This document shows, piece after piece, positions 1 through 64,000 of a stretch of 64,000 nucleotides of DNA. This DNA comes from a virus. The DNA lies in the IMG/VR virus record IMGVR_UViG_3300001336_000002, positions 37,744-101,743 of that record; one strand, 5' to 3'. The notes under the pieces were generated by a model, which was not told the origin of the DNA, searched no databases, and worked only from the letters and a program-made list of their open reading frames with translations. The translations under genes and the position numbers were made by a program. Numbering within the stretch: position 1 is the stretch's first letter; every line of letters begins with the position of its first letter.

Positions 1-143
1 GGGGCGGTGGAGCCAAAGAATCTTGGCTACATAGAAGAAAAACTTCTTGATACCGCCCTTTGGTTTTATATGTTAGAGAAAACCATTGACTTAGTAGTAG
101 TCCGTGACGGTAAAATAGTAAAAACACTATCATAGGAGCAACA

Positions 144-632
144 ATGCAGGTATTTTTGCCAGAGAAAGATTTTTATGCCGCCGCTGCGGTGCTGGACCAA
201 AAAAGACTCGTGAAGCAACTATTAGAAGGACGCCAGATTATGACAATTCTAGTAGGAGAAAATAAAACTAAGGCTTGGACTAATCATCCTGCCGTTCGTA
301 TGTTTAAAGGCCATCACTCAGCACTCTATTCATATCTTTCATCCGTTCGTGACGAGATGGAAGTTCGCGGGTACAAGTGGGAAAAAAACTGGGCAGAAAT
401 ATCTAGAATGATGTCTAGCAATCCACAAAGTTTTTCCCTTCCGCGCTGGATGCAAGATGAGTACACTCTCAATAGTGTTATCACAACTCATAGGGGCAGA
501 CTGTATGAAAAGGCTCCAGACTTATACCCACAGTATGAACCAGAATTTAATGTATATAGACAATATGTATGTTGTGAGCGATGCACATACCATTGGCCAG
601 TACACCGACTTATTTGGAACGAGGAACTATGA
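144..632 (+). CDS. Pyrimidine-dimer DNA glycosylase / endonuclease V (DenV/MSMEG_6728-like) family protein
   Basis: MQxFLP...LDxKRLxKQxxE..QI...WxNHPAVRM signature; GGAG SD upstream. Confidence 0.75.
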   Translation: MQVFLPEKDFYAAAAVLDQKRLVKQLLEGRQIMTILVGENKTKAWTNHPAVRMFKGHHSALYSYLSSVRDEMEVRGYKWEKNWAEISRMMSSNPQSFSLPRWMQDEYTLNSVITTHRGRLYEKAPDLYPQYEPEFNVYRQYVCCERCTYHWPVHRLIWNEEL

Positions 633-1349
633 ACACGGTAACTTACACATCTAACTCACCCCATAATAATCCAATCGATTTGGATCATCAGAATATTCAA
701 TTAAATACATATAAGCCTACAAAAAAGGCGGGGTATGTAACGGATGAAGACTTCTTTGCAATCTTTAAGAACGCATACATATCTACCTTTGGTAGTAATC
801 ACAACAATCATCCAGAAGACATGTATGTAAACGCATCTGTCGTACTAGAGATCGTATGCAATACTCTGAGTGGTCTGATAGACCTTGATCATAATAGAGA
901 GGCTCATAATGTCAAAGAGATCTGAGGCTATTAAGCATTGTGCTTATGCACTCATGCGAGCATGGCATCCTAGCAAGACAGAAGACTGGTATGAATCAGA
1001 AGAAGGCAAGGACTGGATGGAGATTGCCATGCTAGATGCAGAGGTAGTCATTGATGCCTATGACAGGTACGAGGGTCGTTCATAATCGCGGGGGAAGTTA
1101 GTGAAAGACATCTCCATAACCTATATACCAAGACATATACCTAATAACAATATATCCTCCTATATATTCGATAAGAATACTATCTATCTTAGACAAGACT
1201 TCCTTGACTATGTAGAAGAAGAATTCTTACAGATAATATTGTCTGATGCTGTAGGTTCTTTGGTTCCTGATAGGGTGATAGATGTTGTTTTGGCCTATTC
1301 AGACCAAAGAGATATGGATAAAGATGTGACTGTGGTTTTTTCATACTAA
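629..1349 (+). CDS. Three small hypothetical proteins (629-925, 909-1085, 1101-1349)
   Basis: Overlapping or abutting ORFs co-oriented with the upstream gene; no family recognised. Confidence 0.55.
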
Positions 1350-1352
1350 TGT

Positions 1353-1548
1353 TTATACACAGGTTATCCACAATAGGGTTATTGCATATATATATAAAGC
1401 CGACTTTTCCACATAAAATATAATAAATCCTACTAAAACATAGCAAAATAGGACAAAATCGGACATTTTAGGACAATAATCCCCCGGAAATATAATAGTT
1501 ATCCACAAGTTATCCACAGGATGGGTATATATAAAAAAGTTATCCACA
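1353..1548 (+). promoter_or_regulatory. Cluster of six co-oriented DnaA boxes (origin-like or DnaA-titration locus)
   Basis: TTWTNCACA at 1353, 1364, 1405, 1499, 1510 and 1540 in an AT-rich intergenic region between convergent genes. Confidence 0.75.
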
Positions 1549-1624
1549 AGGGAATACCCAAGGGATATGTTAAAAACAAATAGTATGCTCTGTTAAATAC
1601 TATAGATGTATATAGGTATATAGG

Positions 1625-2134
1625 TTATAGTTTGAGAATATCTACTGGTCCCTGGCAAGTTGGGGAGAAATAAATTGCTGACTGTACAGCCAATTCTATT
1701 CTATCTTCTGTTAATAATGTCTTAGATGTATATAGGGAACCTAAAGCAAAGGGTCCACCACTACCTATAGCAGTTGCTTTTACTTGCGCTACGCTCCAGT
1801 CAGAAGTATTAAATTCAAACAACATTCCATTTGCCCCAATAAGAAAATCTGCAGCATGTTCAGGATCAGCATTGCCATAATCTTCTATAGCAGATTTAAG
1901 ACTAGATGCTATGTCTGTTCTTATTAACCTATATATATCATTATTAGGTATAGGGAGATCGATCATTTCCATTAACTGCCCCGTTCCAAGGGAGGCAGCA
2001 TAACCAAAGATCCATCCATCCTTTACATGGATTTTGGGGCGGGATAAAGAAATCATACTATCTTCATCACTAGCACCTCTATCTGCTCCCATATATACAT
2101 GCTTACCTGTAGATATACCCACAATAACTGTCAT
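1625..2134 (-). CDS. HslV/proteasome-like Ntn threonine protease
   Basis: N-terminal MT-VIVG..MGAD and AIGSGG..ALG motifs typical of phage HslV-like proteins. Confidence 0.75.
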   Translation of the reverse strand: MTVIVGISTGKHVYMGADRGASDEDSMISLSRPKIHVKDGWIFGYAASLGTGQLMEMIDLPIPNNDIYRLIRTDIASSLKSAIEDYGNADPEHAADFLIGANGMLFEFNTSDWSVAQVKATAIGSGGPFALGSLYTSKTLLTEDRIELAVQSAIYFSPTCQGPVDILKL

Positions 2135-2150
2135 GGAGTAATTATATCCT

Positions 2151-2364
2151 AACTTCCAGCGATTTTTTAGGTTCCTTCGTAAAGGTTTTTAATAAATAAT
2201 TAAATCTTAAAACCTCAAAAACTCCCAGCCCATTTTGGGCTCCTTCGTAATACTTTTTTCAAAAATTCTCAGCCCATTTTCCGGTCCTTCGTAAAGGAGT
2301 TTTAATAGAATAGTTTTAAATCCGGTCAAAACTCCCAGCCCATTTTTGAGAGGGATCGTAAAGG
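2151..2364. repeat. Four imperfect ~35-bp direct repeats (AAACTCCCAGCCCATTTT-N-TCGTAAAGG)
   Basis: Copies start near 2151, 2219, 2263 and 2329, separated by A/T tracts. Confidence 0.8.
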
Positions 2365-2639
2365 AGTTTTTATTTAGTTTAAGTTGGACCGGCCCCGCCA
2401 CCCAAACCCGTTGTGTCGCAATGACTTTGTGGGCTTAGTGGCGAAACCTGTTGTCCTGCAGCCTAATCAAACAGCATAGCCAAAAAGATTGCAGGGACAA
2501 TCAGAAGGGACATAAGCCCAATCATCCCAATCATTACCTCTGACTTTCCTGTAGGACGAATAGATGAATCTTGACTCATCCTCTGAACACGACGGGAATG
2601 ATGATATCCTGTAGCCTTGCCAATACCCATAGTGACTCC

Positions 2640-3132
2640 TTAGTTTTTCTGTGAAACAGCAATAGCAGACTGATCTAGCAAGTCATCTAGTGATGAGAAG
2701 TTGCGAGATGAAAGCCCCAGCATATCGCAAACATCGTTATAGCATGAATCTATAGAGGCTTCTCCTTCAGTAGAGGCAGACAGAACGTTGCCGTTGGCAA
2801 CAGATACCGCAAGGGCAAAGGAATCAAAGTGACTGTCAAAAAATGAATACCAAGCCTCGTTGTCAATCATTGTGTTGTATAGATCAGCAAGAATCTCTAC
2901 CTTGTCAATAAGTTCCATCGAATACTCCTAGATCTAGTGTCATCTGCCCTGGCACATTGTCAAAGTGCCCTGAGTTACGATAATACTCTAATCCCTCCTG
3001 AAATGTCAAGATATTGTGAAGGATGCGAGGTCGAGCCTTGGAATGAACGTAGAATGATACGATCTTCCATTCCTCATCGCTCAGTTCCGCATCGTTATAG
3101 ACCTTGATGATTGCGTCTGCTTTCTTCTCCAT
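2640..3132 (-). CDS. Two small hypothetical proteins (2640-2918, 2905-3132)
   Basis: Overlapping ORFs; leaderless start 6 nt after a TAGGAT -10 element. Confidence 0.6.
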
Positions 3133-3284
3133 ACCCGAATCCTATCATAGTTGGGGGACAAATACAAGTGGGGGAGAGGCTGGTAGCGAATCAACCCCTC
3201 CCCCTTCCGATACCTGCACGAACCCTGCGTTAACGAGAGCCGTGTTCTTATCGGCGGTGTCACCATCCTAAGTGACTTGTGTCC

Positions 3285-3620
3285 TTATTTAGATGGTGAC
3301 TCCTTTTGTTTGAGCCAACCGCATGACCATCTACCTCGCTCTACGGTGTCTCTATTGTTGTCTCCTTGTGTACCACCCAAAAGGTGGGCGGGATTGTTAC
3401 AAGATGGATTGTCGCAAGTATGTCTTACGACTTCTGGTAGATATCCATTTGTCTTGTAGAACATGTATCTATGGCTACGCTGTATCTTTGGTCTTTCACA
3501 CCAGAAGAAGCCATATCCATCTTTATCCACTTTCCCTTTCCAAGGCCAACATTCTGTTTCGCCATTCTGTTCTATCTGTGACCAGAACCGCTTTTCTCTT
3601 TTAGTTTCCCAGGTGCCCAT
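3285..3620 (-). CDS. Free-standing HNH homing endonuclease
   Basis: CWPW.G...GYG, HR..F, VRHTCDNPSCNNPAHL..GT..DN motifs. Confidence 0.9.
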   Translation of the reverse strand: MGTWETKREKRFWSQIEQNGETECWPWKGKVDKDGYGFFWCERPKIQRSHRYMFYKTNGYLPEVVRHTCDNPSCNNPAHLLGGTQGDNNRDTVERGRWSCGWLKQKESPSK

Positions 3621-3660
3621 GTATTTATTATATCAGAGTCCTTAGGCATTTCCTTAGGGA

Positions 3661-3813
3661 CTACCGCGCAGCGACGGCGGGAGCCTTGCGGAGACCTGTA
3701 AGATTGACAGAATCAATAAACTTGCCATCCTGATCACGGATAACCACACGCTCCTGAGTGCCATAGCGAGTGTTCCAGGTCTCAAGGTAAGTGTACTTAC
3801 GAACCTTAGCCAT
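3661..3813 (-). CDS. Small basic hypothetical protein (50 aa; not in ORF track)
   Basis: MAKVRKYTYLETWNTRYGTQERVVIRDQDGKF...; AAAGGAGAG SD. Confidence 0.6.
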   Translation of the reverse strand: MAKVRKYTYLETWNTRYGTQERVVIRDQDGKFIDSVNLTGLRKAPAVAAR

Positions 3814-3869
3814 ATTGCTCTCCTTTACTAGTAAGGGTTTTATCTATCTGAATATTCATTCAGAAATCT

Positions 3870-4322
3870 TTAGTTTTCAGACCAGTCAACCTCTACACGA
3901 TCTTCTGAGAATTCTGCATCAACATCATTTTCATAGTATGAAACGCTGAGGCTTGGTTCCAATATGTCTTCCAAGGTATCCATATCAAAGTTCAGGGGAG
4001 CCTTGACAGTACCCGTGAATGTCACGGTAACCTGTACGTCATATTCCTTGCTGATATCAAGATCAAAAATCTCAACCAGGCGTTGGGAAACTTCTTCGTC
4101 CATGTAATCGAAGTTATCCCTGATGTATTCTTCTAACTCATCTACCTTCTCCTGAAGTTTGGTGTACATGTTGGCATAGTTAGAACGACGGGATTCTGCA
4201 ATCTCTAGATCGTTCTTTAGTTGAGCAATCTGTCGCTCCAACTCTTCCGCTGAAGCAATTACGTTGTAAGGATTAGTAGCAACCTCTGCATCTGTGATAT
4301 CTACAAAAGTAGGATCAATCAT
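3870..4322 (-). CDS. Acidic coiled-coil hypothetical protein
   Basis: ORF track; start moved to MIDPTF after a GGAG SD. Confidence 0.65.
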   Translation of the reverse strand: MIDPTFVDITDAEVATNPYNVIASAEELERQIAQLKNDLEIAESRRSNYANMYTKLQEKVDELEEYIRDNFDYMDEEVSQRLVEIFDLDISKEYDVQVTVTFTGTVKAPLNFDMDTLEDILEPSLSVSYYENDVDAEFSEDRVEVDWSEN

Positions 4323-4323
4323 T

Positions 4324-4713
4324 TCAGACTCCAATCTTAGGCTTGGCGTACTTGTTGATGAATTCCTCGCGGGTGAACGAGACAATGCTATCAGTTAGAA
4401 CCCCCGCTTTCCAGTCAAAATCATACAGAGTTACCTCGCGGGTAGCAAAGTCATAGACGGGAACCTTGTGCTCATTGTCTGCAAGGTAGTTGACCGTGAT
4501 ACCCCATCCAAGATCGCCGTTCCAATCCTCGCCAACCAACTGCGAGATGACAATACGAGTCCCATAGGCGGGATCATCAAGGCGTCCAACATTTCGAGCA
4601 TATTCAAGAGCCTTAGCGAACTGGGCAAGCATTCCATATCCTGCCCAATGTCCGTACACGAAGATGGTATTGCCGTCAGTCTGACGCAATCCGAAGTTAG
4701 CGCGATCTCCCAT
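4324..4713 (-). CDS. Phage hypothetical protein (MGDRANF...YGHWAG)
   Basis: GGAGG SD; coherent ORF. Confidence 0.65.
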   Translation of the reverse strand: MGDRANFGLRQTDGNTIFVYGHWAGYGMLAQFAKALEYARNVGRLDDPAYGTRIVISQLVGEDWNGDLGWGITVNYLADNEHKVPVYDFATREVTLYDFDWKAGVLTDSIVSFTREEFINKYAKPKIGV

Positions 4714-4823
4714 TTTATTCCTCCAACGCTAGATAATAGTCTGAATACTCTTTGTCATGTACCGCAAAGTCTATACCTAGTTCCTTGCACAGGTCAAGAC
4801 TTTCTTGAAAGTTTTCCTGGCCC

Positions 4824-7061
4824 TTATACAGGTGAACCATTATAGGCCACCCATTTATGTTCTGAATAATCAAATAAGGAAAGTTGTTCTGGGTCTTCTT
4901 TTAGTCCTTCCTGCCACCGCAGATATCCTGCATAGGATTCGTCTGGCTCTGAGCAGTCCCACCAGACAGCATCCCACAGGCGCAGTTCATCTAGCATATC
5001 CTGAGCCGTGATGATGCGACCATTAGGAAGTTTGTGCTGCAGGGTGAGTGCATCTTCATTGCTGATCTCATATTGCCAGTCCTCGGGAATGTCTGCCCAA
5101 CCTAGGATATATGGATCAGCCTCATCTACAAACTCATCAAAGAATTCCTGCACGGACAACTGAATGTCGGCGGGAATGGGTGGATAAAAGTTATTAGTAA
5201 GGTGCATGGTGATATCGGTCATGAGGTCTCCTCAATCTCTACTGAATCTTGTAAGAAGCCGCCTTCGGTAAGCACGGCATCCTCATGATTATACTCGCCA
5301 CTATAGAATTTTTCCCTAGCCTCATCCATATCAGTAGCCTCTACTTCTAGCGTCCACCAATCTTCTGTTGTGTAACTAATCTGAAACTTAGGCATTAGTC
5401 GAACAACTCCTTTGGTAGAGTATCGTTGGCGGTATCAAAGATGATGCTATAATCCTTAGCAATTTCATCTTCGATATCCCTGCAATACTGAAGTGCTAAC
5501 ATTGGGTTATCGGCCTCTACAACAATGGCTGCTCTGGTAGCGACAAGATACTTAGTCATTACGATACCTCCTGCGAAACGGTGCAGTATAGTGGTGCGTA
5601 ATGGTGCATTACGAGACCTCCTGCGGAATGGGAATAACATCAACTAGCGAGTATAGTGTATTGAGAAGGGTCTGGTCAAGTGCCTCCAGACCTGGCGTAT
5701 CATCGCAAGGGGCAAACCAGCCGTAGCCAGTTTCGGGGGAAGAAGAATCATACTCATAGACATTTCCATCAGGGAAGTAGCCAAAAGTATCAAGTTCTAC
5801 AAACCACTTCTGCATATCAGTATCGAATCCAATAACATAGTGAAACTGCATGGACACTCCTTATCCTGTGTAGGGCTGGGTCCAGTCCCAGGCATAGTTC
5901 TGAAGAATATCTTCTACCCGATCAAGAGCCTCAGACTCATCCTCGGCGTCAATAATAAAACTAACATTCTGAACCTCTACGGTGATATCCATCATTCCTC
6001 CTCATCCAGAGACTCTTCTGTGGTCTCATGAATAATCTGAATCTCTCCAGACCTCATCATGTCATTGAGAATATCCATCTCGTTAGGCTCTGAATCAAAG
6101 TAGACTTCGTAGTCATATGCCGCTTCTTCGCGGGTAGACTCTAGCATGATCGTTCCTGATACACGATAAGTAGGCATCATTCCTCCACAAAGTTGTAGTA
6201 AAGACGGGTGTACCCATTCTCAGTCTCATGGTTGCTATATTGCAACGTACCCTTCACGCCGTCAGACCTGCGCTGAACAATGCAAAGATCATAGAAGAAT
6301 CCTAGAACCTCATATTCCTCTAGCATCTGATCCTTGGTAAGCATATTACTGGCTAGCATGTCATTCCTCCGTCCAATCCAATGCGTGATCGCTAAAAAAT
6401 GCTACTCCGCAATTATATCCATGTCTCCACATAGGAGCAAGGGGTGTCGAAATAAATTCTGGGCAGTTGCTCCACTCCACCTGATCTGGGAATACTTCCT
6501 GCAACTCATCTGGAATATCTCCCAGGTAGCCAATCATGAAGGCCAAAGCAAAGGTCTCGTGCTCATCGCTGGGAATTCTAGGATTGGTGTTCATCTTCAG
6601 CCTCCGTTAGATATAGGCTCTGGTCTTCCACTTCCCAATACAAATTATCGGGGGCGGTACTGTTGAGATAGTCTATTGCATCATAGTAAGTGCCGTCAAG
6701 AGAATCAAGAATGTCAAACATGATATCTTCATCATCTCCTGATGATCTAAACCATTCGATATCTTTGACAAACTGTTCATACATAAGGTCGAAACCTTTA
6801 TCATGAGCAAACTCAATAACGGCTACGGAAAAGTCAAATGCGGACCAATGCGATCCGTCAATGTAGCAACCAGTTTCCACATCAGTTCCAATCTTCGGGG
6901 CGGAATCCGCCATTGGTTAGCCATTCGTCTAATGCTACAAAGTTCTCAGCGAGTTCTCCAATGAACTCATCAACTTCGGCGGCAGACATAAGGTTGATCC
7001 CCACATCCTCCCATGAATAAATCAGTTCTCTGATATTTTTGAGTGCTTCATTAGGGTCCAT
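4824..7061 (-). CDS. Operon of about ten small acidic hypothetical proteins (e.g. 4824-5222, 5609-5857, 5992-6180, 6177-6359, 6361-6594, 6578-6913)
   Basis: Tightly coupled stop/start ORFs downstream of the promoter at 7068-7089. Confidence 0.65.
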
Positions 7062-7220
7062 AACTGCATCCTATATCATGGGTCTGACATTGACAAGAAA
7101 AAATATCCACGGGTTTTTCAAGGCGTTCGTAAGGGTCTTCGTAAAAGAGATTATTTTGTTTTATATGAAAATGCGACCGGCCCCGAAAGTCGTTGCAGCA
7201 CAAGCACTTTCATCAGTAGG

Positions 7221-7293
7221 CGCACCTGATGGGATTTGAACCCACGACCTCTACCGTGACAGGGTAGCGAGCACTCCGCTGCTCCACAAGTGC
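7221..7293 (-). tRNA. tRNA-Asp(GTC)
   Basis: GCACTTG/CAGGTGC acceptor, CTACC-CTGTCAC-GGTAG anticodon arm, GGTTCAAATCC T-arm; CCA not encoded. Confidence 0.92.
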
Positions 7294-7433
7294 GTGCAGG
7301 CAGTTTATCCATACATGCCCAGGTATGTGAGGTCAGGTCCGAAGTACGATCACCCAATCCCCCAGCGCTAGGGGATGATGGGCAGTTTTACATCATGCCC
7401 AGGATGTTAGGGTACTATGACATGTCATCCATG

Positions 7434-8414
7434 TCAGGCAAAGGCGACAGCCTTGACAGCCTTTAGCAGACGATTCTTCTCTGCATTGGTAGCAGCATCG
7501 AAACCGCTAGCAGCAGCGAGGACACCTTCTGCATTACCCCCGCGAGGGTTGCGGAACCAGTCCAGGCGCTCCGTCAGAGTGTTGTACGCACCCCACGCAG
7601 TACCCTTGATGTTGCCAACGGTGTCACCCTGGTAGATGTCAAACAGGGTATCGACCTTGTTTGTCCACTTGGTGACACTACCCTTGACATCCTTGTCAGG
7701 CTCAGGGTAGACAGCCTTGATGATATCGAAGAAGGTATCAGTCGTGATCTCCTTTTCGATCAAGGTCTGCGCCTCCTTCTCAAACTCATCCAGGTAAGCA
7801 TTGGCAAGGCCAAGAGCCTCACGCGCAGCCTGCACCTTGCCAGTAACCGTGGAGGTGTGACGAATCTTGTAGGACTGCTTCACACCATGCAGCGCATAGT
7901 TCAGAGTGTTCTGGCACACAACGCGCACAGGGGTAACGGATGCCTGCACAGCAAGCGAACCATCATGCGAGGTGTGAACCAGCAGATAGGTGTTCACCTT
8001 ATCGGTAGCACCGCTGGGGTCAAGGACTACCTCGCGGTCAAGGGCAAGGGAGCCAAAGACAACCGTGCCATTCTTGATGCTGCCAGCGGTCTCCCAACGG
8101 CCACCGTCAAGCATATTGTCAGCAAACGAGAACAGATCCTCGTTCTGCAGAACCTTGTAACGCTCACCCACAACGCCAAGGACATCGCGGTCACCGTCAA
8201 ACGGATTCTTGCGAGTGACAGCAAAATAGTTCTTGTGTGACCGACCAGGCAGATCAACGTCATCAAGACGAACATTCCAGCCAGCCAGATGAGCGACCTG
8301 AAGCATTTCCGATGTGCTAACCTCGTGGTCAAGGATGGTGCCAAGACCATGCCAAGCGGGTTCGCGCAGGGAAGCGAAGGAAGCCATATCTCCGTACTGC
8401 TCTAGCATGTGCAT
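7434..8414 (-). CDS. DUF932 (phage/plasmid-like TIGR03299) family protein
   Basis: PAWHGLG, Y.VLQN, WETAGS, SHDGS..TPVRVVCQNTL, IRHT and GTAWGAYN motifs. Confidence 0.9.
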   Translation of the reverse strand: MHMLEQYGDMASFASLREPAWHGLGTILDHEVSTSEMLQVAHLAGWNVRLDDVDLPGRSHKNYFAVTRKNPFDGDRDVLGVVGERYKVLQNEDLFSFADNMLDGGRWETAGSIKNGTVVFGSLALDREVVLDPSGATDKVNTYLLVHTSHDGSLAVQASVTPVRVVCQNTLNYALHGVKQSYKIRHTSTVTGKVQAAREALGLANAYLDEFEKEAQTLIEKEITTDTFFDIIKAVYPEPDKDVKGSVTKWTNKVDTLFDIYQGDTVGNIKGTAWGAYNTLTERLDWFRNPRGGNAEGVLAAASGFDAATNAEKNRLLKAVKAVAFA

Positions 8415-8582
8415 ATCATTTCCAATCTGTAGTAACTGATGATGTCATCATCCTATCAAGATGGTCTGACATTGGCAAGAAGAAAACGCAGATTTTCAAA
8501 ATATTTTTTGCAGGGGGTTTGTAACGGGTTCGTAACGATGATCGTAAAAGACTTGACAAAATTAGAATTTCGGGCCGGTCGC

Positions 8583-9222
8583 AAAAAGGTGTCCCCCAGG
8601 GGAGCGGCGGTGGGTGGGGGAGCGCTCAACCCTGAGGGACGTTTAGGGGAGCAGTTTGTCATCATGCTCAGGATGCCATATATGGTTATCAAACCTAGTG
8701 ATTCAGATATTTATTCTATAGAGGGTCAGGGGCTACCTGATTTCAACTATAGACGACTCAACCTGAATGCTATTGTTTGACAGTTTGGGAAGAATAGACG
8801 GACTCCTTTGCGGTTTACCCGCCGCTGATCAGACTTTGGGTAGCGCCCAAGGCGTGTTCTATTCTTCCTAGCCACCTTTAGGGAATCGAACCCTATATTA
8901 CCCAACCAGGGAAGGCAGAGTGCATTACTTTCTAGAATGTTCATGCACCAAGTTTAGGAAGGAGCATTATCTGCATTGCTTTTGCTCCTAAATTCCCAGG
9001 CGACTCCTGATATAGTTGTATAACGTATTAGCAGACCTGGGTGGGGAAGTGAGTCGATGTGGGGGTAGTTATCACAACTACCTGCCTCTTTCCATCTAGT
9101 CTAAAGAAGCGGATCTATTTTATGGGTGCCTGGGCTAATCCGACCCCTACATCCCTCCGCGACTAGATGAGTCCTATTCGGCCCCACGGGTCACATATCC
9201 CCAAGCCACTATTTATTTATGT
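8583..9222 (-). ncRNA. Putative ~640-nt multi-domain structured non-coding RNA or ncRNA cluster
   Basis: Extended -10 TGTTACAAT at 9227-9235, continuous nested stems, tRNA-like minidomain, pseudoknots, GC hairpin plus U-tract at 8583-8640; no credible ORF. Confidence 0.6.
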
Positions 9223-9238
9223 GATTATTGTAACATAT

Positions 9239-10554
9239 TTACTGAGAGGTTGTCCAACGATCTCCACTAGGAGTTGTAAGACGGATTCGATATGTACCCT
9301 GCGGATTGGGCACGATCTCCTGGATGGTGCCTGTCACACCTGACTTTGCAGTAGTGAAGGTCTCTCCGATAGCCAACATATTACTTACCCACAATCTGAA
9401 TAGGAATGGACTTGGTTTGGTTGGTCGCTCCATTAAAGTGACCCTTTTCGTTGCGAACAACGGCCTTTACAGCGTCGCCCCACTTCTCAGTACGAACAAT
9501 GATCTTTGACATTACCCACTCTTTCTGTCGTTGTTGTTGATATTAGTTTACAGTTCTGGCCAGGGATTGTCAAGGGTTTCTCTAAAATCTTCTGCAGTTG
9601 CGTCTATGACACCCTCTTCTATCCACATCCCTACCCCCACCATACCTTGAATAGCGGAGGCACCTATAGAATAGGATATATCATCCAATGTACCAATGTC
9701 AACCATTTCTTTTAAGTCTTGGACTGCTACTGCCACGGCAAGTTTGATATGAGAAACAATATCTTCCCCATTGACATAGCAAATATTGTCAATCATTTTG
9801 TATTCTACATCTGTTTTATCAAACGTATTCATTGACTATAATCCTTAGTTCTGATCTTCCAGAGGCTTTCAGCACCTTGCCGTTGCCCTCCTCATCGACC
9901 AGGGTAAGGATATGCAAGTCATCACCCTCATCTGCATAGTCTGTGCCTACAACATGATAGATGTCGTCTTTGATTAGAATCATGTCCCCTGGCTCAATTG
10001 AATAGACTTGCATTAATTCAGTAGTCATTGTCTTCTCCATTATATTAGAGTTTATAACCAGCCAAAGAGCACAACACCCAAGGCCATGATGAGCGGTAGA
10101 ATGATAATGGCAGTAAATAAAATCCCAATAATAGTCTCAATAGAATTGGGACGAGGTGGCTCATCCATTTAGTGCTCCTTGGGCATCATCGACTACCTTG
10201 GCATGAACAGACATCTCATTATGGATAATCATCAGGGTAGATGCAAGGATTTCATCATCTGTAATGTTGTAAGCATTCTCTATATAATACAGAGCCATCG
10301 CCAGATGGCTGTATGATGCTTTTAGGTTTAGTTGGACAGAGACATCTCTTTCACTCATTTAGATACTCCATCCACGATTGCAGGGCGGTAGTGAAATCAA
10401 GTTGACTAGGATTATTCTTCTCCCACCCAAAAGTAAATACATCTACCTCGCCACCTTCTCCAAACACGTTGGCAGTATGGCTACCCTTTGTCCATCGAAC
10501 GACGACGGTAGGCAGATAAGCAACCATTTCATTTTCTCTAGAAAGAATCATCAT
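9239..10554 (-). CDS. Operon of small hypothetical proteins (9239-9379, 9381-9512, 9548-9832, 9819-10040, 10161-10358, 10351-10554)
   Basis: Coupled ORFs downstream of the promoter at 10562-10583. Confidence 0.6.
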
Positions 10555-10702
10555 GTGTTACACACTAGCATATGGGACTGACATTGACAACTTTTTTACG
10601 AATTTTTTCACGACTTCGTAAGGGCTGTTCGTAAGAGCGTTATGTCTGATTGTTTGATGGCCCGGCCCGAAAAACCGTTGCAGGACAACGGCTTTCGAGG
10701 TT

Positions 10703-10927
10703 CTATGCAATAGCCCCCAAAGTCATTGCAAATGAACGCCTTTCAGCACCTGTCATGCCACCATAGACATGCGGCTCAAAGTCCTCATTTTCGATAGCGA
10801 ACATGAGGCAGTCGTCAATCACGGGACACGATTCACAAATCTCTTTAGCCTGCATGACGCGAGATGTCACTCCCGTCAGGAACAATGCGCTGTCTGCATC
10901 CTTGCACGCTGCCCTATCCTGCCACAT
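10703..10927 (-). CDS. whiB: WhiB-family Fe-S transcription factor
   Basis: WQDRAAC...F...AKEICESCPV..DCL.FA...HVYGG.T..ER (4 Cys plus G[V]WGG-like turn). Confidence 0.92.
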   Translation of the reverse strand: MWQDRAACKDADSALFLTGVTSRVMQAKEICESCPVIDDCLMFAIENEDFEPHVYGGMTGAERRSFAMTLGAIA

Positions 10928-11457
10928 TTGCAATCTCCTTTTTCCACTCGCGCTTCTCGCGCTTCTTGATGATCTTTCGTTCCATCCTAGCATCGGGGTA
11001 TGACATGCAGCACCCCCAGTAGCAACGCATTCCGTGCTTGCCGATATTGCGGCGGGTACGAATCATTCAGCCTCCGTCCATCGAACACCGTCAACGATAA
11101 TATCTTCATCTAGATACATGACGCGAGAATAGTCGAACGCGTTATCTGGCATCATGTGGTAAATGTCGATCCATGCTTTTTCTAGTTCGATGCTTAGATC
11201 CATTCGACTAGATCTCCATCCATGATCTCGTTTACGTCAAGGCCATTGGCCTCTGCAATGGCTTCCCACAGTTCTTCTTCCGTGAACCGTCCGTCCTCTG
11301 GCAGGTAGTCGATGTATGACATGTCAGTGCTCCTGTTCATCTACTTGATCGGTTATGTCGTTATAGAGGGATGTGATGATGTATCCCTGATTCATTAGTT
11401 CGCGCAGGCATTCCAATACCTGATCCCAGTCTGCGCGTGGCATCTCTACGGTTACCA

Positions 11458-12082
11458 TCACACACCTCCAAAAAATAGGTTGGTCATATTGTAGTTGTCG
11501 ATTCTGATCCCCTTGTGGAACGTGATATCGACGCTCGCACCATTGAGCATATCTTCATATTCATCGGGGTCGATCTCATCGACATTGCACAGATATACCT
11601 TGTCGCTGAGAGGGATCACGGTGCCCGTTCCCTCGTGGTAGATAAATAGATTCTTCATGGTTTCACCTTACACTAGGGGTCTGACACTCAGGCCCAGGGG
11701 TCATCATCGGGGGTCGGGAATCGACGGGAGGACAAGGCTTGAGCCATGACAGAATATTCCTCAAGTCCAGAACGCATGATCTCATCACAGGATGAGCAGA
11801 TTAGGTGGAACCGCTCGCACGGTCCCTGGCATAGGAGGCAGTTTGTCTTCATGATATTTCCTTTCAGCAGAATGGGCAGGGAGTCTTGATGGAATCGACA
11901 ATCTGGACACTACCAGCCTCGTTCACCCAACGAGGGCCAACGCGACCAAACTCATCCTTCAGATAGATCGAATAGCGGAACATGGCGAAGGAAGGCTTAT
12001 GGATACGCACAACCTCACCCTTCGTTCCATCGGACATGCGGACCAGATCGCCCACCTTGATATCTTTCACAGAGACCTTCAT
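11458..12082 (-). CDS. Small hypothetical proteins (11458-11658; 11864-12082 SH3/KOW-like)
   Basis: Each lies directly behind a TGTCAG promoter; the 72-aa ORF has an IKVGDLV..GEVV pattern. Confidence 0.55.
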
Positions 12083-12659
12083 GATCTCTCCTTTCTGCTA
12101 TGTCTCTATTCTTGCATAGGGGTCTGACATTCACAAATCGAGAATGTGTATAAAACGGACATTTTAGATCACAGAATGATAACAGAATAGAGAGACATTT
12201 TTCGAATGCGTGTTCGATTCTAAAAAGTTGTTGGTAGACAAGGGGTTTTCAGCGTGTTCTTAAAGTGATCGTAAAAGTTGTTGTGGCACAACAGGTTTGC
12301 GGCCCGGCCCGCCCCGCTCAAAACCGTTGCAGCACAACGGCTTTCATCGATTCATTATCACAAGGGCAGACCACAAAACAATCATGACGACAAAATATCC
12401 AGCAATAGCAACGGGTTTCGGTCGGTATGGTGAAACTAATAGCATGGCAAATATCACCATTTGAAAAAATATAGCAATGGCAATCACCTAGTCTCCCAAT
12501 CGAAATCGACGTTGAAGTCCTTTAGCATACCACTAGCGTCGCCTAGATATCCAGAAAGATATGCTAGTGCTTGATCGGAATTGGGGAATGTCTTTTGGAA
12601 TGATCTTTCACCATAGCCAACGTCGATGGTGAAAGTGACTGTGGGAGTAGGGTGTTTCA

Positions 12660-13217
12660 TCATGCCGCCGACCCCCTAACGATGATCCAGATGAGCGCCT
12701 GAGCGGTGCGAGGGGTGATGCCAAACTGTGAAGCAACGGAGGTGATAGCCTCAGACAACAGACGATATTGTGTCTTGTTAGGCGAGTCGGTGTCCATGCC
12801 AGCAGCACGCATCATCCAAACGTCGATGACGACAGCATCGGTGTCACCAGCGATAGCGCGAGCGAAGGCGTTGGTCTTGAGACCCTTCAGGGCTGAAAAC
12901 CCTTGCGAGACAGCGGCTTCCGCCATGCGAAGATTATTAGACAGGCCGCTAACTGGCTTGCCATTGGCGAACGCATATGCCTTAGCGACATTGGATGCCC
13001 AACGCTCACGAGGGGAGAAGGCAGACACGATGGACGCGCCATGCTCTAGGCTCACACCTAGAATCTCAGCAACGTCTTCCGCAACCTCTTGCGCTTCCAG
13101 ATACCAAGTCGAAGCGGCTTCCATCTGGGCGAGGGTAGCGGTCATGATAAGGCTCTCAAAACGAGCGGCGGCTGATGCGAACACGGAGGTGCCCTCTGGG
13201 GCGGTAACTGTAATCAT
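12660..13217 (-). CDS. Phage protein with DNA-glycosylase-like fold (DUF7178-like)
   Basis: WY..A, SAFSP..W..N, G.KT.AF, VVIDVWM and QA.IW pattern; leaderless. Confidence 0.55.
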   Translation of the reverse strand: MITVTAPEGTSVFASAAARFESLIMTATLAQMEAASTWYLEAQEVAEDVAEILGVSLEHGASIVSAFSPRERWASNVAKAYAFANGKPVSGLSNNLRMAEAAVSQGFSALKGLKTNAFARAIAGDTDAVVIDVWMMRAAGMDTDSPNKTQYRLLSEAITSVASQFGITPRTAQALIWIIVRGSAA

Positions 13218-13409
13218 GGAATGATCCTATCAAAGGGGTCTGACATTCTGAGGGTATATGGAGGATTATTCGGTAACGAAACGGTCACGATGCTTGGACT
13301 TACGGTTATACCTGGCCTTATTCCTATGGGGCTGGGCAGCATTAGAACGACGACGGTCCATGATGGCTCGCTGATGACTATTAGACCTGCGTGACTTATT
13401 CATGGCATG

Positions 13410-13438
13410 ATCCTATCATATTTAGATAATCATGTCAA
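13410..13438 (-). promoter_or_regulatory. Canonical sigmaA promoter TTGACA-N17-TAGGAT, leaderless
   Basis: ATG at 13403 lies 6 nt after the -10. Confidence 0.7.
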
Positions 13439-13540
13439 ATGAAAAAAGTTGTTGTGTCTCAAGGGTTTCTAGCGATTCAGGGAAATATCGTAACCTCGTA
13501 AACCGTTGCAGCACAAGGGAAATCGCGCCCGGCCCTCTTT

Positions 13541-14705
13541 TCAGGATTTGTCAAGTATCTCCTGTATGTCGTTACGAACCTGCAACAACTGTTCGATCAT
13601 GCGTTCGACACGCTTGTATTCATCAGGGTTGTCTGTCGCATAGTACGCACGATCCAGGGGGTCTAGAGTGAGATAGATATCATTGCTAGCCTTCTTTAGG
13701 TTAGACAAGAATGCGTCATGACGCGAGATGGTCTTCATTAGTCCTCCTGATATTCATCGAAGTCTAGGGGCTCATAGTCAGCACACCAACCGCAGATAGT
13801 ATCGGTGCTATCTGCCCAATCCCAGAACACCTCATCACATGAGGCGCAAACAACTGCTTCCAGGTTGATCTCATATGTATCGTTCATGGATTCACCTTAT
13901 CATGATAGTCTGACATTCATCAATGAAAAATAAAAATGCTTTTTATTACATGATCGTAACGAGTGTTCGTAAGGGCTTGACAAGTGCAAAGATTTGGGCC
14001 GGGCCTGAAAACCGTTGCAGCGCAACGACTTTCGGCTACATGGTTTCGATGTGTCCCACCAAGCCCATGAGCATGGCGAAGGCGAAAACACCTAGTGTCA
14101 CAAGGACTTTCTCCATCACAATGCCTCCACAAAGTCGTTGCCGTGCAACACCTTTTTGATGACGGGAAGGTGGTCATCACACACGAGGGTAGACACATGC
14201 TTTCCATTGTACTCAGACACCTGAGTCACCTTGTGGGTAGCACGAGCACGGCTCACGCGGTTATCGCAGAATACATGCTGGCAGACGGGCGAACCGTCGC
14301 GGGTATAGTTAGGCCAACCCATGATGATCACTCACTCTCATTACTGTAGAACACTTGCTGTTGGACACGGATATAGTTGTTGATTGCTTGCTGGATCTTG
14401 TTCATGGTATCACCTTATCATGGGGGTCTGACATTGTGGCCTAGGGCTCATCCCCTTGCGGGGCTTATTTGCCTAGGAAGATTTAGTTATTAGGCGAACA
14501 CCCTAGCCCTATGGCAGTCAGCGCAGATGATGGTGTCATTCACGATGGACAGGTCAGCGGTGTTATTCGTTCCGCAGGTCCAGCAAGCCCACGGCTCGCG
14601 GCGGATCTGTCGGTCATAGTATTCTGTGATGCCCCAGAACACAACGGTGAACACAGCGGGGATTCCGATGAAGATAGCGATTGCCATCAGGATACCTTCG
14701 AACAT
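13541..14705 (-). CDS. Small hypothetical proteins, several with CxxC Zn-finger-like motifs (13541-13738, 14116-14331, 14490-14705)
   Basis: ORF track and promoter positions. Confidence 0.5.
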
Positions 14706-15350
14706 TTGTCTAGCCTTTCTTCTTGTGTTGCTTCGATACTATCACAGGGGTCTGACATTGGACGAGAGGTTAGACCAACTCCTCGTCCACGAACCGAATA
14801 ATCTCAGTGTCGAACGGCTGTTCGATTGCAAATGCTTCGGCGGCTTCACGAGTATCGAACCGTGCAACGGTACGCCCCATGACACGAGCCACGCTATAGC
14901 CTGTACGGGTAATCCACATATCTGTCACCTCCTTTGCTTTCATACCTGAAGACTATCAGATTGGTCTGACATTGACAAATTTGAAAAGGTGCAAATCGGA
15001 CATTTTAGATAACAGAAATGTAACGAAATTTTTCGCTCAGGTGTTCGATTATTTTGATCAAAAATTCTACGCTGAGGTTCGATCAAAACCGTTGCGCTGC
15101 AACGACTTTTGTCGTATAGCAAGGCTGAAAAGTTGTTGTGCTGCAACGATTTTTGCTGTGGCTGAGTGCGCTCTATCTTATTCGAATTTTTGTTCGATTT
15201 TGCGTACCGTACACACTTACAAAATATTAAACTTTAGTTCAAATCCAATTCTGATAAAATTTTAAGAATTAAAAATATGGGCACACAAAAAATTTTTAAA
15301 CTTTCTATAAATCGAATATATCAACTCATCATGCGTAGTATCATATATAC

Positions 15351-15545
15351 ATGAAACCTGTAAAACCGTGGGACCTATTAAATAAAGACAATTGGACAGT
15401 AGAAGAACTACGAAAAAAAAGACTAGAAATATGTCGGGAATGTCCAGAATATAACAATTTCACAAAACAGTGTTCACAATGCAAGTGTTTTATGCCTGCT
15501 AAGACATGGCTAGAAAATGCTTTTTGTCCATTACGCAAATGGTAA
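15351..15545 (+). CDS. Small Cys-rich protein (DUF6171-like)
   Basis: R..IC..C....C..C.CF..AK......CP..KW. Confidence 0.65.
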   Translation: MKPVKPWDLLNKDNWTVEELRKKRLEICRECPEYNNFTKQCSQCKCFMPAKTWLENAFCPLRKW

Positions 15546-15565
15546 TAGATGATAAAATAGATTAT

Positions 15566-15844
15566 ATGAAAAAGCCTTCATGGAAACTAAGAAGACGAGC
15601 CGTATTTGGCTCACTTATTTTTGCGGGGGCAATCATTGTGTATGTTCTTTTTCGTTGGGATGATACCGCACTAGCACAAACAACAATGTTGAGTTCGTTT
15701 GGTCTTATTGGTGCAATCGTTGCATCCTATATTGGCGGGGCAGTCTATGAAGACACAAGACTTCCACAACCTATAACACCAACAAAGAATCAAGACTATG
15801 CACCTAACTACGATATCGAATATTCAGAAGAAGGAATGGAGTAA
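15566..15844 (+). CDS. Two-TM membrane protein (holin-like)
   Basis: Two hydrophobic segments; next to the holin gene. Confidence 0.55.
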   Translation: MKKPSWKLRRRAVFGSLIFAGAIIVYVLFRWDDTALAQTTMLSSFGLIGAIVASYIGGAVYEDTRLPQPITPTKNQDYAPNYDIEYSEEGME

Positions 15845-15846
15845 AC

Positions 15847-16071
15847 ATGTTTACAGTAGTTTTTTGGAAAAAAGCAACCGAAAGAGCCCTAAAGACACTA
15901 GCCCAAGTTGTGCTATCTCTACAGGGTGCATCAGCACTCAATGTTCTAGAAGTTGATTGGCCACAGACTCTTGGAGTTGCTGGAGGCGCTGTATTGCTTT
16001 CTTACGCAACAAGTATTATGTCTGCAGGGGTAAAGAAAGACGATTCTCCTGATCTGCTTGCAGATAAATAA
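15847..16071 (+). CDS. Holin (r1t-like)
   Basis: FWK.A.ERA.KT.AQ...VDW...L.TS pattern. Confidence 0.8.
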   Translation: MFTVVFWKKATERALKTLAQVVLSLQGASALNVLEVDWPQTLGVAGGAVLLSYATSIMSAGVKKDDSPDLLADK

Positions 16072-16112
16072 TGTTATAATTAATTAAAATAACATTGGGA
16101 GAAAAATAACAA

Positions 16113-16873
16113 ATGAATAAAATCAAAGGGGTTCTGCGTTCAACAATAATGCAGCGCCCTTTTGATTTTTATGTGGCAACATTATTATTTCTTGCAGGTT
16201 TTTATAGCATAGTTAGCGACACATGGCCAGAACGAGTAGGCAATGGACTAACACACACCTTTATTACAATAGTTTCTGTTTATTTGATGATTGCTTCGGG
16301 GGTAGTTATGGCTGCTTTTTCTTGCAAAAGAGCCAAAAAACCAATATTTACACTTATGGGGGAAATGTATGGATGGTTATTCATATCTGCGGGATCACTC
16401 GCAACTACTTTAATGTACATAGGATCAGTAATAAGCAATGAGCCTTCTTCTTGGGGCTTATGGGCAATATTACTCTTTGTTTGGTCAGGTATGGCTATAG
16501 CAAGCGGGGTCCGATTCTTGGATCTACTTTATGTATACAGGAGCATTAAAAATCAATGGAACCAGGAATAATTATTGCAATAATCGGAGTACTAGCAGCC
16601 CCCTTTGCTGCACTTATTACTTGGCTATTAAATAGAAAAAAGAATGTTGCAGAAATTTATAATGCTCTCAGCGAGTCTTCTCAAACGGCGGTAGAGACTA
16701 TGCAGTTGACCATGAACGAACTGCGTATAGAACTAGAAGAAGCCCGTCGTAAAATTGATGCACTCATAGTAGAAAATGAATTGCTAAGACAAGATCTACA
16801 CGATCTTAAAGATCAAAATGTAAAACTTATGACACAGATTACCGAATTGCGTTCTTTCTACGGGCAGTCATAA
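16113..16873 (+). CDS. Four-TM membrane protein (16113-16571) and TM plus coiled-coil protein (16556-16873), lysis-associated
   Basis: Hydrophobicity pattern and position after the holin. Confidence 0.55.
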
Positions 16874-17144
16874 CAGCATGACAATTAGCACATCTCACTT
16901 CACATTTGTCTATCTCTTCTAATATTGTGCTCCATGCATAATCACTACGAATTAAATTAGACACACTACCCTTTTTGTTATCGCTTATGTGATCAAACTG
17001 CAGCGCTACAGCATGTGCATTATATCCACAATCAATGCATCCCCGCTGTTTTTTGATCATGCCTGCGAGACGCCATTTGGCTCCTCTTTTTCGCGCTCGC
17101 GACGAAGGAAAATCGTTTATTAGAGTTTTAGATTCTAAATTCAT
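16839..17144 (-). CDS. HNH endonuclease-like protein
   Basis: CIDCG...LQFDH...CEVRCANCH. Confidence 0.8.
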   Translation of the reverse strand: MNLESKTLINDFPSSRARKRGAKWRLAGMIKKQRGCIDCGYNAHAVALQFDHISDNKKGSVSNLIRSDYAWSTILEEIDKCEVRCANCHAVMTARRKNAIR

Positions 17145-17823
17145 TCCAGGCTTTTGCGGTGATGGGGTAATGTTGCGTAACAATATCGTTTACCGCCTTT
17201 GCGTATAGTTGTATTTCATATTGTGCATGAGAATCAAGTCTCAATGATATAAAGTGTAGCAGAGCGTTTAGGCTTGCTGTCCACCGCCAGCGAACATACA
17301 TAGAATAGGCTGGTAGGAGCAGCCGTGCTTGCTCTGGGGCTATGCCATCACGCAGGGCGTCTTGATACATTTGCTCTTGCTGTTCTGTTAATCTAATCAT
17401 TGCCATAGTGTATTTGGCACCAATGTCTTCTTTTACTGGCTCTCCACTACCCTGCTTTTTGTTATCAGGAACAGAACGCCAGTCGCAGACGCGAGGGATA
17501 TAGAATTCTTCATTTTCTGTAATATACCGCCGTGATGATTCATTCCAGCCATTTTGATCATCTACAAAAGATGATGATATTGCATGTTTGTACCATTGAC
17601 GAGCCACCATTAAAGGTGCATATACCTCAAACGTCATGGCACAATGTCTAAGACATGAGTCATGCCTATGTTTTATCAAGTAGGAAATTAGTTTTTCATC
17701 TTTTTCTTCAAGAGAAGTTACTTCTTTATCAAAACTAACTCTTGCTGCATTAACAACATCAATATCAGAACCAAGGTTAGAAATTAATCTAACATACCCC
17801 TTGTCTAGTACATCTATATTCAA
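17128..17823 (-). CDS. thyX: Flavin-dependent thymidylate synthase
   Basis: VNAARVSF, VARQW.KH, NESSRRY, PEQAR..LP, HAQYEIQ.YA; TTG start after AGAAAGG. Confidence 0.93.
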   Translation of the reverse strand: MNIDVLDKGYVRLISNLGSDIDVVNAARVSFDKEVTSLEEKDEKLISYLIKHRHDSCLRHCAMTFEVYAPLMVARQWYKHAISSSFVDDQNGWNESSRRYITENEEFYIPRVCDWRSVPDNKKQGSGEPVKEDIGAKYTMAMIRLTEQQEQMYQDALRDGIAPEQARLLLPAYSMYVRWRWTASLNALLHFISLRLDSHAQYEIQLYAKAVNDIVTQHYPITAKAWNEFRI

Positions 17824-18012
17824 AATAAACCTTTCTTCTCTAGACCCTTCGGGTCTCTGTTTTATTACCAAGGAAGATCGTAATTCTTTGTTTTTATATA
17901 TTATATATAGTGTATATACCCTGCTTTTTACTGTCAAGAATTACCTACCTTAAAATTTCCTAAATATCAAAATCTGATATAATTAAATTAAAATTCATAG
18001 GAGTATGTGCGT

Positions 18013-18797
18013 ATGACCCCAGGCAGATATAACATGGTTTGTCCACAAGGCGCAACTTTCAACCAAATACTTTCTTATTCATCTGGTGGATTTCCAGTCG
18101 ATCTTACTGATCGTATTGCCAGAATGCAGGTAAGGGTAAAACATTCTAGCACATCCTCTATTCTTTCTCTTACTACAGAAAACCAAGGAATAACTTTGGG
18201 AGGGCCTGCAGGTACAATTATTATAACTATTGAAGCATCAGCCACCGCAAGTCTTTCTCCTAAAGAGTACGTTTATGATTTAGAAATAGTTAATAATGAT
18301 GAAGTAACAAGATTAATAGAAGGAAAATTCATTGTAACCCCCGAGGTAACAAAATAATGGAAATTAAATCCGTTGGACAGGACGTTACGGTAACAGTAGT
18401 AGATCAAAGAGTTTGTGTCGATGTTACTAATGCTGGACCGCAAGGTGTTAGGGGTTCTCAAGTTTTGTCGGGAGACACAGATCCATCACCGACAATAGGG
18501 CTAATAGGAGATCAGTATATAAATACATCTACTGGTGTCTTGTTTGGTCCAAAAACTACTAGTGGATGGGGGACTGGGGTTTCACTTACCACTGGGTCAG
18601 AAAACCTTGGCCAAGTGTATAGTCAAACCACTCCCTCTGCTATATGGAATATTGCTCATACACTGAGTTTTATTCCAAACATCATAATAGTCGATTCAGA
18701 ACAAAACGTAGTGGAGGGCGAGTACGAATATGTAGATCAAAATTTAATTATTGCTACATTTAGTGCCCCCATTGCAGGATCGGCTTACTTATCTTAG
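18013..18797 (+). CDS. Two minor virion/baseplate-associated proteins (18013-18357, 18357-18797)
   Basis: QGATF...YVYDLE..V.RL.EG pattern; GPQG.RGS and W.I.H.L motifs common in tail proteins. Confidence 0.6.
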
Positions 18798-18815
18798 AAA
18801 GGAGATGAGTTTTTA

Positions 18816-20177
18816 ATGGCTAAAAGATTCCTTACCCATATTGATTTAACGGGTAATCAAATTTTGAATGGCTCTTTTGAAAAACTTGCATCAGACCCCG
18901 CCACTGGTAATTTCGAGGGCCGCGTTTACTACAATACTGCTGACGATCTTCTAAAAGTGTATGACGGCGCGGTATGGAAGTCTGTAGGAAGTATTCTAGA
19001 CATTCAAGGAACCGCAGACGAGGTTACTGTATCCATTTCTAATGGAGTTGCAACAATCAGCCTTCCATCAACTATCAATGCTGATACTACTGGGAATGCT
19101 GCAACAGCAACAAAACTTGCTACCTCTCGCACTATCGAACTCACAGGAGATGTAACAGGCAGTGCAACATTTGATGGCTCTGCAAACGCCTCAATTACAG
19201 CAACAATTGCTGCAGATAGCGTTGCTCTAGGAACAGACACAACAGGAGACTATGTTGCTACCGTTGCTGGAACAGCAAATCAAGTTATTGTTTCTGGAAC
19301 GGGAACAGAGTCAAGAGATGTAACTCTTTCTACCCCACAGGACATTCACACTGGAGCAGAACCAACATTTGCTGGCGCGACTCTAGGAGAGGTTCAGGTA
19401 GGTGTTACTGGCAATAATGAAATTGACACCGCTACAGGCAACCTAACCATTGACTCTGCTGGTGGAACAGTAACAATTGATGATAACTTGATTGTTTCTG
19501 GAAATCTAACGGTTTCTGGAACTACCACCACAGTCAACACAGAAGAAGTTCTTATTGCCGATAATATCATTACCCTTAACTCTAATGCTACAGGAACTGC
19601 TACAGAGAATGCAGGAATTGAAGTAGAGCGTGGAGACGATCCTAATGTTGCCCTTAGATGGAACGAAACAGATGACACCTGGGAAGCAACAAGAGATGGT
19701 TCAACATACGCAGCACTACTTCTTGACGGAGATGAACTTAGCGCCAATGAAATTGTTGGTTTCCAAGAGGATGTAGAAGATGTTGTTGGAGGTCTAGTTT
19801 CTGGCAGCAACTCTATTTCTGTAACATACACAGACAATGGGACTGATCCAGGAGATCTAGCCATTGATACAACTCTTGCTACAACAAGTTACCTGTCAAA
19901 GACTAGCGGTCTTGCTGTAGACATTGCTACACTAGAAGCAAAACTTGTAACAGATTCTTTCACCAAGAAGGCTACTGCAAGTGTTGGTAATGGAACAAAT
20001 ACCTCATTTGCCGTAACTCATAATCTTGGCACAAGAGATGTGCAGGTTCAAATTTATGACAATGCTTCATATGATACTGTTGAGGCAGATGTAGTAAGAA
20101 CAGATGCAAACACTGTGACTGTTTCCTTTACTGTTGCCCCCGCAAATGATGCATATCGTGTAGTTGTAATAGGCTAG
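18816..20177 (+). CDS. Tail fibre-like structural protein
   Basis: T/G/D-rich; ATKLATSRTI.LTGDVTGS, GNLTVSGTTTTVN, HNLGTRDV. Confidence 0.7.
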   Translation: MAKRFLTHIDLTGNQILNGSFEKLASDPATGNFEGRVYYNTADDLLKVYDGAVWKSVGSILDIQGTADEVTVSISNGVATISLPSTINADTTGNAATATKLATSRTIELTGDVTGSATFDGSANASITATIAADSVALGTDTTGDYVATVAGTANQVIVSGTGTESRDVTLSTPQDIHTGAEPTFAGATLGEVQVGVTGNNEIDTATGNLTIDSAGGTVTIDDNLIVSGNLTVSGTTTTVNTEEVLIADNIITLNSNATGTATENAGIEVERGDDPNVALRWNETDDTWEATRDGSTYAALLLDGDELSANEIVGFQEDVEDVVGGLVSGSNSISVTYTDNGTDPGDLAIDTTLATTSYLSKTSGLAVDIATLEAKLVTDSFTKKATASVGNGTNTSFAVTHNLGTRDVQVQIYDNASYDTVEADVVRTDANTVTVSFTVAPANDAYRVVVIG

Positions 20178-20183
20178 TTAGTA

Positions 20184-20214
20184 GGGAGGGGGTAGTTTTG
20201 GGCTGCCCCCTCCT
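20184..20214 (+). terminator. GC hairpin followed by a late -10 promoter
   Basis: GGAGGGGGTAG/CTGCCCCCTCC; similar hairpin-plus-promoter units at 33850-33882, 42965-42990 and 46907-46929. Confidence 0.6.
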
Positions 20215-20239
20215 AAACTAGAAAGGATATAATGCTTAT

Positions 20240-21157
20240 ATGACAAAAAGATTCCTAGTCCCTATTAGTACAGACCACGTTGACTTCAACACAGATAATT
20301 CTTTTGAAAATACAACGGGGAGATTAAGATGGAACTCATCTGAGGGAACTCTAGATTTAGGGTTGTCTCCCACAAAAGAGATACATATTGGGCAAGATGC
20401 GGTATATAGGGTAAGAAACTCTACAGGTTCAATAATCTTAAAAGGAACTGCGCTATACGCTTCTGGAGTTGAGCCCTCTGGAAGGATAGATGTTTCTCCA
20501 TATGTTGCTGACGGATTGATTAGAGAAGTTAGATTTATGGGTCTTGCAACAGAAAACATAAGCAATGGTGTTAACGGATTTGTTCAGCATTTTGGATATC
20601 TTAAGGGCTTGGACACAAGAGGTACTGAAGAGACTGCAATATCTGTGGGTGATGAAACATGGGCTGCTGGAGATATTCTTTATGTACATCCAACTGTTCC
20701 GGGAAAACTTACAAATGTCAGGCCACAGCATGAAATCATTGTTGCACTTTTAATTAATAGACATCAATCAAGCGGGATACTTTTTGTAAGACCATCTACT
20801 CACGGCCATATTGATGACATTCACGATATTGAATTAACAAATCTACAAGACAAAGACATACTTTCCTATAATTCTACGTCTGGGTTATGGGAAAATGGTC
20901 AGCCAGATACCATCGTTCCATCTGGATCATCATATCCAGTATCTGATCTAGTTAATGGACAACTCTTTTATAATGTTACAAACGGAAGAACAGCAATACA
21001 TTTTGATAATATATGGAAAGAATTTGCCTACGTTGGAGATACGGCGGTACTTGATAATGGAAATTCTGGAACTACGGTATTCTCAGAAACAATAGATGGT
21101 GGCAACTCTTCAACAACAGTTTTCGTTGGACAATATGATGGAGGTACAAGCATTTAG
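20240..21157 (+). CDS. Virion structural/tail protein
   Basis: Context; beta-rich sequence; leaderless TATAAT promoter. Confidence 0.55.
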   Translation: MTKRFLVPISTDHVDFNTDNSFENTTGRLRWNSSEGTLDLGLSPTKEIHIGQDAVYRVRNSTGSIILKGTALYASGVEPSGRIDVSPYVADGLIREVRFMGLATENISNGVNGFVQHFGYLKGLDTRGTEETAISVGDETWAAGDILYVHPTVPGKLTNVRPQHEIIVALLINRHQSSGILFVRPSTHGHIDDIHDIELTNLQDKDILSYNSTSGLWENGQPDTIVPSGSSYPVSDLVNGQLFYNVTNGRTAIHFDNIWKEFAYVGDTAVLDNGNSGTTVFSETIDGGNSSTTVFVGQYDGGTSI

Positions 21158-21191
21158 AACAATAAATGTTATAATATAATGGAGGATTACA

Positions 21192-23804
21192 ATGGCTACG
21201 CTTATACAAATTAGAAGAGATACCCAGACAAATTGGACAACAAATGATCCAATATTAGCATCTGGTGAAATTGCCTTTTCTACCGATCAATATAAAATTA
21301 AAATAGGTGATGGAACTTCTAATTGGTCTGCCCTCGCTTATATGACTGCAACACCCACAGAAATTACAAATCAAATTAATGCAGCAGTAGCAGGAATTAT
21401 TGACGCAGCCCCCGCAGCCCTAGACACTTTAAATGAACTAGCAGCCGCGCTTAACGATGATCCAAATTTCTTTACTACAGTTGCCAACAATCTCTCTAAT
21501 CACGAATTGGATTCCACCAATGTTCACGGCATTGAAAATACGGCAGATCTAGCAACAAAGAACTACGCCGACACTGCTGTGTCAACGCATAATAGCGACA
21601 CTACAAGCGTTCACGGAATATCAAATACCGCCAATCTTGTTTATACAGATGATTCAAGGCTCTCTGACGCAAGAACTCCAACATCTCATAACCACACAAC
21701 ATCTGAAATTACTAATTTTACAGAAGACGTAGAAGATGTTGTAGGTGGTATGGTATCAAACAATACGGAGTCTGGGATTTCCGTTACATATGACGATGAA
21801 GCAGGAAAACTAAACTTTAATGTAAACGATCCAACCATTACTCTTTCTGGGGATGTTTCTGGCTCTGCTACGATGACTGATTTAGGAAACGTAACCATTA
21901 CTGCCACCGTCGCAGATGATAGTCATAATCACATTATTGAAAATGTAGATGGGCTACAAAACGCGCTTGATACCAAGTTAGACTCAGCATCCTACACCGC
22001 TTCAGACGTTTTAACAAAAATTAAAACTGTAGATGGATCTACTAGTGGACTAGACTCCGACTTGCTTGACGGACAGGAAGGATCTCACTACCTAGACTGG
22101 ACAAACACCACAAACAAACCAGACCCTGTAATAACTCTGGCAGGAGATTTAAGTGGATCAGTAACACTTACAGACTTAGAAAGTGGAACTCTTACAGCCA
22201 CTATAGTTGCAGATTCGGTTGCTCTAGGAACAGATACCACGGGTAATTATGTGGCAACCGTAGCAGGAACAGATGGAGTTTCTGTATCTGGATCAGGGTC
22301 TGAAACCGCTGACGTTACAATAGCAAACACCGATAAAGGATCTTCACAAAATATATTTAAAAATGTTGCAGTATCTGGTCAATCTGATATAGTTGCAGAC
22401 TCCAACAATGATACTCTTACTGTTTCGGGTGGAACAGGCATATCTTTAACAACAAATGCAACAACCGATACCCTTACCGTTACAAACTCTGGAGTAACCT
22501 CTCTAACAGGAACGTCCAACCAGATATCAGTTTCTGATTCTACTGGATCAGTAACCCTTTCTACTCCACAGAACATTGATTCTTCTGCAAGTCCAACATT
22601 TGCTGGTGCCACTCTTGACTCAATAAAGGTCGGTATGACAAATGCTAACGAAATTGATACAACATCAGGAAATCTTATTTTGGATTCCGCTGGAGGAACT
22701 GTAGAAATAGATGACAACCTGATTGTTTCAGGAGATTTTACAGTTAATGGATCTACCACCACGATCAATGCAACCACCATTACAGTAGATGATAAAAATA
22801 TTGAACTTGGATCTGTAGATAACCCAACTGACACTGCCGCAAATGGCGGAGGAATTACTCTTAAAGGAACAACAGACAAAACATTTAATTGGTCTGATGC
22901 TACAGATTCCTGGACTTCATCAGAGCATATTGACCTAGTTAGTGGAAAAGTATTAAAAATTAATGGATCTCAGGTTCTTTCTGCAACAGAATTTGTTGGA
23001 AATTCGGCAACCGTTACTGATGGCGTTGTTACTACTGGTTCATATTCTGATCCCTCCTGGATTACAGGTCTGTCATGGAGTAAAATTTCTTCTACTCCAA
23101 CAACTCTTTCTGGGTATGGCATTAGTGATGCACAGCCCCTGGACACCGAACTAACGGCTCTTTCTGGACTAACGTCTGAAGCAGACGCGCTACCTTATTT
23201 CACGGGAGCGGGAACAGCAGCAATAACAATGTTCACCTCCTTCGGCAGATCATTAGTAGACGATGTAGATGCTGCTACTGCAAGATCAACAATGGGTATT
23301 GGAAATGTAGAGAATGTCGCACTGTCAACATGGGCGGGAAGTACAAGCGTCACTACTCTAGGGACAATAGTTACTGGAACATGGAACGGATCAGTTATTG
23401 GAGATTCATACATAGATTCTGGAATTGCAAGACTTGCTTCACCATCATTTACTGGATCTATTACATTAGATTCAAAGGCAAATGTAGATACAACAAGTAC
23501 AACTATTTCTGCAACTACCGCCACAACTATCGATACTCTAAGTGCTTCTTCATACAGAAGCGCAGAGTATTTGGTACAAGTAACACAAGATACAAAGCAA
23601 ACAGTATCAAAAATTATCATGATTCATGATGGAACTACCGCCAATATTTCAGAATACGGTGTCATTGAATTAGGAGGAACGAGAATTCCTCTTACACTCT
23701 CTGCCACCATTTCTGGAACAGACGTACTTCTGCAAGCAACTATTACAGATGCCGATACTACAAATGCGACGGTAGAAGTAGTTAGAACAGCAATTGTGCT
23801 ATAA
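21192..23804 (+). CDS. Long tail fibre with Mtd-N-like anchoring domain
   Basis: IQIRRDT..NW...PILA.GE...KIGDG; DTLNELAAAL; fibre repeats. Confidence 0.75.
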   Translation: MATLIQIRRDTQTNWTTNDPILASGEIAFSTDQYKIKIGDGTSNWSALAYMTATPTEITNQINAAVAGIIDAAPAALDTLNELAAALNDDPNFFTTVANNLSNHELDSTNVHGIENTADLATKNYADTAVSTHNSDTTSVHGISNTANLVYTDDSRLSDARTPTSHNHTTSEITNFTEDVEDVVGGMVSNNTESGISVTYDDEAGKLNFNVNDPTITLSGDVSGSATMTDLGNVTITATVADDSHNHIIENVDGLQNALDTKLDSASYTASDVLTKIKTVDGSTSGLDSDLLDGQEGSHYLDWTNTTNKPDPVITLAGDLSGSVTLTDLESGTLTATIVADSVALGTDTTGNYVATVAGTDGVSVSGSGSETADVTIANTDKGSSQNIFKNVAVSGQSDIVADSNNDTLTVSGGTGISLTTNATTDTLTVTNSGVTSLTGTSNQISVSDSTGSVTLSTPQNIDSSASPTFAGATLDSIKVGMTNANEIDTTSGNLILDSAGGTVEIDDNLIVSGDFTVNGSTTTINATTITVDDKNIELGSVDNPTDTAANGGGITLKGTTDKTFNWSDATDSWTSSEHIDLVSGKVLKINGSQVLSATEFVGNSATVTDGVVTTGSYSDPSWITGLSWSKISSTPTTLSGYGISDAQPLDTELTALSGLTSEADALPYFTGAGTAAITMFTSFGRSLVDDVDAATARSTMGIGNVENVALSTWAGSTSVTTLGTIVTGTWNGSVIGDSYIDSGIARLASPSFTGSITLDSKANVDTTSTTISATTATTIDTLSASSYRSAEYLVQVTQDTKQTVSKIIMIHDGTTANISEYGVIELGGTRIPLTLSATISGTDVLLQATITDADTTNATVEVVRTAIVL

Positions 23805-23838
23805 TAAAAATAAATAAACAAAGGGGATAGTGAACCTT

Positions 23839-24396
23839 ATGGCAGATAAGAACTTCAAAGTAAAGAATGGTCTAGAAGTGGGAGACCATGATATTGTTAC
23901 TCCTGATGGAACAATAACTCTTCCTAATGGAACCCATACTCTTGTACCTTCCGACTCTCCTACTCTTACGGGAACTGTAGGCCTTCCTTCAACAACCTCT
24001 ATCGGAAATGTTTCAGACACCGAAATTGGATATTTAGATGGCGTTACGTCTGCTATTCAAACACAGTTAGACTCTAAAGCAGGTTCTTTAGTATCCATAA
24101 ATACTCAAACTGGAACGTCTTATACATTAGCACTATCAGATTCTAATAAATTAGTAGAAATGAATAATGCTGCTGCGAATACTTTAATTATTCCACTCAA
24201 TTCTAGTGTTGCTTTTCCCATTGGAACTAAGATTGATTTTATTCAAACTGGAGCAGGAGAAACATCTGCATCTCCAACATCTGGTGTTACCTTGAATTCA
24301 GATACTGATAAACGTACAATTAATGCACAATGGGCAGCGGCATCATTGATCAAGCGTGGAACAGATACCTGGGCACTTATTGGAGCATTAAAGTAA
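23839..24396 (+). CDS. Tail fibre adaptor protein
   Basis: C-terminal YTL..SD...FPIGT.I..Q.GAG...W.L.G.L domain shared with 28044 and 28957. Confidence 0.6.
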   Translation: MADKNFKVKNGLEVGDHDIVTPDGTITLPNGTHTLVPSDSPTLTGTVGLPSTTSIGNVSDTEIGYLDGVTSAIQTQLDSKAGSLVSINTQTGTSYTLALSDSNKLVEMNNAAANTLIIPLNSSVAFPIGTKIDFIQTGAGETSASPTSGVTLNSDTDKRTINAQWAAASLIKRGTDTWALIGALK

Positions 24397-25415
24397 TGAG
24401 TTTGTGGTTGGGTATATTGTCCGGTCAAATTTCTTCTACTGCTTTGCAAGAAAATATTGCGGTATCGCACCAACTCAGTCCCTTCATCACCGTCTATCCT
24501 TGGAGTTCAGGCTTTGGCACCAAGTATGCCGATCCTGCTATATTGCCTTCCTCCGCTGGTTTCTCCACAGCATTTTCACCATCAGGCAATGATCTTGCGG
24601 TAGCGCACGACCTCGGTCCCTACATCACCGTCTATCCTTGGAGTTCAGGCTTTGGCACCAAGTATGCCGATCCTGCTATATTGCCTGGTTATTACGGTTT
24701 CTCCACAGCATTTTCACCATCAGGCAATGATCTTGCGGTAGCGCACGACTTCTCTCCCCGCATCTCCGTCTATCCTTGGAGTTCAGGCTTTGGCACCAAG
24801 TATGCCGATCCTGCTATATTGCCTTCCTACACTGGTCTCTCCACAGCATTTTCACCATCAGGCAATGATCTTGCGGTAGGGCACCGATTCAGTCCCTACA
24901 TCTCCGTCTATGCTTGGAGTTCAGGCTTTGGCACCAAGTATGCCAATCCTGCTATATTGCCTTCCTACACTGGTCTCTCCACAGCATTTTCACCATCAGG
25001 CAATGATCTTGCGGTAGCGCACGGATTCAGTCCCTACATCACCGTCTATCCTTGGAATGCAGGCTTTGGCACCAAGTATGCCGATCCTGCTATATTGCCT
25101 TTCTACACTGGTCTCTCCACAGCATTTTCACCATCAGGCAATGATCTTGCGGTAGCGCACGAATACGCTCCCAACATCACCGTCTATCCTTGGAATGCAG
25201 GCTTTGGCACCAAGTATGCCAATCCTGCTATATTGCCGACGGGTTACGGTTTCTCCACAGCATTTTCACCATCAGGCAATGATCTTGCGGTAGCGCACCG
25301 ACTCTCTCCCCACATCACCGTCTATCCTTGGAGTTCAGGCTTTGGCACCAAGTATGCCAATCCTGCTATATTGCCTGCTTCTTACGGTTTCTCCACAGCA
25401 TTTTCACCTAACTAG
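24396..25415 (+). CDS. Seven-bladed WD40-like beta-propeller, putative receptor-binding protein
   Basis: Seven 46-aa repeats (AFSPSGNDLAVAH...YPW); TAATG-coupled to the adaptor gene. Confidence 0.75.
   Translation: MSLWLGILSGQISSTALQENIAVSHQLSPFITVYPWSSGFGTKYADPAILPSSAGFSTAFSPSGNDLAVAHDLGPYITVYPWSSGFGTKYADPAILPGYYGFSTAFSPSGNDLAVAHDFSPRISVYPWSSGFGTKYADPAILPSYTGLSTAFSPSGNDLAVGHRFSPYISVYAWSSGFGTKYANPAILPSYTGLSTAFSPSGNDLAVAHGFSPYITVYPWNAGFGTKYADPAILPFYTGLSTAFSPSGNDLAVAHEYAPNITVYPWNAGFGTKYANPAILPTGYGFSTAFSPSGNDLAVAHRLSPHITVYPWSSGFGTKYANPAILPASYGFSTAFSPN
24457..25408 (+). repeat. Seven tandem 138-bp near-identical repeats
   Basis: Units start at 24457, 24595, 24733, 24871, 25009, 25147 and 25285. 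Confidence 0.95.
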
Positions 25416-25429
25416 AAGAAAGATCAATA

Positions 25430-26260
25430 ATGAAAAAAATCTATTATATGTCAGGGCTTCCAAGATCTGGAAGCACATTAATTTCATCTATATTAAATCA
25501 AAATACAAATATTTATGCATCAAGCAATTCTTCTATTGTTCCATTAGCCGCGATAGTTGAGGCTAGCATTCTTGCATCAGAGTCATACAATGCTCACCCC
25601 CGACCAAAAGTTATCAAAAAAACGGTGTCTGGAGTAATAGAAAACTTCTACTCAGATAGAAAAGAAGAATACATCATAGACAAATCACGATTAGTCACTA
25701 TTCCCGAGCATTTTAGATGTATCCAGCGGAACTTTGACTATAAACCAAAGGTTATTATCCCTGTACGGAATGTGACAGATGTACTAGCGTCATTCTTAAA
25801 ATTAGTGTATAAGACTCCATCAGATCAAGATAACTTTATTGATAAAGATATAGCAACATTAAACGACATTAATCTATATCTGTCAAAAGATGATACTCGT
25901 GTAGAGCATCTTATGAAACCAAAAGGAATGATAGATAATCAACTATATGGCATAGCATTTATGCTCCAGCCAGAATTTAGAAAGTATGCACATTTTATTG
26001 AATATGATAGTTTAATGTCAGATACGCGGGGGGAGATAGAAAAACTCTACTCCTTCCTTGAAATAGAACCATTTGAGCATAACTATGACAACATTAAGAA
26101 TGTTACTCCAGAAAATGATAAGGTATACGGTGTAGTCAATATGCATACAGTAAGAAAAACTATTTCACCCAGCACCACCAACGCCAAAGCAATTTTGTCT
26201 GAATATGCCTATAATAAATACAGTAATTTAGAATTTTGGCGGCAAGCATTAGGATACTAA
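25430..26260 (+). CDS. Sulfotransferase family protein
   Basis: GLPRSGSTL PAPS-binding loop; DKSR; R...DVLAS. Confidence 0.8.
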   Translation: MKKIYYMSGLPRSGSTLISSILNQNTNIYASSNSSIVPLAAIVEASILASESYNAHPRPKVIKKTVSGVIENFYSDRKEEYIIDKSRLVTIPEHFRCIQRNFDYKPKVIIPVRNVTDVLASFLKLVYKTPSDQDNFIDKDIATLNDINLYLSKDDTRVEHLMKPKGMIDNQLYGIAFMLQPEFRKYAHFIEYDSLMSDTRGEIEKLYSFLEIEPFEHNYDNIKNVTPENDKVYGVVNMHTVRKTISPSTTNAKAILSEYAYNKYSNLEFWRQALGY

Positions 26261-26290
26261 TATGATATAATATATCAAGGAGGAATTAAT

Positions 26291-26605
26291 ATGAGTGAAC
26301 AACCAGTAGAGCCAACTAAAACCCCCTTCGAATTACGACAGGAAGAAGTTTCCCAATATCAGGCCAACATTGATCTTTATACAGCAGTAGTTGCAGGACT
26401 ACCATCAGAATGGCCCGATCATTTAGTTCAATATAAAGGTCGAACAGACAAACATGCGGCCATTGCTGAAATTGATGATCTTGAAGACGTAGTTCTTGTA
26501 AGCGATCTTTGGACACATGATCAGGCAGTTGCTGCAATTCGGTCGGAAACATTAGAAATGCGTAAAGCACAGTCTATTCTTAATGCTCTTATCGCACAGC
26601 AATAA
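26291..26605 (+). CDS. Hypothetical protein
   Basis: TGATATAAT promoter and GGAGG SD. Confidence 0.6.
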   Translation: MSEQPVEPTKTPFELRQEEVSQYQANIDLYTAVVAGLPSEWPDHLVQYKGRTDKHAAIAEIDDLEDVVLVSDLWTHDQAVAAIRSETLEMRKAQSILNALIAQQ

Positions 26606-26683
26606 GGTTATACTGCCGTCAAAAATATTGACGGAATTGATTTAATGCGATAGTATATATCTATATCAAAAGAAAGGTATATA

Positions 26684-27070
26684 ATGTCAAATCCAAATAT
26701 TGTTTTGTCTGGTCGTATTGGTACAGAAATTGAATCACGAAAGATGCCAGATGGAACAATGAAAGCAAAGTTTAGGGTTATTACTTCAGACCGCCGCAAA
26801 AATGAGTTTGGTCAGTGGGAAGACAAGGACACCTCTGGTTGGACAGTAGTGGCCTGGGACAATCTTGCAAACAAGGTCATTACGCATCTCTCCAAGGGAG
26901 ATCCCGTTACTGTCCAGGGTACAATTAAAGAGGTTTCCTGGATGGACCAAGAAGGTAATAGGAAGAAGTCAACAGAAACCAGGGCATCAGAAATCTCAAT
27001 CAATCTATATGCTTTGAAAACTGAATCTGAATCTCAGACAGTTTCTGCCAACGTAGAACTTGAGTGGTAA
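26684..27070 (+). CDS. ssb: Single-stranded DNA-binding protein
   Basis: OB-fold pattern: W.VVAW..LA.....L.KGD.V.V.G....W....G. Confidence 0.85.
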   Translation: MSNPNIVLSGRIGTEIESRKMPDGTMKAKFRVITSDRRKNEFGQWEDKDTSGWTVVAWDNLANKVITHLSKGDPVTVQGTIKEVSWMDQEGNRKKSTETRASEISINLYALKTESESQTVSANVELEW

Positions 27071-27085
27071 TGATATAATAGCAAT

Positions 27086-30000
27086 ATGGCTTTTCCAGCG
27101 ACATACAATATCTCCTATTATCAAGGCGATGTTTATGACTTTATCATTAGACCAAAAACTTCTTTAGGAGAAATATTTCCAGTGTCTGCTGCCATATATG
27201 ATGCCTATCTGAGAATAGACGATGAAAGAGGCGGGGAAGACGGAACGGCAATATCTCAAATAAATGTTTCTATATCCGACAACTCTCTTATATGCTCAAT
27301 CCCTCCATCTGAGGGAAACAAGTTATCTTCTGGAACAATATACTATTACGATGTGTCAATAGAAAATAAGACTGATCCGAATATCGTATACACCTTGCTT
27401 ACTGGAACTATAACAGTAACTGACGATATTGCTACGGGGTCATAATGGCAGAAGTTGATGTACTATTAAATACAGACGACCTTCTTGTTTTAGGTCCACC
27501 AAATAACATCGACTTGTCTGTTTCTGTAGGACAACAAGGTGTAAGAGGGGCTAAATTTTTTGCGGGTCCAGGGAATCCAAATGATGCTTCAATATCTCAA
27601 GACTTATTTGGAGAAACCGTGTCTCCTGTAGAAGGAGACATATTTATAAATTATTCCTCTGGATCACAATATGGCTGGCTATATATTTACAATCCCAAGG
27701 GAACAGGAATAGATGATTGGGATGAAGTTCTTATTCTTCAGCCCCCAATATATGTAAAGCAAATGGAAGCGGTGTTCTCTGCAGGGGTTTCTTCTGTATC
27801 AATACCTTTAACAAGCATACTCCCTGTTGGAGTATCAGAATCAAATACAGACAACTATATCGTTAATGTTACCCCTAACAACGCCTCTCCAATATCTATA
27901 TCAATTTCTTCTAAGTCAATTGTTTCTGGAGCACTAAAAATAGATTTTTCGGGGGCAAAGTGTGATACGTCAACCTATTCTTGGTCGGCACTAAATGAAA
28001 CAGTTGATTTAAATATAAGCGTTTACGTCTCTCAGGAGTAACTATGTCTCCATACCAAATAGGAATCAACCATCCAACACTATCTCCTTCATTTGAAGAT
28101 GATGCACAAATAGAAGAGGCATTTTATTTATATCATTATGGGGTAGAAGGGTGGGATGAGGAAAATCCAACAACAATTCCCTTAAATAGCATTGAGGGAA
28201 GGTTGTCAGATTTTGATCAAAGAATAACTTCTGTTGACTCACAGGTGTCTGCTTCTGCTCCATATTTAAAAAAGTCCCCTGGGGAAAATGAAAATATCAT
28301 TGTTCCAACTGATCCAGGAATTACCCCCCTATACATCTCTTCAATATTTGCTAATTTTCAAGAATGGCAAAATAGTTCTCTATCTCCAAGAGCAATAATT
28401 TCAGGGGATAACAATGGATATCTAGCGCTGGTAGGATACTTCTCTATTGTTGCGCCATCATCATCCTCTATTGCACAAAATATTGAAATATTAGATGTCA
28501 CACATTTAGGAATTGTCGTTAAATCTGCCGCGTCTCAAACGGCAAACCTTCAAGAATGGCAGAATGTTAATGGTCTTGTAAAGTCATATGTTGATCCTTA
28601 TGGCAAGGTTGGACAAAGCAAAACAATCATACAAAGAAACTCATCTTTTACTTTAAACAATAACTCATTTAAGAAAAAATTATTTATAATAAATTCTTCT
28701 TCTAATGTTGTTGTTACTATTCCAGACGACTCTACATTTAGCAACAGCATAGGTACAGAAATAGATTTTTTAAGATATGGATCAGGAGAGGTTTCGTTTT
28801 TGGCTCAGGGCTCGGCTGCAATACTTTCTGAATCAAATAAAAACTCTATTGCAGCACAATATACTGCTGCCAAAATAATAAAAACAGATGCAAACACATG
28901 GAATCTTTATGGGGGAATAAAAACATTATGATAATATATTTTTTAGAGGATAAAAAATGCCACAAGAAATAGGACAGTCTTTTAAAAGCGTAATCCCCAC
29001 ATTGGCAGACGACTCTTCAATCGAAGAAGCCTTCTACATGTATCATTATGGAAATGCCTTTTGGACAACAGGCCAGCCAATTCCATCAAACAGTATAGAG
29101 GGAATTCTTTCATCGTTAGAAGCAAGAATAACAGATAATGAAAACTCCATACAAAATTTAAGCAATACCTATATTGCTACATCTCCTTCATCCACTGATC
29201 AAAATATAATTCAGGCGACTAGCGCATTGTACGTTCCTTTAACAGTTAGAGGCGCATCAGGTCAAACAGCAAACTTGCAAGAATGGGTGGTAGATACAGG
29301 AAGTAGTCTAATAACAAAAGCAAGAATTTCTGCTAATGGATCATTTTCAACACTAGGATACCTATCTATTGGCTCTATAAACATAAGTAGTTCTGTTGCG
29401 AATAGGATACAAATTGCCTCCCCAACCCACAGAGGTATTGTAATAAGGTCTGCATCATCTCAATCAGCGAACCTTCAAGAATGGCAAGATAACAGCGGAA
29501 ACATTTTACTTTCAGTAGACCAAGGTGGGTCTTTTGTTTATAATGTTCCAGTTGAGGATGCATATTTTATTTCTGTAAATCAGCCACCCACCCCTGAATA
29601 TTTGCTATTAACAGTATCAGAAAGCAGCACGGGTAAAACATTTATTTTAAACGAGTCGTCAAGTCGTAATGCAGTAATATCAATAAATACCAATAGTACG
29701 TCTACAGATTCAATAGGCACTCAAATATCTTTTATAAATTTTAGAGACTCAGAGGTAGAATTTCAGCCAAGTGGATCAACAATTCTTAGATCAGAAAATA
29801 ATTATAGAAAAATTGACGGAAAATATTCTGCAGCAACTTTAATAAAGGTATCGTCAAATGAATGGGTACTTTTAGGAGCACTAAAGTCATGATTTTAGGT
29901 GTTTCAGAAAGCCAGGACGGATATTTTGTTACTACTGGAGCAAATTATGAATATGTGCAGGCAAACCACCAACTAAATTATGGATATTGCATATTTACTG

Positions 30001-31788
30001 CATCTGGAAGTTTAACTGTTTTAAGAAAAAGACCTATACCAAACTGCTCTATTTTAGTTGTAGGAGGAGGAGGGTCTGGTGGAACCAATGGAAACTCTGC
30101 ATCAGGCGGCGGCGGAGGTGCTGGAGGAAGTGTTGTTCTAGTTAACAATGTAACCCTTTCTCCAAAAACTACTTACACAGTAACTGTAGGATCTGGTGGA
30201 GCACAAAGCACATCAGCAGGGAATAAAGGGGGAAGTAGTTCATGGAACTCACAGTATAATGCAGAGGGCGGCAATGGGGGAGGGGCTGGATATATAACTG
30301 GACCATATGCATATCAGCAAATTGCTGGTAATGGTGGAAACAGAACAAATGGAGGGGGCAGCGGAGGAAGAGGTGGTGTATACGCTCCAGGAAACATATA
30401 CTTTCCTAGTCCAGGAATAAATGGAGGATTTGGTCAACAAGGATCACGACATGAAACAATGACATATCCAGCAAATGGAGAAATAATAGTCGGAGAGATA
30501 ACAGTTCCAGAATATATTGGAATAGACAAGCCAGTAGAAAGAATAGTTGGCTATTTTGGAACAGGCGGCGGCGGCGGTGAGTTTCAGAATAGATGGGATG
30601 GTGGCATAGGATATGCAGGCGGCACAACACCGTGGTTTGTTGATCCAAGATATTACTTAGGATATAGCGGCCCATATTATGGTTCTGGAAGAGGCAAACT
30701 TCTTTCTACTCCAGAAGGTGATTCTTCATACAACAATTATTTTGTTTACAGCAATACCGCTTGGAGGAGTTTTTTTGGTGTTCCTGAAGCCAGAATTTTC
30801 GTAGGAGGAAACGGTGGCGGGGGCGCTTCTGGAGCGTATACTGCATCTACTTCTTCAACCGCAGGTCAAAATGGAATAGTAATTCTAAGATATAGGATAT
30901 AGTATAGTTATGTCTAATTTTGCAAAAATAGAAAATAGTTTTGTGATAGAAATTTTAGTTGTCCCAGATGAATTTTCTGACTTTGGAGAAAAATACCTGT
31001 CAGAGCACTTAGGGCTAGGAGGAAAATGGATTGAGACTCCAAGAAAAAATAATACGTCTGCTATTCTAGGAGGAGAATATTCTGAAATAGAAGATTCTTT
31101 CATTCCTCCAAAGCCGCAGGGCAGTGGGTGGATATTAAACGAAGAATATCAATGGATTAAAGAAAATTCTGTTATAAATGTTGATTCATTTATTCCTCCT
31201 CCTCCACTACCAGCACCCAAATAACCCGAATGGTATAATCTTATTATGGCTTCTGGCTCTACAACCAACTATGAATTTCCCTATCCAGTACTAACAGACC
31301 CAGTTAATTTTACGGGGGACATGGAGGGGCTTGCAGTATCTATAGATTCAAGACTGATAAATCTTGTCACTGGAACTGGCCAGGTTCCTGCAACTGCAAA
31401 CCAGGAAGACAAATACCTTTATTCAGACGGAACTAATGCGGTATGGAGATCAATCGCTTCTTCTTATTTAGAGTCAGTAATTGTTTCTGTTGACACAATA
31501 CAAACTCTAGACTCCTTTGATGTTGCCACATATAGAAGTGCTGAATATATTATTCAGGCAGATCAGGCAGATGTATCAAAAAAGACATTAATGAAGGTTT
31601 TAATTATTCACGATGACTCTACAGTATACTTAACAACCTTTGGCATAATTGAAGTTGGGGCATCAAGAATCCCTCTAGAGATTTCTGGAACTATTAGTGG
31701 CACAAATGTTTTGCTTCAAGCGCAAGTATCAGATGCTTCAACAAATAATGTTGAGTTTGAAATAGTTAGAACAATCTTATCTGTTTAG
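27086..31788 (+). CDS. Minor tail/fibre gene cluster (27086-27445, 27445-28041, paralogues 28044-28931 and 28957-29892, Gly-rich 29889-30902, 30910-31224, 31246-31788)
   Basis: Coupled ORFs; QTANLQEWQ repeats; VGGGGSGG...G.VILRY Gly-rich domain; YRSAEY domain shared with the C-terminus of 21192. Confidence 0.65.
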
Positions 31789-31882
31789 TTTCCAAGACTT
31801 TTTACTTTTACATTTGTGTTTGCAATATAAAAGTTGATATACTTAAGACTTACCAAAATCAAATAGGGATGGTGTTGCTTTT

Positions 31883-33835
31883 ATGTCATTTATTGACGAA
31901 AATGGATCAATTACAGATCCATATAGAAATTTTATTCACATTTCAAGATACAGCCGCTGGCTAGAGGATAAGGGAAGAAGAGAAACTTGGGTGGAGACTG
32001 TAGACAGATACATGAATTTCATGAAGTCTCATCTAGTTAATAATTATAATTATGATGAAAATGATATTAAGTTTGCTCAGGTGAGGGATGCAATTCTTAA
32101 TCACAAGGTTATGCCCTCTATGCGTGCCATGATGACTGCAGGGCCAGCACTAGAAAGAGATAATATTGCAGCATACAATTGCTCTTTTATTGCGGTAGAC
32201 AGCCTTAGAGCCTTTGATGAGGCCATGTATGTATTGATGAATGGCACAGGGGTTGGATTTAGTGTAGAGCAAAAATATGTTGCACAACTTCCAGTAATTG
32301 CTGATGACTTCTATCCAACAGATACAACAATTGTAGTTGCTGATTCAAAACTTGGATGGGCAAAGGCATATAAAGAATTGATTAGTCTTCTTGTTACTGG
32401 ACAGGTTCCTCAGTGGGACATGACTCAGGTTCGTCCAGCAGGAGCAAGGCTTAAAACCTTCGGTGGCCGTGCATCAGGACCAGAACCACTTGATGAGTTA
32501 TTCAAATTTACTGTCGAACAATTCAGAAATGCAGCAGGTCGCCGTCTAAAGCCAATTGAGTCACATGACATTATGTGCAAGATTGGCGAGGTTGTCGTTG
32601 TTGGAGGCGTTCGTCGCTCTGCACTTATTTCATTGTCTAATCTTGATGATTTTGAAATGGCTAAGGCCAAGAGCGGTCAGTGGTGGGAGTCAGAGCCACA
32701 GAGAGCGCTTGCCAATAATTCAGCGGTATATAATTCAAAGCCAAATGTCGCCCAGTTCCTTCGTGAGTGGAGAAATTTATATGAGTCAAAGTCTGGCGAA
32801 CGTGGAATCTACAATATGGACTCTGTTCGTAAGCACATAGATAAGTTTGATCGTCGTGATTCCTCAAAGGTTGCTGGAACAAACCCATGCGGAGAAATTC
32901 TTTTGCGCCCAAACCAATTCTGCAATCTAACAGAAGTTGTCATAGAGGCACAGGATGAATATGAAGATCTTGCTGAAAAGGTAAGAATTGCAACTATCCT
33001 TGGTACATGGCAATCAACTTTGTCAAACTTCAAGTATATTCGTAAGTCATGGAAAGACAATACAGAAGAAGAGCGTTTGCTTGGCGTGTCTCTCACAGGA
33101 ATCTTTGGAAACAAGTTAACGGGAACATTGCACAAAAATCTTCCCAACATGCTTGAGAGCCTAAGAGAACTTGCTGTTGGAGAAAACGCAATTGAGGCAG
33201 ATCTCCTTGGAATTGAACATTCAGCAGCAGTTACGACAGTAAAGCCATCTGGAACTGTTTCTCAGTTGACTGGTGTTTCATCTGGAATTCATCCATGGTA
33301 TTCAAAGTATTACATCCGTACTGTTCGTGCAGACAACAAAGATCCTCTAACATTGTTTCTCAAGGACTTCGGAGTTCCAAATGAGCCAGATGTGATGAAG
33401 CCAGAAGCCACAACCGTTTTCTCATTTCCAATCTCTGCTCCTAAGAATGCCGTAGTTACAGAAGATCTTTCTGCTATCGAACATCTTGAAGTGTGGAAAG
33501 TATATCGCACACATTGGACAGAGCATAATCCATCTGTCACGATCAATGTCAAGGAAAATGAATGGCTTGATGTAGGGGCATGGGTATTCAATAACTTTGA
33601 TTCTATTGGCGGCGTCTCATTTTTGCCAGCATCAGAACACACATATAAGCAAGCCCCATATCAAGAGGTTAGCAAAGAAGAATATGAAGAAATCGTTGCT
33701 AAAATGCCTAAAAACATACCGTGGCAATCACTTCCTATCTATGAGTTAGAAGATACTACTTCAGGCTCTCAGGAGTTGGCGTGCAGCGGCCCCCTTGGCT
33801 GTGAGGTAGTAGACCTTGTTGATCAGTCTGCATAA
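31883..33835 (+). CDS. nrdJ: Class II (adenosylcobalamin) ribonucleotide reductase
   Basis: PSMR, YNCSF, GGVRRSA, TNPCGEI, CNL and TTVKPSGT motifs. Confidence 0.92.
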   Translation: MSFIDENGSITDPYRNFIHISRYSRWLEDKGRRETWVETVDRYMNFMKSHLVNNYNYDENDIKFAQVRDAILNHKVMPSMRAMMTAGPALERDNIAAYNCSFIAVDSLRAFDEAMYVLMNGTGVGFSVEQKYVAQLPVIADDFYPTDTTIVVADSKLGWAKAYKELISLLVTGQVPQWDMTQVRPAGARLKTFGGRASGPEPLDELFKFTVEQFRNAAGRRLKPIESHDIMCKIGEVVVVGGVRRSALISLSNLDDFEMAKAKSGQWWESEPQRALANNSAVYNSKPNVAQFLREWRNLYESKSGERGIYNMDSVRKHIDKFDRRDSSKVAGTNPCGEILLRPNQFCNLTEVVIEAQDEYEDLAEKVRIATILGTWQSTLSNFKYIRKSWKDNTEEERLLGVSLTGIFGNKLTGTLHKNLPNMLESLRELAVGENAIEADLLGIEHSAAVTTVKPSGTVSQLTGVSSGIHPWYSKYYIRTVRADNKDPLTLFLKDFGVPNEPDVMKPEATTVFSFPISAPKNAVVTEDLSAIEHLEVWKVYRTHWTEHNPSVTINVKENEWLDVGAWVFNNFDSIGGVSFLPASEHTYKQAPYQEVSKEEYEEIVAKMPKNIPWQSLPIYELEDTTSGSQELACSGPLGCEVVDLVDQSA

Positions 33836-33899
33836 GGGCGAGGCGGCTTGGGCGGGGGTAGTGTATGAGACTACCTCCGTCCTTGCTATAATATAATAT

Positions 33900-36800
33900 A
33901 TGTCTGTTACTTCAAATCAGTACGCCACAAGAATATTTTCTCAACATCCAATAGCGTGCTGGCCCCTAGATGAAGATGCCTATTATATTTCTTTGATAAA
34001 GCAAGATGATTTAGACATTTCTTTGTGGACCATTACAAACGGGGTTGTTGAATCAGATCCAGACATTCCCAATCAACTTTCACCTTTTCAGGGGCAATCA
34101 GATTATTATAAAATAATAGTCGATGACTACCTATCAATAACTTCATCAGGATATTCAATTGAAGCAGAATCTCCTCCACTATTTTCTTTAAATAAATTAA
34201 ACATAGATTTAAAAAATTTTCATCCCAATATTTTTATATATCAAGATTCACTTTTTGTTGATTCTTATGATATAGGAATTAAATATTGGGATTTTTCAAC
34301 ATCATCAGAAAAAATAGTCTTCGAAAACAGAACATACCCAATTACAAGAGAATGGAAGACTCTTTCCTCAACAATAGACAATCCTCAATATCAGTCCTTA
34401 ACAATAACTTCATCAGGAACGGAAGATAATAGCACCATTACCGTGGCAGATTCCACAAGTTTAGTTCCTGGAATTTTCGTTGAGGGAGATGATATTCCAG
34501 ACCAGACGTACATTGTTTCTATTGCTGGCAATTCTGTAACCTTAAGCAATAGCGTCTCTGCGACTTTTTCTCACAATCTTTCTTTTGTTCCTGGAGCGTC
34601 TATATTTATTAGGTTCAATTTAGTTGAGGGCGGGGGAAGTGACGAAGACTACTCATTTATACTTCACGGACTGTCCGTGGGTCAATGGTCGGAGCAATTC
34701 TGCTTTAAATCCTTAGGCATTTTTAATCAAGAAACTAATGTTGAATTTCAACTACAGAATTCTACATCCTACAAGGCTTTTCAATATGGAAAATCAGATA
34801 GTCCAGCATATTATATTATAGAGGACAACGCCCTTATTGCAAAAAACGAAGGCGTACCAATGGTTTTTGGTTCAGAAAACGTTACAAGGATATATCCATC
34901 TAAATACTCAAACCCATCTCTTGTGTTCCCTAGCGAAGGAATGTTCTCAGAATCGGGTAAAAACAATTCATACACATTAGAGTTTTGGATGAGAATAAGA
35001 CCAAACACAAAAAACCCAATTAAAATATTTGGGCCTTTAGAATCTCAAGATGGCCTGTATGTCTCAGAAGGCTTTATGACCCTATCTATTAATGGTTTTA
35101 TTAAAAGTTTTAATGTTCATGAGTGGTATCGCCCCATGCTTGTTAATATTGTTTATTCACCAGGGAATTATCAAATATTTATAAACGGAGAAAATGCCTT
35201 AGATCTATTGTTTAACTTATCATCTTCAGAATTAGAAGAAAATAAGTGGCTTGGCTTTTTTGGAAATAGTAATATTAGTTTGTTTGAGATAGACTGCATA
35301 TCTATTGCTCCTTATCAAATACCCTTGCAGGTTGCAAAAATTAGATTGGTTTGGGGCCAGGGTACTGACTCAGAACAAAACATAGACAATTCATTTAAAG
35401 GAAAGTCGTTTTCTATATCATACCCAAATGCAAAATATGATGTTAATGCAATATATCCAGATAAGGAAAGATGGAATTCTGCATACTATAGAAACATAGT
35501 TTCTGATTCTAAGTCAATGTCTACTCCAGACTATTCTTTGCCAGAAATATTTTTAAGCGGTAGAAGTGTTAACTTATGGTATTCAGACAACAAAATTGTC
35601 AATGATTTAGAGTATCCAAATGGCAACCATCCCAAATTTGTAACCTTCAGGCCAAACATAAACTCACAAGGAGACGCTTGGCAAACAGAGGGGCCAAATT
35701 GGACAGAAAAATGTTATTTTAAATTTTCAAACTCAACAATCCTATCTTCTCCAGTCGATGCTTTTTATTCCGTACTTGAGATAAATGAAGATATCGCAGA
35801 AGAAAGAGTGCTTGCAAGTTTTGTAAATTCTCTAAGCGGTAAAAGATTAGACGTTAAGGCATCTTCGTATGACGTATCATATACATTTAACAACACTGAG
35901 ATATATTCTTTTGATGCATCACAACAGGATCATATAATGATTGGGTTTCACATCCCAACAATTGCAGATACATTTGGATATGAACTTTCCAACTTTTTCT
36001 CATCTTTTGAAAATTTAGATATTTATATCGGCGGCTCTCCAGACGTAGCATCACAAAGTTTCAATACTTTTGAGGGAAAAATATATAAGGTATCTTTTAT
36101 GGATGAATATGGCTATGATGAGTTACAGGAGTACTTTAATGACAGCGGCTTTGTAGATTTTACTCAAGACGAATTATTTATTGGACACTACTCTACATAC
36201 AGCATGAAGCCGTTTGATAAATTTGGAAGTTTTTTCTTAGACATATCTGTGTCTTCGTATTGGGAAGAATATTTTCCATTAACATATTTTTGTAAAAACA
36301 TAAAAGACATAAACAATGAAGATTATTATGGTTTTGACTTTTTGCAGTTTAATATTGGATACCCCTCAATATTAGAGGAAAAGTCTCTGTTTATTGATGG
36401 AGAAGCATGGTCAAATTATTTGGAGTTTCAGGATTACTACAATTATCCAATTTCTTATGACTATTCTTTTTTGCAAAATGAATCTTTGTCAGGGTTCACA
36501 GATTATCAAAGTTTAATAGACAATGACTACCCAGTTATTAGTTATGCATCCTCTGAATCATCTTTAAGGGCATACGCAACATTTCAAACAATGTCAAGCG
36601 GAATTAAAGAACCTCTAAAGAATTTTGCATATGAAAAATATATTAAAAAGGATTTGGTTGTTGATGCCTCTGTTGACCAACAAGTAGACCCACTTCTTCC
36701 ATATGGAACGAAATATCAATTAGTGGATGGGGCAATAATATATCCTCCCACATATATCGATATCAATAACGTGGCGATAGTTTTTCACTTTAATGTGGAA

Positions 36801-37769
36801 CAAGAAATGGTTTTAACAAACAAACTTTCTGTCAGAGATATGGAGATTTCTTCGAAAGCATTGAATCATAAAAATCCAAATGCTATTGGAACAAGATCTG
36901 GAAGAGAAATATACCCCTATACAAAAACTGGAATTTACTATTCTTACAAAGAAAAAAATCCAATTAGAATATATAAAAAAGATACACCATACCTATATTT
37001 AACAGAAAGTAGCGGTATACAGGTAATTAATTTTAACCAAGGAATAAAAGAAAGAGGAATCCTGATTCCAATAAATCAATCTAAAGAATCAAATTATTAT
37101 TTAGGTGCAACTCAAATGTTCATTAAAGATGAATCTCCATCAACAAACTATGATGGCTATCCAATTTTTGAAATAGATAATGGAGATTTTGTAATAGAGT
37201 TCTACTATAAATTTGACAACACAAATAAAAGAAAAAAGATTTTTGCAAAAAACAAAAATACACAAAGAGATTTTATTGGAGTAATCTTTTATCAAAATGG
37301 AATTCAAGTTGAAAACCCAACTATTGTTCCCAATCAATGGAATGCAATTTCTGTTCTTTTTAAAGACCCCATCAATTTTTCTAATAGATCGGGATCGATA
37401 AATCTTTTTGCAGGATTCACCTTTAATAATGTTTCAGAATATAAGCCAGAAGGACTTGTTGAGATAGCAAACATTATTTCAAGAAGTTGGCTTGAGGTGT
37501 ATACCTCAGACAATGGGATTACATTTAATGACTGGAGATATTGGTATGACGAAAATCAAAGTTCTGCGGTACAGTCATGGAAAGATGTTCTCGTTACCCT
37601 TGGTGAAGAATTCTATGGAATTAGTCCAGAAAATATATATGAAGCATACACTGGAACCAACATAAACGTTATAGACGACAGTTCTGGTATAACAATAAAC
37701 AACAATGACCCCTCAATATCTATATTTAGTGACATATCGTGGTCACTTTTTTCTGGAAAACCATCATAA
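33900..37769 (+). CDS. Large virion protein with LamG/ConA-like segments
   Basis: HPIACWPLDE start; YTLEFW.R; position next to the head genes. Confidence 0.5.
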   Translation: MSVTSNQYATRIFSQHPIACWPLDEDAYYISLIKQDDLDISLWTITNGVVESDPDIPNQLSPFQGQSDYYKIIVDDYLSITSSGYSIEAESPPLFSLNKLNIDLKNFHPNIFIYQDSLFVDSYDIGIKYWDFSTSSEKIVFENRTYPITREWKTLSSTIDNPQYQSLTITSSGTEDNSTITVADSTSLVPGIFVEGDDIPDQTYIVSIAGNSVTLSNSVSATFSHNLSFVPGASIFIRFNLVEGGGSDEDYSFILHGLSVGQWSEQFCFKSLGIFNQETNVEFQLQNSTSYKAFQYGKSDSPAYYIIEDNALIAKNEGVPMVFGSENVTRIYPSKYSNPSLVFPSEGMFSESGKNNSYTLEFWMRIRPNTKNPIKIFGPLESQDGLYVSEGFMTLSINGFIKSFNVHEWYRPMLVNIVYSPGNYQIFINGENALDLLFNLSSSELEENKWLGFFGNSNISLFEIDCISIAPYQIPLQVAKIRLVWGQGTDSEQNIDNSFKGKSFSISYPNAKYDVNAIYPDKERWNSAYYRNIVSDSKSMSTPDYSLPEIFLSGRSVNLWYSDNKIVNDLEYPNGNHPKFVTFRPNINSQGDAWQTEGPNWTEKCYFKFSNSTILSSPVDAFYSVLEINEDIAEERVLASFVNSLSGKRLDVKASSYDVSYTFNNTEIYSFDASQQDHIMIGFHIPTIADTFGYELSNFFSSFENLDIYIGGSPDVASQSFNTFEGKIYKVSFMDEYGYDELQEYFNDSGFVDFTQDELFIGHYSTYSMKPFDKFGSFFLDISVSSYWEEYFPLTYFCKNIKDINNEDYYGFDFLQFNIGYPSILEEKSLFIDGEAWSNYLEFQDYYNYPISYDYSFLQNESLSGFTDYQSLIDNDYPVISYASSESSLRAYATFQTMSSGIKEPLKNFAYEKYIKKDLVVDASVDQQVDPLLPYGTKYQLVDGAIIYPPTYIDINNVAIVFHFNVEQEMVLTNKLSVRDMEISSKALNHKNPNAIGTRSGREIYPYTKTGIYYSYKEKNPIRIYKKDTPYLYLTESSGIQVINFNQGIKERGILIPINQSKESNYYLGATQMFIKDESPSTNYDGYPIFEIDNGDFVIEFYYKFDNTNKRKKIFAKNKNTQRDFIGVIFYQNGIQVENPTIVPNQWNAISVLFKDPINFSNRSGSINLFAGFTFNNVSEYKPEGLVEIANIISRSWLEVYTSDNGITFNDWRYWYDENQSSAVQSWKDVLVTLGEEFYGISPENIYEAYTGTNINVIDDSSGITINNNDPSISIFSDISWSLFSGKPS

Positions 37770-37787
37770 TCTGGTACAATAGTGGTC

Positions 37788-38174
37788 ATGAGCACAAAAA
37801 AATGTTCAATTGATGGTTGCAAAAAAATACTAAAAAGTCATGGACTGTGCTCTACTCATGCCGAAAGATTAAGGAAGCATGGAGATCCAACATTTTCTTT
37901 AAAGCCAAGAAGACCCGTTATATCTTATATAGGAATTCATGCAAAATTGAGAAGAACTGTTGGCAAGGCTTCGTCACACCCCTGCTCTCACTGCACAAAT
38001 GTTGCTCAAGAGTGGGCCTATAATCACGAAAGCGTTTTTGAGTTGTCTGAAAACATGATTAATAGACATGGAAATCTAATGTCTGCGCCATATTCTCCAA
38101 GAATAGTAGACTATATTCCATTGTGCAAAAAGTGTCACGCAATTTTTGATAAAAGGGAAAATAATGAGCAATAG
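37788..38174 (+). CDS. HNH-like homing endonuclease
   Basis: CSIDGC...GLC..H..R.R.HGDP; Y..IH..L; C..C; LC..CH..FD. Confidence 0.7.
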   Translation: MSTKKCSIDGCKKILKSHGLCSTHAERLRKHGDPTFSLKPRRPVISYIGIHAKLRRTVGKASSHPCSHCTNVAQEWAYNHESVFELSENMINRHGNLMSAPYSPRIVDYIPLCKKCHAIFDKRENNEQ

Positions 38175-38550
38175 AAAAAAAATTGGTAAGTCTAAATTAA
38201 CCGTTATGAATACGGGCGACGCCCAAAAAAGAGCCGTTGGCTTTGCCTTTGGTTTGTACTTTTGGAGACTTCCTGACGGGCACCTCTTCAAAGATGATGA
38301 GGGAAGACTTTTAAACATTCCATCAATTGAAGGAGATCTTGGTCAAATGATGAAGTTGCGTCAGGCAGCGGCCCACTATGGTCAGCCAGATGGAGAGCCA
38401 TGGTTCTATGCTGGAATAAATAGGGCAACTGATGAAGAATATCAAGAACAACTTGATAGACTAGATTCTGGACTTATCCCCTCCCTTAATGATATTGGCG
38501 CTGTCGCTGCAGCAAAGAAATCTCTAGAATTATATGGAGAATCGGACTGA
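38164..38550 (+). CDS. Hypothetical protein upstream of portal
   Basis: Coupled to the portal start. Confidence 0.6.
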   Translation: MSNRKKIGKSKLTVMNTGDAQKRAVGFAFGLYFWRLPDGHLFKDDEGRLLNIPSIEGDLGQMMKLRQAAAHYGQPDGEPWFYAGINRATDEEYQEQLDRLDSGLIPSLNDIGAVAAAKKSLELYGESD

Positions 38551-40181
38551 TGAGCCAAGAAATTTACATAGACGCTAAAATGGCTGATCAAATTATAGAA
38601 GATCAGTTAAAGGACAAAGACCCATTTAATAAATCATGGAATGAACTTTCTTCCTTGAGAGGATTAAATAAAAATTTTAAAAGAAGAGTGTCTAGAACAG
38701 AAAAGGCAAACACGGTAATTAACAATATTCCTCGCAATGCACAGGGTGGGGTTAGCGAACAGTATTTGTCAGATTCAAAGGCCATTGGCCAAAGCGATAA
38801 CGCAGGAGCAAAATCAAAGAAAATTAATCCTGGACAAGTATATAGAAATGGATATGGAATCTTTGACCTCATTACTCCCCCATACAATCTCTACGAACTT
38901 TCTTCATACTATGACACATCTTTTGCTAATCATGCCGCCGTGGACACAAAAGTTTCTAATGCCGTAGGCATGGGCTTTCATTTTGAAATGACACCCCAAA
39001 CCATGATGAAGTTAGAGGGTATGAATAATGAATCTGCAAAAATGAAAGCAAAAAGAAGAGTGGAGCAATTAAAGATAGAACTTTCTGGGTGGCTTGACAG
39101 CCTTAACGATGATGAAAGCCTAACAAAAACCTTGCAAAAGGTTGTTACCGATATGGAAGCAACGGGAAACGGCTATATTGAGGTAGGTAGAACTGTCGCG
39201 GGGGACATAGGCTATGTAGGCCACATTCCAGCAGTAACCATGAGAGTCAGAAGACTACATGATGGATATATCCAAATTATTGCTGGAACTATTACATACT
39301 TTAGAAATTTTGATGCCACCAACTCAAATCCAGTAACAGATGATCCAAGACCTAATGAGGTTATTCACCTTAAGCAATACTCTCCCCTTAACACCTTTTA
39401 TGGTGTTCCCGATGTTATTGCAGCAATGACCTCTCTAAGAGGCGATCTAATGGCAGCCCAGTACAATATAGATTATTTTGAAAATAAGGCTGTTCCCAGA
39501 TACATTATTACAGTCAAGGGGGCCAAACTTTCTGCAGAAGCCGAAGATAGACTCTTTAGATTCTTCCAAACAAATCTAAAGGGGCAAAGCCATAGAACCC
39601 TTTATGTGCCTTTGCCAGGGGACTCAGATGGAAATAAAATTGAATTCCAGATGCATCCAGTAGAAAACAATATTCAAGAGGCATCGTTTAATGAATATAG
39701 AATTAGAAACAGAGACGACATTCTCATGGCTCATCAAGTCCCACTATCAAAATTAGGCGGGGTAGATACCTCAACGGCGGGGGCAATGACTCAAGACAGA
39801 ACCTTTAGAGACCAAGTTGTTTCACCGTTGCAAGAATATGTCGAAAAAGCAATAAATAAAATTGTTAAAGAAAAAACAGATGTTATCGCCTTGAAGTTTA
39901 ACAAAGCAAGCCTTACAGACGAAGTTGCACAATCTCAAATTCATGAAAGATATGCAAAGATTCAAGCAATGTTGCCAAATGAAATTCGTGAAGAAATTGG
40001 TCTTCCTCAGATGGATGGCGGAGACGAACCATTTCAAATGACAGCAAGGATGGCAGCAGACACAAGAGCAAATACTGCAAGAAACAGAGAACGAGATGCA
40101 GAAAGGATGAACGAACAGTCTGATGGTCCAGGAGCAATAACGGGAAGAAGTCCTAAAGGCGAGGGTCGTAGTTCTTCATAA
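38550..40181 (+). CDS. Portal protein
   Basis: D.E.TGNGY.E, NEVIH, YGVP, YF.N.A.P, PNEIRE..GLP. Confidence 0.9.
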   Translation: MSQEIYIDAKMADQIIEDQLKDKDPFNKSWNELSSLRGLNKNFKRRVSRTEKANTVINNIPRNAQGGVSEQYLSDSKAIGQSDNAGAKSKKINPGQVYRNGYGIFDLITPPYNLYELSSYYDTSFANHAAVDTKVSNAVGMGFHFEMTPQTMMKLEGMNNESAKMKAKRRVEQLKIELSGWLDSLNDDESLTKTLQKVVTDMEATGNGYIEVGRTVAGDIGYVGHIPAVTMRVRRLHDGYIQIIAGTITYFRNFDATNSNPVTDDPRPNEVIHLKQYSPLNTFYGVPDVIAAMTSLRGDLMAAQYNIDYFENKAVPRYIITVKGAKLSAEAEDRLFRFFQTNLKGQSHRTLYVPLPGDSDGNKIEFQMHPVENNIQEASFNEYRIRNRDDILMAHQVPLSKLGGVDTSTAGAMTQDRTFRDQVVSPLQEYVEKAINKIVKEKTDVIALKFNKASLTDEVAQSQIHERYAKIQAMLPNEIREEIGLPQMDGGDEPFQMTARMAADTRANTARNRERDAERMNEQSDGPGAITGRSPKGEGRSSS

Positions 40182-40231
40182 AATATGTTATTATGTAAAG
40201 TTGTTAAAAATAATGTATAATATTAGTTGAT

Positions 40232-41782
40232 ATGGAAATTAATAAGGCCAAGTGGTCCACAAAAGACAGCAACATTAGACTTTCTATGCCTATCTCTAAG
40301 GTAGACAAAGAAAAGAGAACTGTTTCTGGATTCGCCACATTAGATAACCTTGACCGTCAAGGAGACATCGTTCCTGCTGAAGCGAGCGTAAAGGCCTTTG
40401 AAACATTCCGTGGCAATGTTAGAGAAATGCATCAGCCGATAGCGGTTGGAAAAATTGTTTCCTTTAAAGAAGACAAGTATTTTGATCAAGATGATCAAAA
40501 ACTATACAATGGTATTTATGTTTCTGCTTATGTAAGTAAGGGGGCGCAGGACACCTGGGAAAAGGTTCTGGACGGTACTCTAACAGGATTTTCAATTGGT
40601 GGGGAAATTAATGATGCAGATGATATTTATGATGATGAAATGAATAAATCATACCGTGTAATCAAAGAATATACTTTAAGCGAATTATCTCTTGTTGATA
40701 ATCCAGCAAATCAGTTTGCAAATGTTATTTCAATAGAAAAGTCATTTGATGGAAATCACCTTGAAGGATATCTTTCAAAGGCAACAATTGAAAATGTTTT
40801 CTGGTGTAGAAAAGACGATGTAATCTCCATGGCCTATGAAGAAAATCGTGTTTGTCCACAATGCGACAAGGCTATGTCAAATATTGGGTTCGTTGAATCA
40901 AACGATACAGAAAAGTCATCTGTTGTTCGATCAATTGTTCTTGAAGTTAAAAAAGGATTTATTGATCAAGAAATTAATCGTGGCTATTTTGTTAAGTTTG
41001 ACAATGATTATGGAAAGATTGTCGATGTTGTTATGCGCGGCGGAGCAAAACTTTCTTCTGCCGATGATGTGGTTATGGCAAAGTCTAATGACCCAGTAGC
41101 AATTATCAAAATCTACTCAGAAAATGACGGTACAATAGTACCTACAAGCCGTCGCGTTATTAAGAATATTTCTTCATTAGAAAAAGTTAATGCGATTAGT
41201 AAATCAGAGGTAAAGGAGGTTAGCAAGATGGACTCAGACATTATTGTAGTAGAAGAAATTGAAAAGAGCGCAGGTGTATCTGAGGAACAGGTTTCTCCCG
41301 AACCAACAGCCCTTCCCGTTGTTGAGCAAACTGCAAAAGCAGAAGATAGCGAAGACATGGAAGAGGAAGGTTCTGAGGCAGAAAAAGGGATGTATCCCAA
41401 GAAGGCCGAGCATGGTGACATGGAAGATGAAGAAGATGAAACCATGAAGGCTGACATGCCCGAGGAAACCAAGGAAAATGAGACTGAAAAAATGATTTCT
41501 GAAATCAGCGAGTCTCTAACATCTGCACTTTCCACTCTTGCTGAAACAGTAAAGGCTCTTGATGCCAAGATTGAAGGCATTAACAAGTCCGTTGCTGGCA
41601 TTTCTAGCGAAGTAGAAAGCGTAAAAGATAGTTTTGGAAAGCGCGTGGACGCTGTGGAAAAGGACACCGCTTTTCGTAAGTCTGCTGATCTTGGCGAGAT
41701 CTTGCAGGAAGAACCAGAAATCGTGGAGAAATCCACAACATGGGGCGGTCGTTTCCTCACAAATGCCGACCTATTTAAGTGA
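40232..41782 (+). CDS. HK97-type prohead protease fused to an acidic scaffold
   Basis: V.GFA..D..D.QGD, EMH, GFSIGG, ELSLVD.PAN; acidic coiled C-terminus. Confidence 0.88.
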   Translation: MEINKAKWSTKDSNIRLSMPISKVDKEKRTVSGFATLDNLDRQGDIVPAEASVKAFETFRGNVREMHQPIAVGKIVSFKEDKYFDQDDQKLYNGIYVSAYVSKGAQDTWEKVLDGTLTGFSIGGEINDADDIYDDEMNKSYRVIKEYTLSELSLVDNPANQFANVISIEKSFDGNHLEGYLSKATIENVFWCRKDDVISMAYEENRVCPQCDKAMSNIGFVESNDTEKSSVVRSIVLEVKKGFIDQEINRGYFVKFDNDYGKIVDVVMRGGAKLSSADDVVMAKSNDPVAIIKIYSENDGTIVPTSRRVIKNISSLEKVNAISKSEVKEVSKMDSDIIVVEEIEKSAGVSEEQVSPEPTALPVVEQTAKAEDSEDMEEEGSEAEKGMYPKKAEHGDMEDEEDETMKADMPEETKENETEKMISEISESLTSALSTLAETVKALDAKIEGINKSVAGISSEVESVKDSFGKRVDAVEKDTAFRKSADLGEILQEEPEIVEKSTTWGGRFLTNADLFK

Positions 41783-41811
41783 AAGTAAAAAATACAGGAG
41801 GTGAAAGTCAA

Positions 41812-42942
41812 ATGGCAGAAGATATTCTGAAGAACCAGCCAAGCGAAAGTAGCGAATATGGCGATCCAAACCCAGGTCTATACCAGGGTCAAGGCGCTGT
41901 CGCTTCTGGAGGCGTAGGTGGTGTAACTGATCCTGCAGCCGACGTTTTGGGTAATATCCCAAACGCTATTGATGGCGTAACAACAGGACCAAATGCCGTA
42001 AACCCAACGGGCGTCCCTGGCGGTATTCTAAACCCTGAACAGGCTCGTCGTTTTATCGACTATGTTTGGGATGCAACAGTTCTCGCCCAAGATGGTCGTA
42101 GAGTTACAATGCGTGCAAACACCATTGAACTTGAGAAGGTCAACGTTGGAGAGCGTGTTATTCGCGCTGCTTCACAGGCCCTAGGCGAGTACACCAATGC
42201 TGGAGCAACATTTACAAAGGTAGAACTTACCACAAAGAAGATTCGTCTTGACTGGGAGGTTGCAACTGAGGCACTAGAAGATAACATCGAAGGTGCAGCA
42301 CTTGAGGACCACCTAGTTCGTTTGATGACAAACGCTTTTGGTAACGACCTTGAGGATCTTGCTATCAATGGCAACGGAGGTGTAGATCCATTCCTAGGAA
42401 TCATGAACGGCTTTGTCAATCAGGTTAAGACAACTGGTGACGCTCACGAAGCAGTCGTTGATGTTGCTGATGGTTGGACACCAGAGGTAATGCAAGAAAT
42501 TATCTATGCACTACCCCGCAAGTACCGCGCTATCAAGACTGGTCTCAAGTTCTATGCAGGTACAGATGTTTTCGCAAACATTGTCAAGAACAACGGTACC
42601 CTTGCTGACGCTATCGCTGAAGCAATGGGCCCCCGTGTCGCTGGCACAGAAGGTCGTCGTGAGGATTACCTCTCAGGCGCTGGTCAGACCATGGGTGGTG
42701 CTCGTACCACTCGCGTTCTTGGTATTGATGTTCATGAAGTTCCTTACTACCCAGCGGATTATGTGGATCTCACATTCCCACAGAACCGCGTATGGGGCTT
42801 CCAGCGTGACATTACTGTCAACCGTGAGTACAAGCCAAAGAAGGATACTATTGAGTACACCGTCTTTGTTCGCTTCGGTCTCACATGGGAAGAACTAGAC
42901 GCAGTTGCATTTGCTGATACATCAGCCGCAGTAACATCCTGA
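41812..42942 (+). CDS. Major capsid protein
   Basis: GG.L.PEQ..RFI, EALEDNIEG, DLEDLAING; GGAGGTG SD; highly biased codons. Confidence 0.88.
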   Translation: MAEDILKNQPSESSEYGDPNPGLYQGQGAVASGGVGGVTDPAADVLGNIPNAIDGVTTGPNAVNPTGVPGGILNPEQARRFIDYVWDATVLAQDGRRVTMRANTIELEKVNVGERVIRAASQALGEYTNAGATFTKVELTTKKIRLDWEVATEALEDNIEGAALEDHLVRLMTNAFGNDLEDLAINGNGGVDPFLGIMNGFVNQVKTTGDAHEAVVDVADGWTPEVMQEIIYALPRKYRAIKTGLKFYAGTDVFANIVKNNGTLADAIAEAMGPRVAGTEGRREDYLSGAGQTMGGARTTRVLGIDVHEVPYYPADYVDLTFPQNRVWGFQRDITVNREYKPKKDTIEYTVFVRFGLTWEELDAVAFADTSAAVTS

Positions 42943-43034
42943 TTATCAACAATATAATGTCGATGGGGGAGGGATTAATTTCCCTCCCCCTAGGCATATT
43001 CTGATATAATTGCTAATGAGGAAAGGTATAGAAT

Positions 43035-46000
43035 ATGTCAGAAAATCCAGGAGTAGTTGAAGACTCAGCATTTCCAAGGGAAGCCCCCAAGAAAAGAACG
43101 AGGGCCACAAAGAAGATTGCTGAAAAAACTCCAGTAGAAAACGTTGTTTTAGAAGAGGCAGCAGAAGTTGTTAACGATGATGGACAGAAAGTTATTTCTG
43201 GACCAGCAAAGACAAAGGGGACAAGAAAGGCCAATAATTTTAGCAATGAAAATAATGTAGTAGGCTCAAGAGCAGCAGACGCAGCATTGCTAAGAGAAAA
43301 GACCGATGTAAAAGAGGAAAAAGATATCAAGGATAAAATAGCCCTTTGGTCAGAAAAAAATGTCAGATGGTCTGACGTTGGTGCTCTTTCTAAGGGATAT
43401 AATATTGTTACTGAGGAGGCTGCCGTAAAGTGGCTTAGCAAAAACGGTATTCGTAAGGCTACCCCAGAAGAAGTCGCCACATACTACGGCAAATAATATA
43501 TGGAAATATTAAGGGTTGCCCCATATCCACTATCCTTTAGTCAAGGCGATCTAGATCCTAACACGAACTACGTTTTATGCCTGTTGGATAATCATGGGTG
43601 GGATCTAGTAGAAGTCGGCGGCACATCGGATTCGTCAGGAGTGTTTCAAGTAAATCTTCCAGACTTTTTTTCACGATACGACGACTATTACTTAGTGGAA
43701 ATATACGAAAGTCTGGGCACAAACTCAGATGGAAAGCACAATCGTGGAGCCTTCAAGTTTTCAGATAGTCTTACGGTGGTAAAGCCATACATAGATGTTG
43801 TTTCCCTAGCAGAATCTACGGGGGAGGAATTAGAAGATGTACAGATGTACGAATCTTTATCCAGAGCAATTATTAACTCTTTTACTGATGGATTTGGATA
43901 TCATAGAAGTGTATATGAAGCAAATGGAAATGGCGCAGACTATATGCCAGCACCATTTAGACTCAATAGGGTTATCAAGGTAATTGAAAATGATTTCTTA
44001 GTTTTTGATTCAGAGGCCGCAGAACCAGCAACAGAAAGAACCTATATAGTTACTCCAGATCATAGTTCTGTAACGCTACATGTGCCTTATCCTTACGGAT
44101 ATAACAGGATGGAGTCTAATCCCGTAGTTCCATATATTCCAGCATCAGACTCGTTTACTCTTTACAATACAAACGACTCCCCCAACATTATTCAAAACAT
44201 GAAGGGTTCACCCTTCTTCCCAGAGGGATGGGACTATGTGTTTGTATTGGAGACTGGATGGGCGGCAATTCCTCAGGAAATAAGGCACGCAACCAAACTA
44301 TTAATTAATGACTTTAAGTGTAACAATCTTCCTTATGCAAATTCATATATTAGCGAATATAAGAGCGATCAATTCTCCATTAAGTTTGAGCCAGGGGCAT
44401 TTGAAAAAACTGGGAACGGAATAGTAGATCAAATACTAGAAAAGTACAAAACCCCCATGGGCCGTATCGGGGTGCTGTAATGGGCATCTTTAACTCCTGT
44501 ACAAACATTCTGTTCCCTATGAAGTGTGACGTATATTATGCAGAAGAGTCTCAAGACGATTATGGGCAAATAAACAAGGTATGGAATTTTTATTCCACAT
44601 ATCCCTGCGCCTTTTACCCAGAAGGGGCGCCAAATAAGGATGGCTTTTCTTTTGAAGATCAGCGGTTTTATAATCTAGAGCAAGTTCTTTTTGGAAGAAT
44701 AAAAACAGATATAAGAAAAAATTCTTATGGAGAATATCACCCATCATCTCATATTTTAGTGACAAACATAAGGCAGTCTAATTGCGGGGACGAAGTGTTT
44801 TTCTATGAAACTTTAGAGGGCTACGAAGGAAATCCAACCATATATGAAGTGAGAATGATTCAGCCGCATATTGGTCCATTTTCTTCCCCCGAATATTACT
44901 CAATTGAATTAAAAAGATCAGACACTCAGGAGTTGAGTCTTAATGGTGGCTGCTAGAATCAACGCTCTTGAGTTTTCTACAATATTAAACAACACCACAA
45001 GATACTCTTACGGATTCATCGATGGAATAGAATCATCAAAAATTATTCTTATGAACAGGCTTGCTGAATTTGTAGCAGACGCCCTGGGCAAATACATTGA
45101 TTCTCAGGCAAGAGTGAACTCAGAATCCTTGCATCACGTTTATGAGTGGGGGGCGGCGGGAAGCCCCAGAGCAAGACTTTTTTATCTCAATGGAGTTGCA
45201 ACAGGATCTTTAATTACTATTAGTGGACAGTTTCTTCCATCTTCATCAACAAGCGACACATCTTCACAACCATTTGTTGATAAGGCAAATGTAATGGAAA
45301 ATCAAATAGGAATTGTTATTTCTCCTAAAAACTCAAACGTTCTCGCTTTTGAAAACGAAGGAGAAATGGTGTTTACTAGAAACTCTATATATATAGAGAA
45401 TCCAGGTGGTGACGCAGTAGCGGGAAGTTTTGGAAGAACTGTAGATTTATTTTTCACCCAATACTTTACCAATGCTCTTCTTGCCCCATTTCTTGCAGAG
45501 TTGTCTACACCAAAAGAATACTCAATAAATTTTAAAGCGGGAACTCGCGGAGGATATGGTGTAGGATTAACAGCAGGACAGAAATATATAAATTCAGCAG
45601 GATTGGTGTTGGAATAATGTTTGGTCAACTAGCCCTACCAGTAAAAACAGTTAACGGTTTTTTATGGGATACTCTCAAAACCCTTGAGCCCTCGCTGAAT
45701 AAAAAATATGGAAACGTCGTACCTTTTTTCCCTATTAGCGATTCTGCATCAGGCAAGGCCTCCTGGGAAAATAAAACATATGTAATATACGATAGAATGC
45801 TAAAGATAAGGCCAGGTCCATGTTATATTACAAAAAGAGAACACATCTTGTATTATGTTAAGGGCAAAGAAATAGACACTCTTGAGTGGGGGCTGGCAAT
45901 TCAATATATTCTTGACAGAATGGATGACGCTGCTCAAGACATTAATGATTGGAACAGACAGCAAACACCTCCAGCAGACGTATATTTTCATCATTTAAAA

Positions 46001-46141
46001 ATTTATCAATCAGATACTGGAGATATGAGCAGCGCTACCGCTACAAGGGATTTTAGCACTAGGCCATATTATGTTACTCAGTTTATTGTGGAGGCCGAAT
46101 ATCATTTTACAGAGTCTATTGAGTCAATATTGTTGTCATAA
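43035..46141 (+). CDS. Head-tail joining/neck/terminator genes (43035-43496, 43500-44480, 44480-44956, 44943-45617, 45617-46141)
   Basis: Synteny between capsid and tail tube; 43500 has GW..IP.EI..A..LL typical of adaptors. Confidence 0.6.
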
Positions 46142-46206
46142 AATGATATATAATTTTAATTGAGGAAACGCCCCTAAATTCTATAGGAAAAACGAGGTGA
46201 AAAAAT

Positions 46207-46881
46207 ATGGCTTATACCCGTGGTGATTCAAAGCAGATTATTGTTGGCGCAGCCGCTATGTTTGTGTCTTCAACTGCTGAATTCGATCCAACCAACACCG
46301 ATCCAACCCTACCTGATTTCGTGGCAGGAACAACCTACCGCGACACCCTTCAGGACTCAAGCGTTGTTCGTAACGTTGGTTACACCATGAACGGTCTTGA
46401 ACTACAGTTCCAGCCAGATTTCGGTGAGGTACAGGTTGACCAACTTCTTGACGTTGCAAAACTCTACAAGCAAGGAATGCAGGTTAATCTTGCTACCGCT
46501 TTTGCAGAGGCAACTCTTGAGAACCTTCTAGTTGCTATTGCTGCTCCTACAGGCGACCTTTCAGAGAACGTCCAAATGGACAACCCTCTAGAAAGTGGCA
46601 CAACCAACTTTGCTGATGTCATGGAACTTTCTTCAGGAGAAATTGGTGAGTGCCCCGTAGAGCGTGGACTCATTGCTGTTGGCCCAGGCACTGGTGACTG
46701 TGAAGCAGGTAGCACCATTGAAAGAATTTATGTTGCTTACCGTGCGCTCTCAATTGAGAACGTTACAGTTTCAGCCAAGCGCGACGAACCCTCTATGTTT
46801 GAGGTTTCCTTCCGTTTGCTACCAGCCAACAACGGTTCATACGGTAAAATTGTTGACCGTCTAGTACCAGCATCATCATAA
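46207..46881 (+). CDS. Major tail tube protein
   Basis: IIVGA, VGYT..G.E, V.VDQ, T.FAE.TLENL; own promoter and terminator. Confidence 0.85.
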   Translation: MAYTRGDSKQIIVGAAAMFVSSTAEFDPTNTDPTLPDFVAGTTYRDTLQDSSVVRNVGYTMNGLELQFQPDFGEVQVDQLLDVAKLYKQGMQVNLATAFAEATLENLLVAIAAPTGDLSENVQMDNPLESGTTNFADVMELSSGEIGECPVERGLIAVGPGTGDCEAGSTIERIYVAYRALSIENVTVSAKRDEPSMFEVSFRLLPANNGSYGKIVDRLVPASS

Positions 46882-46975
46882 TTAAATAAATAACTTAATA
46901 GGCATCGGCCCCGTCCTTGTGACGGGGCCTTTGCTGTGCTATAATTTACTTGCTACTAGACAACAGGAGGAAAAA

Positions 46976-47682
46976 TTGGCAACTAAAGTAGTAGACACAG
47001 TAAGCGTAGAACTTATTAGTGGCAAGAAGATTGCTCTTCGCCCACTAAGAATCTCTCTTCTTAGAGAGTTTATGGAGCGATTTGATGGCATCTCTGACGT
47101 TGCCACCGACAACACAAAGTCAATGGACCTTCTCATTGACTGTGTTCAGATCGCTATGAAGCAATACGATCCAGAACTAGCAGAGGATCGTGAAAAACTA
47201 GAAGATGAATTAGACCTTCCAGGAGTATACAAGGTCATTGAGATCGCAGCAGGGATAAAATTCGATGACCCAAATCTCCTGATGGCGGGTCAAAGTGGTC
47301 GGAACTAGACCTCGCCACACTAGAATCTGAAGTATTTTTACTGGGAATCTGGAAAGATTATCAAGAATTAGAAGATAGTCTTTCTGTTCCAGAACTTGTT
47401 GCTACTCTAGAATCAAAAAGGGAAAAGGAGTATCAGCATCAAAAGTTTTTGGCTGCCATTCAGGGGATTAACTTGGACGAGTCATCCTCAAATTCATCAA
47501 AGGGCACTCAAAAAGAATGGGAAGATCTTAAGGCAAAAGTCTTTAGTGGAGGAACCACAGCAGACAGCAACGACATAGTTTCTCTACAAGGGGCAAGCGC
47601 TAAAAAAGCAGGGTTTGGAATAAATAACGGCTTAGAATATGTAGATTTAAAAAATAATGAGCCCAAAAACCCTCTTGGCTAG
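46976..47682 (+). CDS. Tail assembly chaperones G (46976-47308) and GT via programmed -1 frameshift
   Basis: Slippery heptamer C CCA AAT at 47269-47275; the -1 frame is open from 47269 to 47682; lies just before the tape measure. Confidence 0.85.
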
Positions 47683-47709
47683 TGTATAATATTATAGAGG
47701 TGCAAATTT

Positions 47710-50700
47710 GTGGCTGATGTAAATGCAAGGATACATGTTGGTATTGATGCTTCTTCTGCCATAGCACAATTAAGATCTCTTCAATCTCAACTATCTGCCT
47801 TTAATGCTAGCGTTGTTAAAGGAAATACTGCTGCCGTAGCATCTCAGCAAGCGCTTACTTCTGCGCTTGTTTCGCAGATTGGTGCTACTGGAAAATTTAC
47901 CACATCGATTAGATCGATGGATTCTGGCATTTCTGCAATGCAGCAGGGCTTTGACAAGGGAACCCTTTCCGCAAGACAATATTTTAGGTACGCAGGATCT
48001 CAGGTTCCTCTACTGAGCAGGGCGTTCCGAGGCCTTGGTGCTGAGCAGGCCGCTATGACCGACCTTGCCACCCAAAGAGTGAAAAGGCTGCAAACGCAGT
48101 ATATTAGTCTGGGAAGGGATGCACAGGGGGTCCAGAAAGTTTTGGCAGCACAGCCAAAAACTCTGGCAAGTGGGTATGCCACACAGGTGGCCCTGGCTAC
48201 ACAAAAGCAGCAACTGTTTACTCGCGCTCTTCAGTTGGGATCTACTCAAATTGTAAATTGGGGAAAGAATACCCAGTGGGCTGGCCGACAGTTGATGGTT
48301 GGCTTTACCGTTCCCCTGGGGATGGCAGCCGCTGCCGCATCAAAGTTTTTTAAAGACCTAGAGGCAGAGACCATAAACTTCAAAAAAGTTTATGGCGACA
48401 TTTTTACTACTGATGCAGAGGTTGAAAAAAATCTATCAGCGGTTAAAGAACTTTCTAAAGAATTTACCAAATACGGTATTGCAGTAAGCGATAGCATGGC
48501 GCTGGCAAACATTGCTGCACAGGCAGGCCAGCGCGGAGCAGACTTAATGGACGCCACAACACAAGCAACAAGGCTTTCTGTTCTTGGCCAAATGGAATCG
48601 CAAGATGCTATGAAAACAACGATTTCTTTGCAAACTGCTTTTGGCCTAAGTTCTGAAAAACTTGCTGAAGCAATTAACTTTTTGAATGTTGTAGAAAATC
48701 AGTCAGTTCTAAGCCTGCAAGACGTTGCAGGAGCAATTCCTCGTGTGGCCCCTGTAATTCAGGCCCTGGGTGGAGACGTAAAAGACATGGCTGCCCTTCT
48801 CGTTGCCATGAAAGAAGGTGGCGTTAGCGCTGCAGAAGGAGCCAATGCCCTTAAGAGTTCCTTGGGAAGATTGATCACCCCAACCAGGGCAGCATCTGAT
48901 ATGGCACGCGGCCTGGGGATTAATCTAGAAGAAATTGTTACTAAAAATCAAGGCCAGGTAATGCCTATGGTTATTGAACTTGCCAACGCAATGAAAGCCC
49001 TAAGTGGATTAGAGCAACAGCAACTTCTTTCTCAGATTTTCGGTAAATTTCAGTATGCTCGTATCGGTGCTCTTTTTAGCAGCATTACGGACGAGGCATC
49101 GCAGGCCAACAGAATTATTGAACTAATGGGCATGTCTACAGAAGAACTCGCCTCTACTGCTGAAAAAGAATTGTCTGTAATTGAAGAATCTGTTTCTGCA
49201 AAATTTACTCAGGCAATTGAAAAACTCAAAGTTGCTATTGCTCCAATCGGAGAAACATTTTTAAAGGCAATAACTCCAATTATTAGCGCGGTAGCGTCTA
49301 TTGCTGATGCTTTTAACAACCTTCCCGATGGAGTTAAAAATGTAATCGGTCTTGTGGTGGGGGCGATTGGACTTGTTGCTCCCGCTGCTCTTATGATGGC
49401 TGGCCTTATTGGAAACGCTATTGGAAACGCAATGAAGTTTGTTTTAGTTTTAAGAAATGGTTTTAAGGGGCTACAGGGAGTTCTTGCTGGTACGGGAGGA
49501 TCATTCAAGTATCAAAGTGGTGCAGCATTAGATTCCGCTGCGGCAATGGCTTCTTTAGAGGGAAAGGTTACTAGTTTAACTGGTGACTTGCTAATACAAG
49601 AAGGAGCAGTAAAAAGTTTAATTGCGGCATACAGAAACCTTGCGGGGGCCGCATCATCAGCAGCCGCCGCCATGCCAAGAGGGTTTGGGGTTCCAGGGGT
49701 CGCGGCTGCTGGTGCAGCAGGAAGGTCAATTATCCCCCCAATAAAGCCAATAGGCATGGCCACTGGGGGACTTGTTCCAGGTACTGGAAATAAAGATACT
49801 GTTCCAGCAATGCTTACTCCAGGAGAGTCTGTAATCACAAAAGAAGCAACCGCAAAATATGGGCCAGTTCTTGCTGCAATGAATGCAGGAACACTGCCAG
49901 GATTTAATGTCGGTGTAGTGGGATATGGCAATGAAGTGGCATTTATGCCTAAAGAGTTCAACTTAGGAAAAAGATATCCTGATCCTCTTTCATCAACGCA
50001 ACTGGGGGCAACTTCTGCGTCACTATTTGCAAGAGCGTTTGCAAAAACCACTGCACAAGAAACAAGGGTAGCAGAAAGTGTGTTTAGAAGAACTTCTGGC
50101 GTTTTCAGAATGTTTTCTGACAACTTTACTAGCGAAATTGACAGAATAAAAGATTCTACTGGAAGAGCAGTTTTATCGGAAAGAGAACTTGTCACAGCAA
50201 GAACCAGAGCAGCCGCAGTAACATCACGACAAATACAAATGGTTGAATCTACAACAGGCAGAAAAGTTCTTTCTGGACCACTAAGACAGCAAACATTTGC
50301 ATATATGGGTATTCCTGGATACGAATCTCCAGTCACAACCTTGAGCAGAGTAGGGTCTGGCCATGCAGATCCTATAGGAAGGGGCGGGGTAGTAAAAGGT
50401 GTTACGGCATTAAGAGGTGCCCCAGGAGGAGCAACGACACAAGAAAGGCTTTCCCTTTCTTATAGAAATATGGGTCCAGGACTTCTCTCTTGGCTTGAAA
50501 AGACCACGGGAATAAAGGGTGGACAACTTGGTCATATTGGAGAATCAAGGGTTCTTTCTGTTGGTGAGGCAGAAAGGCTAGTCGGAGGAAGGCTCCCTAG
50601 TTCTTCTGCAGCAATGAGAAACATCGAAAATGTTAGAGCCGCCGCCGCTTCTGGAGAGCGTTACTCCCCAATTGGCAGAAGAATTGCTGGACAGACTGCA

Positions 50701-53700
50701 GGACCAGAAGTATTAGGGGGGCTACCAGTTGCAACAAAGCCAGTTCAACAACAAATAATTTCACAAATGAGCGCATCGGGTGCCGCTGCTGGAACTGCTT
50801 TTGGCACATCTCTTGTTTCCTCTTCTGCCGCATCATCAACCCCTATGCCAGCAAGGGTTCTTTCTGCCACAGGGCATGGATCTCCAGCACCAATTTTTGG
50901 TGCCGCTGGACAACAAGATGGACAATTATATGGAAAAAAGTTTGTCCAAGCAAGAGATTCACAAATACTTTCAGCAAGAAGCCTACAAGACATCCCAAGG
51001 GTGTTAGAGCAAAGAAGAGTTTTATATGGTGACGATTTTGGGCCTCCTGGTGGCCCTGTATCAAACATTGCAGACAGGCCAGTTCCACGAGGACCATCAG
51101 ACAATCTTTCTGCCTCACAGATGGCAAGAGGAAGGGCAAAAATAGCAAGGAGGCAATTTTTTGGAAGTTTAGGTGGCTTAACCCAAGTAATTATGGATGG
51201 TCCCGTTGCAGATATAACAAAATTTGCAAAACAAGAAGTAAAAACATTTACTAATCAAATGCGCTCCGCATTGGGGGGGATTAAAAAGGGATTTGGAAGA
51301 ATATCTGAAGCAGCCAAAAGGGTCGGACAAAACCTTAACGATGCAGCGCCTTCTGCATATAAAGGAATGCCCACAATGTCAGAAATTGGGAAAAAAGCAA
51401 AAGCCTTGCCAATAAGGGTGCTTGACAAGGCTCTTCCTGCTGCAATAAATGCCATGGACAGAGGAGCAGACAGAATGAGAAGGCTCGGCAGGCTTGCATC
51501 AGATATGCCCTAAGATATAATGACGTAAAATCTGCAACGGCAATGCTAGGAAAAGCGGTAGCAGGAACAAAAACTGTAGGGGCCATGATTGATGGAGCAA
51601 AGAAATTATCAATAAGGGTGCTTGACAAGGCTCTTCCTGCTGCAATAAATGCCATGGACAGAGGAGCAGACAGAATGAGAAGGCTCGGCAGGCTTGCATC
51701 AGATATTTAAAGGCAGAGATATAAGGACTGCTGCAAAAATGCTGGGGGATGCCATAGCAGGAACAAAAACTGTAGGGCCAATTATTGAATCAGGTAAAAA
51801 AATGGCTGCGTCAATTGGCAATGCTTCAAGAACGGTAGGCGGAGCCTTTAAAGATATATGGGGAACGTTCAGGTCCGATGGATTTAGAGCGGCAGGAGCA
51901 ATGACTGCTCAAATAACAGGACTAAATCAGGCATGGGGAGGGTTTAAAACTGGTTTCAAGAAAATGCTTACAGATGCAAGAGATATAGGGGTGGGAGTTA
52001 GAGGGGTTGCAAAAGAAATGTTGACTAATGCTAGAAAAACTTTTGGAGATGGATTTAGAGGGCTTGGAAGGTCTATTTCGGATATTTCCTTAAGAAGTTT
52101 TGATAGAGCGCTGGGTGGATGGTCAGGATTTAAGGAATCTTTTAAGGGAGTGGGAGCGGCATTTAAAACTGCAGGAGTAGACGGGGCAAATGCAGTAAAA
52201 TCCTCCTTGAGGGCTGCTGCCGCAAGTATAAGTTCTGGGGTAGGGGCAATGTTTAGTGGACGAAGAATGATTGATCCAGCCACTGGTATGGCCGTGAGTT
52301 TTGGAGAAAGGCATGGTGGAAAAATGATGGGGGCAGGAATGGGACTTTCCATGCTTTCTATGGCCCCCATGATGATGCAAGACGAGGAGGGCAAGTTTAT
52401 GGGAGTTAATGCCAATGCTGCCATGATGGGGACGATGGGTGCGAGCATGCTGCTTACCATGGCTCAAATGATGGGCAAGGCCGCATTACCAGTAATAGCC
52501 CTTTCCGCAGCCGCCGCAGCAGCAGGATTAGCAATCTATGTCTGGAGAGATTCTGTTGATACTGCTGCTAGAAAGGCTGCAGAATTTGGATCAAGTATTG
52601 GCGGCACCGCAAATGTCTTAAACAATCTTTCTAAAATGATGGGTAAACAAACTCCAGCACAAAGACAAACGCAAATGCAATTGAGGTTTACAGAAGAACA
52701 ACAAGAAGAAGGGTTTGGCCAATTTGCCTCTATGCTTGAATCTGAAGAAGGGAAGAAGTTTATTGATGATTTAACAAGTGCAATTGGTCCAGAAAGATTT
52801 AGAATACTAACTGATTATGTAGAAACTGCTATTGCTTCAGGACTTATGGATGTAGAAACTGCAAAACTATTTACACAAACTGTCTCAACCGCAATAGAGG
52901 ATGGCGTAACGGGGGCAATGGTTCTTTCTAAGATTAGCAAGGGCATACAAGAAGGATCAGCGGGACTTCTTGAGCAGGCAAGAGAAAGAAATGCAGCCAT
53001 ATTGCAAAATGAGGCCGTAAGAAATGTTGGCGTTAGTCGTGAAGGAGAACTTGATTTTAGAGATTCTGCAACCGCTATTGGCGCATCGTTCCAGGCAATT
53101 CAAGATTTTTCTAATGCTGCCGCTCTTGCTAAAGAAGAATATATGAATGGAATAATTTCCTATGATCAATATATTTCTGTATTGGATGAGGCAACTGCTG
53201 CTCAAGCAAGGTATGGAAAAATACTGGGGCTAGCAATAGACAACACTTCAGATCTTGGGGGGACAGCACAAGCGCTTCAAAAATCTCTGTCCCTGATACT
53301 CTCTCCAGAGCAATTATCATCATTTAATCAAGCAAGTTTGCAACCAGATGAAGGATTTATTGCAGACACAGGCAAAGGAATGGGAAGGATTCTTGATCAA
53401 ATCTCGACCGTAGCACTGGGTGCTATAACTGGAACATACGATCCGATTAACTTTTTTGAAGGCACAGGTGGAGTAACGCAGCAAGAAGTCCAGCAATATG
53501 AAGAAAGAATTCGTGGACTCATGGCAGAAGCGATATTTTCTGGAATGGATGCTGGAGCAGTAACTGCAATACAACAGTACATAAGCGAAAATCCAGATAG
53601 CATAGCCTATGATGCACTTAGAGATGCCGCGAATGCTGGATTAGGTGGAGAAGTTGCCTATAAATCTGCAATGTTAGCAGCAAATGTAGAATTTTTAGGT

Positions 53701-56700
53701 CTTCCAGGTGATCTAGAAAGCATCATGACGGAAGAACAATACATTGACATGTTTATAGAATTTGAGAAAAATGGAGGGGACGCAGCAGACCTTGAAGCGT
53801 ATCTTAATTCTATTCCTGAAGAGCAGGTTGTAAATGCTGTTGTGACCATAGAAGGGTTAACTCCAGAACAGAGAATTGATTTAGTTAATCAATACAATAG
53901 ATTGGGGGCCCTTCTAGGGGCAGAGGCTGGCAATCAGGTTTATGCTGCTCTAAGAGGGGCTGCTGCCCAAACCCCAACCTCAGAAGCCCCTGGAGCACCA
54001 ACATTAGGACAAGAAGAACAGAGGCTTGAGTCTGAACTTCAGACAGCACAAGGCAGACTCAGTGCAGCAACTCATATATTTGATCCAAATACAGAAGAGG
54101 GAAGAGCAGAAATACAAGCGGCTCAAGAAGATGTCGAAAGACTTCAAGATGAACTATCAGAAATTTCTGAAACAATAACAGAAATTAAACTAGAAATGGG
54201 ACCAGACGCCGAAGAAGCAATAGAAGAAACTGAAGCGCTAAAAGTTTGGTCTCAAGAAACACTGGTAAAAAACATAGAAATAGTTTTTAGAGAAGAGGGA
54301 GACTTAGACAACTTGCCAATGTATGCTGAGCAAGCAAGCCAGTTAAGTCAGTTAGAACCTGAAATGATTTCATTTTTTGGAATAGATCCAGAAAACTTAG
54401 AATCTGTGCAACAATTTTCAGAAGTGATACCAGAGTTAATGTCTCTTTCAGAGGTTCTTATGTCTTTGCCTGAAGAGGACAGGTCTTTTGCTGTGAACCT
54501 TATAGTTAAGGAAAATGGAGAACTTAGGGATGCGATAGAATTTGGAAAATCTGTTCAAGCATACAATCAAGCAATGAGCGAATTAGAGTCGGGTTCCATT
54601 GAGGTTCAAAAAGAAGCGGCAGTAAGGTTGATGACAATGGTTACCGATCAAAATGGAAATCAGGTAGATCCCTCTCAGGCAAGACCAGCGATGATGCAAA
54701 TGATAGACGAACTTGGCCTTTCTGAAGCAGAGTTCTTTGCTCTGCCTCCAATGACAATAACCAAGGTTCTTTCACTAGCAATTGATTTGCAAGGATTTTT
54801 AGAAAGTGCGGCAGCACTTGAGGCGGCAGCAGAGGCTTATAGGGCTATTCCAGGTGGTGAAGGAAGAGAGGCGGCAACACAAGCAATGGCCGCTGCAATT
54901 GCTGCACGATCCGCTGCATCTAGAACAATGGATGCAGCAAGAACTGCAGTAGGAGCGGGACTTGCAGGATCTATGCCGCCATCAGGCGGTGGTGGCGGTG
55001 GCGGCGGTGGCGGCGGCGGCGGGCCATCAGAAACAACGGGGGCCGACTTACTTAAAGAATATTTAGAAGATCTTCAAACTCAAAAAACTCTTATTGGAAG
55101 AATAGCAAAAGAAGGATCAACAGTTAAATCAGGATTTGCTCAGGCATTAAGAAATGCGGGAGCACCAGAACAACTTATTGCCGACATAGTTTCCAAGGGT
55201 AAAGATGGAATAAAGATGGCAAAAGAACTCCTTAAAGATAGGGCTAAAGAACTTAAAAAAATAACAGAACTTATGCTCTCTGTTAATAGGTTTGCTTTTA
55301 TTGAATCTCAAAGGTCTGCCGCCAGAAATGCACAATCTCAAATGGCGGCACAAAGAGGCTTGATGGCAAGCGGATTTAGTTTTGATATTGCTTCTGACAT
55401 CGCCTCAGATGCAGAAGTTGCCCCCGCCCTTGCAGCATCCTATGAAAGATTAAATAATGCTCAAAAGGCAGTAGAAAGGTCTACTGGAAAGAGCAAAGAA
55501 AAGCAAAGAGAGGCAAATGCAGAACTTAAGGCAGCACAAAAAGAATGGAACGAACTAACTAATGCCATTGAAAGAAACATTAGACAACAAGAAAGATTGC
55601 AAATTCAAAATCTTGTTGGAGAAGCAGAACAAGAAGCAAGGAATGCTGCCAACAGAATAAGTGCCTCTCTTGCCCTTATTGGAAGGGGCTTTGATAGAGG
55701 AATAGTTGGCAGAATAGTTGCAGACCCAGCCGTAGCAAACCAAGTTTCTGGATATGTTGAAAAATTAAGAGAACTGGAAAGACAAAGAAGGAGACTTCTT
55801 AGAATCGATAAAGAAGATAGAACCGATAAACAAAAGGCAAGGCTCAGAGATCTAAACAAGGAAATTGAAAGAACAACTCAGCAATATAATAGATTAATAA
55901 GATCCCTTAGAGAACTTTCTAATGCAGAACGAGATGCCCTTGTTTCTGGGGTACAAGAAGGCTTTACTGCAGAAAGAACCGCGCTCCAAAGAGAAGAAGA
56001 GGCTATAAATCTTCTTATGGGACAAAATTTAACCTATGATCAGGCTGCTGCAATTGCAGGAGATGCAGACAGAAGAGATGCCATACTTGCATCAATAGGG
56101 GACCAAGAAACACTAAATCAACTTCTTGCTGAAGCAGTTGAGTTAACAAAAGAACAGCAGGCTGCAGCATTCCGTGGCAGAATAGCAGACCTAGGCAAAG
56201 AAGTTGCCCTTCAAAGCAAAAGAGCAGACTTGGTAGCGCTTGCAGGAGGAGACCAACTTAAATTAAACTATCTAACATCAATGTCTTATGAAGACACCCT
56301 ATACTTTTTGAGCCTGAGCGAAGAAAAGCAAAAAGAGTTTTTGGCTCTTCTTGGACAATCTTTTACTGCAGCAGATAAAGTTGCAGACGCATTTGATCAA
56401 ATTAATGAAAGACAAGAACACTCCAATTATTTAATTGAGCAACAGGCCAACGAAAAATTTGGGGTGATGGATCAATACAATGAAGAAGAAAGAAGTTTGG
56501 ATAGACAAATAAGGTCAAACGAAAGGCTTCTTGAAACCGCACAAGATCAAGTAGATGTTATTCAAGAACAAAATGATGATCTTCAGCACACTATTGATTT
56601 AAGACAAAGAGAAATTGACTTGCTTCAAAGAAGGGCTGATGATTATAATAGAGGGCTTGAGTTAATTCAAAGACAAGAAGACGAAATTAATGAACATTAT

Positions 56701-58152
56701 GATGAAAGACTTGAAGCCTTAGACAGAGTTGATGAGATTAATCAACGAATTGCTCAACGACAAAGAGACCAACTCTCTCTTGCCCAGGCCCTAAGTGAAG
56801 GCGATATTTATGCTGCTGCTCAGGCTGCACAACAGGCAAGGCAGAATGAGGCAGCCAATGCCTTAGAAGAATCTAGAAACGCTATAGAAGAAGCAAGACA
56901 AAGAGAAATAGACAATCTTGCAGTAGATGTAAATGGAACACTTCTTAATCGTGAACAAATAGAAAAAAGACTTCTTGTTATTGAGGATCAGATTTATGAA
57001 AAGAATAAAGAACTTCTGCCACTTCAAGATGCAATATATGCCAATGAACTTTTAATTTACGATATTCAAGAAAAAACCATTGAGCCTTTGGAGGCTGCAA
57101 TAGAAGCATTAAATCGTCAAAAGAGAGTAATTTCAGATCTTAAAAAGGATTGGCAAGACTATTACGATTACCTTAGTGAAAATGCTGTAGACCCACTAAC
57201 AGGAATAAAGTTTAAAGATCTTCAGAAATTGAGAGCAGCATATCAAGCAGAATTAAGGCCAGGAGTAACCGAAGAGCAGGCCCTTCAAAATGCTATAAAT
57301 AGTGCAGGAAGGCTTGGAATAGATCTCTCCTCAGCCAATTTCGATGCACTTAGGGTTGCGTTCGGGGTTCCTCTGACAAAGCCTAAAGATGAAGAAGAAA
57401 CTGGTGGAAAGGATGGTTCAGAAGATTCGGGTGGAGAAACGCCAGCACCTCCCAAGCCAACGGATCTTGATCCAGAAAGATACCCAGAGGTTTTTGGTCA
57501 TGACTATGACACAATGACTAATCCAAACAAGAAGCCACCAGGAACCCCAGGAAATGATCCAAATCTGGAATGGACCTGGAATCCAACTATTGGAAGATGG
57601 GGGGCTCAGAGAAAGCCTCAGGCATCAGGAACAACTACAGCGCCAGCACCAGAACAGGGGGCCGAACCTTCAACAGAGCCAACCACCACTCCTGAGGAAA
57701 GTTATAAAGATAAGCGAGCAGAGGTTGCAGCAAAAACAGGTCTTACGGGAATGGCCCTAACTATGGCAACAAGAGAGTATATCCAATCACAAAAGATGTT
57801 TACAGGAGGAACTGTTTTAGGGGCGGGAGCCAGAGACTCTGTTCCAATTATGGCAAGCCCAGGAGAATTTGTAATCAGAAAGGCAATGGTAGACAAGTAT
57901 GGAATGCCAATGCTAAACAAGATAAATCAAGGATCTTTTGACCCATCATTTGCAACTCCTAAGGCCATGGGAATAAGAATGCCAAGAGTTTCTTCTAATA
58001 GTGCGACTTCAAATTCTTCAACAATGTATAATACTTATAGCGTTAATGTTACTGCACAGACAAATGCAAATGCTGATGATATTGCAAACAGAGCAGTATC
58101 AAAGATAATTGAACTTCAAAACAGGCAGGTAAGGAGCGCTCGTGTCTACTAA
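47710..58152 (+). CDS. Tape measure protein (~3480 aa if two 1-nt indels at ~51506 and ~51707 are corrected)
   Basis: TP901-type core, Ala/Gly helical repeats, two GG.V.G.G..D.VP....PGE motifs; both ORF parts are in the same frame. Confidence 0.85.
51411..51706 (+). repeat. Exact ~96-bp direct repeat, 200 bp apart, inside the tape measure
   Basis: 51411-51506 equals 51611-51706. Confidence 0.95.
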
Positions 58153-58753
58153 GTCTTACATGCAAGGAAGATATGCCTTCTTAAAGGGTGGCACAAGGCC
58201 GCAGGCAATGCTGTGGTCTAACAACGCAGGAACTATTCAAGATTCTTTTTATGTTCCTGATGGACAAGAGGGGGAAGACTTTATTGTTGTCTCTGATCAC
58301 AATAGATCAGAACTTTCTTTTTCTCAAAACAGAATTGAGACAAGAGAAAGAATGATAAATGGAAACATGCGCTCTTATTGGATTGCAGACAAACTTAATC
58401 TTTCTTGTTCGTGGTCAAGGCTCCCCTCCAGACCCTTTGACGGCCCTGTTTCTTTTGATCAAAATGGGAATCTAATAGAGAGCAACTATTTATCTTATAC
58501 TGTGGACGGTGCTGCGGGAGGAGTTGACATGCTTCATTGGTATGAATCTCATCCAGAGCCTTTTTATGTGTATCTGTCTTACGATAAGTACAAGTCTAAC
58601 AATTCCGTAAACTATAATGAACTTCATACATATAGTCAAATAATAAAAGTTTATTTTGCATCATTCAATTATTCAGTAGAAAAAAGAAGCGGAACAGCAA
58701 CAAATAATGGATTCGATTTTTGGAACGTAGATGTTTCTATGGAAGAGGCATAA
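58142..58753 (+). CDS. Distal tail protein-like
   Basis: Follows the tape measure; R.INGNMR, W.V...EE ending. Confidence 0.6.
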   Translation: MSTKSYMQGRYAFLKGGTRPQAMLWSNNAGTIQDSFYVPDGQEGEDFIVVSDHNRSELSFSQNRIETRERMINGNMRSYWIADKLNLSCSWSRLPSRPFDGPVSFDQNGNLIESNYLSYTVDGAAGGVDMLHWYESHPEPFYVYLSYDKYKSNNSVNYNELHTYSQIIKVYFASFNYSVEKRSGTATNNGFDFWNVDVSMEEA

Positions 58754-61700
58754 TGTTTGAATCTGAGGCACTGAACCATCATCTACAAACATCTGAAACA
58801 ATAAAAAATAAATCTTTAATCTTTGTAGAGTGGAATTTAAATGACCCAGAAAATATTAAAAAACTTGGAAACTATAGGTATAGGCCAAGTTATTCTGCTT
58901 CTCCGTACTACTTAATCCCCATGAATTATGATGAATATGATTTAGGAAACTACTACACTGGTGCCACAGACTCAGATGTAGTTATAGAGAGTGGGCTTAA
59001 TGATCAAGACGAACCAACTCTTTTTGTTGATAGAAAAAGAAAAATGGAAATGCTTTTTTCTCTAGAAGACTGCACAAAACCATTTAGGCCAAGATCGGGT
59101 ATTAACAAGGTTTTATACTTAAATCAATTTATCGATGATTCTAGGAGAAGTGGATCTAGAAGGCCAAGGTACTACATGGCGTCCAAAGACGATCAATTTA
59201 AATACTGGACATCATATAGAACTGAAAAAGGAATTCCTACGCCGAATCCTGGGCAAACAGCAGAAACAGCGGAATCAGAGGTTGCACGAGGGATATCCTT
59301 CTACGACTCTATTAGCGATAGAAATTACATTGAAGATGCAGCCCCCTTTGTCGTATATAATCAGGCTGTCCCTACTAATAAAATTGTCCTTAAAATGCAA
59401 ACAAATACGGGTGAAGAAAATTTAGGAGAACTTAGATACGGACAACAAAAAATTATTGAAGACCCTCTATATGGACAAAAAAATAGATCTACTCCTAAAA
59501 TATGGAAAATAGAGGTACTAAAGGGAAATTCGTGGGTTACAGCAGTTTCCTTTGACGAACAAAGTGCAAGACAAGATGGATCAGAAATAATTAAGTCAGA
59601 CGGGTATGTAGAGATTGCTTACGGCTTAAAAATTCCTGAAAGATTTTCTAAATTTAATTATATTGGACAACTGTCCAACCAAACAATTCTTCCAGATTCA
59701 TCAGAAGAGGGAGACGCATACTTAGTAAAACCAAATGAAAAAGATAGAGGCACTATCTTTATATATTACGGATCTTCATGGCAGCAGTTTTCTCCAGAGT
59801 ACTTCTGGCAACTTTCAGACGAAGAAATTAAGGACAGAACTTTAACTGTAACAAAACTTTCTGATCCAGATTTTTTTGTTGAAAATGGCGTTGACATTTT
59901 TAGGGAATTTGAATTTATTGATGGCATAAGAATTGTTGTTCAGACAATGAATAAGAAAAATTGCACTTTTGATTTAATAGAGTTTTCCCCAAGACTTTTT
60001 GCAAACATTACCGAAAAGGTAATGGAGTTTTCTGTCACAAAGACTTTGGCAGATATGGGCAACAGTTCTGTCCCAGTAGACGGAGTTTATGCCTCAACAG
60101 GATCTCTCTCTTTAATGGATGAGGATTTTTCTTTTAATGAAAACAATGTTTTTGATTCACAAACAAATACAGGAAGTCTTGTCTATCAATACTTAAATAA
60201 AAATATTAAGTTTATACTTTATGAATCAATTGAAGTCGATTCAAACAATTTCTATATTCCAATAAAGACAATGTATTCTTCGGGATTGCCTCAGATTCAA
60301 TCTCCAGTTTCTAATGTATCGATAGACCTAAGAGATTTCTTTTTCTTTTTAGAACAATCAAAGGCCCCTCAATTATTCTTAACAGATATTTCTTTAAGCA
60401 ATGCTGTACTAATATTGCTAGACTTTGTTGGGTTTAGCAATTACAACTTTAAAAGAATCTTTTCTTCTGAAATAATAATTCCATACTTCTTTGTAGAACA
60501 GGGACAAAATGTTGCTGAAGTCTTGCAAAAATTAGCAAAGGCAAGTCAGACAACAATGTTTTTTGATGAGTTTAACAATTTAAATATTTTTTCAAAAGAA
60601 TATGTACTGCCAGAAAATGAAGATGATAGAGAAACCAGTGGATATATTTTGGGAGATATATATGCAGAAGACTTATCAGGAGAACTATATAAGGTTATTG
60701 ATTTTTTCTATCAAATAGAAAGTCTTCCTGAAGAAGAATACGAAGGAGCGTTTGTCAGTCATATTGATAATGGAATTTATACATGGTCAAAAAGCGCTAC
60801 CCAATGGATAAAGGTTGGGGTAGCAAGCAAAATACTTCAGCCAAACATCCTTTCCCTTTCTTCAGCAGAAAAGAAGGTTTTTAATGATGGACAAATAAAC
60901 TATACAACAAGATATTTGCAAAGGTCTATCGGATCGACCAGCGCCGCTTTGAAGATAGATGAATATAAAAATTATATATATAAGCCAGTCCTTTTGTGGG
61001 AAGCATCAGGAAGCACAAATAGACAAACAATTAATGAGTTGGCTGGACAGTCATCTGGATTTGTTTTGGGAGCAATTCCTCTTGCCTCAAATTTAACAGA
61101 TCAACAGCCTTATTCTTTTAATAACGAAATATACAACAACACCATTGATCTTGGGGAAAATGTTTATTGGATGACCAACTATCAAGGTTATTTTTATTCT
61201 TCGGGGGAAATTATAAAGTATGATGCAATAGAATATTCTGTTTCAGGAATAGGAAGCCCTGTATGGATTTCCAGCAATCTAGAATATCAAGATTATTTTT
61301 CTAATTTGCAGTTTAATGGTAAGATGTATCCTACTGGAAGAGTCAGGATATATTGTGAACCAGAATTTGAATTTTTAAATGATGAACTAAGAATAAAAGA
61401 CTCAAGCCCAATTAGAATTAATGGAAGAGGGCAATTTGGAACTCCAATCACTTTTCATTCCGCTGGAATAGATGAAAACAGTCACTGGAGAAACAATGAA
61501 AATGTCTATGGCTGCATTCAAGACGCCTCCTCTTTTCTTTTTGATTTTAGCAAATACACAGACTATCCAAATAGCCTGCAAAATTCTGAGGCAGGGAAGA
61601 CCAAAACCGTAGGGGAAACTACCTTTGTCTCTAAACCCATTGCATCGTCATCTTTGAGGCACGGATTAATAAAAAACTTTTTAACAGATAAAAACTTTAC

Positions 61701-63624
61701 TGAAACAGATTTAAGTTATAGAAAGACAACAGAGCCAGGGTCAATTCAGTCTTCTGCCTTGGTTTTCTCTGGACCAGAAATTTCAGAAGCCCTGGGCGCT
61801 CAAAACTTTGTTTCATATGTCTACAAAGATTTTATTGACAGCGATGGTGCATCAATACCTTACAAGCATTATGGAACAAGAATGAGGGTGGTCGGGAAGG
61901 TAGAGTCTGGAACCAACAAAAGACAGACTCCATCAGGTGCCTTTACAGTCTATACTGGGGGAACCAATCAAGATGCTGACCAGGAAGCCGTCCCTGCTGA
62001 ACCACAAACTACTGAGCAGTCCGTATTCATATATGGGGGTTCGGGTGGTATAGGAATCAATGTTGATAAAGATAAAAACACTGGATATTATTTTGAAATA
62101 CTTGCCCTAACATCAGATACTATAGAAGATTATATTGGAGAAAACAACCTAACCACTTCTTCTGTAAGCATATTGTCAGATCCCGCCCCGCAAACAGAAA
62201 ATACCCAGGTATATGTGTGGACAGAAAAAGAGTTTGATCTATCTGTTGGGCAAACTGTAATTGTTGATGGGCTAACAGACGCAAACGATCCTCAAAATAC
62301 GGGAACACCATTGAATGGGGAATATGTTGTTACCTATGTTGCTGAGAATAAAAAGTCTTTTGCCTACAATATAGGCGTAGAACTAAACACAACATCGTCA
62401 ACAGGCGGCAGAGTTTCAACAGTAATACAAGATGAATCACAACTAGCAAACATTTTTTTCTATAAAGTTGTTGCTGATGAAAATGGAAATGCAATACCCT
62501 ACAAACTTTGGACGGGAATTTCATCCATAAATGTAGATTCAGGAGATTTTTATGGGCAGTCAAGAATTTTTGGAGAAGAACTTACAACAGTTTATGATTT
62601 AGCAGTAGAATATATAAATTCAGGATCGACAAGAACATTCTACTTATACTTAAATGATAAGCAAATTTCTGTAGTTGAAGACACAAATCCTTTAGAAGAG
62701 AAAAACTCTGTTGCTCTTTTTGTTAGGGGATCAAGCAAATGTATGTTTGAAAATGTATATGCTTTGTCACAAAATTATTCTCAAAACTCTGTGTTTTCTG
62801 TTAAGGACAACGTATCGGGGATTTTTGGAGATCAAGAAATAGATGCTACAGAAGCATTGAGGAAATATGCAATTAGCGGTATAATACAAAAAACATATCT
62901 GTCAGGAATAAGTTCACTAGAAGATCCACAATACAGTATTTATTTTGAAGAGTTTGGATCAATAATGAGAGAGGCCGCATACTTTAACGTCCTTTATGAT
63001 AGAGCCTATCCAGCACTTTATGCAAAACTAATGAAAACTCAAAACTCTTTAAAGTCATACACAGTGTCAGGATTCTATGCATGGTCGTATGGTGCAGAAT
63101 TTTTAGTGTTTAATTCTACAGATTTCGCTATAGCCTTAGACGATACTAGCGGAAATTACTTAAGAATAATGGGGGTAACATTTACGCAAAGCACTAGCAA
63201 CACCTTGAGCGTAGACGATTTATACAAAAAGAGATCCAACCTACTGGATGCAAAACTTGAATCAAGCAATATTTTGTCTAATCCCTTAGCAATAGATCAA
63301 GAATACAATAGAATTAAAAACAGTAGAGAAAGGTTTGGTAAAAACGAGATAACAATAGAAACTCCGTACATCCAGACAACAGATTCCGCCGAAGACGTTT
63401 TTGGATGGATTATTGATAAAATTTCTAGACCAAGACAGATTTTCGGGGTAAAAACTTTTGGAACCTTTAACCTACAACTTGGAGATATAGTTAAAGTAAA
63501 AGCACAAACAAATGATGGTATAAACTTTTTATCAGATGATGAAAAGAGATTTGTTATATATCAAATAGATTATACTAGAAATAATTCAGGATTAGAAATA
63601 ACATCGTATTTGGTGGAGGTGTAG
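58753..63624 (+). CDS. Large baseplate hub/minor tail protein
   Basis: Synteny; E.LQ.LA...MFFDE.N.L and LQLGDIV hub-like motifs. Confidence 0.65.
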   Translation: MFESEALNHHLQTSETIKNKSLIFVEWNLNDPENIKKLGNYRYRPSYSASPYYLIPMNYDEYDLGNYYTGATDSDVVIESGLNDQDEPTLFVDRKRKMEMLFSLEDCTKPFRPRSGINKVLYLNQFIDDSRRSGSRRPRYYMASKDDQFKYWTSYRTEKGIPTPNPGQTAETAESEVARGISFYDSISDRNYIEDAAPFVVYNQAVPTNKIVLKMQTNTGEENLGELRYGQQKIIEDPLYGQKNRSTPKIWKIEVLKGNSWVTAVSFDEQSARQDGSEIIKSDGYVEIAYGLKIPERFSKFNYIGQLSNQTILPDSSEEGDAYLVKPNEKDRGTIFIYYGSSWQQFSPEYFWQLSDEEIKDRTLTVTKLSDPDFFVENGVDIFREFEFIDGIRIVVQTMNKKNCTFDLIEFSPRLFANITEKVMEFSVTKTLADMGNSSVPVDGVYASTGSLSLMDEDFSFNENNVFDSQTNTGSLVYQYLNKNIKFILYESIEVDSNNFYIPIKTMYSSGLPQIQSPVSNVSIDLRDFFFFLEQSKAPQLFLTDISLSNAVLILLDFVGFSNYNFKRIFSSEIIIPYFFVEQGQNVAEVLQKLAKASQTTMFFDEFNNLNIFSKEYVLPENEDDRETSGYILGDIYAEDLSGELYKVIDFFYQIESLPEEEYEGAFVSHIDNGIYTWSKSATQWIKVGVASKILQPNILSLSSAEKKVFNDGQINYTTRYLQRSIGSTSAALKIDEYKNYIYKPVLLWEASGSTNRQTINELAGQSSGFVLGAIPLASNLTDQQPYSFNNEIYNNTIDLGENVYWMTNYQGYFYSSGEIIKYDAIEYSVSGIGSPVWISSNLEYQDYFSNLQFNGKMYPTGRVRIYCEPEFEFLNDELRIKDSSPIRINGRGQFGTPITFHSAGIDENSHWRNNENVYGCIQDASSFLFDFSKYTDYPNSLQNSEAGKTKTVGETTFVSKPIASSSLRHGLIKNFLTDKNFTETDLSYRKTTEPGSIQSSALVFSGPEISEALGAQNFVSYVYKDFIDSDGASIPYKHYGTRMRVVGKVESGTNKRQTPSGAFTVYTGGTNQDADQEAVPAEPQTTEQSVFIYGGSGGIGINVDKDKNTGYYFEILALTSDTIEDYIGENNLTTSSVSILSDPAPQTENTQVYVWTEKEFDLSVGQTVIVDGLTDANDPQNTGTPLNGEYVVTYVAENKKSFAYNIGVELNTTSSTGGRVSTVIQDESQLANIFFYKVVADENGNAIPYKLWTGISSINVDSGDFYGQSRIFGEELTTVYDLAVEYINSGSTRTFYLYLNDKQISVVEDTNPLEEKNSVALFVRGSSKCMFENVYALSQNYSQNSVFSVKDNVSGIFGDQEIDATEALRKYAISGIIQKTYLSGISSLEDPQYSIYFEEFGSIMREAAYFNVLYDRAYPALYAKLMKTQNSLKSYTVSGFYAWSYGAEFLVFNSTDFAIALDDTSGNYLRIMGVTFTQSTSNTLSVDDLYKKRSNLLDAKLESSNILSNPLAIDQEYNRIKNSRERFGKNEITIETPYIQTTDSAEDVFGWIIDKISRPRQIFGVKTFGTFNLQLGDIVKVKAQTNDGINFLSDDEKRFVIYQIDYTRNNSGLEITSYLVEV

Positions 63625-63625
63625 T

Positions 63626-64000
63626 ATGGCAAGAAATCAAAGGGCTCCTAGGAATCCTCCCAAAAACAACAAACCCAAAAAACCTCCTGGCAAACCGCCC
63701 ACCAAGCCAGCGACTAAAAAACCTCCTGGATTTGCTACTCAAAAAAATAAAATCAATGCTTCTTACAAGGCTGGTGACATAACCAAAGAAGAGAGGGCAT
63801 TTTTTATTGAGGATTTGCAGATGTTTGCTGCTGATGGCAAAATTTCCTCGGCAGAAAAGGGGTCTATTTCTGAAGAAATAAATCTTTCAAAAGGAGTTTC
63901 ACCTGCTCCTGCCCCTCCACCTCCAGCACCACCAGTGACGCCACCTGCTCCTGCCCCTCCACCTCCAGCACCACCAGTGACGCCACCTGCTCCTGCCCCT
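63626..64000 (+). CDS. Pro/Lys-rich protein, 3'-truncated, with a 42-bp tandem repeat (PAPAPPPPAPPVTP) from 63901
   Basis: GGAGG SD; open to the window end; repeat units at 63901, 63943 and 63985. Confidence 0.65.
   Translation, partial: MARNQRAPRNPPKNNKPKKPPGKPPTKPATKKPPGFATQKNKINASYKAGDITKEERAFFIEDLQMFAADGKISSAEKGSISEEINLSKGVSPAPAPPPPAPPVTPPAPAPPPPAPPVTPPAPAP

Follow-up and report, generated by a model that had tools for sequence, protein, structure and literature searches.

A GC-rich core at a constrained distance from TTACGA in the early-gene linkers of a phage of Actinobacteria: a candidate operator

The early block and its linkers

The window analysed here, a stretch of 64,000 nucleotides from IMG/VR record IMGVR_UViG_3300001336_000002, belongs to the 102-kb genome of an actinobacterial phage, a relative of the Streptomyces BE cluster (Stanwilliamsviridae). 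Near its start lies an early-type block of small, mostly orphan genes that resembles, in gene content and layout, the ~11-12-kb terminal repeat of BE-cluster phages (Table 1). The only recognisable DNA-binding families found among the block proteins were WhiB and, as a weak helix-turn-helix signal, DUF7178.

The linkers between the gene cassettes share one order on the minus strand: stop codon, terminator hairpin, a GC-rich core GGGCCGG(G/T)C, a spacer, one to three copies of TTACGA, and a -26/-10 promoter that usually leads into a leaderless start. The block genes are on the minus strand, so the natural reading of the element is core first, then TTACGA (TCGTAA on the plus strand). The boundary hairpins are terminator-like with U-tracts, and three of them are strong terminators. 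The linker promoters are classed as PafBC-type (RecA-independent DNA-damage) by their match to the consensus in PMC8635444, a TGTCRG -26 element that precedes a TAnnnT -10 by ~8-10 nt, no -35 being required. There were 10 such matches on the minus strand (7068-14971), and in six of these putative promoters a leaderless ATG lies 6 nt past the -10.

Table 1. Coordinates of the early block, its family matches and its linkers, with linker parts given in minus-strand order
Feature	Position	Strand	Details
Early-type block	1189..14207	-	small, mostly orphan genes
HNH match	3285-3620
DUF932 match	7434-8414
WhiB match	10703-10993
DUF7178 match	12660-13217
Core-like site	1481..1520	.	CCCCCGGAAA; CCGG at 1484, then two DnaA boxes TTATCCACA; non-coding, far end of block
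Distal linker	2141..2396	-	core GGGGCCGGTC 2387-2396; tandem array of four TTACGA units (TCGTAA on + at 2356, 2289, 2245, 2177), each with an A-tract and CTGGGA/CTGGAA ~16 nt downstream; CCGG at 2322 and 2281, 31 and 34 nt before the next TTACGA; TATAAT -10 at 2141-2146 abutting the last unit; leaderless ATG 2134 of an HslV-like peptidase gene
Linker after tRNA-Asp	7068..7210	-	hairpin 7186-7210; core GGGGCCGGTC 7175-7184; TTACGA 7139-7144 and 7127-7132; -35-like TTGTCA and putative PafBC-type promoter 7068-7096; leaderless ATG 7061
Linker upstream of DUF932 gene	8450..8610	-	CCCCTGGGGG hairpin; inverted core (GGGCCGGTC on +, 8572-8580), TTGTCAAG; TTACGA 8542-8547 and 8530-8535, variant 8518; promoter 8450-8478
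Linker	10562..10695	-	terminator AAAGCCGTTG-loop-CAACGGTTTTT 10671-10695 (-18.3 kcal/mol); core GGGCCGGGCC 10659-10668; TTACGA 10629-10634 and 10616-10621; promoter 10562-10590; start codon 10554
Linker	12107..12344	-	terminator 12320-12344; core GGGCCGGGCC 12301-12310; second hairpin 12274-12298 in spacer; TTACGA 12269-12274, TTAAGA 12258-12263; LexA-box-like TCGAAT-N4-GTTCGA 12202-12217; promoter 12107-12140
Linker	13410..13535	-	core GGGCCGGGCG 13526-13535, 9 nt past stop codon; hairpin-like CCCTTGTGCTGCAACGG in spacer; TTACGA 13496-13501 and 13488-13493, core-to-TTACGA still 31; TTGACA-N17-TAGGAT promoter 13410-13438
Linker	13894..14032	-	terminator 14008-14032 (-16.9 kcal/mol); inverted core (GGGCCGGGCC on +, 13996-14005), TTGTCAAG; TTACGA 13967-13972 and 13954-13959; putative PafBC-type promoter 13894-13915; leaderless ATG 13887

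Scarcity of CCGG and its spacing from TTACGA

The original prediction had located CCGG by eye and judged it scarce. The count over the whole 101,743-bp genome (101.7 kb) returned exactly those 12 sites and no others, against an expectation of ~106 (Markov) to 169 (composition). All 12 are inside the window, and 10 fall in non-coding linkers of the one 13-kb block of small minus-strand genes. The site at 1484, previously set apart as lying elsewhere, is correctly placed, yet it too is a non-coding, core-like site adjoining DnaA boxes; the same pairing of core and DnaA box is also seen in relatives.

The shortage of CCGG belongs to a general purge that affects GC-rich palindromes and is no property of the linker element. 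AGCT is absent from the genome (~277-361 expected), 17 of the 32 GC-rich 6-mer palindromes are absent with ~5-12 copies of each expected in the DNA outside the block, and CCGG is missing from 71 of 80 related loci. The genome shows restriction-site avoidance, its short palindromes being far under expectation genome-wide.

The block holds 15 of the 32 genome copies of TCGTAA. For each of the nine CCGG sites between 2281 and 13999, a TCGTAA starts 32-38 nt upstream on the plus strand (33 nt five times, and 32, 35, 36 and 38 nt once each). The fixed spacing that had been proposed holds against random controls: none of 200,000 random placements reached nine of nine, and the best reached 3-4 of nine, even with placement confined to non-coding DNA. 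In minus-strand order, TTACGA starts 30-36 nt after the start of the core (30-31 nt at five of seven sites), and the gap between the two is 23-24 nt at six of seven sites and 30 nt at the 7177 site. The spacing holds with or without a hairpin in the spacer (13529 and 12304 sites). The CCGG sites at 2281 and 2322, within the tandem array of four TTACGA units, have GACCGGA(A/T) flanks and keep the usual spacing to the next TTACGA. We verified that the spacer sequences are not conserved and that two of the seven cores (8575 and 13999) are inverted. The repeats described at each junction are present as well, but exact TCGTAA occurs only once or twice per junction, the rest of the TCGTAA-like copies being variants such as TCTTAA at 12258 and TTTGTAA near 8518.

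Lineage-specific cores in relatives

The bipartite element, with a spacer constrained in length to about three helical turns, placed at cassette boundaries and used in either orientation, is real and conserved. The same linker order was found in 80 IMG/VR relatives, in which the architecture is kept and the core words are replaced. The relatives carry lineage-specific cores, among them GGTCGGGC, GTCGAC, CCCGGG and GGGGCGAC, and the core differs also at orthologous places (for instance upstream of DUF932 and after the tRNA). Because CCGG-free cores sit at the same position in relatives, CCGG is not the functional unit it had been taken for. Each core word is confined to the early block of its own phage; over whole records this holds for 13 of 13 copies in L022, 29 of 29 in L005, 9 of 9 in L019 and 7 of 7 in L008, the last against 20 for a control word. 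The flanks of the 29 CCCGGG in L005 vary, indicating that the hexamer itself is the conserved part. Orientation also changes, the orthologous core of the DUF932 linker being reversed in L004. Among 549 TTACGA sites of relatives, C stands at +21 and at +22 in 56-57%, so that TTACGA-N15-CC is conserved.

The early linkers of cultured BE-cluster phages are homologous by layout, with small leftward genes, a hairpin, a GC-rich palindromic core unique to the region, and a promoter. These phages encode a DUF932 protein that is 57% identical and a portal that is 44-46% identical, contain TTACGA-N15-CCGG units, and have a minority of their cores inverted. In Yaboi (NC_048730), Jay2Jay (NC_029098) and Coruscant (NC_070782), palindromic cores of 11-15 bp are restricted to the terminal repeats (43/43, 26/26 and 30/30 copies, respectively) and form the inverted repeats GCCG-CCC-CGGC, GTCCG-N3-CGGAC and TGGCGCC-C-GGCGCCA. 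There the core is phased directly with a TTGnnn-N17-TAGACT/TAAGCT promoter, and TTACGA occurs only as arrays at the genome end, whereas the phage studied here has a core of 9-10 bp, TTACGA in every boundary linker and promoters of the PafBC type. In Coruscant, 12 of 14 promoters have 46 nt between the end of the core and the -10 hexamer; in the other two phages this distance falls into classes ~10 nt apart (Jay2Jay: 25, 37 six times, 44-48, 55 and 65; Yaboi: 29, 37-39 and 46-48). An upstream factor site that stays in helical phase with its promoter would show this pattern, and such phasing with early promoters points to transcription control. The core-to--35 gap in Coruscant (23 nt) equals the core-to-TTACGA gap in the present phage. 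We found no paper describing BE-cluster linker motifs or the core/TTACGA layout.

Differences in the core between lineages could reflect differences between hosts, if the core were read by a host transcription factor or by a host restriction-modification enzyme that is exploited or tolerated. The linkers do hold matches to host-factor motifs (the PafBC -26 element of PMC8635444, DnaA boxes, LexA-type boxes and CRP-like palindromes), and the genomes bear the mark of heavy restriction pressure. However, Yaboi and Jay2Jay share one isolation host strain (Streptomyces lividans) and have different cores, L008 and L010 differ in the core of an orthologous linker whose flanking genes are ~90% identical, and a restriction target repeated 7-29 times would be lethal. 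It seems very unlikely that a host factor is the reader.

Possible roles of the element

The core might have no dedicated protein at all and act passively, as part of the terminator or as an insulator, a GC block that slows polymerase and so raises termination or blocks read-through, with linker duplication and gene conversion keeping it uniform within a genome. We consider this unlikely. In all lineages the core does lie 0-12 nt past a hairpin or stop codon, both orientations work, GC-richness is the property common across lineages, three hairpins are the strong terminators noted above, and promoters within cassettes that have no upstream terminator also have no core. Against it, an exact word is conserved between varying flanks (the 29 CCCGGG of L005, a 12-mer in Coruscant), and the distance to the promoter or TTACGA is fixed or helically phased, for which a terminator part would have no need. 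Moreover, the core precedes the hairpin at 13529, and no core accompanies the terminators at 15085-15153.

Mosaicism is strong in the block, and the order of the cassettes varies between relatives, with the tRNA before DUF932 in L004-L007 and after it here. Three breakpoint cases lie at or beside linkers: L008 and L010 diverge 3-4 nt past the core, L081 and L082 have one and the same 65-nt linker joining unrelated cassettes, and L029 has a promoter module duplicated at 100% identity. These cases would suit linkers that are patches of homology for cassette shuffling by ordinary recombination, their conserved words being leftovers. Such a role has been proposed for the PeSL (promoter-early stem-loop) cassettes of T4-like phages (PMC2839356, PMC4122927), which are likewise repeated terminator and early-promoter composites flanking small orphan early genes in a plastic region, with gain, loss and exchange of cassettes; in the phage studied here, the PeSL-type succession of hairpin and early promoter is present in seven linkers. 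PeSLs are long and near-identical and have neither a separate palindromic core nor a second element upstream, whereas conservation here is limited to short words at fixed spacing and the core varies by lineage. The conserved words (6-10 nt) are too short for efficient homologous exchange, and shuffling would leave the lineage-specific palindromes and the promoter phasing unexplained. Breakpoints between close relatives lie mostly at start or stop codons, away from cores and linkers. We find it quite unlikely that shuffling is the main function of the linkers; it probably accompanies a regulatory role as a by-product.

The suggestion of integron-like cassette recombination was not borne out either. 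Six-frame searches of the whole genome found no tyrosine recombinase (no PF00589 match at E <= 1; control genomes all matched), no serine recombinase and no Y1 transposase, and breakpoints are mostly off the cores. As the genome encodes no recombinase, this reading lacks one of its defining features. The resemblance to integron attC/attI lies in a recurrent element that bounds small gene cassettes. Here, however, the IntI-type tyrosine recombinase expected beside the array is missing, cassettes have their own -26/-10 promoters with leaderless starts, and the hairpins are terminator-like, not the long imperfect hairpins of attC.

Alternatively, a lineage-specific enzyme, brought into position by a TTACGA-bound protein, could nick, cut or modify the core, which would then serve in packaging or in the formation of terminal repeats, in stepwise entry of the DNA or in site-specific exchange of cassettes. 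Recognition of short GC-rich palindromes with fast-changing specificity is typical of nucleases and methylases, the cores of cultured relatives are limited to the terminal repeat, with TTACGA arrays adjoining the physical genome end, and an HNH gene is present both in the block and in BE-phage terminal repeats. We nonetheless regard this as highly improbable: the genome also encodes no C5 DNA methylase, the mixed orientation of the cores would put nicks on both strands, against the one-strand rule of T5-type systems, and the sites are phased with promoters, one per early operon and not at the ends. The data examined, assembled contigs of public runs, offered no support for nicking, cleavage, modification or stepwise ejection.

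With moderate confidence, we favour the reading that the element is an operator for a phage-encoded early-gene regulator combined with a conserved second element. It builds on what was directly observed, namely the anatomy of the linkers and its statistics, their conservation, the lineage-specific cores and their early-block confinement, and promoter phasing in relatives. Linkers composed of a terminator and a promoter set the early (host-takeover type) transcription units apart, and the element would form their upstream half. Its GC core would be the operator of a sequence-specific, probably dimeric, probably phage-encoded regulator, and each lineage would have its own palindromic version in the early block only. 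TTACGA would be a second, family-wide cis-element, the upstream half of a bipartite TTACGA-N15-CC(N)GG(A/G) unit with an A-tract, and at six of seven sites it stands as far past the core as the -35 hexamer does in cultured relatives. On one face of the helix, contact may be made between the two bound factors or between the regulator and RNA polymerase, and the boundary promoters may be switched on or off jointly. We infer the protein binding, the phage origin of the protein and the direction of regulation. We propose that CCGG persists only in the block because the core is selected for in a genome otherwise purged of restriction-type palindromes.

Several observations count against an operator. 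The core is short for one, and its distance to the -10 in this phage (98, 103, 107 and 123 nt) is unphased with the PafBC-type promoters; in L005, it stands a variable 2-8 nt before the -26 box. Five of the 11 PafBC-type promoters in the block have neither core nor TTACGA, so neither is required for promoter function as such, and no recognisable -10 hexamer was found downstream of TTACGA. Tandem TTACGA units occur in the gene-free first 800 bp of cultured-phage genomes, and arrays at a genome end suit promoter control no better than a role at the DNA level or as a barrier. Neither a sigma factor nor a clear repressor was found, and the early-block proteins are almost all orphans.

An operator of this kind would have parallels. 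Class I CRP sites and the p4 sites of phage phi29 are upstream activator sites in helical phase with the promoter. The cultured relatives resemble them in having an inverted repeat whose centre lies ~45-85 bp before the start point, at distances that change by about one helical turn; here, in contrast, phase is kept with TTACGA and not with the -10 hexamer, and the core binder is putative.

Tentatively, the operator reading might extend to every lineage, aquatic relatives and cultured Streptomyces BE phages alike, each using a private GC-rich palindrome to mark the early operons of its terminal repeat and a private, fast-evolving phage protein to read the mark; we think this possible but doubtful. 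If true, the palindrome would be an address code coupling all early promoters to one switch, kept despite the strong purge of such words from the remaining genome. The code might stop co-infecting relatives from cross-regulating one another, or mark sites of programmed DNA action. The stoperators of cluster A mycobacteriophages are asymmetric repressor sites of 13-14 bp that are spread genome-wide in temperate phages and act downstream of promoters, whereas the cores described here are palindromic, limited to the early block and upstream of promoters. In both cases, an actinophage has many short phage-specific sites in small intergenic gaps, most of them oriented the same way with respect to transcription, and specificity differs among related phages.

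A spaced element at the boundaries of early gene cassettes

The whole phage genome contains 12 copies of CCGG, compared with 106 (Markov) to 169 (composition) expected. The original prediction had called CCGG scarce, and the positions it gave match all 12 copies exactly. It had also proposed that TCGTAA precedes CCGG at a kept distance, and this was found at all nine copies of CCGG between 2281 and 13999, at 32-38 nt. When nine sites were placed at random 200,000 times, at most 3-4 of them fitted, far from the observed arrangement, even within non-coding DNA. As predicted, the spacers have no similarity between sites, yet the distance is kept. A tenth CCGG, at 1484, is non-coding and core-like and adjoins DnaA boxes. 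Perfect DnaA boxes are clustered in this region and also upstream of the DUF932 gene in the related IMG/VR loci L008-L013, L031 and L040-L081.

The minus strand carries the genes of the early block, so the natural order is the GC-rich core, then TTACGA, the minus-strand reading of TCGTAA. Read this way, the two starts are 30-36 nt apart, with five of the seven sites at 30-31 nt. This distance is unchanged at 12304 and 13529, where a hairpin lies inside the spacer. The parts of the linker, ordered on the coding strand, are listed in the table. Terminators were judged by folding each of the seven linker hairpins individually, two of which proved weak. A generic scan for sigma-70 promoters and terminators found as much in shuffled sequence, because TTTT(C) tails escape its rule for U-tracts. 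One possible reading of the core next to these hairpins, the likeliest of three alternatives to the one we prefer, is that it has a passive role as part of a terminator or insulator.

In Actinobacteria, the PafBC-type hybrid promoter combines a -26 element with a -10 (PMC8635444), and the linker promoter matches that consensus. In six of these promoters a leaderless ATG lies 6 nt past the -10. Five more PafBC-type promoters lie inside cassettes without terminator, core or TTACGA. The element is therefore a feature of cassette boundaries that is dispensable for promoter function as such. Other motifs were also seen. One linker and the divergent region have LexA-type SOS boxes (TCGAAC-N4-GTTCGA). 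Between TTACGA and the promoter, L040-L081 have CRP/GlxR-like palindromes (TGTGA-N6-TCACA) and a recurrent (A/T)TCGGACA motif, about 60-110 nt from DUF932 on its upstream side; both motifs were also seen in L004, L007, L021 and L052, and TCGGACA-like repeats are also present in the window.

Linker parts, cores and located features (window coordinates unless a record is named)
Feature	Location	Strand	Description
Linker part 1		-	stop codon of previous gene
Linker part 2		-	hairpin AAAGCCGTTG-loop-CAACGGTTTT, conserved; U-tract and folding energy of -17 to -18 kcal/mol in three copies
Linker part 3		-	core GGGCCGG(G/T)C
Linker part 4		-	gap of 23-24 nt (30 nt at 7177 site); TTGTCAAG in some
Linker part 5		-	TTACGA, mostly two copies 12-13 nt apart
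Linker part 6		-	A-tract and C(C/G/T)TGGA about 15 nt past last TTACGA
Linker part 7		-	variable 32-58 nt, then promoter (TTGTCA)A-TGTCAGACC-N-TGATAGGAT
Early block	1189-14207	-	small genes, nearly all orphans
tRNA-Asp(GTC)	7219-7293	-	within early block
TTACGA array	2177-2361		four units
DnaA boxes	1353-1548		perfect TTATCCACA, clustered; seen at about 1500-1520
LexA-type boxes	14810-14825 (perfect); 12202-12217; 15033-15050; 15176-15195		
TCGGACA-like repeats	1447-1480; 12143-12167; 14984-15008		
ORF-free region	8583-9235	-	9185-9360 matches L004, L006, L007
Mtd_N protein gene, then repeat-rich gene	21192-23804; 24330-25415		
Core, L022	record of 90.7 kb		GGTCGGGC; 13/13 copies in one 14-kb stretch
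Core, L005	record of 48 kb		CCCGGG; 29/29 copies in 12.7 kb
Core, L008	record of 80 kb		GTCGAC; 7/7 copies in 7.7 kb; control word, 20
Core, L013, L018-L020			GGGGCGAC/CGCCCC
Core, L019	record of 112 kb		GGGGCGRSC; 9/9 copies in 10.6 kb
Core, L031			GCCGACCC
Core, L054, L080			GCCCGCA-N6-TGCGGGG
Core, Yaboi	two terminal repeats		GCCG-CCC-CGGC; 43/43 inside; core end to -10: 29, 37-39, 46-48 nt
Core, Jay2Jay	two terminal repeats		GTCCG-N3-CGGAC(A); 26/26 inside; core end to -10: 25, 37 (x6), 44-48, 55, 65 nt
Core, Coruscant	two terminal repeats		TGGCGCC-C-GGCGCCA; 30/30 inside; core end to -10: exactly 46 nt in 12/14 promoters

Cores of related and cultured phages

CCGG is missing from 71 of 80 related loci found via the DUF932 protein, and the linker architecture and TTACGA are kept in these loci. 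The predicted element is thus present in relatives, and CCGG itself is not the functional unit. In linkers that are orthologous, namely those following the tRNA and those upstream of DUF932, each lineage has its own core, and in the four whole records (L022, L005, L008 and L019) this core is confined to the early block. One transition separates GGCCGGGC from the L022 core, and L004 has the counterpart of the 8575 core in the opposite orientation. The sequence on either side of CCCGGG in L005 differs from copy to copy, so the word itself is maintained, which argues for recognition by a putative trans-acting factor rather than copying of whole linkers. A mini-cassette array with a unit of about 190 bp was seen at L005:1600-5000. 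Each unit has a gene of about 45-50 codons with its TAG inside a small hairpin, followed by CCCGGG and, 2-8 nt later, a PafBC-type promoter with a leaderless start; all 29 CCCGGG of the record were assigned to the array. Contigs from the public sequencing run X3 that align to 12283-14013 represent related populations with GCGGGTCGGTC-TCC-GACCGACCGC, a perfect hairpin of the GGTCGG-type core, in place of the CCGG core.

The strongest evidence comes from the cultured Streptomyces phages Yaboi, Jay2Jay and Coruscant. Intergenic gaps in their terminal repeats have a hairpin, a core and then TTGnnn-N17-TAGACT or TAAGCT. The cores are 11-15-bp palindromes found in the terminal repeats only, with the core centre near -65. 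Distances from core to -10 in Jay2Jay and Yaboi fall into classes about one helical turn apart. Such phasing is characteristic of an upstream site at which a putative bound protein would have to face the polymerase. Coruscant linkers also have a second inverted repeat, TAGATG-N7-CATCTA, between core and -35.

Yaboi and Jay2Jay have a common isolation host, Streptomyces lividans JI 1326, and different cores. L008 and L010 share about 90% identity in the surroundings of an orthologous linker, and their cores differ. Because of these two cases, core specificity would most simply be set by the phage.

Taken together, these data show a real element that is not placed at random and is conserved within a large phage family. 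We consider it somewhat more probable than its converse that the core is an operator, which would be read by a putative phage-specific regulator of early operons, with TTACGA as a second conserved unit, kept three helical turns away and predicted to be bound by protein. We found no paper describing these core and TTACGA motifs. They amount to a concrete, testable grammar of regulation for the early or host-takeover region in a family of large actinophages that is widespread and barely studied, and anti-defence and host-control functions are likely among the orphan genes of that region. Because the architecture is shared with cultured phages, pull-down experiments can look directly for the putative regulator, and the sites are open to mutation.

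The TTACGA unit and candidate partners

Among 549 distinct TTACGA sites in relatives, C is present at +21 and +22 in 56-57%, with an A-tract before, defining the unit as TTACGA-N15-CC(N)G(A/G). The unit reads TTACGA-N15-(T)CCGG(A/G) in Streptomyces BE-cluster (BE) phages, whereas CCGG-avoiding aquatic relatives have CCTGGA or CCCAGA. In Yaboi, Jay2Jay and Coruscant, the gene-poor or gene-free first 220-780 bp contain 4-6 TTACGA-N15-CCGG units in tandem, every one of them on the minus strand. Yaboi and Coruscant have one extra unit near the inner repeat boundary; otherwise BE units are in the end arrays only. A matching array closes the block in the studied phage, in which, unlike in BE phages, units are also in every boundary linker.

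Core and first TTACGA are 23-24 nt apart, which equals the core-to--35 gap in Coruscant (23 nt). No usable -10 hexamer follows TTACGA, and the distance from TTACGA to the PafBC-type promoter in relatives varies from 7 to 73 nt. In some relatives TTACGA is at the -35 place of that promoter, or the second copy has TTGTCA 17-19 nt upstream; a role as a canonical -35 or -10 hexamer was rejected as not general across relatives. For the array (2177-2400), two further readings of the sequence around TTACGA, mini-ORFs and a hairpin with a UACG loop, were also rejected, as they are not conserved in relatives. DnaA boxes are often beside TTACGA in relatives; in many, the DUF932 promoter region has two, directly beside TTACGA or after the GC core.

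A search for a phage sigma factor for TTACGA-N15-CCnGGA found none; one weak region-4 match was the N-terminal helix-turn-helix of a 174-aa protein. ParB-like proteins, considered as the binder, occur in BE terminal repeats and were not found in the studied block.

Recombination, DNA action and the phage genome

The original prediction had suggested integron-like exchange at the cores. This is not borne out: recombinases of the tyrosine and serine types and a Y1 transposase are all missing from the genome, and each cassette has a promoter of its own. Most replacements between near-identical relatives are bounded by start or stop codons, and three cases are at or beside linkers. Cassette order varies among relatives: the tRNA precedes DUF932 in L004-L007 and follows it in the studied phage, so the order has been rearranged. 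Similar linkers, the PeSL motifs of T4-like phages, are described as repeats that help ordinary recombination (PMC2839356, PMC4122927), and our breakpoint and cassette-order data fit that process rather than core-specific exchange. A role of the linkers as a recombination scaffold is the next likeliest of the three alternatives. Contig joints in related populations (e.g., a skip of 10598-10670) were seen in Logan contigs at low likeness and set aside as evidence.

The third and least likely of these alternatives is that the core is a site of DNA action (nicking, modification or stepwise ejection), as also originally proposed. Against this, core orientation is mixed and the cores of cultured relatives are phased with promoters; against modification, the genome encodes no C5 DNA methylase.

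CCGG is not the only scarce word. AGCT has no copies genome-wide, compared with 277-361 expected; 17 of 32 GC-rich hexamer palindromes have none, with about 5-12 of each expected outside the block; and ACGT and GTAC are also low. The genome is generally purged of restriction-type palindromes. The purged words vary among relatives: of 80 loci, 15 lack AGCT, which is common in the remainder. Because N in the core form GNCCGGNC is non-complementary, the cores never create ACCGGT, CCCGGG, GCCGGC or TCCGGA. A functional site and restriction avoidance thus pull in opposite directions, with CCGG kept in the cores of some lineages and a CCGG-free core one substitution away in others.

The window spans bases 37,744-101,743 of an IMG/VR record that is 101,743 bp long with a 72-bp direct repeat at its end. 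Gene products of the window include a portal, prohead protease, tape measure, DNA polymerase III alpha, RecA, DnaB-like helicase, ThyX and two WhiB proteins, which point to an actinobacterial host. A nucleotide-level search of cultured phages gave no match, and kinship was detected in proteins only. The closest cultured kin are the BE-cluster siphoviruses (Stanwilliamsviridae), with portals 44-46% identical and a DUF932 protein 57% identical. Counterparts of the early genes, including DUF932, occupy the 11-12-kb direct terminal repeat of BE phages. The tRNA was the sole match in an Rfam search. The ORF-free region is conserved at the nucleotide level in relatives; it had no Rfam match, and ARAGORN found no tmRNA there, whereas BE phages carry one. 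Outside the early block, a gene for an Mtd_N protein (N-terminal domain of the major tropism determinant) is followed by a repeat-rich gene.

Follow-up and report, generated by a model that had tools for sequence, protein, structure and literature searches.

The window analysed here, a 64,000-nt stretch of a viral genome of 101,743 bp (~102 kb), contains an island of about 10 kb with approximately 40 small genes, mostly of unassigned function rather than repair genes, and it raises the question of what reads the promoter element repeated within it. The first-pass annotation described ten minus-strand promoters between 7068 and 14971 in which TGTCAG lies 10 nt upstream of a −10 hexamer, and all ten were recovered: nine are exact matches to TGTCAG-N10-TAnnnT (at 7068, 8450, 10562, 11665, 13224, 13894, 14412, 14736 and 14950, all on the minus strand) and one is near-exact, with the hexamers TAGGAT and TAAGGT used three times each and TAGTGT, TAGTAT, TAGTCT and AAGAAT once each. 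Dinucleotide shuffles give a chance expectation of 0.66 exact matches, with a maximum of 4. TGTCAG by itself occurs in the window about as often as chance predicts (34 observed, 31.7 expected), so the signal is its pairing with the −10 hexamer. A weight matrix derived from related phages only retrieves all ten sites (13.5–25.6 bits) and adds an eleventh at 10984–11005, and finds no plus-strand match above 7.5 bits. The first-pass annotation saw no such element in the late region; the rest of the genome contains a single, chance-like and unrelated-looking match, and on the plus-strand arms the extended −10 boxes (TGnTAnnAT) have no TGTC element upstream.

The promoters, referred to here as P1 to P10, are arranged on the minus strand in cassettes separated by terminator-like hairpins. 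P1 (14950–14971; TGTCAG-N10-TAGTCT, 21.7 bits) leads its cassette and has a −35-like TTGTCA 17 nt from the −10; upstream of it, in a divergent control region, is a hairpin (15079–15116, −13.8 kcal/mol) of the same family as the terminator-like ones. P2 (14736–14757; TAGTAT) is internal and lacks a −35-like hexamer but has the highest score (25.6 bits), and P3 (14412–14433; TAAGGT), also internal, is leaderless, with an ATG 6 nt past the −10. The P1–P3 cassette is closed by a hairpin of the form AAAG-CGTTG..CAACG-TTTT (14002–14039, −16.9 kcal/mol) and is followed by cassette-leading P4 (13894–13915; TAAGGT, leaderless ATG). One cassette is driven by an ordinary sigma-70-type promoter without a TGTC element (13410–13438; TG-extended TTGACA-N17-TAGGAT, leaderless ATG). 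Internal P5 (13224–13245; TAGGAT) gives a leaderless start to a DUF7178 gene (12660–13217), and its cassette ends at a hairpin at 12314–12351 (−15.8 kcal/mol). P6 (12108–12129; 21.1 bits) is the near match with AAGAAT and leads a cassette, and P7 (11665–11686; TAAGGT) is internal with a leaderless ATG. The eleventh site (TGTCAT-N10-TAGGAT, 13.4 bits) lies upstream of a WhiB gene, about 50 nt from its likely ATG (10926); 3′ of this gene is a hairpin at 10665–10702 (−18.3 kcal/mol). The last three promoters all lead cassettes: P8 (10562–10583; TAGTGT, TTGTCA at −35, leaderless ATG 7 nt past the −10), P9 (8450–8471; TAGGAT, TTGCCA at −35), which precedes a DUF932 gene (7434–8414) and tRNA-Asp (7219–7293) with a hairpin 3′ of the latter (7180–7217, −9.1 kcal/mol), and P10 (7068–7089; TAGGAT, TTGTCA at −35, leaderless ATG). 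The degenerate TGTCCC-N10-TAGGAT noted in the first-pass annotation is present at 3139–3160 with an ATG 6 nt downstream, although it falls under the matrix threshold and, like the eleventh site, deviates from TGTCAG. The leaderless arrangement reported for six sites was likewise borne out, the ATG being 6–7 nt past the hexamer at 7089, 10583, 11686, 13245, 13915 and 14433. Matches to the −35 consensus differ with position in the cassette, with 4–5 of 6 bases at six cassette-leading promoters versus 1–3 of 6 at five internal ones. The word conserved in this phage is longer than the hexamer, AATGTCAGACC(C)..TGnTAnnnT, also given as AATGTCAGACCC, in which the box tends to be preceded by AA and followed by ACC. 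Some promoter modules are paralogous, as the sequences upstream of P1 and P6 illustrate.

The element is common to one large family of environmental phages with genomes of 100–116 kb, and scanning the relatives bears out its pairing with the −10. In 80 related loci, the gene strand carries 912 sites and the opposite strand about 15. Gene-strand TGTCRG (n=1247) is followed by TAnnnT at N10 912 times, at N9 nine times and at N11 three times, and the opposite strand has a flat spacing profile; such rigid spacing is what is predicted if the element is read together with RNA polymerase. When hexamers 10 nt upstream of TGnTAnnnT were counted without bias in the relatives, TGTCAG (441), TGTCGG (114) and TGTCTG (39) headed the list, and as some relatives use TGTCTG, TGTC is the constant core. 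The family sites amount to 706 distinct ones with varied spacers; they number 11–26 per genome, and their commonest tail is TGG. A recognizable −35 is missing at 60–80 % of family sites, with a score of at least 5/6 at 19 % versus 2 % in the background. Past the −10, the family sites favour C/T at +6 and A at +7, which fits a start site.

In the actinobacterial DNA-damage response the master activator is PafBC, recently linked to phage resistance. Its motif, tGTCgg(N10)tA(N3)T, has an element at −28 to −23 (the −26 element) in which GTC is invariant (PMC8635444), and the likeness to this box claimed in the first-pass annotation holds in both sequence and geometry. The activation of PafBC by single-stranded nucleic acid, also invoked there, is published for single-stranded DNA, and PafBC does not bind without RNA polymerase (PMC11804915). 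The same box is a feature of small actinobacterial genomes: TGTC[A/G]GTG-N8-TAnnnT lies upstream of recA in 13 of 14 of them, as does the longer form TGTCAGTGG/TGTCGGTGG-N7-TAnnnT (13 of 14, about 0.02 expected per locus), with a LexA box generally coming after it, and in nine genomes of 1.3–1.5 Mb there are 59 copies of TGTCRGTG-N8-TAnnnT versus 4 of a reversed control (~15-fold). A PafC-type regulator (HTH_PafC) is present in 193 of 201 genomes examined from the class, five of these genomes being unpublished, and a freshwater Aquiluna MAG encodes PafB and PafC in tandem, with the GTC-reading PafB residues R46 and R50 conserved. PafBC is present in likely host lineages, and its box is conserved across the class. 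The phage element has an ACC tail where hosts usually have TGG, and the sole host site with ACC, upstream of rmuC in the Aquiluna MAG, has no conserved counterpart in 29 further genomes of the same family.

The phage probably infects freshwater actinobacteria; it is an actinophage, with two WhiB genes and a portal 46 % identical to those of Streptomyces BE phages. It looks lytic, no integrase or repressor having been seen in a non-exhaustive look. By portal, its closest cultured relatives are the Streptomyces cluster BE phages (Stanwilliamsviridae, e.g. Coruscant; 44–46 % identity), which are similar in their large genomes and in a G+C content far under that of typical actinobacterial hosts. 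Coruscant, unlike the present phage, has no enrichment of the motif (3 matches versus 5 for a control pattern).

A second type of site in the island resembles the LexA box. Four palindromes match TCGAAC-N4-GTTCGA with no more than one mismatch between 12202 and 15197, versus 0.00 expected; the one at 14810–14825 is perfect and lies within the P1 gene, 53 nt upstream of P2, and those at 15182–15197, 13593–13608 and 12202–12217 have one mismatch each. The last of these is 73 nt upstream of P6 and shares bases with the −35 of an extended −10 promoter candidate of the form TGTTATCAT (12176–12205). The relatives have 18 LexA-like boxes versus 0–2 scrambled palindromes. The box is the one that follows the recA promoter in the small host-like genomes, and no S24 peptidase was found in the phage. 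This suggests that a second host damage regulator may also act in the island, and the LexA-like boxes would be a damage link independent of the TGTC element.

The explanation that we favour, and consider reasonably probable, is that the eleven to twelve sites are working PafBC-type promoters (RecA-independent DNA-damage promoters using 'sigma adaptation') read by host PafBC together with sigma-A. The host's RNA polymerase, carrying housekeeping sigma-A, would bind the TGnTAnnnT extended −10, and PafBC, after binding single-stranded DNA, would sit between sigma region 4 and the DNA. At −28 to −23, the GTC of AATGTCAG would be read by the PafB helix–turn–helix, and transcription would start about 7 nt past the −10, often right on the ATG. 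The island may be two-tiered: cassette-leading promoters, which follow a terminator and carry a −35-like hexamer, would probably fire with sigma-A alone, and internal promoters, with only the −26 box, should need the activator. From PafBC- and LexA-type control of the island it would follow that single-stranded DNA from infection or damage boosts a block of about 40 small genes. That PafBC is the reader is inferred, as is where, when and in response to what transcription begins. Some sites may fire without PafBC, because in four of the ten a −35-like hexamer matching at 5/6 positions stands 17 nt from the −10, and eight of the ten have the extended −10 TG. Counting against PafBC are the lack of the motif in Coruscant, the ACC tail and the DUF932 orthologues of some relatives, whose promoters have TTGACA and a −10 without the TGTC box, so that the box is dispensable there.

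WhiB proteins are known to bind sigma-A region 4, and the two in this phage bear on a different possibility, that AATGTCAG at −26 is read by a phage-made DNA-binding protein acting as recruiter or adaptor of sigma-A, and that the resemblance to the box of the host is mimicry or coincidence. A family-specific protein could be the reader because every complete record with the motif comes from a single phage family (portals 48–62 % identical), with the motif absent from the related Coruscant; the word AATGTCAGACCC is also longer than the published PafBC core, and the phage encodes small helix–turn–helix proteins of unassigned role (49 aa with a weak HTH_11 match, and 180 aa with HTH_17). We nevertheless regard a phage reader as unlikely. 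The first-pass annotation had allowed for a PafBC-like activator of the phage's own, and while its reading of the element as a host damage box stands, with the same box before recA and enriched genome-wide, this part gained no support: six-frame searches of the phage genome gave no match to WYL or HTH_PafC, no sigma region 2 was found in the phage, and 16 related records, of which 10 have a completeness of 90 % or more, gave no WYL match. An unrelated factor would have had to choose TGTCRG at exactly N10, for which we estimate a chance of about 1 in 10,000, the commonest tail in the family is that of the host recA box, and the genes read first cannot depend on a factor that is still unmade.

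Cluster A mycobacteriophages have asymmetric operators and stoperators, and by analogy TGTCAG could be an operator in the promoter spacer at which a phage or host repressor switches promoters off. The box is indeed asymmetric, one-stranded and present in many copies, a good −35 accompanies it at 19 % of family sites and four of the ten here, and because that −35 lies 16–18 nt from the −10 the box fills the spacer, the classic operator position; the orthologous promoters with TTGACA and a −10 also occur without it. We consider this quite improbable, since most sites have no usable −35 and would be weak in the absence of an activator, a repressor would tolerate shifts of 1–2 bp and yet N9 and N11 are nearly absent, and the box is a known host activator site. 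The least probable of these readings is that no dedicated factor is involved and that sigma-A alone uses the extended −10, TGTCAG being a spacer preference or a copied relic of a duplicated promoter module. TGn precedes the −10 at eight of ten sites, the plus-strand arms have extended −10 boxes without any upstream element, and the modules are clearly paralogous, as at P1 and P6. A relic would have decayed, however, and TGTC is kept at one fixed distance in 706 distinct sites with varied spacers from phages with portals 48–62 % identical.

The island resembles known PafBC (RecA-NDp) promoters such as mycobacterial recA P1 in its −26 TGTC[A/G]G with constant GTC, N10 to TAnnnT, lack of a −35 at internal promoters here and at most family sites, predicted use with the housekeeping sigma, common TG(G) tail (in the phage family) and nearby LexA boxes, as at recA. 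It differs in that the sites are virus-borne, number 11–26 per genome, are packed into about 10 kb and serve small genes rather than repair genes; many also have an extended −10 TG, with a −35-like hexamer at cassette-leading promoters and AA before and ACC after the box. In T4 middle promoters, too, an upstream box (the MotA box at −30) replaces the −35 and an adaptor acts on sigma region 4 ('sigma appropriation', with AsiA), but the adaptors of T4 are phage-made and sigma is remodelled, whereas no adaptor was found here and the box is the host's own. Phages coupled to the SOS response through host LexA boxes (CTX-phi, and coliphage 186 with tum) likewise place host damage-regulator sites on phage genes, although these are repressor sites that control induction in temperate phages, in contrast to an activator box in a lytic-looking phage. 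Use of the host PafBC switch is not described for any virus in the literature searched.

We would give an even chance to the broader proposition that, throughout this family of 100–116 kb freshwater actinophages, small and probably host-takeover genes are run by host PafBC, with LexA boxes, at 10–26 promoters per genome. If true, 'sigma adaptation' would have its first known viral example, and this would be a new kind of host-factor capture in which an activator rather than a repressor is taken over and the phage need not encode the adaptor. One-stranded clusters of TGTCRG-N10-TAnnnT would then be a simple marker by which uncultured phages could be assigned to actinobacterial hosts and their regulated gene blocks located. 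Single-stranded DNA arising from infection or attack would be the phage's own 'go' signal, and the alarm that the host raises over broken or single-stranded DNA would double as the ignition key of abundant lake phages.

The 101,743-bp IMG/VR virus record, of which the window covers bases 37,744–101,743, ends in a 'terminal repeat' that is a 72-bp overlap, and the contig is thus circularly closed. Its plus-strand genes form two arms (genome positions 1 to ~38.7 kb, and ~53 kb to the end) separated by a minus-strand island at window positions 1,600–15,000, and the G+C content is 40 % for the whole genome and 47–48 % in the stretch of interest. Judging from its two WhiB genes and a portal resembling those of Streptomyces cluster BE phages such as Coruscant (44–46 % identity), the phage is an actinophage; megablast found no near-identical cultured phage. 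It encodes DnaB, primase, DnaE, RecA, ThyX and ribonucleotide reductase; the only island products that could be named using Pfam and PHROGs are DUF932, DUF7178, WhiB and HNH endonuclease proteins, and a tRNA-Asp is also present. A 174-aa protein encoded at L084:16591-17115 (genome 16,591–17,115, outside the window) has a sub-threshold match to Anthrax_toxA (ADP-ribosyltransferase-like; E-value, 5.8e-5, under the cut-off).

Exact copies of TGTCAG-N10-TAnnnT occur nine times, all on the minus strand between 7068 and 14971, where 0.66 are expected from shuffled sequences, and a tenth TGTCAG stands at the same spacing from the −10 hexamer AAGAAT; the ten sites reported as promoters in the first-pass annotation (here called P1 to P10) are thereby confirmed. 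TGTCAG alone is not enriched in the window. The conserved word at these sites is AATGTCAGACC(C), followed by T-n-TG-n-TAnnnT. Six of them have an ATG 6–7 nt downstream of the hexamer, in agreement with the leaderless layout described earlier, and the degenerate TGTCCC site noted at 3139–3160 is present, with an ATG 6 nt downstream. A weight matrix trained solely on sites from other phages recovers all ten (13.5–25.6 bits) and adds a TGTCAT site at 10984–11005, upstream of the island's WhiB gene; it has no plus-strand match above 7.5 bits. The late region does lack the box, as had been claimed, its plus-strand arms having TGnTAnnAT boxes without the TGTC element, and the whole-genome scan returned a single other, unrelated-looking match. 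Several extended −10 boxes of the late arm (window 21150–27080, plus strand) have TAGAAC-like words ~7–12 nt upstream (those before 21167, 23797 and 27071 are examples), and these may be a separate late-promoter element.

Among 80 related viral loci, retrieved with the DUF932 protein, TGTC[A/G]G-N10-TAnnnT is found 912 times on the gene strand and ~15 times on the opposite one. The spacing is rigid, TAnnnT following the 1247 gene-strand TGTCRG words at N10 in 912 cases, at N9 in 9 and at N11 in 3, with a flat distribution on the opposite strand. The commonest hexamers 10 nt upstream of every TGnTAnnnT are TGTCAG (441), TGTCGG (114) and TGTCTG (39), the last being used throughout in a few relatives; some orthologous promoters in relatives are without the box. 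In 706 distinct sites the box is preceded by AA and followed by T/A, then G/C, G/C (TGG is the commonest such tail, and ACC, that of the present phage, the second), TG stands at −15/−14, and an A preceded by C/T lies seven nt past the −10. Rigid spacing, strand bias, this start-site signature and the leaderless ATGs together indicate that the sites are promoters. Complete relatives carry one-stranded islands of such sites of ~10 kb, with both tails within one genome. In one relative the island encloses an exact terminal repeat of 3,269 bp, a weak hint, by analogy with T5 and SPO1, that these may be early genes. An 18-base version of the motif matches at least 120 further viral stretches, again with one-stranded clusters in each.

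The first-pass annotation had proposed that the early genes are wired to PafBC, the host's DNA-damage activator, or to a PafBC-like activator of the phage. The published PafBC motif is tGTCgg(N10)tA(N3)T, with its 5′ part, the '−26 element', at −28 to −23; R46 and R50 of PafB read the invariant GTC, and at promoters lacking a −35 PafBC sits between the DNA and sigma-A region 4 (PMC8635444). Single-stranded DNA activates PafBC, which binds only RNA polymerase already on such a promoter (PMC11804915). Of 201 genomes sampled from the actinobacterial class, 193 have HTH_PafC, those of 1.3–1.5 Mb included (five unpublished genomes, G008, G023, G028, G031 and G037, enter this tally only). Of 14 small genomes, 13 have one TGTCNG-N10-TAnnnT upstream of recA; in most cases the box reads TGTCAGTGG or TGTCGGTGG, and TCGAACAGATGTTCG, the LexA box, usually comes after it. 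A stricter pattern, TGTCRGTG-N8-TAnnnT, has 59 matches in nine small genomes, versus 4 for a reversed control, and orthologous sites recur across them. Since the same box stands before recA and is enriched in the small genomes, the box of the phage family is, at the sequence level, that of the host regulon.

Small host-like actinobacterial genomes also contain clusters of 4–7 PafBC-type boxes within ~25–45 kb, at G128:C1:443341-467143 and in the syntenic 450–510 kb regions of G086, G108, G061 and G148, which suggests a PafBC-controlled gene island in those genomes. A MAG labelled Aquiluna, chosen only to illustrate a freshwater actinobacterium, has tandem PafB/PafC genes, with R46 and R50 kept in PafB; its genome-wide motif count is not enriched (9 versus 14 for the control), and a TGTCAGACCC site before rmuC was discarded as host support, not being conserved in 29 other genomes of that family. 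Phage RecA does not identify the host, its only genome matches being phage contigs binned into MAGs, the Aquiluna one among them. Contigs of the phage family (L086, L087, L088, L089 and L092) occur in MAGs labelled Aquiluna, Methylococcus, Beijerinckiaceae, Bifidobacterium and Lishizhenia, and are likely to be contaminants of those public bins.

The proposal that the phage supplies its own PafBC-like (WYL/HTH) activator was not borne out: six-frame searches of the phage genome gave no match to WYL, HTH_PafC or sigma region 2, those of 16 related records (ten with a completeness of at least 90 %) gave none to WYL, and the helix-turn-helix matches in the phage are weak generic ones only. A phage sigma factor was rejected, there being no region 2 and only a sub-threshold match resembling region 4. 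It is possible that a family-specific phage factor reads the box instead of PafBC, because the motif is carried by a single large family, all complete records among the matched stretches sharing a portal (48–62 % identity); the TGTC motif is not enriched in Coruscant. With the portal shared, the spread of the motif gives no example of convergent use by unrelated phage lineages, which would have pointed to a host factor. Host PafBC, acting with sigma-A, is most likely the reader, given that the box and its geometry match those of the host, that the −10s are weak and non-consensus, and that most sites lack a −35.

Five terminator-like AAAG-CGTTG..CAACG-TTTT hairpins (−9 to −18 kcal/mol; minus strand, 15116–15079, 14039–14002, 12351–12314, 10702–10665 and 7217–7180) divide the island, together with the promoters, into cassettes. 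Cassette-leading promoters, which follow these boundaries (14971, 13915, 12129, 10583, 8471 and 7089), have a −35-like hexamer with 4–5 of 6 matches (TTGTCA, TTGCCA, TTGTGA or TTGATG), and internal promoters (14757, 14433, 13245, 11686 and 11005) have only 1–3 of 6; one cassette has an ordinary TTGACA-N17-TAGGAT promoter at its head. To judge from their −35-like hexamers and TG extensions, the cassette-leading sites would form a basal, activator-independent tier and the internal promoters an activator-dependent one. Between each terminator and the following cassette-leading promoter there are TTACGA pairs, 8–13 nt apart (minus strand, 13972/13959, 13501/13493, 10634/10621, 8547/8535, 7144/7132 and 2361–2182); TTACGA in relatives has a 2.2-fold excess on the gene strand, with a peak 20–60 nt upstream of TGTC promoters, and the pairs are likely to be a second regulatory site. 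An ORF-free stretch of ~650 nt separates the P8 cassette from the P9 cassette (8583–9235, minus strand), with no Rfam match at the gathering threshold, and a candidate TGGACA-N18-TACAAT promoter is located at 9256–9227 (minus strand).

The island also contains four LexA-box-like palindromes with at most one mismatch from TCGAAC-N4-GTTCGA (12202–12217, 13593–13608, 15182–15197 and the perfect 14810–14825), where shuffled sequences give an expectation of 0.00. With up to two mismatches, as at 15048–15033, six of the seven sites in the genome fall within the same 3-kb stretch. Related loci contain 18 such boxes versus 0–2 for scrambled palindromes, typically 35–180 nt upstream of a TGTC promoter; no S24 (LexA-like) peptidase was found in the phage. 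The boxes at 15048–15033 and 12217–12202 head two paralogous modules of ~95 bp on the minus strand (15048–14972, before P1, and 12217–12130, before P6), in which the order is SOS-like box, TTCTGTTATC, TCTAAAATGTCCG(A/T)TTT and TGTCAG promoter. The second box overlaps the −35 of a candidate TGTTATCAT promoter, and ATGTCCG(A/T)TTT-like words recur upstream of promoters in relatives too. We infer from this layout a likeness to mycobacterial recA, with its tandem LexA-controlled and PafBC-type promoters.

Host PafBC and sigma-A would thus read the TGTC promoters, and candidate sources of single-stranded DNA are linear DNA as it enters and is resected, phage replication, breakdown of host DNA and true damage. 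No paper that connects phage promoters with PafBC boxes turned up in a limited literature search; the promoter type is already known and, going by that search, its wholesale use by a virus would be new.

Follow-up and report, generated by a model that had tools for sequence, protein, structure and literature searches.

A probable phage tRNA-operon-type non-coding unit of recurring structured modules, and a version of it without canonical tRNAs in a lake phage

It is long established that the tRNA regions of phages also yield extra small RNAs, which are unexplained. The classic case is that of RNAC and RNAD of T4, both of which are processed by RNase P. In murine gammaherpesvirus 68, tRNA-linked non-coding RNAs (TMERs) use a tRNA-like element as a processing handle. 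Other small RNAs relevant to the locus described here are the 6C RNA of actinobacteria, a hairpin that displays a run of unpaired C, and the 3'ETS-derived sRNAs, which are terminator-proximal fragments of tRNA operons and could act in trans. The two T4 species, also called species 1 and 2, come from the tRNA region of that phage, and their role is still unknown (PMC3014915). A survey of structured RNAs in viruses, with 10,006 motifs, draws on the viral collection that also holds the DNA studied here and lists unnamed candidates by the thousand (PMC10690425).

Here we analyse a non-coding unit of about 650 nt on the minus strand (9235-8580) of the window, by which we mean the whole stretch of 64,000 nt under study. 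This stretch makes up the right-hand 64 kb of a 101.7-kb virus record that is complete, with direct terminal repeats. Its source appears to be an uncultured lake phage, and four of the modules described below (A, B-C, M and D) are specific to a group of lake actinophages. A WhiB gene in the window, together with DUF932 relatives that lie almost entirely in actinophages, points to an actinobacterial host. The unit sits between a conserved small gene of 46 aa upstream and a DUF932 gene downstream, all on the minus strand (Table 1). An initial annotation had described this region as an ORF-free, densely structured transcript of about 640 nt with its own promoter and terminator, and had read it as either a new large non-coding RNA or a polycistronic array. 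As a description of the sequence this is confirmed, down to the presence of every complementary segment that it named; its interpretation is partly supported, as set out below.

Table 1. Features of the non-coding unit and its surroundings. Positions are those of the window unless a related locus (L) is named; z compares folding energy with that of shuffled sequences.
Feature	Position	Strand	Description	z
Conserved small gene (46 aa), stop	9241-9239	minus	upstream neighbour	
Promoter	9227-9256	minus	-35-like TGGACA, 18-nt spacer, extended -10 TGtTACAAT; 10/12 matches plus TG (promoter scan)	
Block A	9042-9205	minus	promoter-proximal hairpin; 39 distinct copies	
Insert X	9059-9187	minus	multibranch domain in P2 of A; 129 nt	-2.46
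Module B	8995-9042	minus	outer stem CCCAGG/CCUGGG plus small inner hairpin; 12 homologues	
Module C	8953-8992	minus	hairpin GGAGCA/UGCUCC with conserved loop (AAAG...GAAUAA type); stems covary	
Small hairpin	8920-8948	minus	GUGCAU/AUGCAC; no homologue in the sequences searched	-1.70
tRNA-Trp-like element (TLE), remnant	8871-8918	minus	47-nt acceptor/T-arm minihelix	
Three-way junction	8788-8868	minus	closed by 11-bp stem GGAAGAAUAGA/UCUAUUCUUCC	-2.41
Rod	8685-8783	minus	long imperfect hairpin; 0/200 shuffles equally stable	-4.78
M pseudoknot	8649-8676	minus	H-type, 28 nt; S1 CAUC/GAUG, loop CU, S2 GAGCA/UGCUC, linker AAAC	
Module D	8580-8640	minus	terminator hairpin GUCCCUCAGGG/CCCUGGGGGAC, inner stem GAGCG/CGCUC, C-rich loop CCCCCACCCACC, U tract	-4.54 (terminal hairpin)
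DUF932 promoter-like site	8478-8450	minus	TTGCCA-17-TAGGAT; also reads TGTCAG + 10 nt + TAGGAT	
DUF932 gene	8414-7434	minus	downstream neighbour	
Other M copies	7408-7379 and 7326-7299	minus	~30 nt past the DUF932 stop; 4 nt before tRNA-Asp	
tRNA-Asp	7219-7293	minus	sole ARAGORN call in the window	
WhiB gene	10703-10993			
Full TLE copies	L002:2384-2451; L084:1452-1519; L194:683-750 (minus); L286:8013-8081; 8 more			

The minus-strand promoter named in the initial annotation is also found by our scan as TGGACA-18-TACAAT with TG. It has the TGn + TAnnnT arrangement and, at 18 nt, a -35-like hexamer within the 16-18 nt expected, and the predicted promoter is thus an ordinary sigma-70-type extended -10 promoter, whose start overlaps the end of the 46-aa gene. 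In 30 of 41 related cassettes an extended -10 element lies at a fixed 24-27 nt upstream of the core of block A, the first structured module. The 20 nt that separate the -10 element from block A (9225-9206) are conserved in the window and 30 relatives as AAC/AUAAAUAGUGGCUUG, and the 5' end of the RNA therefore probably belongs to the functional element. At the other end, the proposed terminator is borne out by a hairpin at 8640-8591 (about 17 predicted pairs, -28.8 kcal/mol) with a C-rich loop, followed by the U tract ACCUUUUU. A terminator scan did not list this hairpin because its loop limit was 8 nt. Between these ends the sequence is densely structured, as had been claimed: the whole 651-nt stretch folds at -215 kcal/mol, compared with -190.6 +/- 6.9 for shuffles (z -3.55), and the rod and the terminal hairpin have the lowest z among the sub-domains, ahead of insert X and the three-way junction (Table 1). 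Frequent G-U pairs in M, the TLE and B-C would be C-A mismatches on the opposite strand, and thus the RNA is the minus-strand one.

Could the region instead encode one or more small proteins, for example from the frame at 8747-8944? That frame, at 65 aa, is the longest on the RNA strand to open with ATG; with any start codon the longest is 78 aa (TTG start, 8456-8692), and the plus strand has an ORF of 113 aa. Yet none of six overlapping ORFs matches PHROGs, and the three longest frames have no match in Pfam, both searched to E 1. The 65-aa frame lacks a convincing ribosome-binding site and overlaps the covarying tRNA-like element. In addition, relatives keep base pairing rather than reading frames. 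The stretch thus has no credible ORF, and a coding function is extremely improbable.

To place the unit among relatives, three sets of sequences were assembled: 80 viral loci via the DUF932 gene, 80 via the small upstream gene and 107 metagenome stretches via a 17-mer of block A. Plain similarity searches retrieve mere patches of the unit, because it consists of short modules strung together, and these turn up among the relatives in differing combinations. Across phage and metagenome contigs, 41 distinct related cassettes follow one modular grammar, that of a tRNA operon: an extended -10 promoter, A, an optional B-C, M, a tRNA-Trp or TLE, a tRNA-Asp and terminator D. After block A, several routes are taken. 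Some cassettes run from M through tRNA-Asp to D, and others from M through a TLE, and sometimes a junction module, to tRNA-Asp. In further cassettes, a hairpin module E leads to a TLE and/or tRNA-Asp, or B-C leads to tRNA-Trp, a TLE or another tRNA. Units range from less than 200 nt to about 650 nt in length. Where a cassette extends far enough downstream to judge, at least one canonical tRNA is present between A and D except in about five cases, namely the window, L194, L100, L207 and L211. The window retains A, B, C, M and D, but the tRNA-Asp slot between M and D is empty. L194 is a second, independent tRNA-less unit of about 520 nt, with the order A-B-C-TLE-...-M-D, and in both it and the window M abuts D, where most relatives have tRNA-Asp.

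The phage has not lost its tRNA-Asp, which lies about 1.3 kb downstream of the unit, past the DUF932 gene and behind two copies of M. Four tRNA genes were found in the whole phage, scattered rather than clustered, with three of them left of the window (G000, contig positions 19570-19645, 27079-27149 and 31286-31356). Related phages have arrays of up to seven tRNAs in the cassette region. No CCA-adding enzyme was found encoded by the phage.

We compared the unit with described RNA families. In Rfam 15 at the gathering score, the whole window gave no match for the unit; nor did region 8400-9400 at E up to 10, which bears out the novelty suggested by the initial annotation. The same search of four close relatives and of the L194 unit returned only tRNAs and chance or sub-threshold matches. 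Covariance models of GOLLD, ROOL and other large RNAs of Rfam had no match in the window, in 8400-9400 or in L194, and blastn against GenBank phages found nothing that matched the unit or its unique part. Two particular candidates were rejected. A tmRNA, whether standard or two-piece, is disfavoured by the lack of an ARAGORN call and of any tmRNA family match up to E 10, and by the absence of pairing between the acceptor strands and the 5' GGGGCC motif of X. A bacterial Y RNA (YrlA) has no Rfam match, and a TROVE domain is absent from the phage genome, although a Ro/Rsr partner might be encoded by the host.

Block A consists of stem P1 (GGGGA/UCCCC), a UAU bulge, stem P1b (GUGA/UCAC here, GCGA/UCGC in most copies), a loop CC(C)...AUCGAC and a variable arm, P2, which ranges from 0 to about 130 nt. 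Its stems are nearly invariant. Since the 5' half of A also served as a search key, the structural support consists of the variable P2 and a few compensatory events, GUGA/UCAC in the window and UUAGG/CCUAA in L100. A TCACATA/TATGTGA helix drawn here in the initial annotation does not hold up: it is not conserved in relatives and competes with the conserved GYGA/UCRC stem of block A. Reading A as a K-turn was also rejected, because Watson-Crick pairing resumes after the 3-nt bulge. The 17-mer of A has 26 chance matches in 185,579 prokaryote genomes, none of them with the 3' half beside it; at this level, block A is thus specific to phages.

In the window, P2 is replaced by insert X. This 129-nt domain is closed by GUGGGG/CCCCAC and contains a long arm, CAUCUAGUC/GACUAGAUG, and a hairpin, GGUAGUU-GUGAU-AACUACC. 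Its flanks (GGGGCCGAAUAGGACUC and GGCAGGUAGUUGUGA.AACUACCCCCA) were found in only one other phage contig (L100/L172), where X lies upstream of block A (L100:1505-1575) rather than inside it. X behaves like a movable RNA cassette.

Modules B and C follow A. Their hairpins occur in at least 12 distinct cassettes, where sequence varies and pairing persists; in the outer stem of B, every position takes 2-4 kinds of pair, as in the variants CCCAGG/CCUGGG, CCGUGG/CCACGG, GGGUGG/CCACCC and CACCUG/CAGGUG. These stem counts were taken from energy folds of each sequence rather than from an independent alignment, since MAFFT misaligns the 3' strand of B. RNAalifold further proposed a long-range helix, absent from the initial annotation, between the conserved 5' internal loop of B (GUUCCN) and the apical loop of C (NGGAAU), likewise conserved. 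It is 100% paired in nine aligned sequences, with four of its six pairs doubly changed; none of 500 shuffles equals it, and slid controls lie far below. A GUUCG/CGAAU version occurs in three further cassettes. As a control, a random 6-mer had a perfect partner in 7% of cases. In the window the helix is formed by GUCUGC (9036-9031) with GCAGAU (8974-8969), which includes three compensatory changes. Thus B-C is one pseudoknotted domain. The pseudoknot of crossing helices that had been proposed at 8995-9056 survives in part, since its CCCAGG/CCTGGG helix shows compensatory changes whereas its CGACTC/GAGTCG arm is not conserved in relatives. With B-C alone as the query, nhmmer retrieved the nearest relative only.

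The B-C helix bears on whether the unit is one ornate non-coding RNA of the GOLLD or ROOL kind, folded into a single particle of about 640 nt. Such a particle would account for the strong overall structure and for at least one true long-range tertiary helix, from B to C. The unit also adjoins tRNA genes, as GOLLD does, and L194 provides a tRNA-less unit of similar length. However, the helix between B and C is the sole long-range one found and spans 60 nt, unit length is not maintained among the cassettes, and 190 nt of the window's version are unique to this phage. No Rfam family matches, as noted above. The modules occur in many combinations and orders, as with X, which block A encloses in the window but follows in L100. 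Given this shuffling, and with no helix that links the whole, a single GOLLD-like particle is very unlikely. Of the two possibilities raised in the initial annotation, the array fits, with its modules recombining freely across the 41 cassettes, and the single conserved large RNA does not.

Between the small hairpin and the three-way junction lies the slot that holds a tRNA-Trp in some relatives. A canonical tRNA-Trp(CCA) fills it in L208, L213, L215, L216 and L268. In other relatives it is occupied by a TLE of 68-69 nt that is missed by both ARAGORN and Rfam. The TLE can be aligned with tRNA-Trp and retains the anticodon loop CUCCAAA, the T arm and the G discriminator; its D arm is shortened, and its particular features are a 3-nt D loop, a C31/A39 mismatch and G1-U72. 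In 12 distinct full copies, 93.8% of the cells of the cloverleaf are paired and eight pairs are doubly changed, with none of 500 shuffles equal. These copies belong to the tRNA-Trp(CCA) lineage, and on their sequence they could be working tRNAs or mimics. The window has a remnant, which aligns with the 12 full TLEs and the five canonical genes in the same slot. From that lineage it retains acceptor and T-arm parts only: a 7-bp acceptor-like stem, a mini hairpin CCC-UGGUU-GGG and a canonical T arm UAGGG-UUCGAUU-CCCUA, with no D arm, anticodon arm or encoded CCA. Neither ARAGORN nor RF00005 (at least 29 bits needed) calls it a tRNA. On the TLE of L194, the mascRNA-menRNA model (RF01684) scores 23.3 bits (E 0.027), below its gathering score of 42.5, and it has no match to the window remnant. 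A hairpin after the TLE is common to L194:690-620 (minus) and L089; it contains AAAGGAG, AUG and a frame of 6-8 codons (MTMCSRID, MCSCDT), which may have arisen by chance or may encode a tiny leader peptide.

The small pseudoknot M has 266 distinct copies across related loci, all on the gene strand. The next nucleotide is usually A, often as ACC. In 136 aligned copies, 90.7% of cells are paired and 281 cells are doubly changed; none of 500 shuffles is equal, and slid controls reach 27-38%. Copies lie 2-12 nt before a tRNA (32), before a TLE (9) or before a ribosome-binding site (57). The phage has three in total, all within 1.4 kb. M alone has no match in Rfam, and it is absent from the locus in Yaboi, one of the cultured Streptomyces phages in which the DUF932 gene also occurs. 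We rejected the idea that M is a general promoter, since there are just three copies in 101.7 kb and both stems covary. M is also not a coremin exoribonuclease-resistant RNA (xrRNA), in which a YGAD tetraloop hairpin and a conserved 10-nt spacer precede a separate second hairpin (PMC6546385): the 8-nt loop of M, CUGAGCAW, is instead paired by its 3' strand.

Module D closes the unit in 22 distinct relatives, where the outer and inner stems covary, a UU bulge is present, the loop CCCACCCACC is conserved, and a U tract follows. In the rest of the phage genome, no complement or target of the D loop was found. Of the elements in the initial annotation, the tRNA-like module, the small pseudoknot and the terminal hairpin are thus all maintained in relatives with compensatory changes, and covariation supports M, the cloverleaf of the TLE, the stems of B and C and the B-C helix.

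The position of D suggests a second alternative, that A-B-C is a cis-acting leader. It could modify or pause the polymerase, through put-like or EAR-like antitermination or through attenuation, and so set the level of read-through across the structured array and past D into DUF932. Consistent with this, block A keeps its fixed distance from the -10 element, and the unit directly precedes DUF932 in the window, L002-L005, L100 and L285, with the conserved, terminator-like D placed ahead of that gene. On the other hand, DUF932 has its own promoter-like site after D (Table 1), unrelated genes follow the unit in other cassettes, block A of L104 sits behind a copy of M rather than next to a promoter, and no alternative antiterminator pairing was found. 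A leader is therefore unlikely. The TGTCAG motif in the DUF932 promoter-like site also precedes small genes in related loci, for example L084.

Not all of the unit can be compared with relatives. Searches of about 290 related loci, of the phage's own genome and of GenBank phages turned up no relative of the small hairpin, the three-way junction or the rod. About 190 nt (8868-8685) are without any relative in the sequences searched, and about 320 nt (X, hairpin, junction and rod) have at most one, hence no comparative support. One could take these parts as junk insertions in a relic under decay: the unit would once have been a tRNA-Trp/tRNA-Asp operon and would now, its tRNAs lost, be drifting. 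The truncated TLE and the empty tRNA-Asp slot would fit such a history. Yet neither promoter nor terminator is damaged, M and D have their canonical form, and the unique parts fold with far greater stability than shuffles. L194 is a second, independent tRNA-less unit. Moreover, the changes carried by the window itself in A (GUGA/UCAC) and in the B-C helix (GUCUGC/GCAGAU) are compensatory rather than disruptive. This structural selection argues against a dead relic, which is decidedly unlikely, and for a role of the accessory modules' own.

Taken together, the stretch is probably a phage tRNA-operon-type non-coding unit, a polycistronic precursor of small structured RNAs that is cut by the host's tRNA-processing enzymes, this last step being inferred by analogy with the two small RNAs of the T4 tRNA region. 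Read from the sequence, the unit could work as follows. Host RNA polymerase would initiate some 18 nt ahead of A, at the extended -10 promoter, and transcribe a chain of modules that fold independently: A with X, the B-C pseudoknot, the hairpin, the TLE minihelix, the junction, the rod and M. Transcription would stop at hairpin D, which may have two roles, one in intrinsic termination and the other, at the 3' end, in presenting the conserved C-rich loop. RNase P, acting at the acceptor-like stem, and 3' processing nucleases would release small stable RNAs, and M may serve as compact punctuation or as a knot that protects ends; an end-protecting or roadblock role for M is a fair guess. In this phage, the Trp element is without the D and anticodon arms, which it has lost, and tRNA-Asp lies beyond the next gene. 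The truncated TLE may no longer be a substrate of RNase P.

A different joint reading gives A-B-C and the TLE functions of their own. Several mycobacterial VapC toxins attack tRNA-Trp, and the TLE and its minihelix could be decoys for, or resistant substitutes against, host nucleases of this kind. A-B-C would in turn be a new class of promoter-proximal pseudoknotted RNA, for which a polymerase-modifying element, a ligand- or protein-binding element and a trans-acting RNA are candidate roles; a function of its own would explain why A-B-C is retained where the operon has lost its tRNAs. We regard this combination as possible, though rather unlikely.

Under the preferred reading of the unit as a polycistronic precursor, the window is a natural experiment, in which the tRNAs are gone and the accessory modules are still selected for structure. 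This argues for a role of the modules beyond helping tRNAs to mature. It also means that dense structure over 600 nt need not be the mark of a single giant RNA. The lake actinophage lineage thus supplies a set of extra RNAs from phage tRNA regions (A, B-C, TLE, M and D) that have clear comparative support.

How does the unit compare with the described systems? It shares with GOLLD and ROOL a phage or prophage location near tRNA genes and many helices, but in place of a conserved global architecture it has shuffling modules, with no match in Rfam. Module D recalls 6C RNA and, by its place near the end of a tRNA operon, the 3'ETS-derived sRNAs, but it is a single hairpin, with no match to the Rfam 6C family up to E 10 and no target in the phage genome. 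M is, like coremin, a very small fold in which a hairpin precedes a conserved AAAC-containing spacer, and both may act in roadblock or end protection; unlike coremin, M uses its 8-nt loop to pair with the 3' strand and is an H-type pseudoknot. As in mascRNA/MALAT1 and the TMERs, a tRNA-like element lies inside a longer non-coding transcript, where it could be a handle for tRNA-processing enzymes, although those systems are eukaryotic and the resemblance is one of analogy, with a sub-threshold match of the TLE. A further parallel, in genomic setting, is T4 RNAC and RNAD. The unit in the window differs from the T4 case in having no canonical tRNA and in being built from modules specific to a lake actinophage group. 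In the relatives, however, the modules are observed together with tRNAs, and there, as in T4, small non-tRNA RNAs would be encoded among phage tRNA genes.

Follow-up and report, generated by a model that had tools for sequence, protein, structure and literature searches.

How can a viral gene keep the repeated blades of its product nearly identical at the DNA level, silent sites included, and yet let two short loops of each blade differ from one blade to the next? The question is raised by a seven-unit array in the window (the whole 64,000-nucleotide stretch of DNA that was analyzed), which belongs to the 101,743-bp genome of an uncultured lake phage, 100% complete according to CheckV. The answer which seems reasonably probable is concerted evolution by recombination between the blades, combined with selection for diverse loops on the likely host-binding face of a tail part. 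The evidence for this reading, as well as for its competitors, is considered below; all coordinates refer to the plus strand of the window.

The Propeller Gene and Its Neighbors

The gene in question (24396..25415) encodes 339 amino acids followed by a stop codon. Its product is recognized as a seven-bladed WD40-like beta-propeller from the open reading frame, the AlphaFold model, the Foldseek search, a profile match to 2ymu, and a match to phrog_19311 (E 3.2e-15), a family of unknown function and the only one in PHROGs to match the propeller. The ATG at 24396 overlaps the stop codon of the upstream gene (TAATG), and the motif GGAG, likely a ribosome-binding site, can be read directly nine bases 5' of this ATG (24383..24386), so the coupling of the two genes, proposed in the original prediction, was borne out. 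At the same time, the label “tail adaptor” given there to the upstream gene (23830..24396, 188 aa) turned out to be unsupported: the matches in the C-terminal part of its product, i.e., phrog_21510 (E 3.2e-22), phrog_8780 “minor tail protein” (E 4.5e-20), and phrog_16053 “tail fiber protein”, are those of a short tail-fiber-like protein. A neighboring fiber of 870 aa has Mtd_N (PF18454, E 3e-15) as its first domain.

Just downstream of the propeller, an SSB gene and a sulfotransferase gene are encountered. The latter (25430..26260; Pfam PF00685, E 2.4e-12, above the cut-off; phrog_27463, E 1.8e-77) is situated between the propeller gene and a conserved small ORF (26291..26605) of 104 aa with the motif YQxNIxxYT. 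The small ORF belongs to no PHROG or Pfam family, but in each of the 10 relatives tried BLASTP matched it to the small ORF that comes after the propeller, with E values from 7e-42 (L057, 58% identity) to 7e-4. Since this ORF directly follows the propeller gene in the 10 relatives examined, the sulfotransferase gene is probably an insertion into the propeller cassette.

The propeller gene was also thought to be richer in C-ending codons than its neighbors. Indeed, it has C at 0.33 of third positions and a GC3 of 0.465 (vs. 0.10–0.18 and 0.20–0.29, respectively, in the neighboring genes), a bias which stems from no more than 46 independent codons, each present in seven copies; in the consensus unit taken alone, the share of C at third positions is 0.348 (binomial p 7e-4 against 0.15). 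The GC content of the gene as a whole is 0.497 vs. about 0.39. The higher GC could reflect a recent acquisition rather than an expression-linked codon choice.

Repeat Anatomy and Variable Loops

The only array reported by Tandem Repeats Finder (24457..25408) consists of 6.9 units of 138 bp, or 46 codons, with 90% matches, no indels, and a score of 1449. According to the codon table, the units start in register at 24456, 24594, 24732, 24870, 25008, 25146, and 25284. When the eight loop codons of each unit are set apart from the framework, the latter is 96.4% identical between the units (99.1% at its third positions), whereas the identity drops to 55% for the loop codons; hence, the description of seven near-identical units with variable loops holds true. 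The longest exact internal repeat of the array spans 72 bases.

The same codon table delimits the two loops. Loop 1 comprises unit codons 6–10 with the pattern His-xxx-Pro-x and is located, in blades 1–7, at 24471-24485, 24609-24623, 24747-24761, 24885-24899, 25023-25037, 25161-25175, and 25299-25313; in the structural model it lies between the strands “LAVAH” and “ITVYPW”, and by alignment it corresponds to the B-C turn of WD40 proteins. Loop 2 comprises unit codons 32–36 with the pattern LeuPro-xxx-Gly-Phe/Leu and occupies 24549-24563, 24687-24701, 24825-24839, 24963-24977, 25101-25115, 25239-25253, and 25377-25391 in the respective blades, corresponding by alignment to the part of WD40 proteins that follows “GH”, where strand A begins. 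The residues previously listed for the seven blades after His (QLS-F, DLG-Y, DFS-R, RFS-Y, GFS-Y, EYA-N, RLS-H) and after LP (SSA, GYY, SYT, SYT, FYT, TGY, ASY) are exact; among the 49 loop residues there are 11 Tyr, 10 Ser, and 5 Phe. Certain loop types are common to several units, e.g., “YTGL” of loop 2 in units 3–5, “FSPY” of loop 1 in units 4–5, and “NA” in units 5–6.

Altogether, 32 of the 138 nucleotide columns are variable, and the change is clustered as claimed: with codons 6, 7, 8, 10, 32, 33, and 34 counted as loop codons, 18 of 21 columns vary within them vs. 14 of 117 elsewhere (Fisher p 2.7e-11). Unchanged residues display two silent differences, CCT>CCG (unit 6, codon 31) and CCA>CCT (unit 7, codon 42), rather than the single one noticed at first; synonymous differences are also present within the variable codons (Ser AGT/TCT, Ser TCC/TCT, Tyr TAT/TAC). 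The fixation of third bases in variable codons is a feature of codons 7 (NNC), 8 (NNT), and 10 (NNC) but does not extend to loop 2, where all three third positions (codons 32–34) vary. The minority letters at third positions make up 9 of 21 in loop 2, 2 of 28 in loop 1, and 1 of 261 in the framework. On this basis, the loops appear to be either older than the framework or replaced apart from it.

Predicted Fold and Placement of the Loops

The AlphaFold2 model (39 sequences) is a seven-bladed propeller with a pLDDT of 94.6 and a pTM of 0.90. Each of its seven 46-residue units contributes three strands (GFSTAF, DLAVAH, and ITVYPW) and one bridge at GFG. The best PDB matches retrieved by Foldseek are seven-bladed WD40 proteins, with the designer protein 7bid at the top (E 4.5e-18) and 2ymu, a “highly repetitive propeller”, among the best. 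The profile of the family also matches 2ymu, annotated as a “WD-40 repeat protein” (E 1.7e-20), along with the WRAP-T designs (E 7e-12 to 5.5e-9). No Pfam family, PF00400 (WD40) included, scored above the cut-off for the propeller itself, the best being DUF4883 and FGGY_C, both below it; precomputed PF00400 matches are present in some relatives. Where WD40 proteins have GH and Ser, the propeller has LP and a blade-end His.

It follows from the strand order in each unit that loop 1 connects strands 2 and 3, and that loop 2 leads from strand 4 into the following blade. Loops so placed in an up-and-down sheet should emerge on the same side of the propeller; the HMM alignment likewise puts them onto the top-face loops of WD40 proteins, i.e., the B-C turn and the post-GH stretch. 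Thus, a location of both loops on one face, which the original prediction had proposed to look for in a predicted structure, is what the model and the alignment suggest, and the variation appears to be confined to a few positions on the putative interaction face.

The Propeller Family and Its Gene Context

The propeller family is represented in 456 IMG/VR contigs, mostly of phages, from lake and marine viromes; only 25 family loci are found on contigs of cellular genomes, mostly MAG contigs from many phyla. Protein-guided scans of the collections yielded 66% protein identity for the closest relative of the array, and the exact 38-base framework pattern has no match in viral or metagenome contigs. 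For the sulfotransferase, a collection scan retrieved relatives with at most 38% identity. A relative of the propeller annotated as “wD40 repeat protein” (UOF80687.1; Caudoviricetes sp. ctYwJ313, MW202701.1) is 57.1% identical over 94% of the query. As judged by motif counts, all stand-alone relatives have seven blades, and some relatives have 14. The entropy calculated over 222 family blades is highest at unit positions 6, 36, 34, and 7, which belong to the loops that vary in the phage array as well.

The gene just upstream of the propeller has a tail or tail-fiber PHROG match in 6 of 17 relatives (L017, L056, L057, L059, L073, and L012), and a tail-fiber-assembly gene (phrog_4912) is situated just downstream in 4 of 17 (L026, L056, L073, and L012). 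The placement of the propeller directly after tail-fiber genes, with overlapping stop and start codons, is kept in phages of different tail types. Fusions are also known: in L062, an N-terminal tail-fiber match (phrog_1833, E 3.8e-7) is fused to the propeller, a relative from BFVD carries a coagulation-factor 5/8 C-terminal domain, and some relatives carry fibronectin type III (PF00041). When 18 longer relatives and two loci were scanned for tail domains, no more than two tail matches emerged, both of them weak. Judging from the gene neighborhood, the propeller most likely serves in the tail as one of the parts that bind the host, i.e., as an adhesin or receptor-binding protein, and would be located in the virion. 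The propellers described in two preprints (nozzle or tail-hub propellers and a predicted three-bladed fiber protein) were considered as well and do not belong to this family.

Evolution of the Blades

Blades were compared across the distinct genes with uniform 46-residue spacing (n = 19). Each of the seven blades of the phage gene is closer to another blade of that gene than to any foreign one, the framework identity being 0.964 within the gene vs. 0.728 for the best foreign blade, which argues for the concerted evolution surmised from the array alone. The same is true for all seven blades in 9 of the 19 genes (this gene and eight others), and in three more genes for six out of seven. Over the 38 genes with uniform 46-residue spacing, the identity of framework third positions forms a continuum from 0.475 to 1.0. 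Exchange between the units is indicated by the four-gamete test, which is failed by 54 of the 78 informative column pairs.

Comparison of orthologues shows that the loops can change faster than the framework. Thus, in the pair L038/L067 the nucleotide difference is 0.565 in the loops vs. 0.219 in the framework, with 43 of 56 loop residues and 46 of 260 framework residues changed; in L024/L035, the respective values are 0.536 vs. 0.188, 40 of 56, and 35 of 260. L009 and L014 differ by two bases in 948, both within loop codons. Still, this trend is not universal: the loops and the framework differ by 0.036 and 0.044 in L157/L164 and by 0.095 and 0.071 in L016/L029. An unrelated array, L182, furnishes an independent second case of loop-type change: its 22 variable columns include no third position, and none of the differences is silent. 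Taken together, the grouping of blades by gene, the exchange between units, and the faster loops of certain orthologues uphold the proposed diversification by concerted evolution and positive selection, except that selection on amino acids alone fails to account for loop 2 with its scrambled third positions.

These observations are consistent with the following mechanism. A stand-alone propeller would be made together with the short tail fiber encoded just upstream. Its seven 138-bp units would exchange sequence within the gene by homologous recombination, i.e., by unequal exchange and short gene conversion, the homology being provided by about 50–70 bases of identical framework beside each loop. 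Such exchange would keep the blade frameworks uniform, silent sites included, and would also shuffle the loops into new combinations. The two same-face loops of each blade would escape the levelling because variants with different loops are favored, selection presumably being the force that keeps them different, and each blade would display a Tyr/Ser/Phe-rich set of residues different from that of the others, the scaffold staying constant. Enzymes for the exchange may be supplied by the phage itself: its genome encodes a UvsX-like recombinase (phrog_97, E 1.9e-38), a Cas4-domain exonuclease, a RuvC-like resolvase, and two SSBs, some of which presumably act in this process.

A broader version of this mechanism is possible, albeit doubtful. 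It regards the array as an instance of a widespread retroelement-free route to diversity in host recognition, where identical frameworks serve as homology arms, and a UvsX/Sak4-like recombinase, a Cas4-like exonuclease, and a RuvC-like resolvase swap loop cassettes not only between blades but also between co-infecting genomes. The uniformity of the blades would then be maintained by selection and would not be a by-product of recent duplication.

Alternative Explanations

Recent duplication is the core of another explanation, which we consider unlikely: a single blade could have given rise to all units in one recent burst, after which the loops would have accumulated point mutations driven by strong positive selection, without continuing exchange. 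The array L182 resembles the stage expected after such a burst, since its 22 variable columns represent mostly single-base steps, none of them silent or at a third position. The retention of third bases in loop-1 codons 7, 8, and 10 is also in line with it, and highly repetitive WD40 proteins are read as products of recent repeat duplication by Hu et al. 2017 (PMC5587647). However, selection on residues does not predict the scrambling of third positions in loop 2, and divergence without exchange is at odds with the outcome of the four-gamete test. Up to three bases distinguish the loop codons of different units, as against two changes in all at the approximately 23 silent framework sites per unit, so a very large non-synonymous excess would be needed. 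Finally, repeated levelling fits the continuum of internal identity in the 38 genes and the grouping of blades by gene better than single bursts do.

The source of the array is a short-read metagenome assembly. It is improbable, though worth weighing, that the assembler, possibly by mixing strains, arranged genuine units in a spurious order, paired loops 1 and 2 falsely, or made the framework fully uniform. The length of the unit, 138 bp, is near that of a read, and passages of PMC11761791 describe comparable fungal WD40 arrays as mis-assembled or unreliable when based on Illumina data. Bubble-merging in the assembler could conceivably have removed silent framework variants present in a single copy. 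Independent k=31 contigs of X1 (0.77 of words), the one run that matches well and perhaps the source sample, stop at 24514 and resume at 25347, with only pieces of 43–88 bases listed in between. Nevertheless, none of the 13 X1 pieces that align here falls below 99% identity to the stretch or shows other letters, and some of them span the junction of two units (24946-25023 and 25133-25220, for example). Usual reads are longer than the longest exact internal repeat, the number of units is that of all stand-alone relatives, and the protein is predicted to fold as a closed propeller. Silent differences, where present, survive in the arrays of other assemblies, which form the continuum described above, and the same extreme is reached by L182, which comes from a different assembly. 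Two further runs, X3 and X4, contain a relative whose sulfotransferase gene is about 90% alike and whose contigs start inside the last blade; for the 391-base contig of X3, 12 of the 29 differences listed (of 38) lie in blade 7, nine of those in codons 32–37.

The other element of the preferred reading, binding of the host by a tail part, also has a competitor, to which a low probability is assigned. The propeller could act inside the cell rather than at the virion or host surface, e.g., by binding a host or defense protein in the manner of WD40 sensors of NLR-like systems. The presence of the propeller in the particle is no more than suggested by the gene neighborhood, the sulfotransferase and SSB genes are close by, and the top faces of WD40 proteins commonly bind proteins, as stated by Paoletti 2007 (PMC1805685) and Hu 2017 (PMC5587647). 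On the other hand, the position directly after tail-fiber genes, with overlapping stop and start codons, is kept across tail types; the tail-fiber-assembly genes downstream and the fusions to tail-fiber-like, fibronectin type III, and F5/8 type C domains in relatives also speak for a tail part, and no NTPase or effector partner is present.

Rewriting of the loops by a targeted mutator, either a DGR acting in trans or an unknown mechanism, is highly improbable: the NNC/NNT pattern of codons 7, 8, and 10 resembles variable codons of DGRs, framework identity at silent sites is what copies of one template would show, and the neighboring fiber starts with Mtd_N, but 17 adenine columns are invariant across the seven units, 14 of the 32 variable columns have no adenine in any unit, and several framework variants are common to units in a mosaic fashion. 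A phage-borne DGR is excluded because the complete genome has neither a reverse transcriptase (no PF00078 match, the same search being positive above the cut-off in 3 of 14 control genomes, and none in PHROG scans of 35 further ORFs) nor a template, the only matches to the unit being the seven units of the array; the argument against a classical DGR made from invariant adenines in the original prediction thus stands.

Comparison with Known Systems

Fast-changing host-recognition proteins of phages are usually explained by DGRs, swapping of fiber modules, or point mutation. The targets of DGRs, such as Mtd of BPP-1 and tentaclins, are tail proteins that reportedly present a handful of hypervariable, Tyr/Ser-rich surface positions on an otherwise constant scaffold, as the phage propeller, a probable tail protein, would do. 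The propeller is also similar to them in that some of its variable codons keep the third base. Unlike these targets, with their single C-terminal variable region, it varies in seven tandem units and shows no reverse transcriptase, template repeat, or adenine specificity. A propeller is also said to take part in host recognition in Staphylococcus phage phi11, where Gp45 contains a five-bladed “platform” within a larger trimeric baseplate protein of the siphophage host-recognition device; the number of blades is different, and we know of no report of blades uniform at the DNA level in phi11 Gp45. In the literature searched, outside subscription journals, no paper was found on uniform repeats with hypervariable loops in phage proteins.

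Closer to the present case, UOF80687.1 belongs to the same family and displays the same motifs. It is encoded in a late-gene block with a “tail assembly chaperone” two genes downstream, followed by a holin. At the same time, it has 14 blades of 47 residues, its DNA units are about 75% alike, and its blades show ordinary divergence.

If the propeller does bind the host, the family would represent a natural small scaffold with seven-fold modularity, the specificity residues of which could be read from the sequence; this would be of help for host-range prediction from metagenomes and for the engineering of binders.

The most similar systems are cellular. The WD40 repeats of the HNWD family (HET-D and HET-E) in NOD-like receptors of Podospora anserina are described (PMC1805685, PMC11761791) as highly identical within a gene owing to concerted evolution, their reshuffling giving rise to new specificities. 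The phage blades share with them the WD40-type fold, the near-identity within the gene by concerted evolution, and the difficulty of assembly from short reads. Short-read assemblies are interrupted by arrays of this kind, so that virome catalogues probably include fewer of them than exist, and at times in a mis-assembled form. The differences are also considerable: the phage propeller is a stand-alone protein of 339 aa in a tail-fiber module, joined to no NACHT or other STAND NTPase; its unit has 46 residues instead of 42; the number of repeats is apparently fixed at seven, or 14 in relatives, instead of being polymorphic as in HNWD; the phage genome has no multi-gene family with which repeats could be exchanged; and RIP is not applicable.

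The highly repetitive WD40 proteins of prokaryotes provide the second parallel: in Hu et al. 2017 (PMC5587647), most of their sites are described as conserved between repeats, whereas the predicted hot-spot sites of the top face are diverse; the word “phage” is absent from the main text of that paper. The propeller family is tied to this group by its profile match to 2ymu, which originates from Nostoc punctiforme. Still, those proteins are cellular and in many cases multi-domain with at least 14 repeats, and the phage propeller, with LP and a blade-end His in place of GH and Ser, escapes the Pfam WD40 model. The combination of uniform repeats with a few hypervariable surface positions, as in fungal allorecognition receptors and bacterial WD40 proteins, is now encountered in a compact protein of a phage tail module.

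Organization of the Repeat Array

The propeller gene (window 24396–25415, + strand, 339 aa), whose likeliest start codon is the ATG at 24396, overlaps the stop codon of the upstream gene (TAATG) and carries GGAG 9 bases before the ATG. Its ORF is almost entirely occupied by the single array reported for it by Tandem Repeats Finder (24457–25408; period 138, 6.9 copies, 90% matches, 0 indels). Read in codon register, the seven units of 46 codons begin at 24456 + 138n, and the residue strings listed in the original prediction for two hypervariable loops, i.e., loop 1 (unit codons 6–10, His-xxx-Pro-x) and loop 2 (unit codons 32–36, LeuPro-xxx-Gly), are found in them exactly. Of the 138 nucleotide columns of the unit, 32 are variable; codons 6, 7, 8, 10, 32, 33, and 34 account for 18 variable columns out of 21 vs. 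14 out of 117 elsewhere (Fisher p 2.7e-11). The 49 residues at these seven most variable codons include 11 Tyr, 10 Ser, and 5 Phe.

When eight loop codons are masked (these seven plus codon 36), the framework is 96.4% identical among the units over all positions and 99.1% identical at third codon positions; identity at the masked codons is 55%. The near-identity at synonymous sites noticed initially stands, but not the count of one silent change: codons with unchanged residues contain two (unit 6, codon 31, and unit 7, codon 42, the latter at the extreme end of the gene), and a few synonymous differences occur within the variable codons as well. The combination of a uniform framework with variable loops is genuine and far beyond chance. 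The propeller gene is also, as had been proposed, richer in C-ending codons, and its GC is higher, a comparison resting on 46 independent codons; these features may reflect expression or foreign origin.

The array was taken from a metagenome assembly of short reads. When the best-matching run was assembled independently (k = 31), contigs stopped at 24514 and resumed at 25347; every short piece listed between these points has the window sequence, and some of these pieces span unit junctions. Since the longest exact repeat inside the array is 72 bases, reads of 100–150 bases should, in principle, be able to order the units. Illumina assemblies of comparable fungal WD40 arrays were shown to be unreliable (PMC11761791).

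Uniform Blades across the Propeller Family

Blades were compared, with loops masked, in 19 distinct genes with uniform spacing. All seven blades were nearest to a blade of their own gene in 9 of the 19 genes, and six of seven in 3 more; the genes whose blades matched by position were those having a close orthologue in the set. Over 38 uniform-spacing genes, framework third-position identity among blades formed an unbroken series from 0.475 to 1.0, with the highest values in the metagenome contig L182 (1.0) and the window (0.991), followed by 0.879. Uniform blades are thus a recurrent state of the family.

The L182 array (2734–3690), a second one of this family and unrelated to that of the window (52% protein identity), has 22 variable columns, none of them third-position and none silent, located in the same two loops and a few more codons. 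The GC of this gene equals that of its flanks (0.41). Over 222 family blades, entropy is highest at unit positions 6, 36, 34, and 7. Unit codon 26 (e.g., window 24531–24533), following ‘GFGTKYA’, encodes Asn in 113, Asp in 106, and Ser in 3 of the 222 blades; Asp and Asn alternate inside single proteins, so it looks like a balanced two-state position. Between orthologues, change is usually faster in the loops than in the framework, with nucleotide differences of 0.565 vs. 0.219 (contigs L038/L067), 0.536 vs. 0.188 (L024/L035), and 0.321 vs. 0.115 (L127/L134); the pairs L157/L164 (0.036 vs. 0.044) and L016/L029 (0.095 vs. 0.071) are without loop excess.

Diversification of the Blades

The concerted evolution with repeat shuffling put forward in the original prediction is supported by the grouping of blades by gene and by the mosaic structure of the window units: 54 of 78 informative column pairs show all four combinations, and neighboring units have pieces in common (‘YTGL’ of loop 2 in units 3–5, ‘FSPY’ of loop 1 in units 4–5, and ‘NA’ in units 5–6). 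This mosaic indicates probable sequence exchange among the units.

One round of recent amplification with later selection on residues would account for the L182 array but not for the window, where minority letters make up 9 of 21 third positions in loop 2 vs. 1 of 261 in the framework, the third positions of loop 2 being scrambled like its others. Because of this difference, loop 2 appears to be either older than the surrounding framework or replaced as short patches, which points to short-tract recombination. Such recombination would level the framework of the blades, while selection would keep the loops different between them. The phage encodes a UvsX-like recombinase, a Cas4-domain exonuclease, a RuvC-like resolvase, and two SSBs, and these enzymes of its own could act on the array. 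A diversity-generating retroelement (DGR), already argued against from the sequence, is ruled out: a search of the complete genome and PHROG scans revealed no reverse transcriptase, no template copy of the unit was found in the genome, 17 adenine columns are invariant across all seven units, and 14 of the 32 variable columns are without any adenine.

Predicted Fold and Loop Placement

The propeller protein matched no Pfam family above the cut-off, and its sole PHROG match was phrog_19311, of unknown function. The AlphaFold2 model, built from an alignment of 39 family members (pLDDT 94.6, pTM 0.90; low confidence over the first 18 residues), comprises seven repeats of three strands and a bridge. 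Foldseek placed it among seven-bladed WD40 proteins, the top matches being designer WRAP-T proteins, the WD40 domain of Thermomonospora PkwA, and 2ymu (‘a highly repetitive propeller structure’). The family profile hits the sequence of 2ymu at E 1.7e-20; the protein is therefore a WD40-type propeller, divergent and with 46 residues per unit.

In the profile/2ymu alignment, ‘AFSPsGndIAVAH’ of the family falls onto WD40 ‘AFSPDGQTIASAS’, loop 1 onto the B–C turn ‘DDK’, and loop 2 onto the stretch after ‘GH’ entering strand A. In the model, loop 1 runs from strand 2 to strand 3, and loop 2 from strand 4 to the following blade. By strand order and WD40 alignment, both loops are predicted to lie on the same side of the up–down sheet, in keeping with the variable residues mapping to one face; this placement comes from topology, not from a measured surface map. 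In WD40 proteins, the side carrying such loops is the top, ligand-binding face. Hu et al. 2017 (PMC5587647) speak of top-face hot spots.

The 15–20 residues preceding the first blade (window 24396–24455 and relatives) are modeled with low confidence, and a hydrophobic motif (M.ILGIIAS...) is common to several relatives at this N-terminus; the segment might dock the protein to the fiber.

Phage Family and Tail-Fiber Cassette

Relatives of the propeller occur on 456 IMG/VR contigs and are encoded on at least 572 of 609 matched metagenome stretches; one-genome-per-species prokaryote genomes yielded 25 loci only, mostly on MAG contigs and from many phyla. The family belongs, in essence, to phages, and identity to the window protein did not exceed 66% for any member in the collections searched. 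The majority are stand-alone proteins of 330–350 aa with seven blades; others have 12–14 blades or extra domains. A double propeller with 14 blades in one protein also occurs (L001:7704–9848; MW202701.1, annotated ‘wD40 repeat protein’), and contig L035 carries a tandem pair of propeller genes (4798–5817 and 6001–7017).

The parent virus record (101,743 bp, direct terminal repeats, rated 100% complete) encodes a portal, a protease, a capsid protein, and a tape-measure protein of 1267 aa, hence the phage is long-tailed, its tail being probably non-contractile. Runs with related sequence are labeled as aquatic and lake water metagenomes.

Four tail-fiber-like genes precede the propeller gene; the last (23830–24396, +, 188 aa, short) overlaps its start with the stop codon and has a C-terminal domain matching phrog_21510 and phrog_8780 (‘minor tail protein’). 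The same domain of ~100 residues ends two further genes (28044–28931 and 28957–29892, +), suggesting several alternative short fibers in one phage. An 870-aa tail-fiber protein (21192–23804, +) possesses an N-terminal Mtd_N domain (PF18454, E 3e-15), the N-terminal domain of the DGR-diversified fiber of phage BPP-1. A second fiber cluster includes a glycine-rich protein (29862–30902, +; PF21722 Gly_rich_2, E 8.8e-13) with tail-fiber PHROG matches. The region ~2200–15500 has a GC of 0.45–0.51 vs. ~0.39, with only small ORFs, mostly on the minus strand, and tRNA-Asp (7219–7293).

In 17 loci examined, the propeller gene closely follows the preceding ORF, often with an overlap of 1–4 bases; in six of them (L017, L056, L057, L059, L073, and L012), that ORF has tail-fiber PHROG matches. 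The tail-fiber-assembly protein phrog_4912 is encoded downstream in L026, L056, L073, and L012 and upstream in L020; an endolysin gene comes after the locus in L017 and L020. Directly 3′ of the propeller gene, a small-ORF family is conserved: its window member (26291–26605, +, 104 aa, motif YQxNIxxYT) matched 10 of 10 tried (E 7e-42 to 7e-4). Therefore, the usual cassette is fiber gene, propeller, small ORF. The 104-aa protein matches no family in Pfam or PHROG; it may help to assemble the propeller or act as its adaptor. In the window phage, a sulfotransferase gene (25430–26260, +; PF00685; phrog_27463, E 1.8e-77) sits within the cassette, upstream of the small ORF, and resembles an accessory gene that has been inserted; none of its relatives in IMG/VR exceeds 38% identity. 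Three glycosyltransferase-like genes, one methyltransferase, and one dehydrogenase are encoded elsewhere in the genome. It is from this gene neighborhood that the propeller is predicted to be a tail or host-binding part.

Comparison with Known Systems

In the openly accessible literature searched, no paper was found describing such a pattern in phages, and the word ‘phage’ is absent from the main text of PMC5587647. The pattern itself is already known. The WD40 repeats of the Podospora HNWD genes, for which PMC1805685 reports concerted evolution along with four positively selected positions of the interaction surface, show the same pattern as the window array; so do the ‘Highly-Repetitive’ prokaryotic WD40 proteins, in which, according to PMC5587647, hot-spot sites remain diverse. 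What differs is the phage setting. In contrast to both of these systems, the phage propeller is minimal and stand-alone, resides in tail-fiber modules, keeps its blade count fixed at seven, has a 46-residue unit falling outside the Pfam WD40 model, and is accompanied by a conserved small partner ORF.
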